Of a stretch of 64,000 nt of DNA, positions 1 to 64,000 are shown piece after piece. Made by a program: the position numbers and the translations under genes. The notes beneath the pieces are model-generated. The model was given only the letters and a program-made list of their open reading frames with translations. It did not search any database and had not been told where the DNA came from. This DNA is from Amphiscolops sp. MND2022. Its lineage: Eukaryota. The stretch is taken from positions 78,556,001 through 78,620,000 of the forward strand of contig OZ076409.1 of assembly GCA_964187785.1 (NCBI GenBank). Direction: 5' to 3'. Each line of letters starts with the position of its first letter. Positions within the stretch are counted from its first letter, which is position 1.

Positions 1-260
1 TCAGAATGACCCAAATGAGTTGAAAATCAAAACTTCCAAAAAACGAACTTTATGGGAAGTTTCGTAATTTTCGTATTATAGAAGAGAGAAAATTTTCAAC
101 AGCAAACAATTGCGAAAAAGAGTAGAATTTATGAAAGTCAATTGCAGTTTCATTTTCAAAAAGAGCCTCAAAATGACCCCAGAATAACCAAATAGTCAAA
201 AGTTTTCAAAATTTTTGACAATTGTGACCGAGTTCTCTTTTAGAAGATTTCGTCAATTAA

Positions 261-430
261 AATTTTCAAAGATTGAGTTAGCATTTGAAAATATTGTCCA
301 GTAAACATGTTGAAAAAAAAACTTAGTGCAAGTTATCAGAGGAAACTTTCCTCTGATAACTTGCATTCAGCTTTTTTTCAACAAGATTACTGGGCAATAT
401 TTTCAAATGCTAACTCAACGTTTAAAAATT
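261..430. repeat. Inverted repeat (~85-bp arms) within the array unit; copies at 2532-2701 and 4794-4963
   Basis: Core TGCAAGTTATCAGAGGAAA-C-TTTCCTCTGATAACTTGCA is perfectly paired; outer arms pair with mismatches. Confidence 0.93.
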
Positions 431-450
431 CTTGTTTAAAAAATTCCGTT

Positions 451-1012
451 GTTGAACGTTTCCATTCTTCCAACGATGGAAACTTCTCGAAAAATTCAGA
501 AGTTTTCATGAGAAACGTTGACTTTGAATTTTTTTACTTCCGATTCATCAGGGTCATTTTTGAAAAGATTTTGAAGCAGAATACTGTAAATCCCTCTTCA
601 AAATAGCATACTGCATAGTTAGTTGGTTCGTTTTTGAGTGTATTGAACTTTCTTAATCACAAAAATGTTCAAAAACTGTACACAACTTGCAGGAAAAACG
701 ACAAACTGGAAAGATTTGACTTTTATTATTTCGGAGTGAAATTGAGGAATCTTCCCAGTTTGTCGTTTTTCCTGCGAGTTGTGTACAATTTTCGCTTTTT
801 TTGTGATTAAGAAAGTTCAATACTCTCAAAAACGAACCAACTAGCTATGCAGTATGCTATTTTGAAGAGGGAGTTGCAGTATTCTGCTTCAAAATCCTTT
901 CAAAAATGACCCTGATGAATCGGAAGTGAAAAAATTCAAATTCAACGTTTCTTATGAAAACTTCTGAATTTTTTGAAAAGTTTTCATCGTTGGAAGAATG
1001 AAAACGTTCAAC
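451..1012. repeat. Long inverted repeat (arms 451-716 and 748-1012, 31-nt loop); copies at 2722-3283 and 4984-5545
   Basis: Arms align as reverse complements over their whole length, with mostly transition mismatches. Confidence 0.95.
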
Positions 1013-4000
1013 AGCGAACGAATGCGTTATTCAGTAGGCCTTTTGAAGGTCAATTGCAGTTTCACGTTAGATAAGAGCCCCAAAATAACCCCAAAAACCT
1101 ATTATTTGTCAAATTAGTCAATTTTTATTAAAAGTTATCAAAATTTCGTAATATTCAAAAAACCTAATAGGCATACATAATGTTCAAAAAAGAAAATCAC
1201 TTTTTGGTTGACCCCAAAGACCAAAGATTGACCCTAAAATGACCCCAAAAACAGTAAAAACTTCAAATTTTCCCGATTTTTGACAATTCTTTGCAATATT
1301 TGTCGAATTTTCGATAGATTTCGTTGCTTAAAAAGTTGAAAACGTTCAAAAGGCAAATATTTCGTTATCGAAGAGTTTTTCGAAGAACAAAATGCAATTT
1401 TTCAATTGCAATATGCCTCAAATTGAGACCGAAATTTAAACATTTTTCAAACATTTCAGATTTTTACCGTTTTTTTGCGATTTATGACCTTTTTTTGATA
1501 CACTTGTCAGCTTAGAAAAATGAAAAGGTTCAACAAAAAAAATTCGTTGTCCAAGGGGCTTCTTCGAGGTGATAAACGCAATTTGTTCTTTAAAAATGCC
1601 TCAAATTCAGTCCGAATTTGAAAAAAGTCTCAAAAAATTAGATTTTCAGAAATATCATGCAATTTTGTTTATTTTTCGGAAAAACTTGGTGACTTAGAAT
1701 GTTAAAAAGATTCAGCAATGAAGTTGTTTTGGGAAATAAAGGCAGTTTGAAGATTGTCGAAAATCAAAAAATTTGCAGTTTTGGTACTTCATCATGTTAA
1801 TTGAGTACAATTTTCGAACAATTTTATGAGTTAGAAGCTTGAAAACAATCGAAGACGCAATAATAAGGAATCTATTTTACTTTTTTTACATCGGAGAAAA
1901 ACACAGTGTTTCACATCAGAAATGCATCAAAATGTTAAAAATTGAGTCGGAACGTAGAGGTGAATATTCCAACGTCTTTGTGCAAAGTCTGTGAGTTTTC
2001 GAAACGTTTATAGGGTACTAGAATGGTTCAACAACCAATGCAGTTGGTTTCCAGTTGGCCTTTGTGGGAGGTACTTGCTGATTTGTGTTTAGAAAATAGC
2101 TCAATCTGAACCAAAACTTGTATAAAAAATCGGAAGTTTCCTTTTTTTGAAAATGTTAATGATTGTTTGTGAAACTACATGGCCCTGAAGCACCAGACGA
2201 TTTACCGCTTTGCAGAACGCATTTTGAAGGAAAACAGGAAAACTTTGTAGTTTACTGGATTGAACATTATGTCAGAATGACCCAAATGAGTTGAAAATCA
2301 AAACTTCCAAAAAACGAACTTTATGGGAAGTTTCGTAATTTTCGTATTATAGAAGAGAGAAAATTTTCAACAGCAAACAATTGCGAAAAAGAGTAGAATT
2401 TATGAAAGTCAATTGCAGTTTCATTTTCAAAAAGAGCCTCAAAATGACCCCAGAATAACCAAATAGTCAAAAGTTTTCAAAATTTTTGACAATTGTGACC
2501 GAGTTCTCTTTTAGAAGATTTCGTCAATTAAAATTTTCAAAGATTGAGTTAGCATTTGAAAATATTGTCCAGTAAACATGTTGAAAAAAAAACTTAGTGC
2601 AAGTTATCAGAGGAAACTTTCCTCTGATAACTTGCATTCAGCTTTTTTTCAACAAGATTACTGGGCAATATTTTCAAATGCTAACTCAACGTTTAAAAAT
2701 TCTTGTTTAAAAAATTCCGTTGTTGAACGTTTCCATTCTTCCAACGATGGAAACTTCTCGAAAAATTCAGAAGTTTTCATGAGAAACGTTGACTTTGAAT
2801 TTTTTTACTTCCGATTCATCAGGGTCATTTTTGAAAAGATTTTGAAGCAGAATACTGTAAATCCCTCTTCAAAATAGCATACTGCATAGTTAGTTGGTTC
2901 GTTTTTGAGTGTATTGAACTTTCTTAATCACAAAAATGTTCAAAAACTGTACACAACTTGCAGGAAAAACGACAAACTGGAAAGATTTGGCTTTTATTAT
3001 TTCGGAGTGAAATTGAGGAATCTTCCCAGTTTGTCGTTTTTCCTGCGAGTTGTGTACAATTTTCGCTTTTTTTGTGATTAAGAAAGTTCAATACTCTCAA
3101 AAACGAACCAACTAGCTATGCAGTATGCTATTTTGAAGAGGGAGTTGCAGTATTCTGCTTCAAAATCCTTTCAAAAATGACCCTGATGAATCGGAAGTGA
3201 AAAAATTCAAATTCAACGTTTCTTATGAAAACTTCTGAATTTTTTGAAAAGTTTTCATCGTTGGAAGAATGAAAACGTTCAACAGCGAACGAATGCGTTA
3301 TTCAGTAGGCCTTTTGAAGGTCAATTGCAGTTTCACGTTAGATAAGAGCCCCAAAATAACCCCAAAAACCTATTATTTGTCAAATTAGTCAATTTTTATT
3401 AAAAGTTATCAAAATTTCGTAATATTCAAAAAACCTAATAGGCATACATAATGTTCAAAAAAGAAAATCACTTTTTGGTTGACCCCAAAGACCAAAGATT
3501 GACCCTAAAGTGACCCCAAAAACAGTAAAAACTTCAAATTTTCCCGATTTTTGACAATTCTTTGCAATATTTGTCGAATTTTCGATAGATTTCGTGGCTT
3601 AAAAAGTTGAAAACGTTCAAAAGGCAAATATTTCGTTATCGAAGAGTTTTTCGAAGAACAAAATGCAATTTTTCAATTGCAATATGCCTCAAATTGAGAC
3701 CGAAATTAAAAACATTTTTCAAACATTTCAGATTTTTACCGTTTTTTTGCGATTTATGACCTTTTTTGATACACTTGTCAGCTTAGAAAAATGAAAAGGT
3801 TCAACAAAAAAAATTCGTTGTCCAAGGGGCTTCTTCGAGGTGATAAACGCAATTTGTTCTTTAAAAATGCCTCAAATTCAGTCCGAATTTGAAAAAAGTC
3901 TCAAAAAATTAGATTTTCAGAAATATCATGCAATTTTGTTTATTTTTCGGAAAAACTTGGTGACTTAGAATGTTAAAAAGATTCAGCAATGAAGTTGTTT

Positions 4001-6129
4001 TGGGAAATAAAGGCAGTTTGAAGATTGTCGAAAATCCAAAAATTTGCAGTTTTGGTACTTCATCATGTTAATTGAGTACAATTTTCGAACAATTTTATGA
4101 GTTAGAAGCTTGAAAACAATCGAAGACGCAATAATAAGGAATCTATTTTACTTTTTTTACATCGGAGAAAAACACAGTGTTTCACATCAGAAATGCATCA
4201 AAATGTTAAAAATTGAGTCGGAACGTAGAGGTGAATATTCCAACGTCTTTGTGCAAAGTCTGTGAGTTTTCGAAACGTTTATAGGGTACTAGAATGGTTC
4301 AACAACCAATGCAGTTGGTTTCCAGTTGGCCTTTGTGGGAGGTACTTGCTGATTTGTGTTTAGAAAATAGCTCAATCTGAACCAAAACTTGTATAAAAAA
4401 TCGGAAGTTTCCTTTTTTTGACAATGTTAATGATTGTTTGTGAAACTACATGGCCCTGAAGCACCAGACGATTTACCGCTTTGCAGAACGCATTTTGAAG
4501 GAAAACAGGAAAACTTTGTAGTTTACTGGATTGAACATTATGTCAGAATGACCCAAATGAGTTGAAAATCAAAACTTCCAAAAAACGAACTTTATGGGAA
4601 TTTTCGTATTATAGAAGAGAGAAAATTTTCAACAGCAAACAATTGCGAAAAAGAGTAGAATTTATGAAAGTCAATTGTAGTTTCATTTTCAAAAAGAGCC
4701 TCCAAATGACCCCAGAATAACCAAATAGTCAAAAGTTTTCAAAATTTTTGACAATTGTGACCGAGTTCTCTTTTAGAAGATTTCGTCAATTAAAATTTTT
4801 AAAGATTGAGTTAGCATTTGAAAATATTGTCCAGTAAACATGTTGAAAAAAAAACTTAGTGCAAGTTATCAGAGGAAACTTTCCTCTGATAACTTGCATT
4901 CAGCTTTTTTTCAACAAGATTACTGGGCAATATTTTCAAATGCTAACTCAACGTTTAAAAATTCTTGTTTAAAAAATTCCGTTGTTGAACGTTTCCATTC
5001 TTCTAACGATGGAAACTTCTCGAAAAATTCAGAAGTTTTCATGAGAAACGTTGACTTTGAATTTTTTTACTTCCGATTCATCAGGGTCATTTTTGAAAAG
5101 ATTTTGAAGCAGAATACTGTAAATCCCTCTTCAAAATAGCATACTGCATAGTTAGTTGGTTCGTTTTTGAGTGTATTGAACTTTCTTAATCACAAAATTG
5201 TTCAAAAACTGTACACAACTTGCAGGAAAAACGACAAACTGGAAAGATTTGGCTTTTATTATTTCGGAGTGAAATTGAGGAATCTTCCCAGTTTGTCGTT
5301 TTTCCTGCGAGTTGTGTACAATTTTCGCTTTTTTTGTGATTAAGAAAGTTCAATACTCTCAAAAACGAACCAACTAGCTATGCAGTATGCTATTTTGAAG
5401 AGGGAGTTGCAGTATTCTGCTTCAAAATCCTTTCAAAAATGACCCTGATGAATCGGAAGTGAAAAAATTCAAATTCAACGTTTCTTATGAAAACTTCTGA
5501 ATTTTTTGAAAAGTTTTCATCGTTGGAAGAATGAAAACGTTCAACAGCGAACGAATGCGTTATTCAGTAGGCCTTTTGAAGGTCAATTGCAGTTTCACGT
5601 TAGATAAGAGCCCCAAAATAACCCCAAAAACCTATTATTTGTCAAATTAGTCAATTTTTAGTAAAAGTTATCAAAATTTCGTATTATTCAAAAAACCTAA
5701 TAGGCATACATAATGTTCAAAAAAGAAAATCACTTTTTGTGCGTAAAAAGTTCGTCTGAACTACTTGGAATAAGTGAAAGATCTTTTTTTTGTTTTTAAA
5801 ATCTTGATATACTTTTCTGTAAACCTTTCGAGCAATTTTGTAATTCAAGAACGACTGGACCCGTCATCCAATAGGCGTTTTTAAGAAGACATCTACAGTT
5901 TCTTAGAAAAGTTCTTCAAATGACCGCAACGTTGCCGAAAAATTAAAGTTTTCAAATTTTGACGTTTTTGGTGTCGTCGCGCAAAATTATTTAAAAGTTG
6001 ACTGGTTAGGTTTTGGTATACACACAAACCGAAAAAAAACACAAAATAGGTCTTTGGTGTGTTTTCGAAGTGTTTTCTTTTGAAATGGGATGACGTTATT
6101 CAAATACTGTCAAACTTTTTCTCATCATA

Positions 6130-6230
6130 TATGCGTTTTCATAGTGCAATGGCTACTCTTGAATCTCAAAAATATGTCATTGTTAGAATAGTTTGGACAG
6201 AAAATATGCTGCCCGTGAGCGGGTGTCGTG
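6130..6230 (+). mobile_element. Terminus (subTIR plus stem-loop end) of a Helentron/DINE-like element that probably encloses the 2271-bp array
   Basis: Reverse complement aligns with 15351-15450 and 22261-22355; terminal hairpin CCCG-TGAG-CGGG. Confidence 0.6.
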
Positions 6231-7384
6231 TAATTAAATCTGTCAGTTCGCGTCTCTTAAAAAGCCACTGCCATAGTCAGAATTGAACTTCGTAAGCGCT
6301 GGCGAACAACCGTTTTAATTTAAAAATTTTTATTCAAAAAATATGAATTTGTCTGATACTTTTCTTGTCATAAAAACGATGCTGGAGCTTTTCTATTTTT
6401 TTTTCTATCGAATTATTCGTAGTTTATACGGGACAAACTGCACTATCAATTCGCGTCTTGGTTTGCCTTAGATACCGCTAGTCTGTTGTTTAAAATAGAA
6501 TTCACAACAAAAAACTGCCACAATTCAAGAAATTGTTGGTAACGTTGGTAAAAGCTGGTAGCGTTTTTTTGTCTTTTTCAAAAATGTTTGCTTGACACTC
6601 CCACGGAATAAACCGCAACAATTGCAAATTTGATTTGCAAGAAAACAATTTTCAACATCTTGAATAGTTACAGGAATGCCTAAAATCAGCGCGGAGTTTA
6701 AGTCTCAAAAAGCGCTATGCCTTTTTTTTTATAAAAATGCACATGGGTGACTTTCAGAGGAAATCCGTGAAGTATTCCAGAAACAGAACTTTTAAGCTGC
6801 GAAAACAATTTTTTTTCTCAAAAACAATCTAGAGGGGAAATCCTTTGAAGGAATGAAAAAATGATTTTTTAAAAAGTTGAAAAGAGCCAGAAAAAAAAAG
6901 AAAATGCCAACCCGCAACCGCCTGTTGGCTTAGTACGCACCTTAGCCACTAGGTCAATTTGCGGGACCTTAGCGGGTTGACCTATTAGCGAGATCTCAGA
7001 CAGTTAGCGAGATCTCAGAAACACGTTTTAGAGCAGTTGTCCTTTAAATCTGGTGTTATAATTGTTTGCGGCTCAATGGAAGTTTGTTCTAATAATTAAT
7101 ATTTAAAATTATTTATACTAGTAATTATATTTTGACGTATTCTCAAGCGCACCATAAAACAGCGTAACGTACTTATAGTGTCAGAGACCAATGTATAACG
7201 GTATTACGCGTTCCCGCGTTATTCGATGACATGTCGAAATGGTATAAATCAAAAATTGGATTTAGCCAGGTTTACCAGTCAATGATTTTCATCAACAATG
7301 TCTCCATGAACGACCAATTCGCCTTGAAGAAAATCATTCTCTGAAAATTCGACTATTGGAACAAGAGAAATGAAATTATCGAAC

Positions 7385-7477
7385 CTTGTAATGGGTATGA
7401 AAAACATACAAGTGCCCAGCAGTCCAATCACAATGGTTGGCAGGATGAAGTTGATGTGATAGAAAAGAGGTTTCCTT
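7385..7477 (-). CDS. Exon of a Cys-loop ligand-gated ion channel (nAChR-like) subunit: pre-M1 and M1 helix
   Basis: Bounded by TTTGCAG and GT, phase 2/2; translates (R)RKPLFYHINFILPTIVIGLLGTCMFFIPIT, matching the nAChR RRKPLFYxxNxIxP...FxxP pattern. Missed by the ORF track. Confidence 0.88.
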
Positions 7478-7904
7478 CTGCAAACAAATAAAATAAGAAT
7501 TGGAAACTTTAGGAATTGAAATTAAGGGATTTTTACGTTCTTCATACAGTATACTGCGACAACTCATATCGACGAAAACTGAATCCTACATCACAATTTA
7601 GAGAACTTATTCCAAATAATTTATTGAATAATTTTTAAAAAATTAGTCAATTGATGAGCAATTATTAAAAACAATAATATAATAACAAGATTTTATGGTA
7701 AATATCAGTGTCATTTTTCATATTCAGCAGAGAAATTACTGGCTCTAAAAGTGCGCTGTGGTGAATTTATAGGGCAGCGTAAATTCGAAGAATGAAAATG
7801 GTAACAATCAGGGAAATGAAATCTAGAAGCAAGCAACAGTACAAAGACCCGATAAAAGATGGATGCGTGTCAAGGCAAACATGCATGTACATATATGTAC
7901 ATAC

Positions 7905-8018
7905 CTGAGTTTGAGGGTATAAGCGAGCTCTGAATAGTTGCCCCAATGAGAGTAATCTGTAGTCACCATTCTTCCAGTCAACGAATCAATTTCCCATTCG
8001 TCGTGGATCTTGGTCAGA
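7905..8018 (-). CDS. Exon of the same Cys-loop channel gene: beta9-loop C-beta10
   Basis: Bounded by TTTCAG and GTATGT, phase 2/2; translates LTKIHDEWEIDSLTGRMVTTDYSHWGNYSELAYTLKL; splices in frame to 7477 giving LKLRRKPLFY. Confidence 0.88.
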
Positions 8019-8665
8019 CTGAAACGATTTCAAAAAATCTATTACGAGAAAACGATTCAAAACATTCAACATTTGGGCGCGCGTATCAAGCATGTTCAAA
8101 CAAATCCTACGTGTTTTAAGCAGAGCATACCCGTCTGATTGCTTACAGTTGTGGGTAAATTCATTTAACATGTCAGGTTGACATTGAATCATTGAAAAAT
8201 TGCATGCTCAAGGAACGGAGTTTGAATTTGTTAATCCAGTCAATTTTGTTGCTTCTAGGGTGACACGTTTAGTTGATGAAAGAATACGTATTTTATTGTA
8301 CCTCCTGATCCGTAATTACTGCTCGAAGTTTGGCGTTTCCACTCTCGGTGGCAAGTCACGATTTCAATAAATCTTAGTGAAAACTTGATTATTCTGAATA
8401 TAAAACTTGACGACTTCCAGCTGTTTTATTGTCAAACACATTTAATTTAGCGGCGGCGAAAAAATTGAAAGTTTCATTTCGGTGTTTTTGATTCAGGTTT
8501 GACAATACTACAAAAACATGGCTCTACTTGGTAAAAGAAAAGCCAACTTTATGCTATTGAAGGTCATTAGATTGTTTTGCCATTTTATATTCTGCTAAGT
8601 TCACCGAACTAAAGAAAATAATTGCTTCCTGGGAGAGCAATATAAAACTTTAGCGAACGTTTCTC

Positions 8666-9775
8666 CGATTACCAGAAATTTCGTCGTCGGAAATTTCGTA
8701 GTCAGAAATTTCTTCGTCGGAAATTTCGTCGTGGGAAATTTCGTCGTCGGTGATTACGTTCTATAAAACGTCGCATTTTCTTTAACCTATTAGGAATCGT
8801 CTTATTGTTGAGTCCTAATAATTATCGATAATTGTGCAATAATTACTATCATTGACTACTTTTTGTTATGGTTTTGAGAGAAAAAGTTTCGGACCTTATA
8901 ACTCCCCTGATACAACTTGTTTCTTATCCCCCCAACACGAAGTTGTTTCGACACTTAAAGCAAAAATTTCCATTCCCAAAGGATTTTTTGATAATTTTCT
9001 GAAAAAAATCAAAAATTCCCCCTGGAGCAAGCTTGAATTGTATTGTAAAGCCCCGGTAAGTATTGCTTAATAAGCGTCTTGATGAGTTGATTGAATGCAA
9101 TTAAATTTTTGACTCAATTTTGGTGTCAAAATGAAACTTGTTCTTAAGAGCTCATTTTAATAATTAAGTAATTGTATAATTCAAATGGGTGTCAGGACAT
9201 TTCATCCTATGCACTTTCAACCTATGCACTTTCAACCGTTGCCATTTCAACCGCTCACAATTTCAACCTATTGCATTTTCAACCGTTCGCAATTTCGACC
9301 TAAACTAATTTTAGGTAATGGATCCTAATTAGCTACATAAATATTTTGGTGGTTTTAACTTTCATACATTTCTAAATCAAATGTGCTAATTTTTTACGCC
9401 AGTTTCGATACGTTTTGGCTTCTTCATGAATAATTACAATTCATTAAGGCTGTTTGATTCATTAGTAATCATTACAGTGAAAGATTAGCTCAACCGAATT
9501 AAGACTAAATAGCCAAAATTAGTTTAGGTCGAAACGGCGGACGGTTGAAAATTTAATAGGTTGAAATTGTGAGCGGTTGAAATGGCAACGGTTGAAAGTG
9601 CATAGGTTGAAATTGCATAGGACGAAATGTCATGTAACCATTCAAATGATATCTTTTGGTGAACGCTGTTATTCTAATCAATACGACGAAATTTCTGACG
9701 ACGAAATTTCTGGATTTGCTAATACGACGAAATTTCTGACAACCAAATTTCTGGCGAGGAATTTTCCGCCTTCCG
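8666..9775. mobile_element. Foldback-like non-autonomous DNA transposon with ends made of 15-bp tandem repeats
   Basis: (GAAATTTCGTCGTCG)n at about 8675-8750 and its inverse at about 9683-9770; TTTCTC flanks both ends (possible TSD). Confidence 0.72.
9188..9639. mobile_element. MITE with 9-bp TSD (Mutator/MULE-like), nested in the foldback element
   Basis: TIRs GGTGTCAGGACATTTCATCC / GGACGAAATGTCATGTAACC with 15-16-bp TTTCAACC subrepeats; ATTCAAATG duplicated at 9179-9187 and 9640-9648. Confidence 0.88.
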
Positions 9776-10565
9776 TTTCTCTCGCTCAAGAAGACAGTAT
9801 CTAGAATCACAGTCTTGGCCAGAAAGCGATTATTCAAAAAAAAACACGGAAAAGTAGAAATTACCAGAGTACTGCCAGATTAGAAATTACTGGTAAGATT
9901 TAGAAACCATCAAAAAAATTATCGAGCTGTTCCCGAGGTTTCAGGCTTGTTGAGCCCGAGCATTTTTAGACGAGCATCAAAATGCCGATTATACTATCGA
10001 AGCTACTCTAATATGATTTATTGAGCGTTTTATTCCGGTAAGCGTATACAGAAGGTTTCACAAATGCTAATACTAAGTAACTACGATTTCATTCTTGAAT
10101 TACTTAGAACTACTGTGTAGCCAAAACCACAGAATAAAGCTTCGCACAACACTTCGAGGCTAAGAAAAATAAATATTCTAGTCTAAAAATATAGCTACTG
10201 TGTTTCTGCCGTACACTTCAGGGCAATCCATCGATGAACCAATGGTGGAACAACTTCGAATTTAATTAAAAACGTTTTTCATTTTGAAACTACGGCCTGC
10301 AGTTTAAAATCACTGAGTTTAGTTTTTCTGATGCATATAATTTTTTGAGGTAACATAAAATCCCAGGGTAGTATTCATGACGTTTTATGGCATCGGATGT
10401 CCCGAAGCAGCTTTTTAGGCAGTGTTACAAAGCAAATATAGAAGCTCAGTCAAAACAAACATGTTGAAAACGCGAATACCGGACTTTCAAACTAAAAATG
10501 CAGTTTTGAAGGCTAAGTTTTTGTAATGATTTGAAACATGGAAGTATGTTTTAAAAATTTGGAAC

Positions 10566-10721
10566 TTACAGAAAATATCATCTGTAAGAATACTCTACAA
10601 AAGTGTTCAATATCAATCAAAGATTACAAGTTTTTGATCTTTATAAAGATCAAAAACTTGTAATCTTTGATTGATATTGAACACTTTTGTAGAGTATTCT
10701 CACAGATGATATTTTCTGTAA
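10566..10721. repeat. 156-bp spacerless palindrome
   Basis: 78-bp arms centred at 10643/10644 (GATCTTTA|TAAAGATC), one mismatch. Confidence 0.95.
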
Positions 10722-13700
10722 AAAGATTGAAATGGATATTTGCCAAAAATTCTTTTTATTCAATCAGGTTCATAATAAAATGCATTTTGATCTATTTAGA
10801 TGGTCGCTCAATTACAACTGATGGGCTTACATGTCGAAGTTTTAACAAGCTTTGAAGCTATAGTAAACGTATATATGACATCAACAACAACCCTCGATCG
10901 GCTGTTGTTTAAAAAGTCAGTAGCCCAAATAACTTCAAATAATTCAACTGAATACCGTTCGTTTTTCGACAGTCGAAGCTGTTTTTAGGTGGCGCATTTT
11001 GAAGAATGATCACGGCTCTTACAGTGGCAAGTTTCGTTTTGTTTTCAGTCACTTTCAAGCATCCACATTATAAATTTTGAATGGGCATAAACTTTAGCAA
11101 AAGTGGGCCGACCATTTGGAAGCAGTTCAGAAACAGGACCAGTTCAGAAGCAGGAGTATGTTGGTTCGAGTCCCGCACTAAAAACGTTTCCAAACTTGCA
11201 AATGTAAAGGATAGACCAAAAGTTCCATGGATTAATAATTGGTACTTGCGACTTTTTTTCTGATTTTTAAAATGAAACCCAATCCCTTAATTATTGGCAG
11301 AAACAAAGAGTTTTGCGAACATAGAGAGAACGCTTAGAGTTTTTTGGAGAGAAGACATTTTTACATTTTTCCTTTTTTTTATATAGAAATTTTAATTTTT
11401 CAAGGTTTTCAGTTAAGGAAAATAGTCTTCCAGGCATTGTGGGTGACATTTTAATTTTTAAAGGTTCTTTTTAGGTCCTGTGAGACCGATGGAGTTTTTC
11501 CAATATCTGAAACCCCTTAACTTTTTAGAAAACTGGGCTCAAAAAAAGCGTTTTGTGAAAAAAAATTAATGTTCAAAAATGGGATTTTTGATGTTTCCAG
11601 TTAGGAAAAAAGCGGTTATCGAGCCTTATGGGCATCCCTTCGGGTATTTTTTGGTGCTGTAATTTTGATTTGCTTTGCTTTTTTGAAACCTGGGCGTCAA
11701 CTTGGGCGGTTCCCGACATTGACAACATTTGGCAACTTGGGTATTAAGGCATGAAATTTTCGCTTCTGAAAAGCATGAGGCAACAACAAGGCAAATCAGG
11801 GTATGTCACGCTTCGAACTATTCTGGAAAAGAAAGAAATGGAAAATGAAAGAGCTTAGTCGCGAAAATAGACGAGTGAAGCAGAACAAAAATAGCGAAAA
11901 CACTCACATAATTGAAAAAGATAACTTTGTTCAGAAACTGAATATGGTAAACTCTAGTGAGATACACGCACACACGAGTATATTTTTTAATTAAAAAATA
12001 AAAAAGACTACTAATTTTCAATACATAAATACTTTGGACTCCCAAATGAAAATCTATGAAATGCTTCATGGAAAAATAACCGAAGTTAATCAGAAGATGA
12101 TGAAATTTTATTTGTTTTAGGATCCAGTATGCGAAAGAGGCAGTCAAAATCCACTCAAAACATTAGTGTGCACAAGTTAGGAAATCGGGAAAAGAAAAAG
12201 ATATAAAGGTTTTTATTCCGATGATATATACGTTCACTTAAAGTGCATTTCAATTGCAGCTTAGTGTTTTTAACTTCTGGAGGATACTGTTTACAGAGGT
12301 TTCGAATTTCTAAATGAGAAAAATTTGAATTTATAATTTATTATTTGTGTTAATTTTGAACCATTTGCTAACGGATGTCGTTGAATTTCTTATAGTTTCT
12401 AATTGTAATTTTTTTAATTATCATCAGTTTTTTTAAGATTTCCCTTCACGAAAATTGGCTAAAATATTTCAGAATTTCCAAACTGACAAAAAAGTATTTA
12501 CAAAACAAGACAATTGCCTCAGAATGTTGTTTTGCTAGATATAAGCAGCTCCTATGAAACTTCGAAAACTTCGGAGGAATTGTTGATAACAAAACCGATG
12601 AAAAAATGATAGCATGTATTTAGACACAAAAACATCACTTGAGCATTGAGGAAGTTGTTTCTTAAAGCAACCTTCCCGCGGTACTCTTTGTATACACTTT
12701 TGATTCAACAAATGATATAATAACATCATTATTGGTATTTTGTTGAGTTTGGTAATTTTTTGTAATGGGTTTCATAAGCAGCGAAATATTCCCTGGCTTA
12801 TTCAATGCTTCTGTTATTTGGAACTAAGCTTTGTAGTGAAACTTTTTAAGGGAGAACTTCAAAAAGAATAATATGTTCTTTTTAAGAGCGCGAATTTAGG
12901 TACAGACTGCTATGTCTGTTAAAAACAAAATTAGGCCAAGAAAGAGCTTTTGAAGAAAAACGTTCCATCAAATATAACAAACATTGCTCTCAAAACAGTT
13001 TCAGAAGAGGTTTCATTGATTTCAAAACAGTCAAAATTCAGGAGACTTTTTCAAAAAGTATTTAGAAAGTAGGTTACCAAACATCGAGGCACGTACGCAC
13101 TCACAGAAATGAAACTAAAAATTTCAAAATCAGTTAAACTAACTATTTCTATCAATCGAAGAAACAACCTCCAATTCAACCAACAACGGGTCTATCACAA
13201 GTCCCGGACTTGCACGATTTCTATATCTAGCTCCCGGAGCTAACGTCGACCAGTTCTTTCAGCTATGTCAAATTTCTTGCCCCCTCGCGAGGCGCAACTG
13301 GCATCTAGTTCTCTAAATTGATTGTGTCTATTCATTTCTCTTGGGATTCCGCTTCAGATTGTGTTTTTTCATTGCACGTGTTTCGGGTTGCTACATCTTC
13401 ACTTTTCATTATATTTTGCATTTTTTTGTTGGGCGTTGGCGTTTTAAAATTACATGTGTTTACCTTCATGTTTATCTATTCTTTTTATGGCATCTCTCAA
13501 CATAGTTATTATTCGACTGCCTATGACCAATAGATCAAATACTTGATCACAAACATCACATCCCATGATAGTTCCAGTCGCTCAAGATATTTTTAATCTT
13601 GAGACGATCACTCAATGCCATTCAGTTACATGGATTACACGTTCCCTACACGTGCGAGGTACTTTTCCATCACTCTGTGTGCGATTCATCGTAAATCCCC

Positions 13701-15350
13701 TCGCATAACTAAAATGCCAAGATGCTAATTTACAGGTTGTAATATACGTTTTTCCACATATTCCACATAAAGGGTCGCTTTTGACGATACCTTGATATCC
13801 GCCTATGAGCTTGAAGTTATTTGTACTCATCCAAAGTTGTTACCAAGTTATAGGGTCCTAGTATTAATTGTCTCCGAGTTACATGATGTGCGTATCGTTT
13901 GTTTACTTAAGGCGGTGACCCCCCGGATGGGTTACAAGTAGAGTTTCGTTCACGTTGGTAGTCGACTACTATCATTATCGGGGTTCGTTCGAGGTATTAC
14001 AAGCCAATGTGGAATGTCATTCCTCTACCGGGTCCGCGCGTCCGGTACCACGTTCCTTAAACTACAATACTCCTTGTGCAGTGGATCGAGTAATGCATTC
14101 TTTATTTATTTTACATGAGGTTGGTTGGTGATTCTTTTGGACAAGTTTCATTATCCTCGGATCAACTAGTGACTGTTCACATAACAGTCGGGGCTTGTTT
14201 ACATCGGATGGCTGATCTTCCAACGCGTGTCATTGGTTCCGAAAAGATACGCAAACGGCCTTTTATTCCATGGGCCATCAACTTCAGCTATTGCATGACA
14301 ATTTCCGTGCTTCGCTGCTGAACCGGTAGGGGTCAATTTATGTCACTTCCGGTGCTAATATTCCGGACTGGTGGTAGATACGATGTCGAGTGCCTAGAAA
14401 TAAAAGTTGAGTATACACTTCTAGTACATGCATGCCAACCTTTAGCGCCATCGGACCAGTGCTTCTCAAAAAGGAGGCGATGGCCTTTCTTACATACAAC
14501 AGCTTTTTTTTCGTACAAAAAACTTGGTAAAATTCGCCCGGAGAGATCCATTCTGTCTTAGTCGATTCCAACAAACACGTCGTCAACGTCACTTTCAATT
14601 TTTACTGAAAGTGAGTGTTGAAAAGTATCGTCTGCTGAATAAACACCGAGGTTGCTCAAGAAGAATTACAAGACGCGCTAAAGTCAACCTTTTCAGCTGC
14701 TTTTACTAACATTACGCATCTCAAAACGTCTCAAATCGTAGCCATCTATAGCCTGATCTTTGGGAAAAGTAATGCGCTTTTCATGAAAACGCCCGAAATT
14801 CTAAAAATCCTACACTAGCCGAGCACGCCAAAATGTCTTACTAGATACACTCAGGCATAAATACATATTTTATTCGGAACATGGAAAATATCAAGAACTT
14901 GCACGGAAACTTTTGTAGGATCATGCTTCAACTTTCGCCGTTATATTAAAAACAGAAAGCTCTCACTGTTTCACCGGCTGAATCATTTTGTTTCCACTTT
15001 CTAGGTTGTAAAAAAGTCAACTTGAAGCTGACGCTAACTGAACTTCAAAAAATGATTTTAGCCGCTCTGAATCAAATGAACGGCAATTGGCTTTGAGATC
15101 ATTAAAATGAGATTCTGGTGGAGTATAGTAGGTCTTAAGATAAAGAGGAAAAGTTTGAACAACTTTTTCGTTTTTATGGAGGTTTAAGATCGCGCGAAGT
15201 TTTTGTTTCTTGCTTCCTTATTTTTCAGAAGATCGAAACTATGTAAACTGCTTGGAAATTTTATCAAAGTGTATGTATATCCTTTCAGCATTTTAGAAAC
15301 AGCTTGGAATTTTCCCATGCAGCGCCCCCGAATTTTCCCTGTTTTATTTT

Positions 15351-17760
15351 ACAAGACGCCCGCTGAGCAGCGAGATATTTTCCGCCCGAACTGTTCTACA
15401 ACTACATAAATTTGAGGCTCAAGGATAACTAATGCACTATAAAAACGCTAAGAAGTTCGAAGAAAAGAAAGCTTCGATTTATCTTTGCCCAGTTGTGAAG
15501 GAAACACCTTTATTTCAGTATTTCTGCGATAGCTGGCCAGTTTTCGTAAGTTCGACACTATGCGACTTACCGAGTGAAATTTTTCATTTTTTTCGAAAAC
15601 AATTTTTCTCTAAAGGCCGACTGAAATAAGCGTTCAATCCTTGTTGAACCTTTGCCCTCGTTCTGAATCCAAAACGCTTGAAAATGTAGACATGGGTTGC
15701 TTAAAAACAATGATGTTGAAAGCAAAAAAATGTTGGTGTTTTTGAAGCAAAACGCTGCAACGTTCTCTTCAAAAAATGTATTGCATAGCTCGTTCTTTCG
15801 TTGTTGAGCGTTATGGAACTAATAACGAAGACTTTCGGGAATTGTACGGAAATTGCATCAAAAACGACAAAGTCGTCGAATTTTTCGACTACTTCAAGGT
15901 CAATTTCAAGCACTTTTGAATTAGAAATTCATTCTTATCTGTTGTCGAAAGCTTACAGAGACAACAACTTTCTCATTGTTTAGGGGTTTTAACATTCTAG
16001 TTCACAAAGTCTATCGATAGTTGGGCAGTAATTGAAGAAAAATGATGAAAATAGGAAATGTTGAAATTTTTCTTTTTTCGATGTCAATTCCAGATGTTTT
16101 TCATTTGAAAAGCTGCATTTATCGTTCCACTAAGCATACGGGACAACATTTGTTCCTTGTTGACCCTTTCCAACATTCCAATCTCCGGAGTTTGTTGAAA
16201 ATTTTTCAGAAAAACTGCATAAAACTTTGAAAAATGAAAAATTTTGAGATTTTCGTCAATTTCGGTGTCAAGTTGAGACTTTTTCATTCAAAAACTGAAA
16301 CTATCTCATCCTTAAAGACTACCAGACAACAAACTGCTACCTTGGTGAACGTTTTCATTATTCCAATCTACGGAGTTTGTCGAAATCAAGACAGAAATTG
16401 CATAAAAACATTGAAAATAGGAAAATTTTGGGTTTTTCGTCGTTTTTGGTGCCAACATGAGATTTTCTTCATCTAGAAAACTGCATTAAATTCTTCGGAA
16501 AAACTTTTTGGACCAATACTGTTCCTTGCTTACGCTTCGCAACATTCTCATCTACGAAGTCTGTCGAAAATGTGACAAAAATTGCATAAAAAAATTCGAA
16601 AATTAGAAAGTTTTGGGTTTTTTGTCACTTTCGGTTTCAATTTGAGACCATTTTCATTTAGAAAATAGAAATAATCTTTTCGGAAAAGCCTACTGGACAA
16701 CTAATACGGGCCACTTTGACCGTTTTCAACATTCTAATCAACGAAGTCTTACCAAAATTTGACAAAAATTGTATAAAATCGTCAAAAATCGGGAAATTTT
16801 TGGAAATTTGGTCATTTATTGGGTCAATTTTCTCTGACAAAACCGCATTTATCTCTTCCTAGAAAACTATTGGACAACAACAAGGTGCCTTGTTGAACGT
16901 TTGCAACATTCTAATTTGCGATGTTTATCAAAAAATTGACAAAAAACGCATGAAAACGGTAAAAATTGAGAAATTTTGGAGTTTTTGTTTTTTTTTCGGG
17001 GCCAATTTGAGATATTTTTCATTAGGAAAACTGCAATAATATCTTTAGAAAAGCCTACTGGACTAATACGTTTTCCTTGCTGACGCTTCTCAACATTCTA
17101 ATCTACGAAGTCTGTCGAAAATTTGACAAAATGCATTTAAAAACTTGAAAAATGGAAAGTTTTGGATTTTTTGTTATTTTCGGTATCAATTTGAGACCTT
17201 TTTCATTTGGAAAAAAGCAATTATCGTTTCCGAAAAGCCTACCGCACAGCAAATGCGTGCCATGTTGAGCGTTCTCAACACTTTAGTTAACGAAGTATGT
17301 CGAAAATTTGACAAAAATTGCTTAAAATTGTTAAAAATCAGAAAATTTTGGAATTTTTGTCATTTTTGGGGTCAATTTTCTGGAACAAAATCGCATTTAT
17401 CTCTTCATAGAAGACTATAGGAGAATTCGTGCCCTGTTGAACGTTTTCAACATTCTAATTCGCGGTGTCTCTCAAAAAATTGACAAAAATTGCATAAAAA
17501 CGTTAAAAAGTTGAGAAATTTGGGAATTTTTGTCATTTTCGGGGTCATTTCGTCATTAAGGGGTCATTTTCGTCTTTCAAGAAAACTCCAAAAATCTCTA
17601 CAAATACATATCGCACGAAGCTAAATTTATGTGAGTTGAATGCTATGGGTAACACCCTTAAAGTTAAACATAAATAAATTCTTGGCAAATTTTGTTTAAA
17701 AAAACCCGTTTGATTTAAATATTTTCCTTTCCCATATATGAAATATGGGCGGAAAATAAA
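15351..17760 (-). mobile_element. Non-autonomous Helentron/DINE-1-like element (HINE)
   Basis: 12-bp subterminal IR TATTTTCCGCCC (15376-15387) / GGGCGGAAAATA (17747-17758); partial IR at 17720-17737; stem-loop CGCTG-AG-CAGCG (15361-15372); minus-strand end CTTGT; central tandem repeats. Confidence 0.72.
15990..17550. repeat. Degenerate ~185-bp tandem repeat (about 8-9 monomers) inside the HINE
   Basis: CAACATTCTAAT-like anchor recurs near 15990, 16171, 16355, 16540, 16727, 16905, 17091, 17276 and 17448. Confidence 0.85.
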
Positions 17761-18886
17761 AAATAAGCGTGCATGCATGAATGCAGCATGGAAAACTCCC
17801 AGGCAAACTTGACTATGGAAAAAGGTAGAACGGTGAGTATACCTAAACCTAAGTGTCACTATTATTCTTGGAATACCAATAAAGACAGTTAAACAAAAAC
17901 GCAAAACAGCATGAAGCTGTACTAGGGAATAATAAAAATGGGTTCAATCGGAAAAATCTTTGTTTTTGTGTTTCCAGTAAAGACCAAGCTGCTCGAATCT
18001 TATGAAAAACAGGTGAAACACAGTTCAAAGCGTAGATCTGGTAAATTTGATTAAATAGCTGCTCGTTTAATATAAATTAAAGTCTGTGAACTTGTTATCT
18101 AGAGGGAAGCATTACTAGAGTAGCCATAAATCTGCTTTTCTCAAGTTGTTTGATAAATACGCCTGTTGCTTTGATGTTTCGTTTCCGGTCGGGGTAACTT
18201 GACCGTGAAACTCGTGAACAAAAAGACCATTTAATTGGTTTGAAATTGGACGGCATAAATTATCAAATTCTGAAACGTGTTTGATATAAAGGGCACGTGT
18301 ATAATTTCAAATCGCCACCCCGGGAAAAGTTCTCCGAAATTTTCGTATTTCCACCCTGCTCAACCAACCGGAAATATTAACCTTGAACAACTTGAATTTC
18401 GCACTCCTTCTTTGATTATTTTTGAGAAAAGTCTCATAACAATCAAAAGATCTAGATTTGATTTACAAAGAGCAGCAGAAGAAACATGTGTTCACAGTTC
18501 ACCAAAAATATAAACGAATCAAAAGTAGCTGAGTTTTTCACTATTTCCAAACTGTATAAAGACGACTTAGAAAAAACGATGATTATTCAGAAGATGGGAT
18601 TTCCAGATGGCAATTTTCAAGCTCAAGTTTCGAGTCCAACCTTCCTATACATTTCTTTAATAGAGTTTGGTTTTTTTCTTCATAATGATATTTGATACTT
18701 TTTATGAAAGAACAAAAAAATAATGCATTTATTGCTTCAAATGCTAGTTTTATTCGCATTAATTCACGAGCAATTTCACCTATCTATTTCGAATTCAAAA
18801 ACCTTGATTAAGGTACATGTAACAAAGATATATTCAATGATTTAATTGGCCGAAAATCATTGGAAAACCATTGGAACAAAAACAAA

Positions 18887-19325
18887 GGACCATGTCATCT
18901 ATCCCTCCCAGGTACACCTTGTTGGGAATCCCCCCCAACGCGAAAGCACATTTTGTTCTTGAATAAAAATATTTCACTAATAAGAGAACATTATATGAAC
19001 GTAAATACTTAGAGGATTGTCTCGAGGATCTGCAAATACCATAATTTTTTGATGTTATTGTCCAAAATAGCAGAAATTAACGTTTGGAACAAGCTAAAAT
19101 TGTAAAAAAGGCCCCTATTTCTGCGCAAATTTTGCCCACTATAAAATCTGATGAGCAACTTTTAACTGACAGTCAATGTAATGGTAGGATTATCTCGACA
19201 TCAATTATTCTATTGGACCAAAATTCCAACGCGCAAACGATGTCGACATAATGGTATTTGAACCTTCTCTCTTATTTCCCCCATGCCGCAGTAATTTGGG
19301 GGGGGGGGGATAGTTGACATGGTCC
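18887..19325. mobile_element. MITE with ~18-bp TIRs and a possible 3-bp TSD (PIF/Harbinger-like)
   Basis: GGACCATGTCATCTATCCC ... GGGATAGTTGACATGGTCC; AAA on both flanks. Confidence 0.7.
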
Positions 19326-20124
19326 AAAGCAAATTTTTGTTTAGATTCATAAGCATGATGCCGCAAAACTACTATATCTAGTATTAACTACTGTATCTAG
19401 TATATCTATGTATTAAAGTTATTTTTCAGATATTTTGTCAAATAATTGACTTGACTGATTTTTTTGTTCCGGAATACAATTGCAATCGAGGCCCATCAAC
19501 TTAAACAAGCGCTTTTTGCAATCTGTGTCACGCCGTATTAACTTAGGAACTCAGTTTTTGTCTCCAATTTTTCTAACTTTTTTGAGAAGGCAATTGTTTG
19601 ATGAAAGAGTTTTAGAAACTTTCATGACATCGAATGAATTAAATGATAGAAGCGTGACGAAAGAGAAGAATTTGTTGACAAACAGCTGAAAGGGGAGAAT
19701 AATTTTGTTTCATCTTCAATGCACTCTGCTTGTGGTCATTCAATGAGCCATTGACAGCTGTGGTGTCTCGACCATACGTCAAAAATGACAGAATGAAAGA
19801 TGAGACCACCAAAACCGATGCCGCCCATTTAAGAACATTTTAAGAACCATGTGTTTTCAACGACCTCATGAAATTGGGAAACAGCGAGAGAACATTTGTT
19901 TTGGCTTGAAAAAAATTGGACCAAATTTGGAGAAGTAGATCATAGAAGTTTAGATAGAAACTTTAAGAAAACTACTCGATTTTTTGAATCTCAGCCAAGC
20001 GCTTCAACTTGGTTTCAAGATCAAAAAAGTCGGACTGTTTTTGGAACTTTTCAATTTTATCAAACACTTTTTTGCAAAACATGCATTTTTAGAAATAGCT
20101 TGACTACGGGTTCCATTAACTCAC

Positions 20125-20460
20125 ACTCTTTCTTCGGGAATGAAATATGGTGCATCCAATGCAAACCAGATCAACGTTTTCCATTCGTTAAATATTGATA
20201 AAACCGTTCCAAGAAAAGTGATTGAACAAAAGGGTCTTTTGTGTGTAAAAAACTTCACCTAGAGACATCAAAAAATCAAAGAACCCTTCAGTGGAATTTA
20301 ACAATTTCCAATATAGAAAAAATTCGAAAATTCTTTCTAACTTGAATGAAAATTTCTGAATATGAACAATAAGACTCTTTGAAACAACTTGACCTACTTT
20401 AAATCTTGGGCGTTTTGCAGATCTTCTTGGATCATATCTTTCGTATTCGTACACTTCGAC
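20125..20460 (-). CDS. Candidate host exon pair (20398-20460 and 20125-20258), product unknown
   Basis: Pyrimidine-AG acceptors, GTAGGT and GTGAGT donors; phase-0 join reads VEVYEYERYDPRRSAKRPRFK|VKFFTHKRPFCSITFLGTVLSIFNEWKTLIWFALDAPYFIPEER; no family recognised. Confidence 0.3.
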
Positions 20461-20773
20461 CTGATGTAAAAAAATCTACGAAAAGCCAGCCACTCATACA
20501 AAGTGCTGACTAAAAAATCACCAACTTAATTCATCATTAATTTTGCCATCACTTTGAATAAGATGAAACTCAGACAGGAGTGAATTATTTCCCGCATAAA
20601 ATACTCCCAAATGAGAGTAGTGAGAGTCTCTACAATTTGACCTCCATGCAGTTTTTCAGTCTCGAAATAGGTCAACAAAAGTATGCCATCGTACAAAAAT
20701 TATTCAGCCCGAGCAAGCGAACTATTATTGTTCACATCAAAACTTCTCTACGTTATTCAAATTCCGAGAAAAC

Positions 20774-20774
<1 letters not shown>

Positions 20775-20797
<23 letters not shown>
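20775..20797. repeat. (TA)n microsatellite
   Basis: Directly visible. Confidence 0.9.
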
Positions 20798-20805
<8 letters not shown>

Positions 20806-21500
20806 GATTATAAACACCTCTTACCGTTTATATATTTTTTATGAACTTAACAAGCACAAATAGTCCCCTGCTAGTGCCATAAAGTTTGTTTTTGAAGTTT
20901 TTAATGCTATGAGTGACAGCTGAATCATAACTTGATAAATTCATCAAGTAAATTTTGAGAGGTGTCAATGACAAAAAATGTTTTGGACAGGGCGCTTTCT
21001 CATGTCATTAAAGTTGTAAACCAAACTACTCTCCAATTTTTAGGCTCTATAACAGTGGAAATTTTTAAAGCACCTCAGTAAATGTTCGTTCCTGATGCTC
21101 TGAAAATTATATAGATAGAAAAGCTGACGCATGGGTTGAAAGTTTAGAGAATAAAGCCATCCATTTTCTCTATTTTTTTTTCATCGACATTATCAGTTGC
21201 TAACACATGTTGGTTCTAAGGGCGGCGAGGACTTCAAAAGTGCCGAAAAACTTCTCCCTGGTCCTTTCTGGTGCGGCTTCTTTAAGTTTACACTTTATGG
21301 CACCTGATAAATTAATTTAACCGTTTAACTAAAAATGAGAGACGCTTGCAAAATAATTTCGGATAACCATAAAGACATATTTTCCCACAGCGGGTCGTTG
21401 CAAGATTGTTTCTGAAAATCTAGTATTTATCTCAATTTTAGATCCAGTCCAAAAATAAGCGGATTTTTGAAGGAAACGCCATATGCGTTCTAAAAAAATC

Positions 21501-24500
21501 TCATGGTTTTACACTAAACGTAAATTGAAAAACAATCTTGAATGATCTCTTGATAATTGGTTCGGCCTGAATTGAATATGCATGAAATTTTGCTTCTAAA
21601 ATTGCATATTGCATAGCTTTTTGTCTCAAAGTGAAACTCTCTGGAGGTTCTAACGCTTGATAACCCCTCCAAAACCTGTACAAAAATCCGACTTAATGGT
21701 CAAATTTGTTCTAGGATTTTGGTGTCATTATAAGGCGCTTTTCTCCATAAATTGCTCGTCGCAAAAACTGCTTGCTTAGTTTTTGAAATCTGTGGATCTT
21801 TGAAGCTTTCGAAACGTTCAAAAGCTTTACAGAGAACGCTATAGTAATGGGGATACATTTTAGGCTTTTTTAAAAGAAAAAACATTGGATCAGCTAGCTT
21901 GCTCGACGTTGAAAATTTTGAAAAAATGATTTTTTTTCGAAACTTTCGAAAACAGCCTAAACATTAAAATGCGTAACTTTAACATTCATTCATTTAAAAA
22001 ATTAAAGCTACTTGGGGCTATTTTGAGACACCTTTCAACAATATCTCCTAATTTTCCCTTCAAAAAAGCGTTTTATATTGGTAATTCCTTCGTCTTAGTC
22101 TTCGAAATCTGTCCTAGTTGTCAAAATGTATTCGAAAACTGTATAAGTGTTAGGAAAATATACAAAACTGAATAAAAGTTTAAATTTCCTAAAAATTGGA
22201 ATTTTTTGAGAATGTTCGTTTGTATGACCACGAAATGTGACAATATTGGACAAAAAGTAAAAAAGAACCCGTGAGCAGCGAGATATTTTCCGCCCCAAAT
22301 TGTTCAACAACTATATCAATTTGAGGCTCAAGAATAGCCAATACACTATGAAACACAAAGAAGTTCGAAAAAATAGAAAGCTTTGGTTCACTCTAAAGGG
22401 AATTTTTCTAAAGGAAACCTATTTTTAAAGGAAACACCTAATTTATTATTTTTGCGATAGCTGGACACTTTTCATTTTTTCGGCACTATGCAACTTACCG
22501 AGTAAAGAGAATTTTCGAAGAAAATTTTTCCAAATTTTTAGTTTATGAGGTTTTCTGTACAGGAAATAAGTTTCCCGACTGTGACCTATTTGTATCTTTT
22601 GATCACGTGGAACTGATGAGTTTTCTTGATGATTGTAGAAAATACCTCATTTCAGTTTTTTCGGCCCTGTGCGTCTTTCCGATACTTCCATTTGATCGAA
22701 GGGCACCCAATTGCTTCCTTAGCTGATTTCGACTTAAAAAAAGTAGTTTTGCGAGCTCAAACGTGTTTCGCTTTCATGGGACATTTATAAAAAAAATCAG
22801 AAAAGTGGATTTTTTGTGATTCCTCATGGGGAAAAAGTGGTTTCCGAGTCTCAGGTGTATTTCTTGTGGTAATGTTTGGCACTGAGAAAATAGGAAAAGC
22901 TTGGAACTAGGTCTTTTGCAAGTTTAAGAACCTTGAACGGTCCCTGTTTATTATATTATTTCACTGAGTTTCACCAGAAGTGTCAAAAATTGGGAATATT
23001 TTCGACAATTTTGGGGTCAATTTTTGGACTTTTTCTAACAAGAATCTACAGATGTCTCTCCAAAAATAGGCCAACTGCACACTATTCTTACCCATGAAGT
23101 AGCTCAAAACATCTTCCTTTGGAAGGTGTACTCCATATCTAGTGATTTTGCTTGGTGCCTTTTGACATTAAATTTTGTACAAATAAGGTCGAAGTTTACG
23201 TTTCCAAGAAACGTTTTTGAAAGTTTCGCAAATAAATATGTCTGACATCTTTTCGAAACAGTACCGGTAGCTACACGTTTTGTTGCTGAGCCTATGGTAT
23301 TTCTGTTTGTTGTAAGTTTTCAAAGAGTGTCGAAAATTTGGAAAATTCGGAAACTTTGACACTTTTGTTAAAACTCGATGAGCTTCATTGCACTTTTTGC
23401 CAAATCGCGTTTTGAAGGCCTTTTGTTTCAACGCTCAGGTCAATAGAGGTTTCGTTCTTCAATAATTTCCATAGTTTAAACAAACAATGAGATTAATTTG
23501 ACAAAAAATGTCATGGTTTTACACTAAACGTAAATTGAAAAACAATCTTGAATGATCTCTTGATAATTGGTTCGGCCTTTTGAATACGCATGAAATTTTG
23601 CTTCTAAAATTGCATATTCCATAGCTTTTTGTCTCGAAGTGAAACTCTCTGGAGGTTCTAACGCTTGATAACCCCTCCAAAACCTGTACAAAAATCCGAC
23701 TTAATGGTCAAAATTGTTCTAGGATTTTGGTGTCATTATAAGGCGCTTTTCTACATAAATTGCTCGTCGCAAAAACTGCTTGCTTAGTTTTTGAAATCTG
23801 TGGATCTTTGAAGCTTTCGAAACGTTCAAAGGCTTTACAGAGAACGCTAAAGTAATTGGGATACATTTTAGGCTTTTTTAAAAGAAAAAACATTGGATCA
23901 GCTAGCTTGCTCGACGTTGAAAATTTTGAAAAAATGATTTTTTTCGAAACTTTTGAAAACAGCCTAAACATTAAAATGCGTAACTTTAACATTCATTCAT
24001 TTAAAAAATTAAAGATACTTGGGGCTATTTTGAGACACCTTTCAACAATATCTTCTATTTTTCCCTTCAAAAAAGCGTTTTATATTGGTAATTCCTTCGT
24101 CTTAGTCTTCGAAATCTGTCCTAGTTGTCAAAAAAGTATTCGAAAACTGTATAAGTGTTAGGAAAATATACAAAATTGAATAAAAAGTTGAAATTGCCTC
24201 AAAATTGCAATTTTTTTGAGAATGTTCGTTTGTATGACCACGAAATGTGACAATATTGGACAAAAAGTAAAAAAGAACCCGTGAGGAGCGAGATATTTTC
24301 CGCCCTAAATTGTTCTACAACTACATCAATTTGAGGCTCAAGAATAGCCAATACACTATGGAAACGCAAAGAAGTTTGAAAAAAAAAGAAAGCTTTGGTT
24401 CACTCTAAAGGGAATTTTTCTAAAGGAAACCTATTTTAAAGAAAACACCTAATTTATTATTTTTGCGATAGCTGGACACTTTTCATTTTTTCGGCACTAT

Positions 24501-27500
24501 GCGACTTACCGAGTAAAGAGAATTTTCGAAGAACATTTTTCCAAATTTTTAGTTTATGATGTTTTCTGTACAGGAAAAAAAGTTTCCCGACTGTGACCTA
24601 TTTGTATCTTTTGATCACGTGGAACTGATGAGTTTTCTTAATGATTGTAGAAAATACCTCATTTCAGTTTTTTCGGCCATGTGCGTCTTTCCGATACTTC
24701 CATTTGATCGAAGGGCACCCAATTGCTTCCTTAGTTGATTTCGACTTGAAAAAAGTAGTTTTGCGAGCTCAAACGTGTTTCGCTTTCATGGGACTTTTCT
24801 TTAAAAAATCAGAAAAGTGGATTTTTCGTGATTCCTGTTGGGGAAAAAGTGGTTTCCGAGTCTCAGGTGTAATTCTTGGGGTAATGTTTGGCACTGAGAA
24901 AATAGGAAAAGCTTGGAACTAGGTCTTTTGCAAGTTTAAGAACCTTGAACGGTCCCTGTTTATTATATTATTTCACTGAGTTTCACCAGAAGTGTCAAAA
25001 ATTGGAAATATTTTCGACAATTTTGGGGTCAATTTTTGGACTTTTTCTAACAAGAATCTACAGATGTCTCTCCAAAAATAGGCCAACTGCACACTATTCT
25101 AACCCATGAAGTAGCTCAAAATATCTTCCTTTGGAAGGTGTACTCCATATCTAGTGATTTTGCTTGGTGCCTTTTGACATTAAATTTTGTACAAATAAGG
25201 GCGAAGTTTACGTTTCCAAGAAACGTTTTTGAAAGTTTCGCAAATAAATATGTCTGACATCTTTTCGAAACAGTACCGGTAGCTACACGTTTTGTTGCTG
25301 AGCCTATGGTATTTCTGTTTGTTGTAAGTTTTCAAAGAGTGTCGAAAATTTGGAAAATTCGGAAACTTTGACACTTTTGTTAAAACTCGATGAGCTTCAT
25401 TGCACTTTTTGCCAAATCGCGTTTTGAAGGCCTTTTGTTTCAACGCTCAGGTCAATAGAGGTTTCGTTCTTCAATAATTTCCATAGTTTGAACAAACAAT
25501 GAGATTAATTTGACAAAAAATGTCATGGTTTTACACTACACGTAAATTGAAAAACAATCTTGAATGATCTCTTGATAATTGGTTCGGCCTTTTGAATACG
25601 CATGAAATTTTGCTTCTAAAATTGCATATTCCATAGCTTTTTGTCTCGAAGTGAAACTTTCTGGAGGTTCTAACGCTTGATAACCCCTCCAAAACCTGTA
25701 CAAAAATCCGACTTAATGGTCAAAATTGTTCTAGGATTTTGGTGTCATTATAAGGCGCTTTTCTACATAAATTGCTCGTCGCAAAAACTGCTTGCTTAGT
25801 TTTTGAAATCTGTGGATCTTTGAAGCTTTCGAAACGTTCAAAGGCTTTACAGAGAACGCTAAAGTAATTGGGATACATTTTAGGCTTTTCAAAAGAAAAA
25901 ACATTGGATCAGCTAGCTTGCTCGACGTTGAAAATTTTGAAAAATTGATTTTTTTTCGAAACTTTCGAAAACAGCTTAAACATTAAAATGCGTAACTTTA
26001 ACATTCATTCATTTAAAAAATTAAAGCTACTTGGGGCTATTTTGAGACACCTTTCAACATTATCTCCTAATTTTCCCTTCAAAAAAGCGTTTTATATTGG
26101 GAATTCCTTCGTCTTAGTCTTCGAAATCTGTCCTAGTTGTCAAAATGTATTCGAAAACTGTATAAGTGTTAGGAAAATATACAAAACTGAATAAAAAGTT
26201 GAAATTTCCTAAAAATTGGATTTTTTTGAGAATGTTCGTTTGTATGACCACGAAAAGTGACAATATTGGACAAAAAGTAAAAAAGACGCCCGTGAGCAGC
26301 GAGATATTTTCCGCCCCAAATTGTTCTACAACTACATCAATTTGAGGCTCAAGAATAGCCACAGCACTATGAAAACGCAAAGAAGTACGAAAAAAAGAAA
26401 GCTTTGGTTCACTCTAAAGGGAATTTTTCTAAAGGAAACCTATTTTTAAAGGAAACACCTAATTTGTTATTTTTGCGATAGCTGGACACTTTTCATTTTT
26501 TCGGCACTATGCGACTTACCGAGTAAAGAGAATTTTCGAAGAACGTTTTCCCAAATTTTTAATTTATGAGGTTTTCTGTACAGGAAATAAGTTTCCCGAC
26601 TGTGACCTATTTGTATCTTTTGATCACGTGGAACTGATGAGTTTTCTTAATGATTGTAGAAAATACCTCATTTCAGTTTTTTCGGCTCTGTGCGTTTTTC
26701 CGATACTTCCATTTGATCGAAGGGCACCAAATTGCTTCCTTAGCTGATTTCGACTTGAAAAAAGTAGTTTTGCGAGCTCAAACGTGTTTCGCTTTCATGG
26801 GACTTTTATAAAAAAGTCAGAAAAGTGGATTTTTTGTAATTCCTGTTGGGGAAAAAGTGGTTTCCGAGTCTCAGGTGTATTTCTTGGGGTAATGTTTGGC
26901 ACTGAGAAAATAGGAAAAGCTTGGAACTAGGTCTTTTGCAAGTTTAGGAAACTTGAACGGTCCCTGTTTATTATATTATTTCACTGAGTTTCACCAGAAG
27001 TGTCAAAAATTGGAAATATTTTCGACAATTTTGGGGTCAATTTTTGGATTTTTTGTAACAAAAATCTACAGATGTCTCTCCAAAAATAGGCCAACTGCAC
27101 ACTATTCTAACCGATGAAGTAGCTCAAAACAACTTCCTTTGGAAGGTGTACTCCATATCTAGTGGTTTTGCTTGGTGCCTTTTGACATTAAATTTTGTAC
27201 AAATATGGTGGAAGTTTACGTTTCCAAGAAACGTGTTTGAAAGTTTTGCAAATAAATATGTCTGACATCTTTTCGAAACAGTACCGGTAGCTACACGTTT
27301 TATTGCTGAGCCTATGGTATTTCTGTTTGTTGTACATTTTCAAAGAGTGTCGAAATTTAGGAAAATTCGGAAACTTTGACACTTTTGTTAAAACTCGATG
27401 AGCTTCATTGCACTTTTTGCCAAATCGCGTTTTGAAGGCCTCTTGTTTCAACGCTCAGGTCAATGGAGGTTTCGTTCTTCAATAATTTCCATAGTTTGAA

Positions 27501-27529
27501 CAAACAATGAGATTAATTTGACAAAAAAT
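21501..27529. repeat. Three tandem copies of a ~2011-bp unit, each containing a HINE terminus
   Basis: TCATGGTTTTACACTA at 21501, 23511 and 25523; subTIR TATTTTCCGCCC at 22284, 24294 and 26305. Confidence 0.95.
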
Positions 27530-30500
27530 ATGTTTTTTGTTGTTTCAAGTATTTTGAGGCCAATTCCATCGAAAAACGTCAGTTATATCTTCAAAATTGC
27601 CTACTGGATACCAGGATTAGTCATTGTTGAGTTTTTTTAAACCACTTTGTGCAAGGAAGTTGCTCGAAAATTGTACAAAAACACTGCCTAAAAATGTAAA
27701 AAAACTTTTGACAATGAGTTTCCAAATTTTAGTTTTTGCATTATTTGGGTCTTTCAGAGGAAATTTCATCTCTAAAACATGCCATTTTCTTTCTGAAAAA
27801 CGCGCTGAGGATCTAGTTTTGTCATCAGGAGCCTTTCGGAGATTTCATCTTACCAAAATTTTCCAATCTCAAATAAAAATTCAGTGAAAATGTCAGCAAT
27901 TGGCAGAAATTTTGACATTTTGCCTTTTTGCGGTCAATTTTCAGCCATTTTTTAACCGAAGTCTGCAAATAATTCTTTTAAAGCCTACTGGATTTTGAGT
28001 TCAATCTTTGTTGAACGTTTGATAACATTCTGAGTCCAAAACGATTCAAAAAGTACAAGTTGCACGAAAACAATGACGTTGAAATTTTTCGACTCATTTG
28101 GAGTCATTCTGAAGTGTTTTTGAAGCAAAACGACGCAACGTTCTCTTCAAACAAAAATTTCTTTTTCGGCTCTGTGCGTCTTTCCGATACTTCCATTTGA
28201 TCGAAGGGCACCCAATTGCTTCCTTAGCTGATTTCGACTTAAAAAAAGTAGTTTTGCGAGCTCAAACGTGTTTCGCTTTAATGGGACTTTTCCAAAAAAA
28301 ATCAGAAAAGTGGATTTTTTGTAATTCCCGTTGGGGAAAAAGTGGTTTCCGAGTCTCAGGTGTATTTCTTGGGGTAATGTTTGGCACTGAAAAATAGGAA
28401 AAGCTTAGAACTAGGTCTTTTGCAAGTTTAGGAACCTTGAACGGTCCCTGTTTATTATATTTTTTCACTGAGTTTCACCAGAAGTGTCGAAAATTGGAAA
28501 TATTTTTGACAATTTTGGGGTCAAATTTTGGACTTTTTCTAACAGTAATCTACAGATGTCTCTCCAAAAAGAAGCCAACTGCACACTATTCTAACCCATG
28601 AAGTAGCTCAAAACATCTTCCTTTGGAAGTTGTACTCCATATCTAGTGATTTTGCTTGGAGCCTTTTGACATTAAATTTTGTACAAATAAGGTCGATTTT
28701 TACGTTTCCAAGAAACGTATTTGAAAGTTTCGCAAATAAATATGTCTGACATCTTTTCGAAAAAGTACCGGTAGCTACACGTTTTAATGCTGAGCCTATG
28801 GTATTTCTGTTTGTTGTAAATTTTCAAAGAGTGTCGAAATCTAGGAAAATTCGGAAACTTTGACACTTTTGTTAAAACTCGATGAACTTCATTGCACTTT
28901 TTGCCAAATCGCGTTTTGAAGGCCTTTTGTTTCAACGCTCAGGTCAATGGAGGTTTCGTTCTTCAATAATTTCCATAGTTTGAACAAACAATGAGATCAA
29001 TTTGACAAAAAATGTGTTTTTTGTTGTTTCAAGGATTTTGAGGCCAATTCCATCAAAAAACGTCAGTTATATCTTCAAAATTGCCTACTGGATACCAGGA
29101 TTAGTCATTGTTGAGTTTTTTGAACCACTTTGTGCAAGGAAGTTGCTCGAAAGTTGTACAGAAACACTGCCTAAAAATGTAAAAAAAAACTTTTGACAAT
29201 GAGTTTCCAAATTTTAGTTTTTGCATTATTTGGGTCATTCTGAGGAAAGTTCATCTCTAAAACATGCCTTTTTCTTTCTGAAAAACGCGCTGAGGATCTA
29301 GTTTTGTCATCAGGAGCCTTTCGGAGATTTTATCTTACCAAAATTTTCCAATCTCATATTAAAATTCAGTGAAAATGTCAGCAATTGGCAGAAATTTTGA
29401 CATTTCGCCATTTTGCGGTCAATTTTCAGCCATTTTTTAACCGAAGTCTGCAAATAATTCTTTTAAAGCCTACTGGATTTTGAGTTCAATCTTTGTTGAA
29501 CGTTTGATAACATTCTGAGTCCAAAACGATTCAAAAAGTACAAGTTGCACGAAAACAATGACGTTGAAATTTTTCGACTCATTTGGAGTCATTCTGAAGT
29601 GTTTTTGAAGCAAAACGACGCAACGTTCTCTTCAAACAAAAAATTCTTTTTCGGCTCTGTGCGTCTTTCCGATACTTCCATTTGATCGAAGGGCACCCAA
29701 TTGCTTCCTTAGCTGATTTCGACTTAAAAAAAAAACAGTTTTGCGAGCTCAAACGTGTTTCGCTTTAATGGGACTTTTCAAAAAAAAATCAGAAAAGTGG
29801 ATTTTTTGTAATTCCCGTTGGGGAAAAACTGGTTTCCGAGTCTCAGGTGTATTTCTTGGGGTAATGTTTGGCACTGAGAAAATAGGAAAAGCTTAGAACT
29901 AGGTCTTTTGCAAGTTTAGGAACCTTGAACGGTCCCTGTTTATTATATTTTTTCACTGAGTATCACCAGAAGTGTCAAAAACTGGAAATGTTTTTGACAA
30001 CTTTGGGGTCAAATTTTGGACTTTTTCTAACAGTAATCTACAGATGTCTCTCCAAAAATAAGCCAACTGCACACTATTCTAACCCATGAAGTAGCTCAAA
30101 ACATCTTCCTTTGGAAGGTGTACTCCATATCTAGTGATTTTGCTTGGAGCCTTTTGACATTAAATTTTGTACAAATAAGGTCGAAGTTTACGTTTCCAAG
30201 AATCGTTTTTGAAAGTTTTGCAAATAAATATGTCTGACATCTTTTCGAAACAGTACCGGTAGCTACACGTTTTAATGCTGAGCCTATGGTATTTCTGTTT
30301 GTTGTAAATTTTCAAAGAGTGTCGAAAATAAGGAAAATTCGGAAACTTTGACACTTTTGTTAAAACTCGATGAACTTCATTGCACTTTTTGACAAATCGC
30401 GTTTTGAAGGCCTTTTGTTTCAACGCTCAGGTCAATGGAGGTTTCATTCTTCAATAATTTCCATTGTTTGAACAAACAATGAGATTAATTTGACAAAAAA

Positions 30501-31350
30501 TGTGTTTTTTGTTGTTTCAAGGATTTTGAGGCGAATTCCATCAAAAAACGTCAGTTATATCTTCAAAATTGCCTACTGGATACCAGGATTAGTCAAAGTC
30601 GTTCTCTTCAAACAAAATAATGCATAGCTCGTTCTTTTTTTATTGATTGTGTTGATTTGAGGCATTATTCCTTCACAAATTGAACCTATCTTTTGACGAA
30701 AACTCACCAAAACAACAAGTTCTTCCATTGTTTAGGATTTTCAGCCTTCTACTCCACGAAGTCAATCAATAGTTGGATATAAATTGAACAAAAATGGTCA
30801 AAATCGGAAAATTTTTGACTTTTTGTCTTTTTCGATGTCAATTCCAGACATTTTTCTTTTAAAAAACTGGGTTTATTTTTACTGTAAGCATCCTGGGCAA
30901 CACATTCTTTCCTTGTTAACCTTTTTCAACATTTCAATCCACGAATTTTGTCACAAATTTGCAAAAAATGCATGAAAATTAAACATTTTCGTGATATTTG
31001 TCATTTTCGGTGTTAGTTTGAGACATTTTTCATTCATAAAACTGCAATGATCTCTTCATAGAAGACTGTTAGAGAACGATTTCGTGCCTTGTTTAACGTT
31101 TCCAACATTCTATTCCACGATATCTATCGGAAAATTAACATTGGGGTCATTTTGGGTCATTCTGGGGTCTTAGGGATCAACTAAAAAAGTCCAGAAATCT
31201 CCACAAATACATATCGCACGAAGCTAAATTTATGTCAGTTGAATTCTGTGGGTAACACCCTTAAAGTTAAATATAACTTTGCAAATTTTGTAAAAAAACC
31301 GTTTGATTTAAATACTTTCCTCTCCCATGAGAAATTTGGGCGGAAAATAA
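22261..31350 (-). mobile_element. Internally amplified HINE of the same family as 15351-17760
   Basis: Same left terminus as 15351; 30600-31350 is colinear with parts of 15760-17760 and ends in GGGCGGAAAATA (31338-31349). Confidence 0.7.
26678..30595. repeat. About 2.6 tandem copies of a ~1485-bp unit, overlapping the third 2011-bp copy
   Basis: CGGCTCTGTGCG at 26683, 28167 and 29652. Confidence 0.93.
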
Positions 31351-34300
31351 TAAAAACGCAGCCTAGTTAGTTTTCTCCGTTACCACATGGACAGTTGGGC
31401 GGAAAAAATTAACTAGAAAAGTGTTTTAGGTGATTTTAGATATGAGATTTTGCTGCTCTCAAAGGTTTTCTTTTGCTAAGTATCGCAAGTGAGACCTATT
31501 GGAGAACTTTTGTTTGCATTTTTTGCTTATATTTGTAGATAGTTTTGCATATATTTTTGTTTCTGTAAACCATAGTGGTTTTCGAAGCTTTATAAAGCTT
31601 AACAAGGGCCCTGATACATGATTTTTAGAAAGTTATCTTTTGTCACAAGAAACATAAAGTTCAGATTTTTTTGTAGCTTGATTTCGAATATTTCAATTCA
31701 CACTAGAATTTAAGTTGGTAGAAAAAAGATGACTGAGTGTTTATTTTCATGGATTACTTGAAATCAGTAAAATTAGAGCCTAATTTAAAAACGAACGCTT
31801 TAAAAATTGTTGTCCAAATCGAATGGTTAAATAGACGAAAATTAAAGGCCAAACCTCAAATGAGAGAATTCTTTGAATGGAATTGAATGAAACGAAGAAA
31901 CTTTGGATGAGAAAACTTAAAAATGGAGCTAGAACAATCGCACAAGAATGTAACGCAGTAACAAAAATCGATTGAAAATGGCAAGAAATCAAAACTTCAG
32001 AATGCCTCCATTTTCCCACTACTTTGAACATTCGAAATTAAGCAAACTTCCGCTATTGATTTTTAATATTAGTTTAATTCAAACTGAATTCAGAATTTAC
32101 TTTCAGCGCTGAGCTGAAATTGTTCAGTCGAATTTCACGAAACATGAGCTTTTCAAATTTAGATGAAATTCTATTTTAAAAATTTTTATATATGACTTCG
32201 GTTTGTTACAAGCTCAATGAAGATTTCAATCTCAAGGAAGTTCTCAGTTCGGTGGGAAAATGGAAACGAGGCAAAAGCAGTACATTCATGCAAGCTGTGA
32301 TGAGTGGGCGAGCAAAAACAGTGTGTGTGGCGGCTACTGTTGAGCGCCAGTCGGTGCTATTGCGACAATTGCGCAATGACAGGTCAGTTCAGGGCATGTG
32401 AGACCATGAGAGGTCAAGCCAGAACTGAGTTGTCATTTAATTGAGTTATGACATTGTCATAAATGTTATGTCATTCATTCATACTTGTCAGTACTTGTAG
32501 TTAGCAAATGGCAGGGCAAGAGGAGAGTAGATTTGTATTTGGCTGCAGTTTGTTTACTTACGAGTAACTAAAACATACACCCACGAATAACCCACAACAG
32601 TAAACTACTTTAATCCTGTTGAAGTTTGCTTCCAAACAACGTCACCTATTTGAAGTTGGTGGAAATTTCCATTGAAGTTCCGTGAACTAATGACCTAATG
32701 GAAATTTCTATAACGCGAAAGAAAAAATTCAAGGAAAGTTGCCGGATTTGAAAGAATCCAATTGAATGAGGTTTATCCACATTGGGTTTGAAAATATTCC
32801 ACTTTTGAAACGAATTTTGGTTATCAATGTCAGAAAGCATGATAGAACCATGCATGGAACCATATTACTTATGAACCAAAAGCCTTCAAACAATTTGAGC
32901 CACATCAATAATTTCAAATTAATTTCAAATTTGAGACACCGATAAAATATCAAAACTAATGTTTCCTCCAGGTTTCTTCAGCTAATTAAACCCCTTCAAG
33001 TTATTTTTGGGAATCCTTTCAGTCTAAAAGTCTGTCAATGTCTGATAGCATGAGTGTCGAAAACCAAGAAAAATAATTGATTTTCTTTCTAAGTAGGTAA
33101 TATTAGGCGCTCTTACAGCCGACCTCCTCAAACTTTTGAGTGTGTGAAATAATTGCAAGTTCAGACGTCTAGTCTGAATTCGATCACATGTGGTGCAAGT
33201 TTTTTCATCATTTCAAAAAAGAGATATTAAGCGTTAAAGTCTGATCGAAAATTGAATAATCATAAAAACAAAAATCATATGAAGTGCGAAGCTTTTCGTA
33301 ATGAATATCGAACATAATTTCGAACATTTTCATATAGGGACAAATGTAACGAATGGGACACTGGCATACAGTGTACGTGTCAAATAATAAAGTTTGTCAT
33401 GGAGTGACACAGATTCCTTTGTAACTAGGATTTTATTAATTTTTGGTACCTATTTGGTTTACCAAATTCTTTCACTGTCTGACATTTGCGAATTCGCTCC
33501 TGAAGTTTTTGATTGTCTTGATTAGGTTTTGTAACTTTCTTTATGAGTCAAAAATCGTGAGTCTAAGATTGGGAAATAGGTCCGAAAAGTTTCATTTTGA
33601 AATGCAAATAAATTTGATTAATGCGAACTGTTTTTTATGAAACCTGCAAAACTTCAAGGCTCGTAAGATTGCCACCAAATTTAGTATGCTTCTTTTAAGC
33701 AGCTTGGTAAAAGTCGAATGCAATAGGGAAACATTTTTGCATGGAAGTTTCCGTTAGAGTTGTAGAAAGTCATAATAAATGTAAAGTCAACTTAAAATTA
33801 CATGCCAAGAGTTCCAGCAATTTCAACAAGGGAATGCAGAAAATGAACAAATTTATGATGGGAGTCTATCTGCTACATGTACATGTACAACGCTCTTTTA
33901 AAATTTATCATCTTTTCTTGGAAACAGAATTTTTCTAGTGCAGAAAATCCTTTATAAAGAGAATTATTTTCTTGTATGGCCTATGAACTTGGTATATACA
34001 ACAAAATATGTTTCGCTGGCATTTTTTTGCCTAAATATGGTTGTCTAGAATCATGAACATATTTAATGTATATTCTCATCACTTCAATCCAACGTTTGCC
34101 TCAAATCAAAGGCACAAAAAACCCTTTAACCGGTCACAAAAATCATCTCAGCTTACTTCAAGAGGAAAGATGTCCAGAAGATTCTAATTATGTCGAAGAC
34201 AGTGACTTCTTTATCGGCAAGTTGATTAGCCACATCGTTTTTTATGAGTGGCATTTCGAGTATTTCGGTTCTATTTTCCTTCATCTTCTTTCCGATATTT

Positions 34301-35136
34301 TGACTTGAGGATTTTATTCTATTTTTTTTCAAGTAAAACTGCCATCTCTTCAAAGATAGTTCCTCCTACCAGTTTTAACGCATACGCTGGCATTTTGCTA
34401 GGGAAAAGTTGTAATTCTAGACCTCTCGAAAGAATAACTTCCCAAAAAGATCAAATATTAATTTTGAAAATGGTGTTCTGAATTCAAGGATTCGTCCCCA
34501 TAAATCAGTTTAAAAGCTAATTCCAATCAGAAACCTTGCTTGTTGTTACGTTTTCCAACAATGACTAAAATCGGAAAAAAACAGCTAGTCAAGGTATATG
34601 TATTTTTCGACTCTGGTGAAGCTCATGGTGAATCATCTTGTTCTACTTTCTAAGTTACGTTTTTCATTACAACACTATTTTCCGTCTTGTCATTTTTTTC
34701 TGATTTGTTCTGCAGAAAAAACCTTGTTATTTGTGAACAATTTCGAAAATAGAAAAACTAAATCCTACCTATTACATTTACATAAATCGAAGAGAAAAGT
34801 AAAATCATATTTTTACTTTGAGTTATTTTTCTCTTAGGACTTCAGTTAAGCATTTAAAACTTTGAACGGAAGAATTTTCCTTGATGGAAATTTTTATAAG
34901 ACGTAGTATTATCCCTGTCATCAGAAAAATAATTTGCAGCTGATAGTGACTCATAGTACTGATAGTTTCATTAATTGTCCATCGTACTATCAAGGTCATG
35001 CAAAAGTAATTTTGAAAAAATGGCCATTTTCATAAAAGTCGAAATTTCACATCAACTAACTTCTCAAACTAAATGCAGGTCAAAAAACCAGAGCAGCTGA
35101 CAAAATACATGCTAGAAAATACCCGAGGTAAAATAC

Positions 35137-35644
35137 TGTAGCAATGCGCTATTTCTAATCTAGTTCATTTTCCCAACAGAGGAAATTGACTCAGAGACAT
35201 AATAATTTCCAAAGCGGAATTATTAGAGCATTTTAATTTCTAAGCGAATAGCAACGCGCTAAAAGGAAATTGGAATTCCCAAATTCCTTTAATGCTCAGC
35301 CAATAGGAAAAAGCCACGCGACAGTAGAACTGTCCTGAGCTGGAAAGAGAAAGACAGGTACCAATTCCAACGCGGAACACTGAGAAAGCAATAACTCTTT
35401 TCTCTTCTCTCAATTTTCCTTCTCTCTTGCTCTCTGAAAATCCCCCAAAATTGAAAGGACAAAGAGTCCCAAAATTGACAGAACATTATAAATTTTACAA
35501 GTCAGCGATTTGCAGGACTTAACAAAATTCTACTTACTGTAAACCTCCAGTTTAAATTTATCTTCCTTTTCGTAACACTTTTTGAGACTTATTGCTTAGG
35601 TTAGAAAGCGAGTACTAAGTAACCAAAACACCGGTTTTACAACA
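35137..35644 (+). repeat. 5' LTR (508 bp)
   Basis: TGTAGC...ACAACA; differs from the 3' LTR at three positions that I could find; CCAAT near 35299 and TATAAA near 35487. Confidence 0.97.
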
Positions 35645-35646
35645 TC

Positions 35647-35660
35647 TGGTGCGACCAGAG
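35647..35660 (+). promoter_or_regulatory. Primer-binding site
   Basis: TGGTGCGACC begins 2 nt after the LTR end; cognate tRNA not determined. Confidence 0.8.
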
Positions 35661-35755
35661 CAAAGAACAATTTCACACCGCAATTTGAACGACCATAAAA
35701 CCGAGCGTACAAAACAAAAATCTTTTCCCCGTGGTGGGTTTTATCTTGCAAAATT

Positions 35756-35879
35756 GAAATATTTAAAGCAAATATTTCTTGAAAAATAACAACTGTTTGT
35801 GCAACATTTAATATCTAAAGCAGATATTAAACAAAAATTCACTTTTTGACAACATTTAGTATCTAAAGCAGATACTAAA
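35756..35879 (+). promoter_or_regulatory. Three covarying stem-loops with an AAAGC loop in the leader (candidate packaging signal)
   Basis: GAAATATTT-AAAGC-AAATATTTC; TTTAATATCT-AAAGC-AGATATTAAA; TTTAGTATCT-AAAGC-AGATACTAAA. Confidence 0.7.
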
Positions 35880-36302
35880 CAAAATTTCATACTCTTGGTA
35901 CTGAGTCTAAACAGTATCCACTTACGCTAGCTTCGGTATTAGCGTGTGCTGGTTCCGTGGAAGAAATTTACTTCTGACACACGAGTGTTCCTTAAATTGC
36001 ACGATCCCAGCGAGGTTTCGCAAGAAAATGGAAAGCCCATATTTCACCTCGCCTGCTGCCTTGGAATTTAACATTCCGTGTTAAGGCTTAAATACGCAGA
36101 AACTGTCCATTTGAAAGGAGCAACAAAACTCCAAAAATTATTTATTTGCGAAAGGATCGAAGAGATTCCTTTGTAAACAATTTTTACATGTGTATTGGAG
36201 CAAAGAAACTTCTACACAAAAATCCAGTCTGTTATTGCCAAAAATAATAATAAAATTGTAAAGTGTGATAAAGGAGCAAAGTAAACGTGATTAAATAGAC
36301 AA

Positions 36303-37406
36303 ATGGCAAACACTGTAGCGTACCCTGACTTAGCATTAGAGAAGTTCATTGGAATCGATTCAAGTGAGGACCCAACTGCTTTTATACGTCTATTAGAAAA
36401 GAAAATCAGCTTTTCTTTAGGAAGTAGGCCTACGGCAAATGAAAATGGCCAACAAACCGTGTATGACGACCGCAGAAAAGCACTTTTCGGATCCGTTCTA
36501 CGCGGACCTGCGGCTGAGTGGTTTGATTCATTAGACGCTGCGTTAGCATGGGAAGAAATGAAAACACAATTCATAAACAGGTTTACGGATGGAAAAATGC
36601 AATATCGGTTCCGAATTGAGGCCGAGAATCTGAAAAGACAGCCTGATGAAAACATAAAAAGTTACATCCACAGAATAAAAACGTTGGTAGACAAAGGCTG
36701 GCCAACACCGTCAAATGCGAATCAAGAGGCTATCACAGCATGCGAAAATCAGAGAATTGGGAAGTACAAAGACTACTTCATAAGAGGCTTAATGCCCCCG
36801 GGTCTTAAACAGAAAGCCCATCAAGCAATGATTGAAGATCCCAACAAATCATGGGACGCTTTACAGGCTCTTATCATAAATAAAGATATGAGTTTAGTTG
36901 TGAGTGCCGAAATGTCCGGCTTGCAACCTTCAAGTTCCCAAACTTCAACAGGGACAATGGACGCCCGTTTCACTAACATAGAGAAAACATTGAATGAAAT
37001 CACCAACATGGTGAAAAATCATCAAATCAATGCTACCTATGATCCGAACAACCCAAAAATGAAACAAGACTTTACTAGATTTTGCAACTGTTGCAAAAAA
37101 TCCGGACACACAATCAAGTACTGTTGGACATTGAAAAAGAAGAAAGAAAACGAGGAAAAACCTCCTCCCCAACCAAAAGAAACATATGCGCAAAACTATC
37201 CAAGTCGACCCAAGTCTCCGAGTAATAACACATCACAATCGGACAATCGGTCCAACGGCCAAAGAGGCAGAAGCAATAGTCCTTATGTTTCAAATGGCTA
37301 CCGAAGCAGAAGTAACAGCTACTCTGGAGCTGTTCGGTTCGAAGCAAAGCCTGACCAGGTGAATTCTTTGTATGACACTCTGCAGTCATGCAATCCTTTA
37401 AACTAA
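36303..37406 (+). CDS. gag: Gag (capsid-like region plus one CCHC knuckle)
   Basis: 367-aa ORF; LRGPAAEWF motif; CNCCKKSGHTIKYC knuckle. Confidence 0.93.
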   Translation: MANTVAYPDLALEKFIGIDSSEDPTAFIRLLEKKISFSLGSRPTANENGQQTVYDDRRKALFGSVLRGPAAEWFDSLDAALAWEEMKTQFINRFTDGKMQYRFRIEAENLKRQPDENIKSYIHRIKTLVDKGWPTPSNANQEAITACENQRIGKYKDYFIRGLMPPGLKQKAHQAMIEDPNKSWDALQALIINKDMSLVVSAEMSGLQPSSSQTSTGTMDARFTNIEKTLNEITNMVKNHQINATYDPNNPKMKQDFTRFCNCCKKSGHTIKYCWTLKKKKENEEKPPPQPKETYAQNYPSRPKSPSNNTSQSDNRSNGQRGRSNSPYVSNGYRSRSNSYSGAVRFEAKPDQVNSLYDTLQSCNPLN

Positions 37407-40400
37407 TCAAGTCTCCGAACCAACAAAGTGAGGAATCAAATGAAACCCCTCACATTCCAACTGCTGGAACGTCCGGCCAACATTTTTATATAGAATTATT
37501 TCAATACGCCGTCGGAGACAAAAATAAAAATAATGGCCTTAGCACTCAATTTCTCATAGATACTGGCGCAACGTGCTCCATTATCAACCGTGAGACATTC
37601 ACTGAAATTAACAAAATTCAGCCTTTAGTTGTAACGCCTCTCGAGAAATCGCCTTTAGCTGCTAATGGACACGCAATGCCCATGAAAGGGAAAACTATTA
37701 TTCAGTCTGCGTTTGACGTAGAATATTCTTGTGTGATCGAACACACTGTTTATGTGTCTGATTCCCCCGAGGCGAGAATGAACATTCTTGGAATGGATTT
37801 TTTGGCAAATTTTGGTGAATTCATTAACTTGAGAAATCCAATGCTAATTTTAACGGTCTTCCCCGGCAAATGTGTTAAACTGTCGCCTTATTTAGACAAG
37901 CCTTTTCCCTACTTCTCCCAGGTTAATTCAGTAGAATTGACTCAAGACATCACAATTGCACCGTATTCGACCCGAGTTTTGAGTTTAATTGCTAGAGATG
38001 AAGATAAACATTTGTTCAAACAGGGAACAAGTTTCCGTTTACACCAAGACATTTTAGATACTGGCATTTACACGTATCACGTGTATTGCTCACAAGACGA
38101 GTCGAAATATCCTTTAATGCTGAACAATCCGAACCCGAATAGTATTACTATTCGTAAAGGAATTCTTGGATACACATTGCTCGATAGCGTCCAAGAGACC
38201 TCGCAATTGATGAGTGTCGTTGACAATGTCGCTTTCATTGAGTATCTCAAAACCTCTGAGTCTCAATGGAACAAGGATTTACACGTTTGTTCGACCGAAC
38301 CGTATATTTATTCCTTAACGGAAATTGATTCACGGAAACAAATGGCCGAAAGCGCTATTTCGCAAAATGAACTGGCTACTGATTTCTCCAATGAGGTGAA
38401 ATCATTACAACCGAAAATGCCCAAAACTGCTTCCGATATTAAAAGGAAACAACTCGACGATGAATTTTACGCCGAGTTTAGTCCCGCCGAACGCAACTTT
38501 TTAGAAAAGTTTGACTTTTCTGAATCCGATATAAATGACCGTGAATTACAACATCTTCTCCGAGTTTTAGTTGAAAACAATGACGTGTTTTCAAAATTTA
38601 CTTATGATGTTGGAAAAATCACACAAACATTTCATGTACAATTGAAGAAAAACGCCGAATTGCGAAAACAAAGGCCCTCAAAAGTCCCTCTGCACTACAG
38701 AGACCGACTTGAAATTCTTCTGAATGAACTGCAACGAGCTGGAATCATTCGAGAAATGGGAAATGATGTGGAAATGGATTCCCTATTCACAAACCCTATC
38801 ATCATTTTACCAAAAGGAGATACCGTGAAGCTTGTGATTGACGCACGTTATCTTAACTCAATCACTGACTTGACTAACTACTCATGGCCCCTTGAACCAG
38901 TACAAATGTTACTGACACGACTTGATGGAGTTTATTACACAACGAGTGATTTAGCTTCCGCCTATAACCAAGTACCCCTCACCGAAGATACGAAGAAGTT
39001 GACAAGCTTTATTGTTGGTGGAAAACAGTACATGTTCGAACGAGGATTCTATGGTCTTTGCGGACTACCAAACTTCTTCAGTCGGATAATGACTATTCAT
39101 TTCGCTGAAATGATAGCCAAGAAACAAGTGATAACATACATTGATGATGTTATCTTACAGGCAAAAACCAAACAAGAAATGTGGAATAATTTGGATTCAT
39201 ACTTCAAGTGCTTGAGATCATCAGGTCTGAAAGCTGCACCGAACAAAACAAAACTGTTCTTGAGGAAAGTTCAGTTTCTTGGACACATTGTTTCCGACAA
39301 AGGAATCCAGCCAGTAGCCAAAAAGGTACAAGATTTGAAAAACCTGAAAAGCCCTGAGAACAAAAGAGATGTAATGCGCATCTTAGGAAGTTTAGGTTTC
39401 TACAGCACCTTCATCAAAAATTTACATGTAGATTCGAAACCTTTCTACGAACTTCTGAGAGATGACACTCCATTCAAATGGACAAAAGAGCATGAGAACT
39501 TGTTCCAAGACATAAAAAATAGAATCAGCGAAGAAACCATCTTAGCTGTACCAAACCCAAAGTATCCGTTCCACATCCATGTCGACTCCTCCAGTATTGG
39601 TACGGGATCAATCTTAATTCAAGATTTTCCTTCCGGGAAACGTATAGTTTCCTTCAATTCGCGAGTCTTTACAAAGGATGAACAAAAGATGTCAACGCTA
39701 CATCGAGAACTGTGCGGAATCATTTCTGCTCTACAAACGTATGAGCATTTCATAATTGGATCTCGGCATCCCATCAAGGTATTCTGTGATCACAAGCCCC
39801 TCCTGTATCTATGGGCACGCAAAGGAAGATTATCTCATAGATTCTTCCGCTACCAAGTGATTATCACTCAGTTCACTAATTTGCAAATCATTTGGACCCC
39901 TGGAAAGAATTTAGCGTTTCCAGATTTGCTAAGCAGAAATGTGTCGTTGAAAGATCTCAACGGGCACCAATTGCTTCACAAAGAAATTCCAAAAGATATA
40001 AAGTTCTTCAGCCAAAGTGGACACGAAGTTCAGTATCTGATAGACCACAACAGCCCTGCTGAAAGCGCCAACGATGATTTCTACCCAATTGTTTGCACTC
40101 ACTTGGGTGAAACAAAGAAACTTCACCTGAAAAATGATGGTACAGATCTTATCTGTACGGTATACGATCCAAACTCTCCGAAAGCGCTCTTTGATGTTTC
40201 TGACTCCTTTCGTGAAGGTAAGGACATCAACATCCGACGTAAATGGCAAACCCCACCAATAGTTGTGGAAGCCGACGTCCATGAAAATCATTATTCAGGG
40301 ATTGACTCTGAAACCGACAATAGTGACAATGAAGCTTCTGACGAAGATCCTCTATTGAACACAGAGGTTGTAAATGCATCTAAAGAAGATGTTCCTTTCA

Positions 40401-42541
40401 TCCTCTCCATTTTTACCATTCAAGACTCACAACAACCATTGAAACTTGTTACCGATAACCTTGATTTAAACAATATTTTGGCAAACCAACAGGATGACCC
40501 AGTCCTGAGCACTGTTAAATCATGGATAATTAAAGGCAAAGTGCCGTCAAAAGATGTCGAGTCAAGACAATGCAAGGGATTACTTGGCTACTCAAATCAA
40601 TTTGAAAAATTGTTCATCGATGAAGAAACCCATCTTGTTTGTAAAACTAGCAAGCATTCATCACGACAAATATGTTTGCCTCGCAACTGTTTCATTGAAG
40701 CTTTCAATGTTGCACACGACCATCGACTTTCAGGACATCCCGGATGTGAAAAGACACTTTTGTCTCTGAAAAGATTTTTCTATTGGCCTGGTATGTATAA
40801 ATGGGTGCGGACTCTAACGAAGAGCTTCCTGATATGCCGAAAAAATAAACAAGTCAGAAAGAATCAAAACACCGCTCCAAATGAAAAATGGGGAGAAGAA
40901 ATTCCTTATCCCTTTCACACTGTTCACATCGACCACAAAGGACCTTTGAATCCCATGAGTGACGGAAAACATCACTGTTTAGTTGTGATTGACGCATTCT
41001 CACGATTCATACAAGTTTACCCAGTCAAGTCGACTGATGCAAGTAATACTATTGAAGCCATGACTTCTTTCATTACTTCATTTGGCATTCCTCAAAAACT
41101 TGTATATGATAGAGGTACGTCGTTCATGAGCACTGATTTCTCAACCTTTCTCTTGGATTTAGGCATAACGCATGCCCCAAGAACTAAATGGTCCCCTTGG
41201 ACTAACGGCAAGGTTGAAATCCAAAACAAACACCTCAGTCGATACTTTCGATGCTATCTTTCCGAAGCAGGAAATAATTGGGCCAAGCTGGCTCCTCAAT
41301 TCGCCTTTGCTCATAACACTTCAGTGAACGCCAGTACAGGAGCAACTCCCTATGAAGTTGTTTTCGGATTTAAACCACAAATTCCGATTTCGTTGAAACT
41401 AGGTCTCGTAAGAGACGACAATGATTTGTGTCAATCCGAATTCTGTCAGTCTTTACCTGACCATTCACACCTGAATAAAGACACGAAACATTCTTGCATC
41501 GACTCCTTACTGACGTCAAAGTGTTCATTGGATTTGTTACACAGAGAAACACAATTCAAAAACATATACAGAAAAGTATATACAAAGGTTCGTAAAGCGA
41601 ATCATCGATCTCTGCCGTACCGAAACAAGTACAAACTTGCTAAACCATTACGTGTTGGACAAAAAGTACTACTCGAAAATCATCAAGTCCCATTCGGGAA
41701 ATCACAAAAACTGTGCGAGCTCCGAAGTGGACCGTACACTGTGACTAAAGTGATCACGAAAGTGAACTACGAAGTCGCGCTCGATTCGGATCCAACGAAG
41801 ATTCATGTCGTTCATCGTAATCATCTCGTTGAATTTTTCCCTCGTAATAATGACTTACCGACATTGTTGTCCAATTACGAAAGGCCTGTCAACGACGACA
41901 GAACCGAACATTTTTACAACGAGTATGCAAAGAATCGACTCTCCGAATTGAACAAACCAATTGAAACGCTTGCTGAACGACAGCACGTACAAGAATACTT
42001 ACCTATATTTCCCGACACACCTGGTCCATCCAGGATGAACACGACTTATAGTTCGCCTGCTAAATGCGGCTCCGCTCATTCGACACCGACTTTCTTAGCG
42101 AGCTCACCCGACTCTGGCATCCCTCAGTCATCTCCTCAGACTCCTATTTCATTTCAAGGAGAATCGCCAGCAATAACTAGTCAGCCAACCACACCTAGTC
42201 CTTTACCCCGCAATATTCCTTCAACTAGTACTGCCGCTGCTCCACGCTCACGAAAAACGGAAACATTCTTAGAGAGTGGTACGGAAAGCCTTATTTCTAA
42301 TATTATTATCATTTCTCTTTTTCTACTCTCTCTCGCCAAGTCATTCCAAACAAATCCTATGCAAAGCGCATTTGTATATCTTTCTACTGTTTCTATCTCT
42401 ATTTATACAAGATGTTTTACTTTATTCTTTTCCTTTTTCCTTTTTCTTGTGCAAGTGATGACTTTGACAATGTGTCAAAGAACTTGTTTGTATCTCATTA
42501 TGATTGCACAAAAATGCAAGACAATCGAATGTACTCCCTGA
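37388..42541 (+). CDS. pol: Pol polyprotein PR-RT-RNase H-IN (true C-terminus uncertain, possibly 42300)
   Basis: LIDTGA protease; DLASAYNQ and YIDD RT; VDSS/RELCG/CDHKPL RNase H; HIDH/YDRG/NGKVE DDE integrase; GPY motif. Confidence 0.96.
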   Translation: MQSFKLIKSPNQQSEESNETPHIPTAGTSGQHFYIELFQYAVGDKNKNNGLSTQFLIDTGATCSIINRETFTEINKIQPLVVTPLEKSPLAANGHAMPMKGKTIIQSAFDVEYSCVIEHTVYVSDSPEARMNILGMDFLANFGEFINLRNPMLILTVFPGKCVKLSPYLDKPFPYFSQVNSVELTQDITIAPYSTRVLSLIARDEDKHLFKQGTSFRLHQDILDTGIYTYHVYCSQDESKYPLMLNNPNPNSITIRKGILGYTLLDSVQETSQLMSVVDNVAFIEYLKTSESQWNKDLHVCSTEPYIYSLTEIDSRKQMAESAISQNELATDFSNEVKSLQPKMPKTASDIKRKQLDDEFYAEFSPAERNFLEKFDFSESDINDRELQHLLRVLVENNDVFSKFTYDVGKITQTFHVQLKKNAELRKQRPSKVPLHYRDRLEILLNELQRAGIIREMGNDVEMDSLFTNPIIILPKGDTVKLVIDARYLNSITDLTNYSWPLEPVQMLLTRLDGVYYTTSDLASAYNQVPLTEDTKKLTSFIVGGKQYMFERGFYGLCGLPNFFSRIMTIHFAEMIAKKQVITYIDDVILQAKTKQEMWNNLDSYFKCLRSSGLKAAPNKTKLFLRKVQFLGHIVSDKGIQPVAKKVQDLKNLKSPENKRDVMRILGSLGFYSTFIKNLHVDSKPFYELLRDDTPFKWTKEHENLFQDIKNRISEETILAVPNPKYPFHIHVDSSSIGTGSILIQDFPSGKRIVSFNSRVFTKDEQKMSTLHRELCGIISALQTYEHFIIGSRHPIKVFCDHKPLLYLWARKGRLSHRFFRYQVIITQFTNLQIIWTPGKNLAFPDLLSRNVSLKDLNGHQLLHKEIPKDIKFFSQSGHEVQYLIDHNSPAESANDDFYPIVCTHLGETKKLHLKNDGTDLICTVYDPNSPKALFDVSDSFREGKDINIRRKWQTPPIVVEADVHENHYSGIDSETDNSDNEASDEDPLLNTEVVNASKEDVPFILSIFTIQDSQQPLKLVTDNLDLNNILANQQDDPVLSTVKSWIIKGKVPSKDVESRQCKGLLGYSNQFEKLFIDEETHLVCKTSKHSSRQICLPRNCFIEAFNVAHDHRLSGHPGCEKTLLSLKRFFYWPGMYKWVRTLTKSFLICRKNKQVRKNQNTAPNEKWGEEIPYPFHTVHIDHKGPLNPMSDGKHHCLVVIDAFSRFIQVYPVKSTDASNTIEAMTSFITSFGIPQKLVYDRGTSFMSTDFSTFLLDLGITHAPRTKWSPWTNGKVEIQNKHLSRYFRCYLSEAGNNWAKLAPQFAFAHNTSVNASTGATPYEVVFGFKPQIPISLKLGLVRDDNDLCQSEFCQSLPDHSHLNKDTKHSCIDSLLTSKCSLDLLHRETQFKNIYRKVYTKVRKANHRSLPYRNKYKLAKPLRVGQKVLLENHQVPFGKSQKLCELRSGPYTVTKVITKVNYEVALDSDPTKIHVVHRNHLVEFFPRNNDLPTLLSNYERPVNDDRTEHFYNEYAKNRLSELNKPIETLAERQHVQEYLPIFPDTPGPSRMNTTYSSPAKCGSAHSTPTFLASSPDSGIPQSSPQTPISFQGESPAITSQPTTPSPLPRNIPSTSTAAAPRSRKTETFLESGTESLISNIIIISLFLLSLAKSFQTNPMQSAFVYLSTVSISIYTRCFTLFFSFFLFLVQVMTLTMCQRTCLYLIMIAQKCKTIECTP
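37397..37403 (+). promoter_or_regulatory. -1 ribosomal frameshift slippery site T TTA AAC
   Basis: In gag phase directly before the TAA stop; pol lies in the -1 frame. Confidence 0.85.
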
Positions 42542-44766
42542 ACAAGGTAGCAGACTGCAAGATCACACCAGAAAACTTGTATGTCACCCCGGCTACTATC
42601 ACACTTTATCAGAAGAACTATCGGACTGATCTGGCAGCAACAATGTGTTCTGTCAAGGCCCATGTCTTCCGCTACAATTGTGGAATGTTTTCGCATTCGT
42701 CCTACGTTCATACTCAAAATAGTATAACGTATGACCTCATCGTTACCCCTGAAATGTGCCGACAGGCATCAAAGACGAACAAAATTAAAATTTCGTCTTT
42801 TAGCGAAAACTTCGATGCCCCAATTGAATTCGATACAAAGAAACAATCGAATTTCAATGATGGACAATCAGTCCGCACAACCATTCATTGCTCAAGTGGT
42901 CAAGTACAGCACTATACCTTCGAGACGTTCATGCAACGTGTGAATTTGACATTCGATTACGGAACCAAAGAGGTTTCCAATCCAAATAAACAAAAATTGC
43001 CATGTCTTTTAATGGAGGGTGGTTGCGAGACCACTACTTTAGACCCATTCGCTTACACGTGGGATACTCCCGAAAACTGCGTGATGACAAAAATCCTCAC
43101 TCAGGAAGCAAAAATGCTCAAGTATCCATTGTCAACGAACAGAAACGAAAACCAATTTTTCCTAATCAGCGAATATAATGAGACTGGCAAAGGAATGAAC
43201 CTCAAAATCAAAGTCTTCCCTGAAAGCTATGAGCTATGTGGGAAACCTGAACGATTGTTCAAAACAAATTTTGAGAGTCTATTTGTGACTTACCAAGGAG
43301 GTTTCGCAATGCCAGGTGGAGAACTACGAACTAAAGAACATGCTTTTAACGCCTACCAATTTTCCATTGACAACTCTAGCCAGGTCTCTTATTCGTCATT
43401 ATCTTTCAGCAAATCAAATGGCCAATGGATTGGTGCACAGCCTTGGCATACCGTCGGCGCGGATGAAATTGATTATGAATTGCACTTGGGAACAAAGTTA
43501 GACTATATAATGTACTTCAATGCGAAGCAATTGAGGCATTCTGAAATGACACTTCTGCAGAGTCAATGTGAACTCGAACGAACTCAAATGTTAACTATTT
43601 TAATGTTAGCAATGCAAAACACAAGACTTGCCGGTTACATGTTAACTGGAAACAGGTCTATGTTCCTTGACACCGATGGAAGTGTCGCATGGTTATACCA
43701 TTGTCCGAAGTTTTTGTCGCCCTTGAAAGTGCTTGATAAATGTTATGATCGAATCCCGATCATGTTTGAACGGTCTACGAAATTTGTAGATCCCATCACC
43801 CGTCAGACTTATGATTTTGCATCCGAGATACCCTGTTTGGGAGATTACACAAATGTGTTTCAACTTGATCTCGAAAATGACAATTCCTGGTACCAACTTT
43901 TACCTGAGCCCATGCCTTTCAATAAACCTTTGTTGTTCAAGCCAACTGAACTTGGACATATTACTCAGTTTCCAACTTTCGACACCAGGCGTGCTGGAAT
44001 GTACACCCCAAATCAAATGAAAAATTTTTGGGATAATGTAATCCACAACTCTGCTTCTGATACATTATTGAAGAAGCTTACTCGGACTATTTTGACTCGA
44101 GGTAACTCAGTTCGAATTTCCGAACCGGGAAACTTGGAACGTCTTTTGAGTCTAAATGATAGACTTCTGTTGGATCACTTGTTGACGCCTTCTTTTTTCG
44201 TCGATAAATTCAAGGAAACTTTTGGCGAATTGGGATATATTATCCAATGTTTAGGAAACTTTTTTGCTTGTTTCCTTTTGGTAAAGTTCGTTATTGATGT
44301 TGTTGTCATTGTCCTCCGAGGACTTGAAATTCGAAAAGTTTCTGGTGCCACTTTTGGTTTTGTCAGAACTATGTTAGGCGCAACTTTTAATTTATTTGTT
44401 CTCTCACTTCAGACTCCAATGTACGAAAATGAGGAAAATAAAAGGATTTCAAATGGTTTCTCGCAGAACCCTGCAGGCAATAGACCTATAGCTGCACCAA
44501 TGTACGAAGAAAATCCGACTCTTTTGTATCCTCAAGTACATCTCTTGAACAATCCGATTGCGATTGGTTCTACTCTTAATGAAAGACGAAGAGCTGAGTC
44601 AAATGTATTAAATCAAACAGGAAATGCTCCTAGTACATTAAATACCTTTTTACAAAATAACGATGGCAATAACAGTTCTGGAAATGCTCCGACTACTGTC
44701 AATGAAAACGCTCCTAGTACCTCAAATAACAACAGTAATGGAAATGCTCCATTACCCCCACCATAA
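42412..44766 (+). CDS. env: Envelope glycoprotein, chuvirus G / class III (gB-like) type
   Basis: 784 aa; N-terminal signal peptide, SHYDC motif, Cys-rich ectodomain, QCELER...AGYML...WLYHC...CYDRIPI...FVDPITR block, transmembrane segment and cytoplasmic tail. Confidence 0.85.
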   Translation: MFYFILFLFPFSCASDDFDNVSKNLFVSHYDCTKMQDNRMYSLNKVADCKITPENLYVTPATITLYQKNYRTDLAATMCSVKAHVFRYNCGMFSHSSYVHTQNSITYDLIVTPEMCRQASKTNKIKISSFSENFDAPIEFDTKKQSNFNDGQSVRTTIHCSSGQVQHYTFETFMQRVNLTFDYGTKEVSNPNKQKLPCLLMEGGCETTTLDPFAYTWDTPENCVMTKILTQEAKMLKYPLSTNRNENQFFLISEYNETGKGMNLKIKVFPESYELCGKPERLFKTNFESLFVTYQGGFAMPGGELRTKEHAFNAYQFSIDNSSQVSYSSLSFSKSNGQWIGAQPWHTVGADEIDYELHLGTKLDYIMYFNAKQLRHSEMTLLQSQCELERTQMLTILMLAMQNTRLAGYMLTGNRSMFLDTDGSVAWLYHCPKFLSPLKVLDKCYDRIPIMFERSTKFVDPITRQTYDFASEIPCLGDYTNVFQLDLENDNSWYQLLPEPMPFNKPLLFKPTELGHITQFPTFDTRRAGMYTPNQMKNFWDNVIHNSASDTLLKKLTRTILTRGNSVRISEPGNLERLLSLNDRLLLDHLLTPSFFVDKFKETFGELGYIIQCLGNFFACFLLVKFVIDVVVIVLRGLEIRKVSGATFGFVRTMLGATFNLFVLSLQTPMYENEENKRISNGFSQNPAGNRPIAAPMYEENPTLLYPQVHLLNNPIAIGSTLNERRRAESNVLNQTGNAPSTLNTFLQNNDGNNSSGNAPTTVNENAPSTSNNNSNGNAPLPPP

Positions 44767-45039
44767 CGTTTAAAAAAAAACGTTTGCTCTTTAGTGAAAT
44801 TTCTCTTACTTAAAAGTGATAAGGCTTCCTGGAATAGATACCACTGTGATTATTGATGTTTTTCTTCTGGTCACAAACATAATGACACAAGCACAAATTG
44901 ACTTACAAACCCTATATAACTCGCTTTCTAAAATTTAGTATAGTCGCCAACTACCAACTACCAGTTATTCCAAGTTATCCTTTGTTGTTCTTTAATTATC
45001 AGCTTAGAATTTAACGACACTTAATTACTCCTACCCACG

Positions 45040-46599
45040 ATGTCTGATGCTATCGACCTATTCGAGCCTGAAGGTTTCATCCCTGATGACCTGCGTCCTT
45101 CTAATGTAACCTTTAGGTCCCGGAAAACAAAACGGGTTAAACCCTGTTTTCAAAAACATCACAACCAGGCTAACAAGCGATTAGCCTCTACCGACCCTGA
45201 GCCAAATTGGCCAAGAAAAGCTACTAAATTCGAAAATAATGTGAATTTCGACCCTAACCGCCTGTCAAAGAGACTCGGTGATGGGAAAATTAAAGGCCCC
45301 TCGTGCGTGTCAATGAGACTCGACGACGGGTTACCCAAAGAAAAAAATTGGTTTCCAAGCCTTAAAGAAAGGCTTGAAATCCAAAAATCCCGCGAAAATA
45401 ATGTGGACACTGACGACCCCAAATTCATCAAATTCCTAAAGTATGGTATACGGAAGGACCATAATGAATGGTTCCTTGCCACTCCTAAAACAGGGATTGA
45501 AATTGTCAACAAAAAGTTGAATTGTTCTATTGTTATTCCCCCCGACAATTGCCCAGCCATAAAAGTTACTCTTCCGAAGGACATGAACCAATGGAGGTTA
45601 AAAGACCGTCTTCCTGAAGAAAGGAAGTATGTAGTTTATAATCATCAACTTGACTCCATGATAAAGGCCCCCTTTGGTGTTATCACCGCGTTCCCTGACG
45701 ATCCAAACCCTCTTTTCAACGATAATACAAGTACAATCAGTTCGTCAGATAGTACATCCTCCTCCAGGGAAGTGTCCGCCGATAATCCCCATATTCCATC
45801 CAATACTAGATCCACAGGCAATGCGACTACACAAACTGGGAATGAAGAGTGGACCGATACACCTGATACCAATCTTACCGCTGCTCTTTGGAAAACCGAA
45901 TTCGCAATTGCCGAATTTGAACAACAAAATCGCAGCCTGAACATTGAACTAGCCAATTTGAAGAATGCTCTCTGCTCTGCCAATCGGTCACGAGCAATGG
46001 CTAAAGAGAGTGCCAATCGAGCTGAATTCAAGTTAGAAATCTCCGAAAGAGTAACATCAGACCTTTTCGATGAGAATAAGGAACTGAAAAGCCAAATTGA
46101 AGAAGCGACCTCCAAAGCGGAGTCACTTCAAAGTGAACTTTTAGAATCAAACAAGACAAACATCCTCCTAAAGGAGAAACTTGATGCCTTCGATGTGGCA
46201 AATAAACGATTCAAGGAAATTCTTGATAAAAAGGACACTAAATTAAAGGACCAAACCGAAATTGACAAGCTGGTCAAACAACTGCAGACAATGAGAGTCG
46301 AAATCGACATTCAACGAGCCGAGGCTATTCAATTGATCCAGGCAGTAGATGCAAAACAGTATGAAAAGCTGGAAAAATGCTTACACGCCCTGCTAACCCA
46401 CGCTGATCACTGGGATTGGCAACAATACGAAAAGTACTCCATTTTTAACGTAAAACGAGGAAATGTCAAAACCCGACTTTCAACAGTCTACTATCCCATT
46501 GCATACAATTTTGACAAAGACCCCGAGTGGAAGAATAAATGTACTCGATTACCCTGGCCCATAAATTTAAAGCAAGTGCCAACTGGAAGGAATAATTGA
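45040..46599 (+). CDS. Accessory ORF4, coiled-coil protein of unknown function
   Basis: Intact 519-aa ATG ORF between env and the 3' LTR; E/K/L-rich heptad region at about aa 285-440. Confidence 0.8.
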   Translation: MSDAIDLFEPEGFIPDDLRPSNVTFRSRKTKRVKPCFQKHHNQANKRLASTDPEPNWPRKATKFENNVNFDPNRLSKRLGDGKIKGPSCVSMRLDDGLPKEKNWFPSLKERLEIQKSRENNVDTDDPKFIKFLKYGIRKDHNEWFLATPKTGIEIVNKKLNCSIVIPPDNCPAIKVTLPKDMNQWRLKDRLPEERKYVVYNHQLDSMIKAPFGVITAFPDDPNPLFNDNTSTISSSDSTSSSREVSADNPHIPSNTRSTGNATTQTGNEEWTDTPDTNLTAALWKTEFAIAEFEQQNRSLNIELANLKNALCSANRSRAMAKESANRAEFKLEISERVTSDLFDENKELKSQIEEATSKAESLQSELLESNKTNILLKEKLDAFDVANKRFKEILDKKDTKLKDQTEIDKLVKQLQTMRVEIDIQRAEAIQLIQAVDAKQYEKLEKCLHALLTHADHWDWQQYEKYSIFNVKRGNVKTRLSTVYYPIAYNFDKDPEWKNKCTRLPWPINLKQVPTGRNN

Positions 46600-46811
46600 A
46601 AGCCCCCTATAAACTGCTCTCCAACCAAAACTGAAACTCTTTTAACTTGATAATTTGCTTAAACTTATTTAACCTTTAAAATTTCTTTATCTTAACGTAA
46701 ACTTTACATAAGTTTTACCCATTTTCCATTATACCCATTTTATACACATTATATTTATTAATTGATTTGGTATTACGACTAATGCAGTCTTCTCTGTCAA
46801 CTGGGGTGAGT

Positions 46812-47318
46812 TGTAGCAATGCGCTATTTCTAATCTAGTTCATTTTCCCAACAGAGGAAATTGACTCAGAGACATAATAATTTCCAAAGCGGAATTATTA
46901 GAGCATTTTAATTTCTAAGCGAATAGCAACGCGCTAAAAGGAAATTGGAATTCCCAAATTCCTTTAATGCTCAGCCAATAGGAAAAAGCCACGCGAAAGT
47001 AGAACTGTCCTGAGCTGGAAAGAGAAAGACAGGTACCAATTCCAACGCGGAACACTGAGAAAGCAACAACTCTTTTCTCTTCTCTCAATTTTCCTTCTCT
47101 CTTGCTCTCTGAAAATCCCCCAAAATTGAAAGGACAAAGAGTCCCAAAATTGACAGAACATTATAAATTTTACAAGTCAGCGATTTGCAGGACTTAACAA
47201 AATTCTACTTACTGTAAACCTCCAGTTTAAATTTATCTTCCTTTTCGTAACACTTTTTGAGACTTATTGCTTAGGTTAGAAAGCGAGTACTAAGTAACCA
47301 AAACACCGGTTTACAACA
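46812..47318 (+). repeat. 3' LTR (507 bp), preceded by a short purine tract GGGGTGAG
   Basis: Near-identical to 35137-35644. Confidence 0.97.
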
Positions 47319-47488
47319 ATACCACAAGGTTAAAAATTCAAACCTATTCAATGAAGCGTGGAACTAACTTATCGATGAGACAGAACTAGACAAACTGATG
47401 GAAACTTGATAATAATTATAAGTTAGTTCCACGCTTCATTGAATAGGTTTGAATTTTTACCGTTGTGGTATTTTACCTCCGGTATTTT
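47319..47488. repeat. Inverted repeat (~70-bp arms) whose left arm was split by the LTR element
   Basis: 35116-35136 joined to 47323-47372 is the near-perfect reverse complement of 47418-47488. Confidence 0.9.
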
Positions 47489-49839
47489 AATGCAGCATTC
47501 AATATAATTGTCGTTCGACTCGGCCTTTCTCTTTACGGGTGGATTTGCGCCTTTCCAGTCAGATAATGCACATTTTTGCATTCATTGATATGCTTATGGA
47601 TGACTTATAACATGCTTCATAGGTAGTTGATCCTACTAATATTGAGTTCGTGTGGGTATGCAGAAATACCCCAACCTTATTTCTGTAAACCTTTTAAAAA
47701 CAAGCACGCCGAGCACAGGGATATTTTCCACTTCGAACGTAGACCTAAGACTCTAGGATAGTAAACAAAAGTACGTTGTTACTGCAGATTTCAAAAAAAG
47801 GTTCCAGCCATGACACTTACCGGTTCATATTATCTTTTTTTGGATAAAACCCTTCATTGTTTAACACTGTGAAACTAAAGCCGACGAAAACATCCAAAAA
47901 ATGTAAACTAAATGCATTAAAACAGTCGAAAGTTGAGAAAAAAGAAAAGTTTTTCCCAATTTCCGGGTGATGCAGGCCTATTTGGCAGTTCTGCTTTTTT
48001 AGTCATTTCTCATTCAACATAATGGGATACGGTACCATATTTACAGCCAAGTGGTCAAACATTGGTCGACCACGTAGTGGTCTTCAATTGACTTAAAGTC
48101 TGACTGCCCGATAATATTGCTCTTTTCACTGTTTCCTCTGCCAAATGTGTACTTTTACTTGACCGTGTCACTCAGCTTAAAATGAGAAAGCTGCATAAAA
48201 CCCAAACCCAAACAGGGTGACTTGAGAAACCTAGAATCTGATACCGAACGATCACAGCCGCCCCTGGTTGGGTCTGCTTGAACTTTTTCACAAGTTTTTG
48301 TAGTAAAAGCTAATTTTTCATGACTTTATAAAATTCTCAAGGAAATGTCCATGCATTAAAACTTCACTGATGCAATTTAATCTATCAAGCTAAGCTGCCT
48401 ATAAGATGCATCCTAAATTTGGCGGCAATTCCGAGCCGCGAAGTTTTGCAGGTTTTGTCTAGACGCCGTTCTAATTTTGAAAGCAGCTGAGACCTTCATC
48501 AATTTTACCGCGGCTTCAATGCAATAAATTTTCAGTCACATTATAAGTTTTAAAGTAGCAATATATTCTGCGTGCTATTTGACTAATGGTGTTTACATAA
48601 GGTAGTTGCTTGAGAAACTTACGCGGGAAAACAAAGTGATCGCGGTGGTGAAGAAGTGGAAATGTTTTCTGTTTTAACTCAAATAATGAAAGCTTAGTAA
48701 TCCTACAAAATGTTTCCATGCATGATCCCTGAATTTTTTATGTTTTATAAAAAATTAAGCGGCATTTTTTGAAGGGCCTGTAAAACTTTGCGGCAACTTT
48801 GACTAGGGGCGCTAACGCTCCAAATACTTCACTAGGAACCCCAGAATTAGAAGGTTTGACGCATGTTTCTTTATACAAAAATGTGACACGCAGCTAGTTC
48901 TTTTGTTTTTCAACTAACACTCTAGATCATCATTACCACAGGAACAGCAAAAAATTGCGAAAAAAACTTTGAAACTTTGACCGTTTTGAGTTCATTTGTG
49001 GCATTTTATTCAGAGAAAGAAATAGATTTACGCTTCATGAAAACAACGTGACAATTATTATGGATTTTTATTCTTTTTTTCAATCCGGTCAAAGTGATCA
49101 CAGGAGTTTTAGAAATTGGCAATTTGACTGATAAGGTCCTTTTTCTCTTAGTTCGACCATTTCTGGTTTAAAAAGAAATTCGATAGTTTTGTGGCCATGT
49201 GTTATATTTTCCGCGAAAGTTTTCATTTAACAGAAGCTTTCTCTTGGATTTCTGAAGTCTTCATTAAAAAATACTCTTTCGAGCTCGAATGGTCATTTTT
49301 GTTGTTTTTTAAAGTCAAAATTATCACATCGGCTATTTTTCCCAAAAATTCTTATGCTTTGCGGTGCGTTTGAGTTTCACCTGATTATATGTTTTTACTG
49401 ATGCTAATTGGATGCAATGATGCAATTTGGGAACCTTGGTGGGTGTAGTTAAACTCCTAAAATCCAGAAGCCATTCAAATTACGTATTTTTACAGATTTC
49501 ACTTTTTCTCCGAAATGTTCTTGGGTCAGCTGGTGTCAGATTATCTTCAACTTGAGGTCAGTATGGTTCCTAGTATTTCAAACAATCATGTGTCTTGTTT
49601 TCATTACCCCATAAACAGGCACTCATACTTTTACCGTGCGTTCCGTTCCGTTCATTCTCGTTATCTTCCGATTCATAAAATTTTCATTTTTGTCGACTTG
49701 TACATCCAAATACATACCAAGATTGTTGATTTTAGGAAAAATTTTAAAAACATTCATCAGCCTCGGGGTAGTAAAGAAAAAAATCATCTACTAAATTGCG
49801 CCGACTAAAAAGGACATCAAGACGAGCACATTGCCGTTA

Positions 49840-49842
<3 letters not shown>

Positions 49843-49896
<54 letters not shown>

Positions 49897-49907
49897 GGAG
49901 AGAGAGA
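49843..49907. repeat. (AG)n microsatellite
   Basis: Directly visible, with two interruptions. Confidence 0.95.
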
Positions 49908-50003
49908 TCAATGTGCTATTGATAATGAGGAATTTGTACCAGATGGTCGGACTATAGTTGATAGTAACAATCCGACAAAAGATTACTGTCGGTGTTTCAC
50001 TCT

Positions 50004-50570
50004 TCAAAACTGGACCAAATTGTAAGAACTATGACTCGTGGTATCTCTTAAGTCACCTACAGATCTTGAATCTTTCTTTGCAATTTTTATTTTAGGCCCG
50101 GGTGCGCTTTCCCTGTTCTCCTGACTATTTGGAGACGAACTGGCCTCAGTGTCCCTGTGTCCCATAGAGGACATCGAGTTTGCAATATTCTGGATTTCTG
50201 GAATAACTCTTTCAGCTATAGCTGTCGATATAGCTCTATTTATTTGGCTATGCATTATTGACATCATAGATTCCATTTCTTGAGACAATCTAAGATTAAA
50301 CTCACTTGAAAAGGCTTCAAAGGATTGCCTGACTTCGTTTTGCCTCAAAGGTTCATTTTCATGTAAGTAATCTCTAAACTCATTTTCATGGTACACGTTT
50401 GTATCACCGTCCCCGTGGGCCGATGACTGATCTATTGCTTCAGCTAGTTCTCTTTCAATGGGATTATTATTTTCATTTCCCAGCATCACATCTAGGTTAT
50501 CATAGTCGGACAGCATGTCCATTTCTCTAGATCTCCTAGCTTTGGCTTTCTGACGTCTAGTAGAAGGCAT
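50004..50570 (-). CDS. LTR-embedded ORF, probably the N-terminus of gag, truncated at the element end
   Basis: ATG ORF MPSTRRQKAKARR (gag-like basic start); TATA-like run at 50719-50727 upstream; the last five codons come from flanking DNA. Confidence 0.6.
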   Translation of the reverse strand: MPSTRRQKAKARRSREMDMLSDYDNLDVMLGNENNNPIERELAEAIDQSSAHGDGDTNVYHENEFRDYLHENEPLRQNEVRQSFEAFSSEFNLRLSQEMESMMSIMHSQINRAISTAIAERVIPEIQNIANSMSSMGHRDTEASSSPNSQENRESAPGPKIKIAKKDSRSVGDLRDTTSHSSYNLVQF

Positions 50571-52998
50571 AAGAGATTATTGCAAGAGGCAAGAATTTAA
50601 ATTAATATCTTGGGCTTGCAAAGTGAAAATGAACGGGTAGTTTTAATAAACAGTTCGCAACAGTAACGCATCAAAGTATCATCAAGATAATTCTGTCCCC
50701 GGGGCCACCAGTCCCGGTTATATATATTTGAATTTGCATGACACTCAATAAAATGGTGGTCATAATCTAAAAATAGCCTTTAGGGCTTTCTAAATATAGC
50801 TACAATCTATAAATAGCAGGCAACGTCAACATTACATCATGTAGATCAAAGGTCCCTCTTGGCGGCAAATATGGCAGCGGGACCATGAGTCCGTTAGGAC
50901 AAGCAACTGCTTACATGCATACTAAGCAACGTACTACATGTATGAAATACATATTACATGTATGAAATGCTTACTACATGTATAGATAGTAATTTTACAT
51001 ATATTCTAAACTAAATATATTGCGCAAATTACATATGAAGCAACACCATCAAACTAATTCTAAAATATTAAATCAGTCCTTTGAGGGCCAATAGCGCCTT
51101 TTATCAGTTATCAAAAGATTAATCATTACATAACCAGTACTGCTAGGTAGAATTACACTCTCAATTAAAGCGCGGACTCAGTGTCCAATAGACTGGTACA
51201 GCCCAGCGCTTTATTAGCAGGCGGCATATAGCTGTCTAGTCCTTTAATTCTATTAAGCTAGCACGAGTAAAGGTTACATAACACTGCGCTATGATTGGAT
51301 GACGAGTTAGTCGGACTTGCGGACCAAGGCGACAGGCAAGAAAACATTTGAACGCGTTTCCTTTACCTGTACGCCTTGGTGTCCAATTAACTCGTATTAA
51401 TGCATAGAATTACATAATATAACTTGCACAAAATGAAATATATAGAGTTTTACATGACTTTTTAGAGCAACAATAATAGTTTTCCTTGTAAGTTTTCTAA
51501 TTTAATGGAAGGGTGAAGGGTTCTGCTTTCTTGTAACTATGGCAGATTGAGTATGTGTTGCCATCACAGGCGGACGCCTGGGACACTCCCCCTGGAATTA
51601 GCATAAAACAGCCCACCTTCATTCCTTCCAAGAAAGCTAGTCGTCTCGCGTTGAATTGCTCGGCAGATTCCCCTCGGACGGCCGTCTTGTGCAGATAATC
51701 TATGACCGCCTCGTCCTGAATCTGTTCCACAGATTTTCCACATACGAGACAATCTGTGCACCCTGTAATATACGGGTTATCTGCTGCGGTCGGCCCACGG
51801 AAGTGAATACCACCTTCGTGTCGTTGGGAGCTGCTAGAAGTGGCTTCCGCGGTTATCCTCCAGTCGCCCGTAGGATATTTATCGATTGCTGGGGGCGACA
51901 TAGGTGTGTCGACCATCGGGATCAGTTGGCTGCATAAGTTAATTGGGTGGTCATTTCTAAGCCGTGAGTCCCTCGCAATTGGTCCTCTGCCCATTTCCAG
52001 CTCAAAGTACCCAGCGTCGAACATCGGTCCCGGCACATATGCAAGCCTGGGAGTAGTAGCGCGAGTCACTTCTTGCTTTCCTGAAGCTGAGGGGATTTGA
52101 ATTCCTGCTGAAGTCGATGGCAAGTCCAGTTGTCTTTCCACACATTGGGCCAAGAGGGCCATTTCATCGTCATCAGACAGGCTCTCTAAGTCATCCACGG
52201 ACGCCCTGCTTGCGCACTCTATGTCGTCGTCACTAGAGATGTAAATGACACCGTCTCCCGGGGCTGCTCCTTGAAAATCTTCAGGATAATACTCAGGGGA
52301 TTCCGAGTCAAATTGACTTGCAAGGAATTTATTCATTATTGCTTTTTTGGCAATCTTGGAAGTTATTAGTTTTAGGTTTTGAAGTTTGATAAGCAGCTGA
52401 ATTTCGAGATTGAAACTGAAACAATGGCGATTTCTTCCTCCGTCGACTAGCGGGATTTTCTTTTCAGTTTCCCGGGGTTTTGCCCTTCCCGGCTCACTAA
52501 ATCCTCAATAACAAAATTCCTTTTCTTCGGCATCTTTCAACTAGCCGCTCGGTCTTCTTTGAAAATGCCGACTGAGGCTTTGTTGACTTACATCAACTCT
52601 ATCAACACTTCCATATTAAGAGCGTCGCTTCAAGTGTTTATTAACACTCATCAAGCACTTAAAAGTTTCAAGAGGGTGAAGCTATGGCAGACGGCCACGC
52701 CGTCCATCAGCGTTTCTGATCAACCAATAGGAATGCAGCAAAATTTCTCTTGAGTAAAAATGGCTTCCCAAGGTCGTAAATCCATATAAGGAATAATATA
52801 AAATGACCTGAAATTAAATAAAATCCTGGTAAAATCATGAAATATTTAATAAAATGGTAAAGTTTCGAAATAAGATAAATGGAAGAGTGTAGATATCGCT
52901 GGCAGACTCTATCCACATAATAGTGTAAATTGTAAATATCTTGTAAATTTGACACCAAATTGTATAGCCACGAACTCCAACTTTGACATCTTGTCACA
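50021..52998 (-). repeat. Putative ~3-kb 3' LTR
   Basis: Minus strand: purine-rich GAAAAGAGAATTGGCAA (53015-52999), then TGTGAC ... CTTACA; cannot be confirmed without the 5' LTR. Confidence 0.5.
51497..52336 (-). CDS. Accessory ORF (279 aa), acidic N-terminus, SIM-like VIYISSDDD and CxxCxxC cluster
   Basis: Intact GC-richer ATG ORF, sense to pol; minus-strand AATAAA near 51210. Confidence 0.75.
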   Translation of the reverse strand: MNKFLASQFDSESPEYYPEDFQGAAPGDGVIYISSDDDIECASRASVDDLESLSDDDEMALLAQCVERQLDLPSTSAGIQIPSASGKQEVTRATTPRLAYVPGPMFDAGYFELEMGRGPIARDSRLRNDHPINLCSQLIPMVDTPMSPPAIDKYPTGDWRITAEATSSSSQRHEGGIHFRGPTAADNPYITGCTDCLVCGKSVEQIQDEAVIDYLHKTAVRGESAEQFNARRLAFLEGMKVGCFMLIPGGVSQASACDGNTYSICHSYKKAEPFTLPLN

Positions 52999-53610
52999 TT
53001 GCCAATTCTCTTTTCAATTCATTATTTTCAAATTCTTTCTAGTTACTCTTTGTATTATCGTCCAGTATTTAATCATCTCTAGTCTTTTAGTCTTCTAGTC
53101 GTATTTACTCCGTATTCATTTGAAGTAGTCATTTGTAATTTCTTCCGATTACGTCTTTTTGTGGATTTCTTGGGTCATCCTAGGACAATCGACACTGAGT
53201 CCCTTTTGCTAATTCATCTCCAGCAATCTTTCTTGTCCTTCATCAAAGAAGAATTTGTCTTCTCCCTACAACTGCTGCTGTATTGTCACCAGTTCAGCTT
53301 CGTCATCCTCCTCTATTGATCGCTCAGCTTTCAATTCAGTGACCACCAGTCTAACTGTACACAGTACTCCCTTCTCAAGACATCCTTCTTTGCATTCAAA
53401 CAGGTCAGTAGCTTTTCAGGTTTTGTTTCTATTTTAGTATTGAATTAATCTGAGGCTTGATCAGGGCTCTCATTTCATTCACGTACTTCCTGTCCCATAA
53501 CACAAGTGTTCACTTGAGTTCGAAATATCTACTTCCGGAAGATTTTTAATGCGGTAATGGACTCTTTCTCAGGAAGTTATCCGCTTGAGTTTATCTCTTT
53601 CTGTTTAGAC

Positions 53611-56600
53611 ATGTCGTCCGAAGAGCAAAATGATATTGTTCCTGCCACCGCTACTGCATCCATGACTGAAGAAGAAGTTGCCATTCCCGAAGAAGCTGGT
53701 ACCAGTCAGGCCACTTCGATCCCTGTAGACCCTGAGTCCACACAACTAGTGCCGCCAGGAGATAATCCTGATAAGCCTGCTCCGACCCCAAGCCCTTCTA
53801 CGGATGAAAGCATTTCCGCTTACATTGACCGTCAATTGCAGACTTTGGGTTGCCAGGGCCTTGGTCTTGACATCTCCTTCTTGCCTCCTACCACATCTGC
53901 CATTGTAGACAATGTACTAAAGCCAACCGCTGAGAAAGCTTCTGAGTCGGAGCCAATTCCCCAGGTCACGACTGGGTCACAAGACAAGGAGTCTCCTGAG
54001 GCTGAGATCGAGCGGGGCAATGATGCTGTCAGTGAAGCTGGATTTTCCGTCAACAAGGCGGATTACTTCCAAACGGATACCAGCGACGCTGAAGAATTAC
54101 TTGATAGTTCAGGTGCTGAGACCGTCAAGGAACCTCCTTTCTTGATTGCACTGGATGCGCTAAGCTCCACTGGGACTGAGACCCATGAGAATGTTAAGCC
54201 ATCAACCTCGGCTGAGTTACCTGGCACATCTTCCCCGAAGCTCTTCAGTCCTACCAGGCCTTTATCTGCCTCTGCTCGAACGCTCATAAATCAGCATTTC
54301 AATGAGACCAACCCGTGCATCCTCCCGGTAGGCCATGCGACCGTAGCCTTCAATCAGGGGCAAGTCCATTCCATCTTGCGTGCCGTCTCCACGGAAACCA
54401 TTACTTCTTCCCTACACCAAATGAAGAACATGCTGGAAGAAGCGATCCGGGCGGGAATTCGCTCCCAAGGTACTCCTCAAGGATCCGGGAAGCAGCGAAT
54501 CAAGATCTTCCGTAAGCAGAGCGGCAGCCTTGGATCAGGTGCGGAAGACAGTGACGTTGGGACTGAGGGGTACACTAGCGGAGCCCTCAGTTCAGAAGAT
54601 GAGTTTGTCATCAATTCTCAAAGAGCTGGCAAGGATCTGAGCATCAATCCCCCTCCAAGTCCTCCAGATCAAAGTTCGACATCAACACCTGGCCCATCAT
54701 CCGCACAACAAGTCCCTAGTCCAGGATTCTGCTCAACTGACTATGAGCCTCTAGCCACATTGACCACTGACCAAGCTTCTGTCTCAAGTCCACCTCGCAA
54801 ACGTCGTCGGCTTCCAGGACGCACAGGCAGAATAATGAAAGAAGCCTATTTCAAAGGAATTCAGTGGACTCGGACATTCGTCACCGGCCCCCTTGACCCA
54901 GAACACAACAAACATAAGTTCTACTGCCAGATATGTAAGACGAACGTTTCCATTTTCTCAAAAGGAGCACGGGAGATTGTCCGCCATTTCCAGTGTGAGT
55001 CGCATTTCCGCAAAGATCAGCGCTGGAGATATGAGCACCTAAGGAAGAAGGACAAGGTGACTGGCCGGACTGTGTACGAAGTCAGAGGGAAGAAGGGCCA
55101 ATTGTTGACTCCCTTAGAACTTGAGAAAGAGAAGCCTTTCTTCATGCAAGTTCCTTTGGTTGAAACTGGCAGCAGTAACCCCTTCTACGAGGATCATATG
55201 GCTGGCCTGGGCTCCATCGCTGGGCAGGAGGAGATCAGACTGTGCGTCCAAATCTCCATGGTTGCTCTCTTCGCTCCTCGTTGTGGAGATCTAAACGTCC
55301 TTGAGTCGCTATGGTCACAGATTGGCACTGTTACCAACCATCAGAGTCTGTTCTCTCCTTACGATTGGGGCTCCTCCAAACTGACAGTAAGTATTGGCGA
55401 TTTCTAGCCTCAGGGTCCTTTAGCCCTAACGTAGCCCCGATTCATTTTCATCCTGGTTAATTTTGTTTTAGACGATCTTTCATCACATCTTCCTCTGTGG
55501 CATCGCTGACATCGCGTATCAAGTCAGTGTCACGGGTCAGTACTCTCTGGAGTTTGAAATGCGAGGCACCTACAGCTTTGTCTCGATCCGGTTCTGGAAG
55601 GGCGAATCCCTCAATGTCGTCCGTTTGCTACGATACCGGACTGCTTCAGAGCCTGCAGCTGGTTTCCTGTTGGTACTTTCCCGCCTCTTGTCCGTCCTAT
55701 CAACACAACCTCAGATTGTGAGCGTGTCTGGGTGTCCTGCAGAGGTGATTCCTCTTCTTGAACGTTCTTGCCTCTTCCAAAAAGGGATTGAGTACCCTTT
55801 TCGATTTGATGCTCTTTGTCTGCCGGACCTGATGCATGAACGATGGGGCAGCGTGTTTGGCACTATCAGCTTCTTCTCTCAGTTGAAGTTTCTGATTACA
55901 TTCTTGGACGGTTGCGGTGGACAGCTTTGGGCCGCCCTAATGCCAGAATTCGTTAAGGTAAGGTCACTGTCCGTAAGACTGTAGGTCCAGTTTTGAATTG
56001 CCTCCAATAAGCATGTTGATTGTAGGCGATGACTACCTATCACCTGGAAATTGCCGCTGTACCAGCCATATGTTCGGAACTGATTGCGAACTGGAAGTCT
56101 GTGCACCAACATTTGACGAAGATAGCACCACCTCAGGTCCACCAGGGGGTTAAAAACAAGCCCCAAAGCCTCGAGTGGGAAATCATAGCTGATGATTTCT
56201 TCACCATCAAGCTGGAGTTCTTCGCACGAATTGTCCGCGATTGTTAGTATATTGGTTTTCCTCTTGTCTACGGACCTCATGGTCCCAGTTTCTCTTACCA
56301 CTATTTGAGGCTCATGCTAGATATAGTAGATTGACACGCTAGGTCTAATGGTGTCATAGGGACCCTTCAGGATGGTAATGTTTTGTTTTCCAGACACCAA
56401 GAGCTTCGAGAGTCAGTTTGCACAGCGAAGGGATAGTGGCTTCTACACCTTCCGAGAGTTCCATACTTTCATCCGCAAGTTGGCAGGTCGAGCACTACTT
56501 CCCAGACACGTGCCTGATATCCTGGACTGGAAGTCGCTGGGCGATTTGCAAGGACAGAATTGGCGACAACTGTCTAACCGAGATTTCTTGAGTCGCTTGA

Positions 56601-57544
56601 AGCTCAAAGAAAATTTGGATGCCGCATGCCATGCTCGTGTCAGGAGAATTTATAGCGAGAAGCAACTGACGCCTGAAGAGACGGAGACAGCAGCTGAGGC
56701 CATTCGGGACGATTTCGCCACCAAGGCCCGAGGTTACCTCGTCCATCTTTTGAAAGTCTTCCTTGCCGACATTAGCCTGAATGCTGGTATCGTAAGAGGC
56801 CTGGGCAGTTTCGATCCAGTAGCCCTCCTGAGTCTGCCGCTTGAGCAAGCCACATATTGTTTCTCCGCTCTGTACAGATCCTTTAGTTTGCGAGGCTGGT
56901 TAGAGAATTCCCCAGAGACTGATGCCCGAGACGAGTACATCGATTTCGTGGAGTTTTTCCGCCAAGCCAACTCTGGAGTCAAGGATACCCCAGAGGTCTT
57001 CACCGACATGGTAGCCTTTCTGATTGGTATGCCTGAATTGAAGTTGCGGAAACATCTGTTTTACATCTTCCAGTTGAGTTGTCTGTGCCTGACTTCTAAG
57101 TTGCCAGAGCTCCCAGCCATCAAATTCTCTGGAGTTGATTGTAATGATCCCCGAAGTAGACTTTTCGATGTCATCATGCCTGCACAGTCTTACCTAGCTA
57201 ATGTGGCAAATTCAGTGGCTGTGTGCACTACAGAAGCTTCCCTGGGTACCTTCAAAGATCTGGAATTCCGATTCAGTATTGGCAACGTCCCAGGAGACCC
57301 TTGGTCACACGTAGACAGTTTCGGCAAGGCTAATTTGCATAAAACCTTAATCGCAGTCTACAAAGCTCTGGGCAGGAGTGTCCGTCCTGACATCGAGTCC
57401 GCTTCCAATTCCTCGTCCAAAGAAGGGGGGAAACAACGTAAGCTGTCCCCTGGTAAAGGCAAGAAAGTTGGCTTTCGGGCAGCTGGTGAAACTGAAGCCG
57501 CAAAGTCCAGTGATGCGAACGCTCCTGGAACTTCTAAATCTTAA
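53611..57544 (+). CDS. Spliced antisense gene, ~1209 aa; BED-like C2H2 zinc finger, probably hAT-transposase-derived; exons 53611-55386, 55472-55957, 56026-56242, 56394-57544
   Basis: Three GT-AG introns with matching phases 0, 0 and 1 join four ORF-track fragments into one 3630-nt frame; FYCQICKTNVS...RHFQCESH finger; PPRKRRR NLS; AATAAA at 57722 and 57750. Confidence 0.87.
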
Positions 57545-57780
57545 ATGTACAAAGAGTACATTTGTTTCTAGACTGTACTTGTTGTAAACTGCTTTATATT
57601 TATTTCTTCTTTGTTGCTTGTTTGCGTGCCTTTGTATTATTCGCCACTGAGTCTCTCTTTTTGTATATAGTTAGTTCCAGTAATCGATAAGAAAAATCAG
57701 TCAGAGTAGTCCCAAGTAAAAAATAAAAGTCCTCAAGGGCTGGAAGTGAAATAAAGGGACTGGTAATTCAAGTTTTCTGA

Positions 57781-60700
57781 CTAGTATCTGTATTCATCAG
57801 TAAAGTTGGGGGCAGGGTTAGGTCGAAGATTGTATTTCCCTCCTCTAGGGCTCGAATTTTCATTTGAATTTCCATTTTCTGATATTCCGGGCACGGTAAT
57901 ATCTGCGCCTGTGTTTGAAACGTTTGCCGTATCTTTTAAATCATTAGTGACGTCATTTTCATTCTCAGTGCGCTGTGACGTTTGAGTCGGGGGGGGGGGG
58001 GGGCGGTTCGTCACTGCTATTGTTCTCTCTCGGGGATATTTCGTCCTCGGTAACGTCATATTCTGTCGTACGCTCATTGTAACTTTCATTGCTGACGCGT
58101 TCGTTCTCGGTGACGTAATTTCTTGTCGTGCGCTCGCTGCAGCTTTCATTGCTAGCGCTTTCCTCGTCAGTAACGTCATTGTCCGTATTAGTGGACTCGG
58201 CGTCCGTCGGCCGGCGTGTGGCCACATCTGTCCAATTTTCCTTCCTCGGTTCAAATAAGTCGTACTCAAAATCTACTTCCCATGAGATAGTGTACAAATC
58301 GTCTTGCGGGATTACTATCTCATTGTCGGGTTGTAATTTTTCTCCATCGTATTTGTCCTCTAAAGGGGCATTCGGGACGAATTTCTTTAGTCTAATGCGA
58401 TGAAGTATTTGAGTTTTATTTGTATTTAGACGACGGACAATATAATTGTCGTTGGACAGTACTTTCTGAATGACGAATGGTCCAATCCACCTGTATTCCT
58501 TGAATGGAATTTTTGACGCCTGACTGTCCGCTTTAGGCTGTAGAACAAAACAGTAGTCCTTTTCTTTAAGCGGGGCAGCCTTTGCCTTTCGGTCGTAATA
58601 GTCCTTATATTTCAAATAAGACTGCATTATGTTCTTTTTTGTTTGATCTATGAGGATTTGTGTCCTCTGCTGTACTTCCTCCGCAAATTCTGTAGTTGGC
58701 ATAAAATTTTTATTGGGGTTATTTCCCAATTTGTGGTCTAGGACGTTATAGGGAATCCGGCCGTGGAAGACTTTACTCGGTTCACATCCAATGCTAGAGT
58801 GGTATGTAGTATTGTAGTTGAGTACTGCTAATGGTAAATATTTATGCCATTGGCGTCGATATTCCCCTGAGGCCATTTTCAAATTTGTTTTGAGTGAGGC
58901 ATGCGTCCTTTCGAGTTTGCCAATTGTTTGCGGGTGCTTTGTAGTAGCGCATTTGAGTGTTATACCCAAAATTTGAGTTATCTCAGCTATGATGGTCGAT
59001 GTAAATGCGGACCCTTTGTCTGTGATGAGAGTTGTTGGTAAATATGAATGTTTCGTCATGATATCAATTATCACCTTGGCTACATTCGTGGCTGTTGCCT
59101 CAATTAGCGGGTAGGCGAATAAGTACCTTGAGAATACATCTATAGCCGTCATCACCGTCTGGTATCCGCCACTAGTCGGTAAGTTTGGTAATAAGTCTAT
59201 CTGCATGGCATCTTCTGGACCAAGGTCCCATTCGGGCAAGTTCAACAATTCTGGTGTAATTGTATTATTTGGGACTCTTTTGTCTCTGGCGCACGTTTCG
59301 CATCCCTCTACCCATTTTTTAACGTATTTTGCTATGCCAGGGTAGTAATATTTTTGGCGGATCTCTTGCAGCATTTTAGAGATGCCAGGATGTCGATGTG
59401 CCGTGCCATGTATTGCTTGCAGTAGTTCTTTCAACAGGTGCTTTGGCAGTAAGATTTGGTGGTATTTGATTTGTCCCGTTTCGTCGTAATACTGTCGGGT
59501 CACTATTTCGTCCTTGAGGACTATACGGTCTAAATTATTTAAATAATGTTTATACCGAATGTCCTGCTGAAGGATTTCTTCAGAGTATTCTTCATTTTGA
59601 ATTTTTGCTTTTAAATGAAGCAAAGTCGGATCTTTAGATTGTTCTAATAGTATTTGGTTGGTTCTACATAGTTTCTGGGTGAAATTGGTAATTTCATCCA
59701 CTACATTTTCAGATATAGTATCGATTTGGATGACGGTCTCGTCGACCTTGAGTCCTGCTTTTGATTGTCTTTTCCTTTCCCAAATTTGTTCTTCTGTTTC
59801 ATTGTCTTCTTCTGTAAAGAACACTTGTTCTTCTTCAGACACGCCGGCTGATTGGACATTAACTTCAATGGGTTGGGTTTCAACGTCCGCTCGGATTTTT
59901 AGGACTAACTTTTCAGTGGGGTCCATTTCCATGCGGGACAGGTAGTCCGCCGCTGTGTTGTTTTTGCCTGGAATGTGCGCTATAGTGAAATTGAACTGAA
60001 TGACAAAGTCACACGCGTTCCATAATGGCGGCGGTATTATTTTAGTCTGGAAGAACCTTGTGACCGATTTGTTGTCTGTGAGGATAATCACCGGCTTAGG
60101 TGTGCCCCAGAATATATGTCCAAATTCTTTGAAGGCGTAATAGATGGCTAAAAATTCCTTCGCATAAATTGACATTTTAAGTTGTGAAGGAGTAAAAGTT
60201 TTTGAACCATATGCAATAGGCGCATAGGATTTCTTGGTTGAGGTAAATTTCTGATTTGGATCATCTTCAGTAAGTATAGCATATCCGGCTGCTGTAAAGC
60301 TAGCATCTGTCATCAGGACTAGCTGTCGATTTGGCAAGGGCTGCCTAAGGGCTAGCTGGGTGCATCTGTCCAAATCTCTATTGATCTCGTTGAATTGTTC
60401 AATCAGTTCCGTTGTGACTAAGACCTTTTCGTCCTTCTTTAATAGTTGAAAGAAAGGGACTAATTTTTCTGATAACCTCGGTATGTAGTTTCTATAATAA
60501 TTAAGGAATCCGAGGTAACGTTGTAAGGCTTTTTTGGATTTTGGGAATTTCGTTTTTTCTAGGAATTGTGTGACTCGTTCCTTCTGGGGCTTGACACCCT
60601 CAGGGGTGATTGTCCTTCCTAAGAAATCAATCTCAGTTGCTCCGAAGTGGCATTTATGCATCGTTAATTTCAATCCAGCCTCTCGGATGCATTCGAATGT

Positions 60701-62935
60701 TGCTCTGAGATTTTTAATGAGATGCTCCGCGTCGTTGGCCGCGATGCCAATATCATCCACGTATTGGGCACATTGATCGGCTTTGATGACACGGTCCAAA
60801 TATTCTCTCATAAAACTGGAGAATGCCGATAAGGCTCTGCTGAGACCTTGGGCCAATCTTCGATATGCGAACGTTCGGCTGGCAAAGTTGAAGGCCAACA
60901 TCTCTATAGACCGTTGGTCCGCCATTTGAAGGCAGTGGTACGCTTGCGAACAGTCAAGCTTACAGAAAAGTTTCTTTCCGGCCATATGTTGTGCAGCGTC
61001 CGTTAAGGTGCTGACTGGATGGTTGTTGTTGATATAATCATCAGAAATGAGATTGTTGATCTTCCTGAGATCTACCAGTAGTCGTAGTTTCCCATTAGGC
61101 TTCTTTTGTGCAAAGATAGGGCTAGCGTACTTTGAGAATGGTAATGTTGTTATAATACCATATTTGTGTAGTGACGCTAATTCGACCAATATGTCCTCTT
61201 TTAAATTGACCGGAGTTGGTAAGCTCTGGCTGTAGGCAGGAGAGTCGTCCTTCGGGGTCAATTTGACCGTGAATTCCTCATTCATACCGATGTCAAACCT
61301 ATGACGGGCAAATATGTCGTGAAATTCGACTAATAGTGCTTCTATCTGTTTGATTTCATGCTGTTGTAGCATTGAGTCCTTCCAGTCAAAGTTACTGAGG
61401 AATTTTTGTCGAGATTCTTCATTGTCTTGTGGATTTAGTTTTTCTGCTTCTTGCAGGTTTCGTAATTCTCTAAGAATTCTCTTTTGTATTGGAGTATGGG
61501 ACTTTTCGTCCCCTGGCTTTTCGGGTGTTGGAAACCAGTATTGTTCGTATTGGTCATTGTTCCTGTTGGCTTTGAGAAGACTGCTGATATAATAAATAGC
61601 ATCTTCTTCATTTTCATTGAGTAGGTGCCAAGTGGACACTGGGTCTATTGGCCTAACATGTTTCATTTGCTCTGGAGTCATCACAGAGAAATTCGCTATG
61701 TGCATCCCTTTTTTGAGTTTAAAGGGCTGATCTGTGAAGTTGTTGACATGGATCCTCGTAGTCCCTTCGTCCAATGTGACTATGGCGGCACAAAATGTTA
61801 TATCATTTTCTTCATTTAGAAGGTCACTGGGTTGTAAGATTCCAGTGACAGCGTTTTCTGCATAAATTTGAGATTGGATAGGGATGATTGTACGTCCATT
61901 TGGGGGAATCGTTATATCCTCGGGGTTGAGGATAGGTTCCATCACATTGGAGTACTTATGGTCAGCTGTTTTCAATTGCATCGAGAAGAAGGGAAAGTTA
62001 AGTATGCCTTGGCGCATATCTAGGACTGTGTGGTTTCTTTGTAAGAACATAAGTCCAATTATGGGGCTGGATAATTTTTCCATCACTATGAAGATTTCGT
62101 GGAACTCTATGTCCCCTACTTCGAACTTCAGTTCTACTGTACTCTTCGGAGTTTCCAGGTCTCCATTTGCGACCATAATTTGGAATGACGGGGCAGGACC
62201 CTCTTTCACTATTGATTGGGGTGCAAGTAGCCGTATTTTCCTAAGGTCAGCTTCTGGTATCGCACTGGAGTGGGCCCCAGTGTCTATGAGACCATCTAAT
62301 GTTAGTTCTCCAAAGTCCATTGGGAAATATAGCATCCGCCTTTTGATTTTGAGGCCAAGGTTGGTGGAGAGGGGAACGTATGACGGTTCTCCTTGTTTTT
62401 CCACTAAAATGTGCAAGAAGGCTGTTTCGTCTAAAAGGCTGTTGGGGCCTTGAAAGTTTTCTTGCTCTTGAGTTTCCTCTAGTTCTTCTATCAGTGCTTC
62501 GGAATTTGGCTGCCAAAGTTCAATGAGGGCTCTGGATAGTTTGTTGTCCACTATCGGGGGATCATCCTCGTCGTCCGTTGGTGGATATTCGTCTTGTCTA
62601 AACTGGAGTTTTTGTCTGTCGTAGAGTTCGTCGTCCCAATACGGGTCTTTGCCGTAATCAGGATCGGCGTATTGAGGGTGATAATCTTCGATCAATGGTA
62701 AGGGACGGAATTGAGTCTCGAAGTCTTTAGTATAGTCAATTTCGTAAAATCGGTCTGGGCGATCATTATGTACTATTTTATAAGTTCGAATACAGGCTTT
62801 TTCCATTTGTTGCTGCCAGACAACAGTGGGAATTCCTTTTGTATCCTTGATTGTTTGGCTGTATTTGATTATTGGAGGATCTGAAATGACATATTGTCGA
62901 ACCGACATATAGTCATGTATTTGGAGTCGTGGCAA
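57781..62935 (-). CDS. pol: Pol polyprotein PR-RT-RNase H-IN, with an apparent indel in the G15 run (57989-58003) near the C-terminus
   Basis: LIDTGA; LDCSQAYH and YVDD; TDAS/AKEF/TDNK/ADYLSR; HHCC; QID/TDKG/GKLE DDE; GPF; the other frame ends GKYNLRPNP...Y stop at 57781. Confidence 0.95.
58030..58180. repeat. 60-bp (20-aa) tandem repeat in the pol tail, about 2.4 copies
   Basis: DVTDEESASNESCSERTTRN / YVTENERVSNESYNERTTEY / DVTEDE. Confidence 0.8.
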
Positions 62936-62937
62936 AA

Positions 62938-64000
62938 TTAGTTTTTTGAATCAGATTTTTTAGTATTGGATTGGCTTGAAGTAGCCGTTTCTGGGTCATT
63001 TGCTTTTTTAGGCTTTCCTTCGGAGTCTATAGCATTTCGGTCATTTTGTTCTGTCTGCATCCTTTTGGGTCGCAGGTGGGCGCCAGCGCCTTGCCAGCAT
63101 CTTTCGGTTGGGTGGTTCTTTTTGCCACATGTGTCACACGGTGGGTAAGTTGGACGCTGAGGTTTTTTACCGTCTTTGTCCTCCATTTCCTTTTTCTTCT
63201 TGAGTTTCGGGCAGTTTTTGTAATAGTGACCCGTCGCTTTGCAGTATGAGCATTGGGCGTCTTTATTTGTGTTGATATCATTGGACAGTAAGTTGTTATG
63301 GCTCGTGGACGCCGAGGCCATAGTGGCCATTGGCAGATCATCTGACTCTTCTAATGCATTGAGTTCCAGTTCTCTTTCAAGATGAGCTACTATTTCTTCA
63401 TACGTGCCGTTCTCCAGACGGGCCATGTTGACAGATCGTTTCAGTTTTGGGGGTAATTTCGCGTATAACAAGCTGTCAATCATGCTTTTAGCGTTTTCCC
63501 CAAATGCTTTTTCTGCACCTTGGTTCAGTTCTTCCAAGAAGTCTGGTAGTTTCATTGTACTTGGATCGAAGGTCAATCGGTGCCATTTATGCTTTGCTGT
63601 TGCTTGTGATTCCGGTTTGACATATTTCCTCCGGAATATGACCAGTACGTCCTCGAGAGTTTGACGGTTGATTGAGTTTATGTTCCTGAATGTCTGTAAT
63701 GCTCCCTTTCGTAGCAAAGAATGAAAGTGATTAATTTTCATTTGTTCTGTCATTGTGGGCTGCATTTTGATCATCGTATGGAACAAGTCCTCAAAGAGCT
63801 CAAATTTTTCACTTTTCCCATCAAATGTCATCGGGGTTGTTTGTACGGGTCTGATGGTCATAGATTGCGGTTTGTTTTGCAAATTGACCAATACGTCGGC
63901 TAGTCTATTAAACGGGTCCTGAGGAGGTTCAGGAGCCTCTGGGGCCGGGGCTGGCAGAGTCGTGTCCAGAGAGATATTGTGTGTAGATTGTTGTCTCTCT
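62938..64000 (-). CDS. gag: Gag (partial; frame open to the window end) with two CCHC knuckles
   Basis: CSYCKATGHYYKNC and CDTCGKKNHPTERC; no stop between 63999 and 62941. Confidence 0.93.
   Translation of the reverse strand, partial: ERQQSTHNISLDTTLPAPAPEAPEPPQDPFNRLADVLVNLQNKPQSMTIRPVQTTPMTFDGKSEKFELFEDLFHTMIKMQPTMTEQMKINHFHSLLRKGALQTFRNINSINRQTLEDVLVIFRRKYVKPESQATAKHKWHRLTFDPSTMKLPDFLEELNQGAEKAFGENAKSMIDSLLYAKLPPKLKRSVNMARLENGTYEEIVAHLERELELNALEESDDLPMATMASASTSHNNLLSNDINTNKDAQCSYCKATGHYYKNCPKLKKKKEMEDKDGKKPQRPTYPPCDTCGKKNHPTERCWQGAGAHLRPKRMQTEQNDRNAIDSEGKPKKANDPETATSSQSNTKKSDSKN
62941..62947 (-). promoter_or_regulatory. -1 frameshift slippery site A AAA AAC
   Basis: In gag phase directly before TAA; pol lies in the -1 frame. 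Confidence 0.85.

Follow-up and report, generated by a model that had tools for sequence, protein, structure and literature searches.

A probable four-gene errantivirus-type provirus with a class III envelope and a selected post-envelope gene in the genome of Amphiscolops sp.

Background

What role does an intact gene for a class III-like envelope protein play behind a Ty3/gypsy polymerase in an animal genome, and what else does the element that carries it encode? The question is raised by a locus of Amphiscolops sp. MND2022 within a 64,000-nucleotide stretch of contig OZ076409.1 (assembly GCA_964187785.1, positions 78,556,001 to 78,620,000, forward strand), hereafter the window, in which an original prediction, made from the DNA letters, had recognized a young Gypsy element with a chuvirus/gB-like envelope. 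The novelty that this prediction implied for a class III env on a Gypsy pol does not hold: the pairing has been published across animals, with gB-type env on Ty3/gypsy pol being as widespread as the F-type (Chary and Hayashi, eLife 2026, PMC13524379), and that study explicitly names a Chuviridae/BEL-Pao glycoprotein beside gypsy pol. We consider the locus, with a probability of roughly 0.7, to be a recent four-gene errantivirus-type provirus in which Env is likely a class III fusogen for particle spread and the fourth gene, ORF4, is likely a host-facing accessory gene.

The element and its Ty3/gypsy core

The element spans 12.2 kb of the forward strand (35,137-47,318) and is delimited by an LTR pair and a 4-bp TSD, ATAC, at 35133..35136 and 47319..47322. 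A 5' LTR of 508 nt (TG...CA; 35137..35644) precedes the primer-binding site (PBS; 35647..35658), and directly 5' of the 507-nt 3' LTR (46812..47318) lies a purine-rich, PPT-like tract (46801..46811) resembling those of sister families in the same genome, so that the Metaviridae (Ty3/gypsy) hallmarks, namely TG...CA LTRs, short TSD, PBS and PPT, are present. By tRNA matching, the PBS is likely that of elongator tRNA-Met, with 11 nt matching a called tRNA-Met and 12 nt an uncalled tRNA-Met-like copy; the assignment is not unique, given that 11 nt also pair with tRNA-Val and tRNA-Leu variants, and an initial reading as a tRNA-Val site was replaced after further matching. Over 507 aligned nt, only 2 substitutions and a single-base indel separate the two LTRs, in line with the approximately three differences counted originally, and the element is a recent insertion.

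The gag gene (367 aa, 36303..37406, forward strand; Retrotrans_gag PF03732, E 2.7e-6) harbors the slippery heptamer T TTA AAC (37397..37403) immediately 5' of its stop, and the pol open frame (37376..42541, forward strand) is in the -1 frame relative to gag, from which we infer that Gag-Pol would be produced by -1 frameshifting at U-UUA-AAC. The domain order of pol, PR-RT-RNase H-IN followed by an SH3-like C-terminal domain, is that of Ty3/gypsy; the best PDB sequence matches of the RT are Ty3 RT/RH and Ty3-G Gag-Pol (E 3e-37 and 1e-36), with foamy virus ranking below, and the Pfam matches in pol include Tf2-type SH3 and Integrase_H2C2. Among the 14 pol matches and 1 gag match at E up to 1, there is none to a BEL-type Pfam family, as judged by the families that we take to be BEL markers. 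Thus, both the RT and the Pfam families are of the Gypsy type proposed at the outset. Two lesions private to the window copy were overlooked in the original prediction: part of the zinc-binding motif of the integrase is missing, and close to the 3' end of pol a short deletion extends the frame across the env start. This copy probably relies on its siblings for integrase.

Scoring 125 of 7,049 candidates yielded 126 matches to env, a minimum for the genome. In 15 of the 20 siblings examined, the LTR pair was near-full and differed by 0-5 substitutions; a 4-bp TSD was likewise present in 15, and open full-length frames were retained for env in 10, for ORF4 in 9 and for pol in 5 of the 20; a multi-copy family with near-identical LTRs bears out the earlier view of a recently active lineage. 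All four genes are under purifying selection. In comparisons with five copies of a second subfamily (B), dN/dS was 0.09-0.30 at dS 0.03-0.10 for env, and 0.05-0.07 at dS 1.03-1.32 for ORF4.

The envelope protein

The env gene (784 aa, 42412..44766, forward strand) is, as originally described, uninterrupted from the ATG at 42,412 to the stop at 44,766, and its product matches Monjiviricetes_fusion (PF24664) with E 6.5e-41, the score of 140 bits exceeding the cut-off (27). The protein consists of a hydrophobic N-terminal leader (best 9-aa Kyte-Doolittle mean 2.66, at residue 1) that is a putative signal peptide, a Cys-rich ectodomain, one strong transmembrane (TM) stretch (~606-641; 19-aa windows starting at 606-623, peak 2.83) and a low-complexity tail with a YPxV motif, and contains 17 Cys and 9 N-glycosylation sequons. 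In an alignment of 82 sequences, 14 ectodomain Cys are conserved in 90-99% of the rows without a gap at the respective position. Of the 37 homologues with a length of at least 680 aa, 36 possess a C-terminal TM, and 26 of these 36 also have a tail YPx[ILV], compared to 1.9 expected from shuffles, the sequences being related rather than independent. Accordingly, the Cys-rich ectodomain and TM segment of the initial account stand, and so do its motifs YDC (30), CELER (386) and CYDRIP (444), which are largely conserved.

In a Foldseek search of BFVD, the top matches were the G proteins of chuviruses, xinmoviruses and qinviruses (E 1e-31 to 1e-27, 13-19% identity), and all 41 matches listed from the PDB were herpesvirus gB (best E 1.3e-11), that is, chuvirus/xinmovirus G ranks first among predicted viral structures and gB among solved ones. 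Ranks 1-4 of VIA-align are also gB (PRV gB domain IV: Z 8.1, rmsd 4.8 over 157 residues), followed by Chandipura G and Thogoto GP at Z 5.8, the Z of 8.5 and 8.1 at the top being barely over the range that the tool terms ambiguous. The monomer model has a pTM of 0.45 and global TM-scores of 0.14-0.28 to all class III structures, values that fit a domain rearrangement, though with no clean superposition. A profile search of the sequences of PDB chains returned a single match with E 0.56, which is not useful, so the class III assignment rests on Pfam and fold comparison. On this evidence, Pfam, Foldseek and VIA-align concur with the predicted chuvirus/gB-like class III type, and the top folds are not the class I/F-type fusogen or cellular protein named beforehand as the contrary outcome; the 784-aa protein also lacks the furin site R-x-[KR]-R of F-type (class I) Env.

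The proximity to chuvirus-like G among predicted viral structures might suggest that env was freshly captured from a chuvirus or a BEL/Pao element, yielding a young chimera, all the more as mosquito BEL/Pao elements carrying a Chuviridae-like glycoprotein of the same fold class (PF24664-type, chuvirus-like G) have been described (PMC7642597, PMC10084718). Those elements, however, have a BEL/Pao pol, in contrast to the Ty3/gypsy pol and Ty3-like RT found here; the identity of Env to any viral G listed is only 10-19%; an alignment scan of viral contigs for relatives gave 49 pattern matches, 0 of them confirmed; and several sister families carry env at the same position with only 36-38% identity to the window env. 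We therefore regard a recent capture as very improbable.

Conceivably, env could be retained for a role other than entry, for instance to fuse cells with one another, to block receptors in the competition between families or to act in intracellular trafficking, with the element copying itself within germ cells as an ordinary LTR retrotransposon. According to PMC13524379, how gB-type errantiviruses enter cells has yet to be established, herpesvirus gB requires partner glycoproteins, and infectivity has so far been demonstrated for no gB-type member; moreover, candidate fusion loop 2 of the window Env is mostly polar, candidate loop 1 (C-G-M-F-S-H, with residues 91-93 hydrophobic) being partly hydrophobic. 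Nevertheless, such a role seems unlikely to us, considering that the full-length ectodomain, the TM and the 14 Cys are kept across homologues down to ~33% identity and that purifying selection acts on mobile copies at many loci rather than on one domesticated locus.

ORF4 and the slot behind env

Between env and the 3' LTR lies ORF4 (519 aa, 45040..46599, forward strand), whose product comprises a small N-terminal domain (~95-220), a Ser/Thr-rich linker, a long coiled coil (277-466) and a conserved C-terminal segment. This gene was absent from the original account of the locus. Each of the 39 env loci with at least 60% identity is followed by ORF4, and full-length homologues were found at 30-36% identity. 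No Pfam, PDB or Atlas assignment was obtained (best Atlas score 0.86, low recognition), and the structural model, with a mean pLDDT of 56 and about half of it at low confidence, gave no Foldseek match at E 0.001 or better; weak Foldseek rows for integrase and Cas1 were not trusted. A search of representative sequences returned 267 matches, and those listed look like fragments of the ORF4 family. That ORF4 is a passenger without function could be argued from the missing family and fold and from the poor confidence of the model, and yet the codon test (dN/dS 0.05-0.07 at dS ~1) largely refutes this notion, which the presence of the gene behind every close env locus and in distant full-length homologues renders hardly tenable.

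In the same genome, giant sister families of 17.7-19.1 kb, with a pol-env spacer of 2.7-4.3 kb and, in the 18-19 kb members, small conserved ORFs upstream of env, carry a gene for a coiled-coil and TRAF/MATH protein in the post-env slot at all 8 loci sampled. These proteins are RING-less, some of them with a PAM2-like motif; the best PDB match of their TRAF/MATH domain is TRAF5. The TRAF domain is likely host-derived, and the protein is predicted to be a signalling decoy. The Pfam MATH/TRAF-C domain is absent from the window ORF4 and from its homologue in the 63% family. Direct hhalign comparison of ORF4 with ORF4a of the giant families gave E 6e-4 at a probability of 28%, and comparison via the 63% family E 4.6e-5 at 68%; a profile built from ORF4a only scored 7.1 bits on the window ORF4, no better than shuffles (7.8). 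A further hhalign value of 99% was discarded, given that the template alignment contained an ORF4 fragment. At the sequence level, kinship of ORF4 with ORF4a, a domain that also lacks an Atlas assignment (best score 0.75), thus has moderate support. The env tree separates the window family together with the 63% family from the giant families with 100/100 support, and in the RT tree of the local families 1 of 10 inner branches is starred; it is so poorly resolved that the order in which the accessory genes were gained is not fixed by it.

Between the subfamilies, ORF4 with the LTRs, the 5' leader and the gag N-terminus stand at 80-86%, 84% and 91%, and most of pol and env at 94-99.8%; the divergence of ORF4 and the LTRs far beyond that of env points to an apparent exchange of segments by recombination. 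A possible, if doubtful, alternative to a host-signalling modulator follows from this pattern, namely, that ORF4 serves the particle itself, as a cofactor of its structure or replication (for RNA packaging, as an LTR-specific trans-activator or as a matrix-like link between the Env tail and Gag): its divergence in concert with the LTRs, the 5' leader and the gag N-terminus suggests work with the cis-acting ends, and it has no host-like domain. However, co-divergence with the LTR needs no functional coupling, since ORF4 adjoins the 3' LTR and a single recombination event moves both, and in the sister families the equivalent slot holds a host-like TRAF/MATH domain, in some cases with a PAM2-like motif.

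A proposed life cycle and its precedents

If the element is an errantivirus-type provirus with a host-facing accessory gene, its reverse transcription would be primed by a tRNA, likely elongator tRNA-Met, and env and ORF4 would be translated from spliced subgenomic RNAs, with a pyrimidine tract plus AG preceding each start; the candidate acceptors were picked by eye, that of env reading AAG rather than YAG. No RNA record with env and ORF4 was listed, a result that has no bearing on expression. Held in the membrane by the TM segment and perhaps sorted through the YPx[ILV] motif conserved in the tail, trimers of Env would let particles fuse with adjacent cells, probably of the germ line, in parallel to the unrelated F-type Env of Drosophila errantiviruses. 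ORF4 might oligomerise via its coiled coil and function in a host pathway as an adaptor, by analogy with the RING-less coiled-coil and TRAF/MATH protein that occupies the same slot in the sister families. The Drosophila elements gypsy and ZAM, the model of soma-to-germline infection, have the three-ORF core in common with the window element; their Env is of the F-type (class I), with a furin site and a fusion peptide, and they are not known to have a fourth gene.

Closer counterparts are the HSV/gB-type errantiviruses (PMC13524379), which share the gag-pol-env order, the LTRs, the tRNA PBS and multiple near-identical copies, as well as a class III env with leader, ectodomain, TM, conserved Cys and a furin site that is not required. 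The main text of that study describes no fourth gene, and a longer version uses the word 'accessory' twice; no mention of acoels was found in its accessible text or supplements, the PBS 10-mer of the window element is in no row of its 1,512-element table (cells compared up to 400 characters), and the giant sister families exceed some of its prefilters in size and pol-env spacer. Planarian Burro/GYPSM1 (PMC6431247) is, like the giant families, an env-bearing Gypsy element of giant size with accessory domains including MATH_TRAF_C, but its env is gypsy/F-related and in frame within an ORF1 of ~5,000 aa, whereas the elements considered here have a class III env as a gene of its own; the Burro MATH domain is in the polyprotein or upstream, whereas the MATH gene of the giant families follows env and the window element has none. 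In bdelloid rotifers, LTR elements with a diverse ORF3 (PMC5408684) provide a precedent for coiled-coil or enzyme ORFs 3' of pol; there, however, the extra ORF replaces env, and the sole canonical env of the set is a class I F, in contrast to an accessory gene added behind an intact class III env. In the mainly open-access literature covered, Burro and the rotifer elements were the only precedents found for a class III env followed by ORF4 or by a TRAF/MATH gene.

Conclusions

The combination of Gypsy pol and gB-type env was already known, and what is new here is the accessory slot after env. Being young and numerous and having a selected env, the family is well suited to finding out whether a gB-like protein can fuse membranes by itself, in the absence of the partners that herpesviruses need. 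A strongly selected post-env gene, together with the TRAF gene of the giant relatives, suggests that enveloped retroelements of invertebrates gained accessory genes much as complex vertebrate retroviruses did. Tentatively, and as a speculation that may well prove wrong, the clade could be viewed as the invertebrate counterpart of complex retroviruses, that is, as infectious class III-enveloped Gypsy elements with standing, exchangeable accessory genes: behind env, a small domain specific to the clade and, next to it, either the ORF4 coiled coil or a RING-less TRAF acquired by capture, in some cases with a PAM2 motif, that would divert the innate-immune or death signalling of the host as a decoy; and, in the 18-19 kb members, the small conserved ORFs before env. 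The accessory slot makes this hypothesis of host conflict directly testable.

A young Ty3/gypsy element

The Ty3/gypsy element at 35,137-47,318, which comprises gag, pol, env and a fourth gene, ORF4, is complete, its ends being defined by an LTR pair and by the target-site duplication ATAC. The LTRs (508 and 507 nt) are separated by 2 substitutions and one indel, in agreement with the original count of about three differing sites; if 2e-9 to 1e-8 changes per site per year are assumed, rates not calibrated on the host, divergence at two sites dates the insertion to ~0.2-1 million years ago. A pair of 55-nt inverted repeats (47318-47472; 96% complementary, 45-nt spacer) starts at the 3' duplication, suggesting an insertion at the margin of a small palindromic element. 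The 5' leader contains two 40-nt direct repeats 48 nt apart (35802-35889).

The gag gene encodes 367 aa and ends with the heptamer T TTA AAC, and pol lies in the -1 frame, so Gag-Pol would be made by -1 frameshifting at this heptamer. Pfam identifies PR, RT, RNase H and an integrase with a Tf2-type SH3 tail, and the nearest solved structures of the RT/RNase H are those of Ty3, in agreement with the predicted Gypsy-type pol. The primer-binding site matches, over 11-12 nt, the ends of several tRNAs from the same genome, most plausibly elongator tRNA-Met; its 10-mer is absent from the 1,512-element table of PMC13524379. The window copy carries two private pol lesions, namely, a short deletion near the 3' end that lengthens the frame by ~77 codons and is present in none of 20 siblings (near-identical copies elsewhere in the genome), and an incomplete integrase zinc-binding motif that is complete in all 18 readable siblings (not found in the other 2 of 20). 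This copy is, therefore, probably not self-sufficient, although both env and ORF4 remain open in it.

The family is young and numerous, as expected of the recently active lineage originally proposed. The genome search with env yielded 126 matches, a lower bound, with 125 of 7,049 candidates scored; of the 20 nearest siblings retrieved, a near-full LTR pair (0-5 substitutions) is present in 15 and a 4-bp target-site duplication likewise in 15, and full-length open frames are retained for env in 10, for ORF4 in 9 and for pol in 5. In seven sibling comparisons, the dN/dS of env is 0.09-0.30. The 5' LTR of 5 of the 20 siblings starts with TA, not TG.

A second, unrelated Gypsy element (57965-62950, minus strand; RT 25% identical, dUTPase-like domain in pol) is accompanied by ORFs at 51497-52504 (-), 53518-55407 (+) and 56360-57544 (+); antisense ORFs lie downstream of its pol, one with a weak zinc-finger match.

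The envelope protein is a predicted class III fusogen

The env ORF (42,412-44,766, plus strand) starts with ATG and runs uninterrupted for 784 aa, and its product shows the predicted cysteine-rich ectodomain and transmembrane segment: a hydrophobic N-terminus, 17 cysteines, 9 sequons and a single strong transmembrane stretch near 606-641, followed by a low-complexity tail. No furin consensus is present in the 784 aa. The 14 ectodomain cysteines beyond the leader are all conserved. The tail contains a YPx[ILV] motif that may serve in sorting or act like a late domain; 26 of the 36 long homologues that have the transmembrane segment retain it.

Pfam assigns the protein to Monjiviricetes_fusion (E 6.5e-41). 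For an AlphaFold2 model of residues 20-683 (82 sequences; mean pLDDT 75, pTM 0.45), the top BFVD matches are chuvirus, xinmovirus and qinvirus glycoproteins (E down to 1e-31, identity 13-19%), the PDB matches listed are herpesvirus gB in all 41 rows, and the first four VIA-align ranks go to gB, with Chandipura G and Thogoto GP matched as well. Although the low global TM-scores (0.14-0.28) and the presence of only one clearly hydrophobic fusion loop count against this call, by Pfam and predicted fold Env is a class III fusogen of the chuvirus/gB-like type originally suggested.

A constrained fourth gene

ORF4 (45,040-46,599; 519 aa) lies between env and the 3' LTR. It received no Pfam, Atlas or fold-search assignment; in the predicted model, a small N-terminal domain is followed by a long coiled coil (277-466). 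With duplicates removed (125 of 126 env rows and 65 of 76 ORF4 rows), the 4 kb downstream of env contain the ORF4 C-terminus at 39/39 env loci of 60% identity or more and at 0/86 below 60%. Given this linkage, the dN/dS of 0.05-0.07 (dS 1.03-1.32, against five copies of subfamily B) and full-length homologues at 30-36% identity, ORF4 is a genuine gene under constraint. The env start and the ORF4 start are each preceded by a pyrimidine tract that ends in AG, and both RNAs may be produced by splicing. Subfamily B is 94-99.8% identical to the window element over most of pol and env, compared with 80-86% in ORF4, 84% in the LTR and about 91% in the leader; therefore, the internal genes and the ends differ in history, which points to recombination between subfamilies.

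Accessory genes of giant sister families

At eight sampled loci of sister families from the same genome, env is 36-38% identical to that of the window element. LTRs were located at 7 of the 8 (pair identity 98-99.9%) and delimit elements of about 17.7-19.1 kb, bounds that are approximate because of internal repeats. Here, env is followed by a short ORF, ORF4a, and then by an ORF whose product is helical in its N-terminal part and contains a TRAF/meprin MATH domain. This domain exceeds the Pfam cut-off at 8/8 loci (one split by a stop), and its top PDB matches are TRAF5, TRAF1 and TRAF4; no RING domain was detected in these ORFs. Ahead of the MATH domain, 4 of the 7 ORFs checked contain a PAM2-like motif, hinting at contact with poly(A)-binding protein. 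At these loci (L046, L048, L056, L058) the motif reads LNPxAxxFxP and precedes coiled coil and MATH, with Pfam PAM2 below cut-off. The post-env ORFs are constrained (dN/dS 0.03-0.24 where dS is unsaturated).

A genome search with PF21355 gave 440 candidates, all 150 scored ones being above cut-off. With 33 of these 150, chosen by position, a TRAF match lies downstream in at least 28 of 32 env loci at the 44-45% level, and in 1 of 54 at 46-48%, yet the domain is present in 5/5 of the latter sampled. The pol-env spacer (2.7-4.3 kb) is filled by two or three small conserved ORFs of 110-185 aa, some of them tandem paralogues, without Pfam match (L045:6625-7395, L047:6863-7606, L049:5636-6849, L053:5549-7340, L055:6788-7546).

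The ORF4 profile matches 6 of the 8 sister loci (E 4e-9 to 0.01, in small target sets), and hhalign comparisons of ORF4a with ORF4 give E 6e-4 and 4.6e-5, although an ORF4a-only profile did not separate window ORF4 from shuffles; the two are probably homologous.

Relation to known elements

The pairing of a class III envelope with Gypsy pol, originally regarded as surprising, is already in print: Chary and Hayashi (PMC13524379) catalogue 1,512 env-bearing Ty3/gypsy elements across animals, describe gB-type env as being as abundant as F-type, and state that the glycoprotein of Chuviridae type known from mosquito BEL/Pao elements is found beside gypsy pol as well. By the features tested, the window element belongs with these gB-type errantiviruses, and it would work in the same manner. 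Accessory genes have precedents in the varied ORF3 types of rotifer elements (PMC5408684) and in planarian Burro elements (PMC6431247), which share MATH_TRAF_C with the giant sister families; literature searches turned up no element in which an accessory gene is described downstream of a class III env.

The window element is best read as an errantivirus-type provirus, the class III Env of which would mediate fusion and infection, bringing particles into neighbouring, probably germ-line, cells, with ORF4 perhaps serving as an accessory adaptor. The accessory slot after env sets it apart from the known gB-type errantiviruses.

Follow-up and report, generated by a model that had tools for sequence, protein, structure and literature searches.

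The window, by which we mean the whole stretch of 64,000 nucleotides that was analysed (GC content 30-51%), holds tandem arrays in its first half and two LTR retrotransposons in its second half. The repeat units of the arrays (1-31100) measure about 2.27 kb and 2.0/1.49 kb and contain long inverted repeats; the same region includes a degenerate satellite with a period of about 185 bp. Element 1 (35137-47318, plus strand) looks intact: its two LTRs (35137-35644 and 46812-47318, 508 bp) are 99.4% identical, it has a 4-bp target duplication, and it carries gag, pol, a 784-aa glycoprotein that matches the Pfam family PF24664 (Monjiviricetes_fusion, E 6.5e-41) and a fourth ORF of 519 aa with a coiled coil and no family. 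A self-complementary element of 155 nt (78%) at 47318-47472 abuts the 3' LTR of element 1.

Element 2, large and abundant in its animal genome, is a minus-strand Ty3/gypsy retrotransposon that runs from past position 64000 to 50021. The proteins are perhaps similar to those of acoel flatworms. The C-terminal part of its gag, from residue 210 onward, lies at 62938-64000 (minus strand), and its 5' LTR is located beyond the window. The pol gene follows at 57781-62908 (minus strand) and its Pfam domains stand in the order protease, RT, RNase H and integrase (positions 204-291, 602-767, 833-957 and 1155-1326), which is the Ty3/gypsy order; the best PDB match is Ty3 Gag-Pol (E=6e-45). A dUTPase-like domain, barely over the Pfam cut-off, sits between protease and RT at pol residues 329-411 (about 61920-61680, minus strand), and no env was seen in the element. 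The C-terminus of pol (57781-58272, minus strand) apparently continues in another frame past a run of 15 G at about 57988-58002, which appears to be a mutation or a sequencing error, and this stretch also contains a 60-nt tandem repeat at 58040-58176.

Two accessory genes come after pol: a three-exon gene in antisense orientation (53557-57544, plus strand) and a gene of 279 codons, ORF279 (51497-52336, minus strand). The interval 50021-52998, described in the first-pass annotation as a protein-coding LTR of about 3 kb that holds a 279-aa gene in its U3 region, is assigned by sequence to the 3' end of element 2. The best explanation of the locus is an element of more than 14 kb with the order LTR, gag, pol (with dUTPase), antisense gene, ORF279 and LTR. 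The 64-kb window contains no second copy of the element 2 LTR and no tRNA gene was found in it; related DNA was found neither among viral contigs nor among genome contigs, and the only relative DNA is one metagenome contig of 1275 nt (L001), too short for a boundary. Of ten queries in an exact look-up, six were absent, with the start residue possibly misread: two pieces of pol and four small ORFs from the vicinity of the proposed boundary.

Gag codons at the right end of the LTR

The minus-strand ORF of 188 aa at 50570-50004, which was absent from the first-pass annotation, consists of 183 Gag codons (50022-50570) and five codons of flanking DNA. It falls in a cluster of 74 short forms and is 96% identical to 562-aa Gags over 97% of its length; the search yielded 193 clusters, and the comparisons made here refer to the best 120 of these 193. 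From residue 210 onward, one full-length Gag (P0008) agrees with the gag of the window (63999-62938) at 345 of 353 positions. The full-type Gags (n=43) have M-V-T after residue 183, while 20 proteins do not. Two of the latter were excluded, one with a deletion into pol (P0047) and one of full length (P0006), and the junction-type truncated Gags diverge after residue 183 in 18 of 18 cases: the next residue is K, N, T, M, R or S, and past it all 18 have unrelated tails. These residues can all be encoded starting from A, which fits a repeat that ends in ...TAC-A, exactly at 50021. A full Gag (P0005) and a truncated one (P0278) that lie on contigs of equal size are identical at 182 of 183 positions.

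The proteins point indirectly to a terminal direct repeat ending in CA, in which the same 183 codons precede either the rest of gag or unrelated flanks. The CA end that had been proposed at 50021, with CAAAT adjoining on the plus strand, is confirmed by this point of divergence, and the 3' LTR, together with the element, ends in ...TTACA at 50021-50025 (minus strand). As all 18 truncated Gags part from the full ones at this point, Gag codons 1-183 make up the final 550 nt of the LTR, which would place the primer site inside gag. In the 5' LTR the Gag frame would pass through the primer-binding site, where a TGG directly after CA may be deduced from Y-M-V-T in the full Gags, into the remaining gag; in a 3' or solo LTR it would run out into host DNA. 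Such a read-out from the LTR end is found in P0010, a protein of 913 aa in which the LTR-borne fragment of Gag is fused in frame to the Gag of another element. In yeast Ty1, which is a copia-type element, gag also starts in the LTR and the primer site is inside gag, with about a dozen codons in the LTR. Element 2 is like Ty1 in this start, but 183 codons are involved instead.

The putative core promoter and R region are placed at 50630-50726 (minus strand) by the positions of TATATATAA at 50726 and ATTAAA at 50647. The genomic RNA would then start after the former and end after the latter, so that R would be short and U5, at about 600 nt, would have to be recopied as long minus-strand strong-stop DNA. 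This partition, with the Gag ATG at 50570, is deduced from motif positions, and R could instead be long if one of the other candidate poly(A) signals, AATAAA at 50244 or 50091 (minus strand), is used.

The promoter motifs that were listed in the first-pass annotation for the interval are all present, and their frequency was compared with 1000 Markov-1 simulations of the interval. Only the short TACATGTA repeats at 50935, 50955 and 50975 stand above chance: three are seen against a mean of 0.05, and none of the 1000 simulations reaches three. They form palindromes in a 20-nt tandem repeat (50932-50983; TRF period 20, 2.6 copies), which is a probable U3 enhancer. The other motifs do not exceed chance level: the CArG box is located one base off its reported position (52782-52791; P=0.24), CCAAT is present on both strands at 52724 (plus) and 51294 (minus) but occurs 8 times against 8.0 expected, minus-strand AATAAA, assigned to the 279-aa ORF and present at 51215, has P=0.08, and for the TATA run, present as TATATATAA at 50726, TATATA has P=0.15.

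ORF279 and the antisense gene

The complete 279-aa ORF claimed for the interval is present at 52336-51497 (minus strand) and is a gene of the element, with relatives in 80 clusters of 990 members (534 representatives at 50% identity). Relatives retain its length at identities that range from 97% to as low as 30%, and one with 36% protein identity is encoded on the metagenome contig L001; on these grounds ORF279 is regarded as a real and old gene. This distant relative (L001:1-480) keeps the upstream reverse CCAAT, and weak DNA likeness extends over 150 nt before its ATG.

The protein has an acidic N-terminus with a SIM-like motif, a CxxC, a helical hairpin and a GVSQAAACDG motif, and by eye it is acidic with no long hydrophobic stretch. 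In 33 of 46 representatives S-S-D-acidic follows a hydrophobic core, a pattern that fits the loose definition of the SUMO-interacting motif as given in PMC12751080; further conserved motifs are D-T-P-x-S-P-P, CxxCG and G-V-S-Q-A-A-A-C-D-G. Two helices are predicted at pLDDT 84-94. No Pfam family scored above cut-off (with 28 or 105 members included), there was no usable Atlas match, and the PDB sequences gave chance matches only. The models have pLDDT 49 (full length) and 63 (C-terminal 155 aa), and Foldseek searches of the PDB and BFVD returned nothing at E 0.001 or better (best VIA Z 4.6), a null result that indicates neither a new nor a known fold. It could be that ORF279 binds SUMO-modified silencing or transcription factors via the SIM-like motif; this is a tentative idea and we consider it doubtful, the looseness of the motif counting against it.

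The antisense gene comprises about 1155 codons in three plus-strand exons (53557-55386, 55472-55957 and 56393-57544) that are joined by GT-AG sites in phase 0, and the exon ORFs fall in clusters of 112, 76 and 177 members. It encodes a BED/C2H2-like finger, for which the Atlas leads are zf-BED and zf-C2H2_12 at 0.90. The Pfam and family search of the three exons found no transposase family and no TRP28 (PF04195).

ORF279 and the antisense gene stand head-to-head across 52336-53557, and the strand composition (purine/T skew) switches near 53000. This layout and the switch suggest one bidirectional promoter, probably at 52650-53000 (CCAAT at 52724, CArG at 52782 and a TATA-like motif at 52797). 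Divergent transcription of the two genes is plausible, and the promoter need not be in the LTR: an internal bidirectional promoter would drive ORF279 and the antisense zinc-finger gene as a divergent pair, and both products may be nuclear regulators of element 2. Hypothetically, a DNA-binding finger protein and a small acidic protein that binds SUMO could act together as an activator specific to the element or as an anti-silencing pair. The genomic RNA, which runs from R to R, would pass the AATAAA at 51215, so either this signal is weak or the ORF279 mRNA ends in R. The same CCAATAGGAA decamer occurs at 35300-35310 in the LTR of element 1 and at 52724-52733 in the probable intergenic promoter of element 2, where it faces the antisense gene.

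Start of the LTR

The number of ORF279 copies per element bears on where the LTR starts. At 70% identity or more there are 505 ORF279 members and 444 members in the matching Gag clusters, a ratio of about 1.1 that is uncorrected and noisy, as fragments enter both counts and some truncated forms enter the Gag clusters; the counts are suggestive of a number nearer one than two per element. Among two-member ORF279 clusters, nine of ten have their members on different contigs. The same holds for two rare intact subfamilies with two members each, 4-5 residues apart. Same-contig twins are seen for ORF279 in three clear cases and one tie among 153, and for full-length Gag in one clear case and one tie among 129. 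This Gag control is not zero, so the twin and count tests are suggestive only.

The best candidate for the polypurine tract and the LTR start is AGGGGGAG|TGT at 51585-51593 (minus strand), within the ORF279 codons P-G-G-V-S. A start at 51585 would give an LTR of 1565 bp and a nef-like overlap with ORF279, and we put its chances only a little below even. The gene would then be mostly internal, only its last 29 codons overlapping the polypurine tract and U3. Of the 119 TGT sites that lie between pol and the ATG of gag, 51585 has the highest rank by G content; its run of eight purines is unbroken, and the junction resembles the true junction of element 1. The same ORF279 codons of L001 hold a G-run and TGT despite 36% protein identity. 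The Val column at this site (V86 L11 I0) is the sole Ile-free one of 25 aliphatic columns, and in frame-shifted relatives of ORF279 the third base of the Val codon is G in 9 of 9 and 8 of 8 cases (one unrelated match, P0199, was left out of the frame -1 tally). All 17 out-of-frame reads retain the TG-T, and so does L001. However, the first Gly is replaced by P, A, S or T in 24 of 123 distinct contexts, and a clade with P-P-A-V-S retains the TGT without any purine tract. Additionally, the Val codons of ORF279 are biased to GTG (7 of 12, and 8 of 16 in L001), and with this bias and the kinship of the 17 reads the invariance of the TGT is weaker than it looks. The 29-residue fragments of ORF279 that a 5' LTR of this extent is predicted to encode would score about 47 bits, below the 150 matches listed.

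One would argue that the LTR starts below the ORF279 stop (about 51450-50800), is 0.8-1.4 kb long and contains only the Gag codons, with ORF279 as an internal gene of the ORF3 type. Such a start fits all results that favour one ORF279 per element, ten TGTAA sites, the inverted repeat of the TTACA end, are available in 51454-50836, and the conservation of the TGT at 51585 may be due to protein constraint plus codon bias. However, the stretch holds no site that is in the top 12 by G content or purine run, and we consider a start in this region rather unlikely.

An LTR of about 3 kb that starts upstream of ORF279 would place this gene and the bidirectional promoter in U3, as with MMTV sag, and it is unlikely in our view. 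The three clear reciprocal-best ORF279 twins on single contigs (87-94% identity, against 70-86% to others) and the protein P0307, in which ORF279 is joined to sequence at 53488, are as expected from LTR pairs and an internal deletion and speak against an internal ORF279; the P0307 junction is most simply a deletion if ORF279 sits in the 5' LTR. The ORF279 totals exceed the antisense exon clusters by a factor of 2-3 (about 2.5), where each exon count is that of a single cluster and therefore a lower bound. The compositional switch near 53000 is also in agreement with a long LTR, and the N-terminal junctions show no pile-up within ORF279 profile positions 1-217. Against it stand the same-contig twins of full-length Gag, the members of the two rare ORF279 subfamilies on different contigs and the ORF279 to Gag ratio of about 1.1. 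The start proposed by the first-pass annotation (52996-52998, minus strand) also proved weak: it had been called the best PPT-TG start, but by purines in the preceding 15 nt six TG sites score higher and 15 tie with it. Among the 119 TGT sites mentioned above it is one with a run of only 2 purines next to the TG; its purine tract is 7 nt away and belongs to the margin of a broad zone rich in purines. A homolog search with a frame crossing 52998 found only three proteins: one begins at the TG and is uninformative, and the other two share the upstream context of the window, one of the pair lacking the TG. Half or more of the flanks would be foreign at an LTR start, thus the two cases of shared context are weak but adverse evidence. 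We regard a start exactly at 52998 as very improbable and one elsewhere upstream of ORF279 as quite improbable; that ORF279 lies wholly inside the LTR is improbable, and so is an LTR of about 3 kb, nearly half of it coding, in which U3 would hold a complete gene for a SUMO-binding regulator, U5 would hold a third of Gag, and a bidirectional promoter would drive the antisense zinc-finger gene from the 3' LTR.

Most improbable of all is that the antisense gene and ORF279 form a captured or nested DNA-transposon-like cassette that is carried along passively, or that the LTR is longer still, which the BED/C2H2-like finger leads at 0.90 and a second G-rich tract at 54653 (near 54650) might suggest: no exon matches a transposase family, the exon clusters are not larger than the Gag clusters, and the ORF279 classes track those of Gag where contigs are shared and retain their length over 30-97% identity, a pattern that speaks for long selection inside the element.

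Therefore, the claim of a protein-coding LTR holds in one part: the LTR is coding, but what is confirmed is the N-terminus of Gag on the U5 side, while a 279-aa gene lying wholly in U3 and a length of 3 kb are unproven and the indirect evidence leans against them.

Relation to known elements and meaning

Element 2 resembles Ty3/gypsy elements (Metaviridae) in having gag followed by protease, RT, RNase H and integrase and in its CA end. It is unlike them in its 183 Gag codons in the LTR, its dUTPase-like domain and its two accessory genes after pol. HIV-1 nef lies partly and MMTV sag wholly in U3, as described in PMC12789967; ORF279 would be like nef if the overlap is partial, as in the model with a start at 51585, or like sag if it is complete, as in an LTR of about 3 kb. 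HIV-1 and MMTV, however, are retroviruses with env, and no sequence or fold similarity between them and element 2 was found. The product of sag is a type II transmembrane superantigen. The plant elements Retand, Grande and RIRE2 have 2.9-6.6 kb between pol and the 3' LTR and a conserved antisense gene that was proposed to be regulatory, according to the accounts in PMC11963269 and PMC7264820. Element 2 is similar in its long region between pol and the 3' LTR (4.8-6.2 kb) with a conserved antisense gene. Unlike that of Retand, this gene is spliced, encodes a BED/C2H2-like finger, faces a second gene that is in sense orientation and has no TRP28; lacking TRP28, element 2 is not classed as a Retand member.

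LTR elements of bdelloid rotifers carry a dUTPase and extra ORFs, their ORF3s being of env, GDSL or DEDDy types in the account of PMC5408684, and the CERV protein of the C. elegans gypsy element Cer1 is described as a nuclear regulator (PMC10309623). The dUTPase and extra ORFs are shared by element 2 and the rotifer gypsy elements, but no env, GDSL or DEDDy match was obtained, and the likeness to CERV is one of description. According to PMC3485330, LTRs can exceed 3 kb, as in rice Retrosat2, though this is uncommon, and the usual description of an LTR is that it does not code for replication enzymes. Retrosat2 is a plant element with an ORF0 upstream of gag-pol and in this is unlike element 2. 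No published description of the present elements was found in the literature searched, with most subscription journals and the repeat databases outside its scope.

The protein-coding LTR is confirmed in a form that the first-pass annotation missed, since it unusually carries the first third of a capsid gene; a 3-kb LTR with a gene in U3 is unproven and improbable. Even when this is read with caution, a Gag fragment of 183 codons that begins with an ATG and reads into the flanking DNA is present in each of hundreds of 3' and solo LTRs. Truncated Gag restricts the copy number of Ty1, as reported in PMC7175516, and the LTR-borne Gag fragments are therefore candidates for self-regulation of the element or for the seeding of new genes. 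If the LTR were about 3 kb long after all, every solo LTR would act on its own as a regulator cassette and would also join a Gag fragment to host DNA. Conservation of the two accessory proteins spans great divergence, and none of the families searched matches them. Thus element 2 may offer a tractable animal case for the role of extra and antisense ORFs in LTR elements.

Follow-up and report, generated by a model that had tools for sequence, protein, structure and literature searches.

A spliced antisense gene of probable hAT-type transposase ancestry in a Ty3/Gypsy LTR retrotransposon lineage of Amphiscolops

Introduction

The window analysed here is a 64,000-nucleotide stretch of contig OZ076409.1 of Amphiscolops sp. 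MND2022. It contains a long, intron-bearing gene (hereafter the cargo) antisense to an LTR retrotransposon (the carrier), which raises the question of where the gene came from and what it does for the element. The initial annotation read it as a catalytically degenerate hAT-type transposase that a retroelement had domesticated as a DNA-binding regulator or anti-silencing factor, analogous in concept to plant VANC proteins. Domestication of transposases by hosts is known. Gypsy elements of plants are known to carry additional antisense ORFs, the origin and function of which are described as unknown (PMC11963269, PMC7264820). No report of an arrangement like the present one was found in the literature searched, a search that lay outside most subscription papers and Repbase entries.

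Results

The carrier element

The features of the carrier are as follows.

50021..64000, minus strand, continuing past the window end to 65641: intact Ty3/Gypsy LTR retrotransposon of 15.6 kb, with LTRs, TSD, PBS and PPT
50021..51585, minus strand: 3' LTR, whose distal ~550 bp correspond to the first ~185 codons of gag
51497..52396, minus strand: sense ORF3, ~300 aa with a Cys cluster; it overlaps both the PPT and the start of the LTR
57965..62950, minus strand: pol, a 1661-codon open frame with protease, dUTPase-like, RT, RNase H and integrase regions
62941..64000, minus strand: gag, 564 codons that begin within the 5' LTR (past the window end) and are read in a different frame from the overlapping pol
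64077-65641 in window numbering, beyond the window: 5' LTR

The carrier is a young copy-and-paste element. Its LTRs are 1565 bp long with TG..CA ends, and the pair has 5 differences. The element is flanked by a 5-bp TSD, and both PBS and PPT are present. The domain order in the Pfam scan is PR-RT-RH-IN, as in Ty3/Gypsy elements. ORF3 has no Pfam match, and tblastn recovers it in every one of 20 extended loci. The lineage is amplified, with 7,492-10,331 first-look candidates in the genome. Across families the LTR tip is kept while the LTR bodies differ.

Gene model, position and selection

The cargo and its surroundings contain the following features, all on the plus strand. Cargo residue numbers count from the ATG at 53611.

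53485..53556: conserved non-coding block with ACTTCC motifs, 5' of the cargo ATG
53557/53611-57544: cargo gene, four exons, antisense to the carrier
53557..55386 (second ATG 53611): exon 1, with an 18-aa first peptide, an acidic S/P/T-rich arm, an NLS-like stretch, a CCHH finger and helices after the finger
54925..55005: CCHH zinc finger, C439/C442/H459/H465
55472..55957: exon 2, with predicted RNase H-like strands and helices
56026..56242: exon 3, with the conserved W777
56394..57544: exon 4, an all-helical region (FD motif, LSCLC, P1089, D/E1107) and a basic tail, ERxFS being absent
57722..57755: two AATAAA poly(A) signals downstream of the cargo stop

From the ATG at 53611 the cargo has 1209 codons, no internal stops and introns of 85, 68 and 151 nt, all GT-AG. 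A start at the in-frame ATG of position 53557 lengthens the protein by 18 conserved residues; the frame is open from this point in 25 of 39 anchored copies, and 53557 is the likelier start. The span originally annotated (54820..57130) lies inside the gene, which extends past it on both sides. In 50 copies, the window included, GT..AG is present at 46/47, 47/48 and 50/50 alignable junctions. Across families there are four GT-AG intron positions, with introns of 64-192 nt. Exon 3 of the window copy lacks the intron (after 56160) that is found in most other families. Exact zero-length junctions, which represent precise intron losses, occur at three of the four positions and thereby confirm those three.

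The core of the protein (aa 405-1140) has a dN/dS of 0.05-0.07 against 14 diverged copies, and the N-terminal 400 aa have a dN/dS of 0.12-0.17. Together with the conserved splice sites, these values rule out a chance ORF or a pseudogene. The integrase lies on the strand opposite the cargo in 99 of 101 other copies and on the same strand in none. The cargo has the position, the orientation and the presence in most copies of an antisense ORF between pol and the 3' LTR (aORF-3R). No stand-alone copy occurs among 101 loci (of thousands of candidates). A nested DNA-transposon insertion is ruled out by the absence of TIRs and by the same location in all families. Within this LTR retrotransposon lineage the cargo is a fixed, spliced antisense gene.

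The upstream block

The block at 53485..53556 is likely to be a promoter or a protein-binding site. It contains a palindrome, CTTCCGGAAG (53532-53541), that is present in 11 of 12 family representatives and in none of the shuffles, and ACTTCCGG is present in 33 of 44 loci. The ACTTCC block resembles host ETS sites as well and so is not necessarily a target of the cargo protein. An RNA-structure reading of the block found no support, as 0 of 6 pairs are compensatory and covariation is absent. In the non-coding parts of the window element, no 7-9-mers are over-represented above 20 shuffles.

Motifs of the cargo protein

The motifs quoted in the initial annotation are real and all fall in one spliced frame. 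The basic, NLS-like PPRKRRR is aa 394-400 (54790-54810), just to the left of the start of the annotated span; QYSLEFEMRG...VSIRFW is aa 615-634, in exon 2; LGSFDP is aa 963-968; and HLFYIFQLSCLCL is aa 1047-1059. The finger ligands are found in 42, 41, 42 and 42 of 43 rows and are near-invariant, while the remainder of the cargo diverges to 31-37% identity. Fingers with CCHH or CCHC ligands are N-terminal in hAT transposases (PMC10368747), and the cargo shares this feature. The finger has no zf-BED match in Pfam and matches zf-C2H2_ZN292 only below its cut-off; the Atlas search gives zf-C2H2_12/zf-BED at 0.77-0.78, which is a lead only. A disordered N-terminus of about 400 aa had been proposed. 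This region is rich in S, P, T and E but not featureless: a TSGA motif, the first peptide of 18 aa and a block spanning aa 218-290 are all conserved.

Catalytic residues, ERxFS and TIRs

Catalytic places were located by motif register, without superposition of structures. On this register the catalytic residues are not conserved, in line with the initial claim of a missing catalytic Asp. The likely place of the first, aa 621, is E in 20 rows, A in 18 and T in 3, with the nearby E619 conserved in 40 of 41; the likely place of the second, aa 678, is S in 23 and T in 18. At aa 1107, 77 rows have D (35), E (28) or another residue (14), and Tip hATs have E in 97 of 98. The cargo has no intact DDE triad.

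According to the available text of PMC5499845, hATs have a C/DxxH motif lying 15-45 aa beyond the second Asp and a conserved Trp upstream of the catalytic Glu, both of which they have in common with MULEs. In the C/DxxH region of the cargo, H714 is present in 36 of 42 rows, 36 aa past aa 678, and aa 711 is D in the window copy and variable in other rows. W777 is present in 41 of 42 rows and matches the hAT Trp by register only.

The ERxFS motif is absent, and Dimer_Tnp_hAT (PF05699) matches 0 of 84 rows. There is no trace of ERxFS in any relative inspected, down to 27% identity. Its absence had been correctly noted; its expected place may be aa 1107 rather than directly after LSCLCL. Between 52400 and 58000 there are 38 inverted pairs (the longest, 29 nt at 72%); among the 25 listed, none convincingly brackets the cargo. 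The cargo has neither the TIRs nor the 8-bp TSD of hATs and lies inside LTRs with a 5-bp TSD. The combination of an intact DDE triad and flanking TIRs, named at the outset as grounds for rejecting a tamed transposase, is therefore absent in both its parts.

Fold and ancestry

Exon 2 has the predicted order strand-strand-strand-helix-strand-helix. The model of the finger and exon 2 has a mean pLDDT of 47.7, which is low confidence, and includes 28 intron-coded residues. With this low-confidence model, Foldseek places Hermes at ranks 1, 2, 3, 5, 6, 10 and 17 of 350,542 chains (best match E 4.1e-3, prob 0.72). The Foldseek and VIA-align lists for the same low-confidence model consist mostly of RNase H-like folds (Z 5-7, rmsd ~3, 73-120 residues), and exon 2 is accordingly modelled as holding an RNase H-like core. 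The comparison with Hermes proposed at the outset returns an RNase H-like fold with Hermes as the top Foldseek match. Hermes is missing from both VIA-align lists (top 50); there, ISCth4, a transposase of the Mutator family, has the longest alignments (98-120 residues, Z 5.2-5.7, rmsd 3.4-4.3). For exon 4 the model is confident (pLDDT 85.5) and matches no solved transposase. A complex prediction of exon-2 and exon-4 pieces, made without alignments, gave no answer (score 0.00).

The named Atlas matches are GTF2IRD2/ZBED5/FAM200-type clusters at 0.76-0.78, again a lead only; with exon 4, all Atlas matches are at or below 0.85 and mutually unrelated. No hAT Pfam match is found on any cargo exon or on 84 exon-4 rows, and PDB sequence searches give no match. 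Cargo HMMs miss all of 50 own-genome hAT loci, and tblastn of the cargo exons against 30 hAT loci is non-significant. Alignments by hhalign to Ac- and Tip-type profiles are likewise non-significant; the non-significant Tip-clade alignment (E 0.17 versus 0.088-0.7 for block-shuffled controls) shows hAT order for strands one and two, the place of the second Asp, W777 and E1107. Own-genome searches with PF14291 and PF18658 match nothing, controls included, despite a Tip-type hAT in locus L128. A weak search of 7,999 candidates finds no longer exon-4 homologues, and a viral library gives nothing at E<=0.001.

The cargo probably descends from a hAT-type transposase, to judge from its motifs and the predicted fold. 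The claim of a hAT-type transposase stands as regards the RNase H-like core and the Foldseek rank of Hermes; no test of hAT ancestry reached significance. The ancestry is no more than likely because VIA-align and the profile tests do not single out hATs.

Cassette exchange

Among 17 pairs of copies with RT pS<0.15, 12 have cargo pS>0.5. Loci L093 and L100 have LTR identities of 0.96-0.98 but a cargo identity of 0.57, and L114 and L117 show the reverse (LTR 0.59 but cargo 0.90). Tree length is 8.07 for the cargo versus 1.56 for pol, a fivefold protein divergence. Assembly chimeras were rejected as the cause, since the pattern recurs in several copies (L110-L112 versus L114/L120). The cargo is exchanged like a cassette between families, independently of pol and LTR.

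Discussion

Comparison with known systems

The closest parallels in arrangement are the antisense ORFs of plant Ty3/Gypsy elements (Retand TRP28/Transposase_28 PF04195, maize Grande gene23 and RIRE2). In the available texts these share position, orientation and lineage fixation with the cargo, and an own internal promoter and a nuclear or DNA-binding role are proposed for them as for the cargo (PMC11963269, PMC7264820); Grande gene23 is the precedent for the promoter (PMC7264820). Unlike Retand TRP28, the cargo has no PF04195 match, either in the Pfam scan or on 84 exon-4 rows. It differs from the plant ORFs in its 1.2 kaa, its 3-4 introns, its CCHH finger and an RNase H-like core resembling that of a DNA transposase; the word "intron" is absent from the plant texts (PMC11963269, PMC7264820). 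Among animals, the giant planarian Burro/GYPSM1 are also large Gypsy elements that carry additional protein-coding cargo; their extra domains are within the polyprotein or an upstream ORF, and the words "antisense" and "hAT" are absent from the text as available (PMC6431247).

The order of an N-terminal CCHH finger, an RNase H-like core and a helical region with a Trp is common to the cargo and to Hermes and other hATs (PMC10368747, as available). Unlike hATs, the cargo is without the DDE triad, ERxFS/PF05699, TIRs and the 8-bp TSD; at the C/DxxH the His is largely kept and aa 711 is variable. The cargo has a 400-aa acidic arm and moves only inside an LTR element. The proteins of the ZBED5/FAM200/GTF2IRD2 group, named by the Atlas search, are host-domesticated hAT proteins and resemble the cargo in having a hAT-type scaffold without mobility. 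The keeper of the cargo is a retrotransposon, with many exchangeable variants instead of a single host locus.

Proposed mechanism

The cargo may be a hAT-like accessory gene without catalytic residues whose nuclear, DNA-binding product helps the whole lineage in trans, a reading with roughly an even chance of being correct. Integrated copies would transcribe the gene from its own internal promoter, putatively the block at 53485-53556. Its introns would survive retrotransposition because the gene is antisense on the copied RNA, and the rare precise losses suggest that spliced mRNA has now and then been reverse-transcribed and has re-entered the element by recombination. The finger, near-invariant and carried on a dead transposase scaffold, would recognise a site shared by every family; candidate targets are the palindromic block before the gene and the conserved tip of the LTR. 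Through its short conserved peptides, the long acidic arm would attract chromatin or transcription factors of the host and so keep the elements expressed. The role of the product would be that of a DNA-binding regulator.

Alternative readings

The donor may have been another DDE transposase that has a helical insertion, such as a Mutator-like one, or the retroelement may have captured an intron-containing, domesticated host gene of ZBED/GTF2IRD2 type, in which case the taming was not its own work. This is rather unlikely. The long ISCth4 matches, the absence of ERxFS from all relatives inspected and the features common to MULEs and hATs (PMC5499845, as available) are consistent with such a donor, and a host gene would suit four intron positions; hAT-type proteins, however, are favoured by Foldseek as well as by Atlas, and no stand-alone copy is seen among the 101 loci.

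As to function, the product might act at the integration or particle step, binding cDNA ends or the pre-integration complex and serving nuclear entry or chromatin tethering. The original task of a transposase is to bind ends, the conserved LTR tip and the NLS-like stretch fit such a role, and nuclear import is suggested for plant antisense ORFs in the available text of PMC7264820. This reading is nonetheless unlikely: the cargo recombines freely against the integrase, and an acidic arm with short motifs would better suit a transcription or chromatin adaptor. Self-restraint, in which related elements are repressed by the protein or its antisense RNA so that copy number stays low, with swapped variants as compatibility types, is improbable. 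Antisense transcripts can pair with element RNA into double-stranded RNA (PMC7264820, as available), and many deeply diverged variants are maintained on near-identical backbones, but the strong amino-acid constraint indicates that a protein function is needed and the lineage has been strongly amplified. The family-specific version of the VANC analogy is not supported and fares least well. VANC of Arabidopsis VANDAL transposons is, like the cargo, an element-encoded accessory protein suspected to counter the host; it belongs to a DNA transposon and acts only on cognate families via a short, high-copy element motif (PMC6719617, as available). An accessory gene with a predicted DNA-binding finger is fixed in the present element, and cargo divergence five times that of pol is as an arms race predicts. 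Neither sign of specificity, cognate linkage (an indirect measure) or a high-copy motif, is seen here: near-identical LTRs carry very different cargos, the finger is nearly identical across all families, and no 7-9-mer exceeds shuffles in the window element. Recombination apart from pol and LTR, with no high-copy short motif, argues against a family-specific anti-silencer and for a lineage-wide trans factor.

Implications

The fullest form of the preferred reading is tentative and falls a little short of an even chance: a class I element would have tamed a class II transposase of hAT type and kept it as a pool of antisense, intron-containing cassettes, deeply diverged and exchanged freely, encoding a lineage-wide DNA-binding counter-defence factor or activator that aided expansion to thousands of copies. 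It appears that one class of mobile element has domesticated an enzyme belonging to another, and where an extra ORF came from can in part be read. From the precise intron losses it can be seen how a spliced gene is able to live and evolve antisense within a retroelement. The natural recombinants, with the same LTR and different cargo or the reverse, and the palindrome offer direct tests of the role of the accessory gene.

Carrier element and gene structure

The antisense cargo is a four-exon gene inside a minus-strand Ty3/Gypsy element, the right end of which comes from another stretch of the same genome (L031; other L numbers also denote such stretches).

Features of the window
35137-47318, +, another LTR element, distinct from the carrier (LTRs of 508 bp at 99.4% identity; gag, pol)
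50021-65641, -, LTR retrotransposon carrying the cargo (right end from L031)
51497-52396, -, sense ORF3 (some 300 aa, Cys cluster), ending inside the LTR
53611-55386, 55472-55957, 56026-56242, 56394-57544, +, cargo exons (1209 open codons)
pol 57968-62950, aa 343-425, dUTPase-like domain between protease and RT (PF00692, barely above cut-off)

The 1565-bp LTRs of the carrier have 5 differences, TG..CA ends and a 5-bp flanking duplication, and both PBS and PPT are found. A Pfam scan of pol gives protease, dUTPase-like domain, RT, RNase H and integrase, which is the Gypsy order. The interval from integrase to the 3' LTR holds the cargo and ORF3, head to head. The gag frame starts about 185 codons inside the LTR (50021-50570, minus strand, and likewise in the 5' LTR outside the window), which puts the primer-binding site inside gag. 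Of 20 extended loci, 18 have this gag start in their 3' LTR. ORF3 has no Pfam match, goes with the LTR start and not with the cargo, and could be a family-specific factor. The 700-bp non-coding stretch before it (52400-53100) is 71-75% identical between first-clade families, the coding neighbours of which are near background identity.

The second element also has one ORF for a Monjiviricetes-type fusion glycoprotein (PF24664, E 6.8e-41) and another with a coiled coil. Tandem repeats occupy 1-6800, 15900-17600 and 21500-31100, in the form of units of about 2.3 kb that contain inverted repeats of 219 nt, a satellite of 185 bp, and units of 1.5-2 kb.

Among 50 close copies of the cargo, GT..AG is kept at 46 of 47, 47 of 48 and 50 of 50 alignable junctions, and intron lengths change out of frame. 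Across 43 loci from many families there are four intron positions (64-192 nt), three of which have exact intron-less variants. One intron is absent from the window and the 7 loci that form its clade, another from five loci and a third from L107. These exact fusions confirm three junctions independently of RNA data. The introns probably persist because the gene is antisense on the copied RNA. Two AATAAA signals follow the stop codon. Residues are numbered from the ATG at 53611; a further ATG in frame, at 53557, extends the protein by a peptide with the pattern MDxFxGSxPxxFIxFxL. Reading from this ATG is open in 25 of 39 anchored copies, and its equivalent is the sole nearby start in most second-clade copies. 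Whole or partial tandem duplications of the cargo occur within single elements in L101, L121 and L033.

Selection, copy number and homologues

Compared with 14 diverged copies, in pairs that share ancestry, dN/dS is 0.05-0.07 at dS 0.67-0.84 for aa 405-1140 and 0.12-0.17 for the N-terminal arm. Searches of the genome itself return 7,492-10,331 first-look candidates, 103-130 of which were scored per search. Integrase is on the opposite strand in 99 of 101 fetched loci besides the window's, all chosen by cargo similarity, and on the same strand in none; the other two, a tandem duplication and a shortened copy, have no integrase within the fetched stretch. The cargo is a real, selected accessory gene, probably of hAT descent.

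All 120 listed public homologues of exon 1 are ENA proteins that have neither a name nor a Pfam domain. Exon 4 has 438 at E 0.001 or better, and the best 150 of these are 85-418 aa. One of the exon 4 homologues, P0204, has 26-31% identity to its best matches in this genome and likewise lacks ERxFS. By this sequence comparison, the catalytically dead form is therefore old and probably also exists beyond this assembly.

Catalytic state and ancestry

The CCHH finger ligands are conserved in 41-42 of 43 rows, E619 in 40 of 41, H714 in 36 of 42 and W777 in 41 of 42. By motif register, aa 621 probably corresponds to the first Asp and holds E, A or T, and aa 678 probably corresponds to the second and holds S or T. 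For the last catalytic residue the same register points best to aa 1107, which lies at a predicted helix start 18 residues past a conserved Pro; 63 of 77 cargo rows have D or E there, against E in 97 of 98 true hATs. ERxFS is not found in the cargo and no TIRs flank the gene. The initial annotation had described a catalytically degenerate protein without TIRs, and both points hold; judged by its residues, the cargo protein is not a working hAT transposase.

Descent from a hAT transposase, also proposed there, is likely, but none of the sequence or fold comparisons singles it out with significance. No Pfam, tblastn, PDB sequence, HMM or hhalign search ties the cargo significantly to hAT. The hhalign comparison with a profile from 98 Tip-clade hATs reaches E 0.17, inside the span of block-shuffled controls (0.088-0.7), and this non-significant alignment keeps the hAT order of first two strands, second-Asp position, W777 and E1107. 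The AlphaFold2 model of finger plus exon 2 (natural frame, L085) has three strands, helix, strand and helix, at mean pLDDT 47.7 and mostly 50-70 in the exon-2 core. With this low-confidence model, Foldseek places Hermes at ranks 1, 2, 3, 5, 6, 10 and 17 of 350,542 chains (best E 4.1e-3, prob 0.72); other RNase H-like proteins come next. VIA-align supports the RNase H-like superfold (Z 5-7, rmsd ~3, 73-120 residues), but Hermes is not in its listing and ISCth4 gives the longest alignments. For exon 4, the model has high confidence (pLDDT 85.5), is almost entirely helical, and matched no solved transposase. Named Atlas neighbours are GTF2IRD2/ZBED5/FAM200-type clusters (0.76-0.78), which are a lead only. 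Descent from a DDE transposase is very likely, and a hAT source is likely. That the donor was something else, such as a host gene domesticated beforehand, is doubtful; this question is separate from function. The genome also has long open Ac-like hAT frames and a broken Tip100-like one (L122-L125, L140, L141, L128), none detectably related to the cargo.

Cassette exchange and upstream block

The cargo moves independently of pol and of the LTR. Over 36 rows, tree length is 8.07 for the cargo and 1.56 for pol, a fivefold difference. RT pS is below 0.15 in 17 of 630 pairs, and cargo pS exceeds 0.5 in 12 of these 17; the window and L085 have RT pS 0.06 and cargo pS 0.62. L093 and L100 share cargo identity of 0.57, with ORF3 at 0.96 and LTRs at 0.96-0.98. 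Between L110-L112 and L114/L120 the values are 0.65 for cargo and 0.92-0.94 for LTR. The reverse occurs in L114 and L117 (cargo 0.90, LTR 0.59, close to the 0.55-0.6 background). The exchange may have arisen when reverse transcription switched templates, at conserved flanks, between RNAs packaged together.

The stretch immediately 5' of the cargo ATG has ACTTCC motifs, among them the palindrome CTTCCGGAAG, in 11 of 12 family representatives and in 0 shuffles; ACTTCCGG is carried by 33 of 44 loci. No covariation was found in this block, which suits DNA sites. The motifs resemble host ETS sites. The cargo finger is another candidate binder of the block, since Hermes BED domains bind AAG(T/C) quasi-palindromes, with AT-rich DNA next (PMC10368747). 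Host ETS sites and a predicted finger target are both leads.

Proposed function

The initial annotation had likened the cargo to VANC anti-silencing proteins, which target cognate families via a high-copy motif (PMC6719617). The family-specific form of this analogy is disfavoured, because the cargo is exchanged independently of the LTR and no 7-9-mer is over-represented in the element's non-coding parts; such a factor is improbable. A role in self-restraint is improbable too, and action at the integration step is unlikely.

The nearest known parallel is in plant Gypsy elements, where an antisense ORF lying between pol and the 3' LTR encodes TRP28 (PMC11963269, PMC7264820); the cargo protein is different. 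Among the titles and abstract openings searched, none describes an LTR element that retains a catalytically dead DNA transposase in the form of a spliced gene on its antisense strand. The most likely mechanism, proposed at about an even chance, is a nuclear, lineage-wide DNA-binding helper expressed from integrated copies. The cargo would be transcribed from these copies, spliced and translated into a nuclear protein. Its finger would bind a DNA site found lineage-wide, its acidic arm would recruit host factors, and the protein would help all element families in trans.
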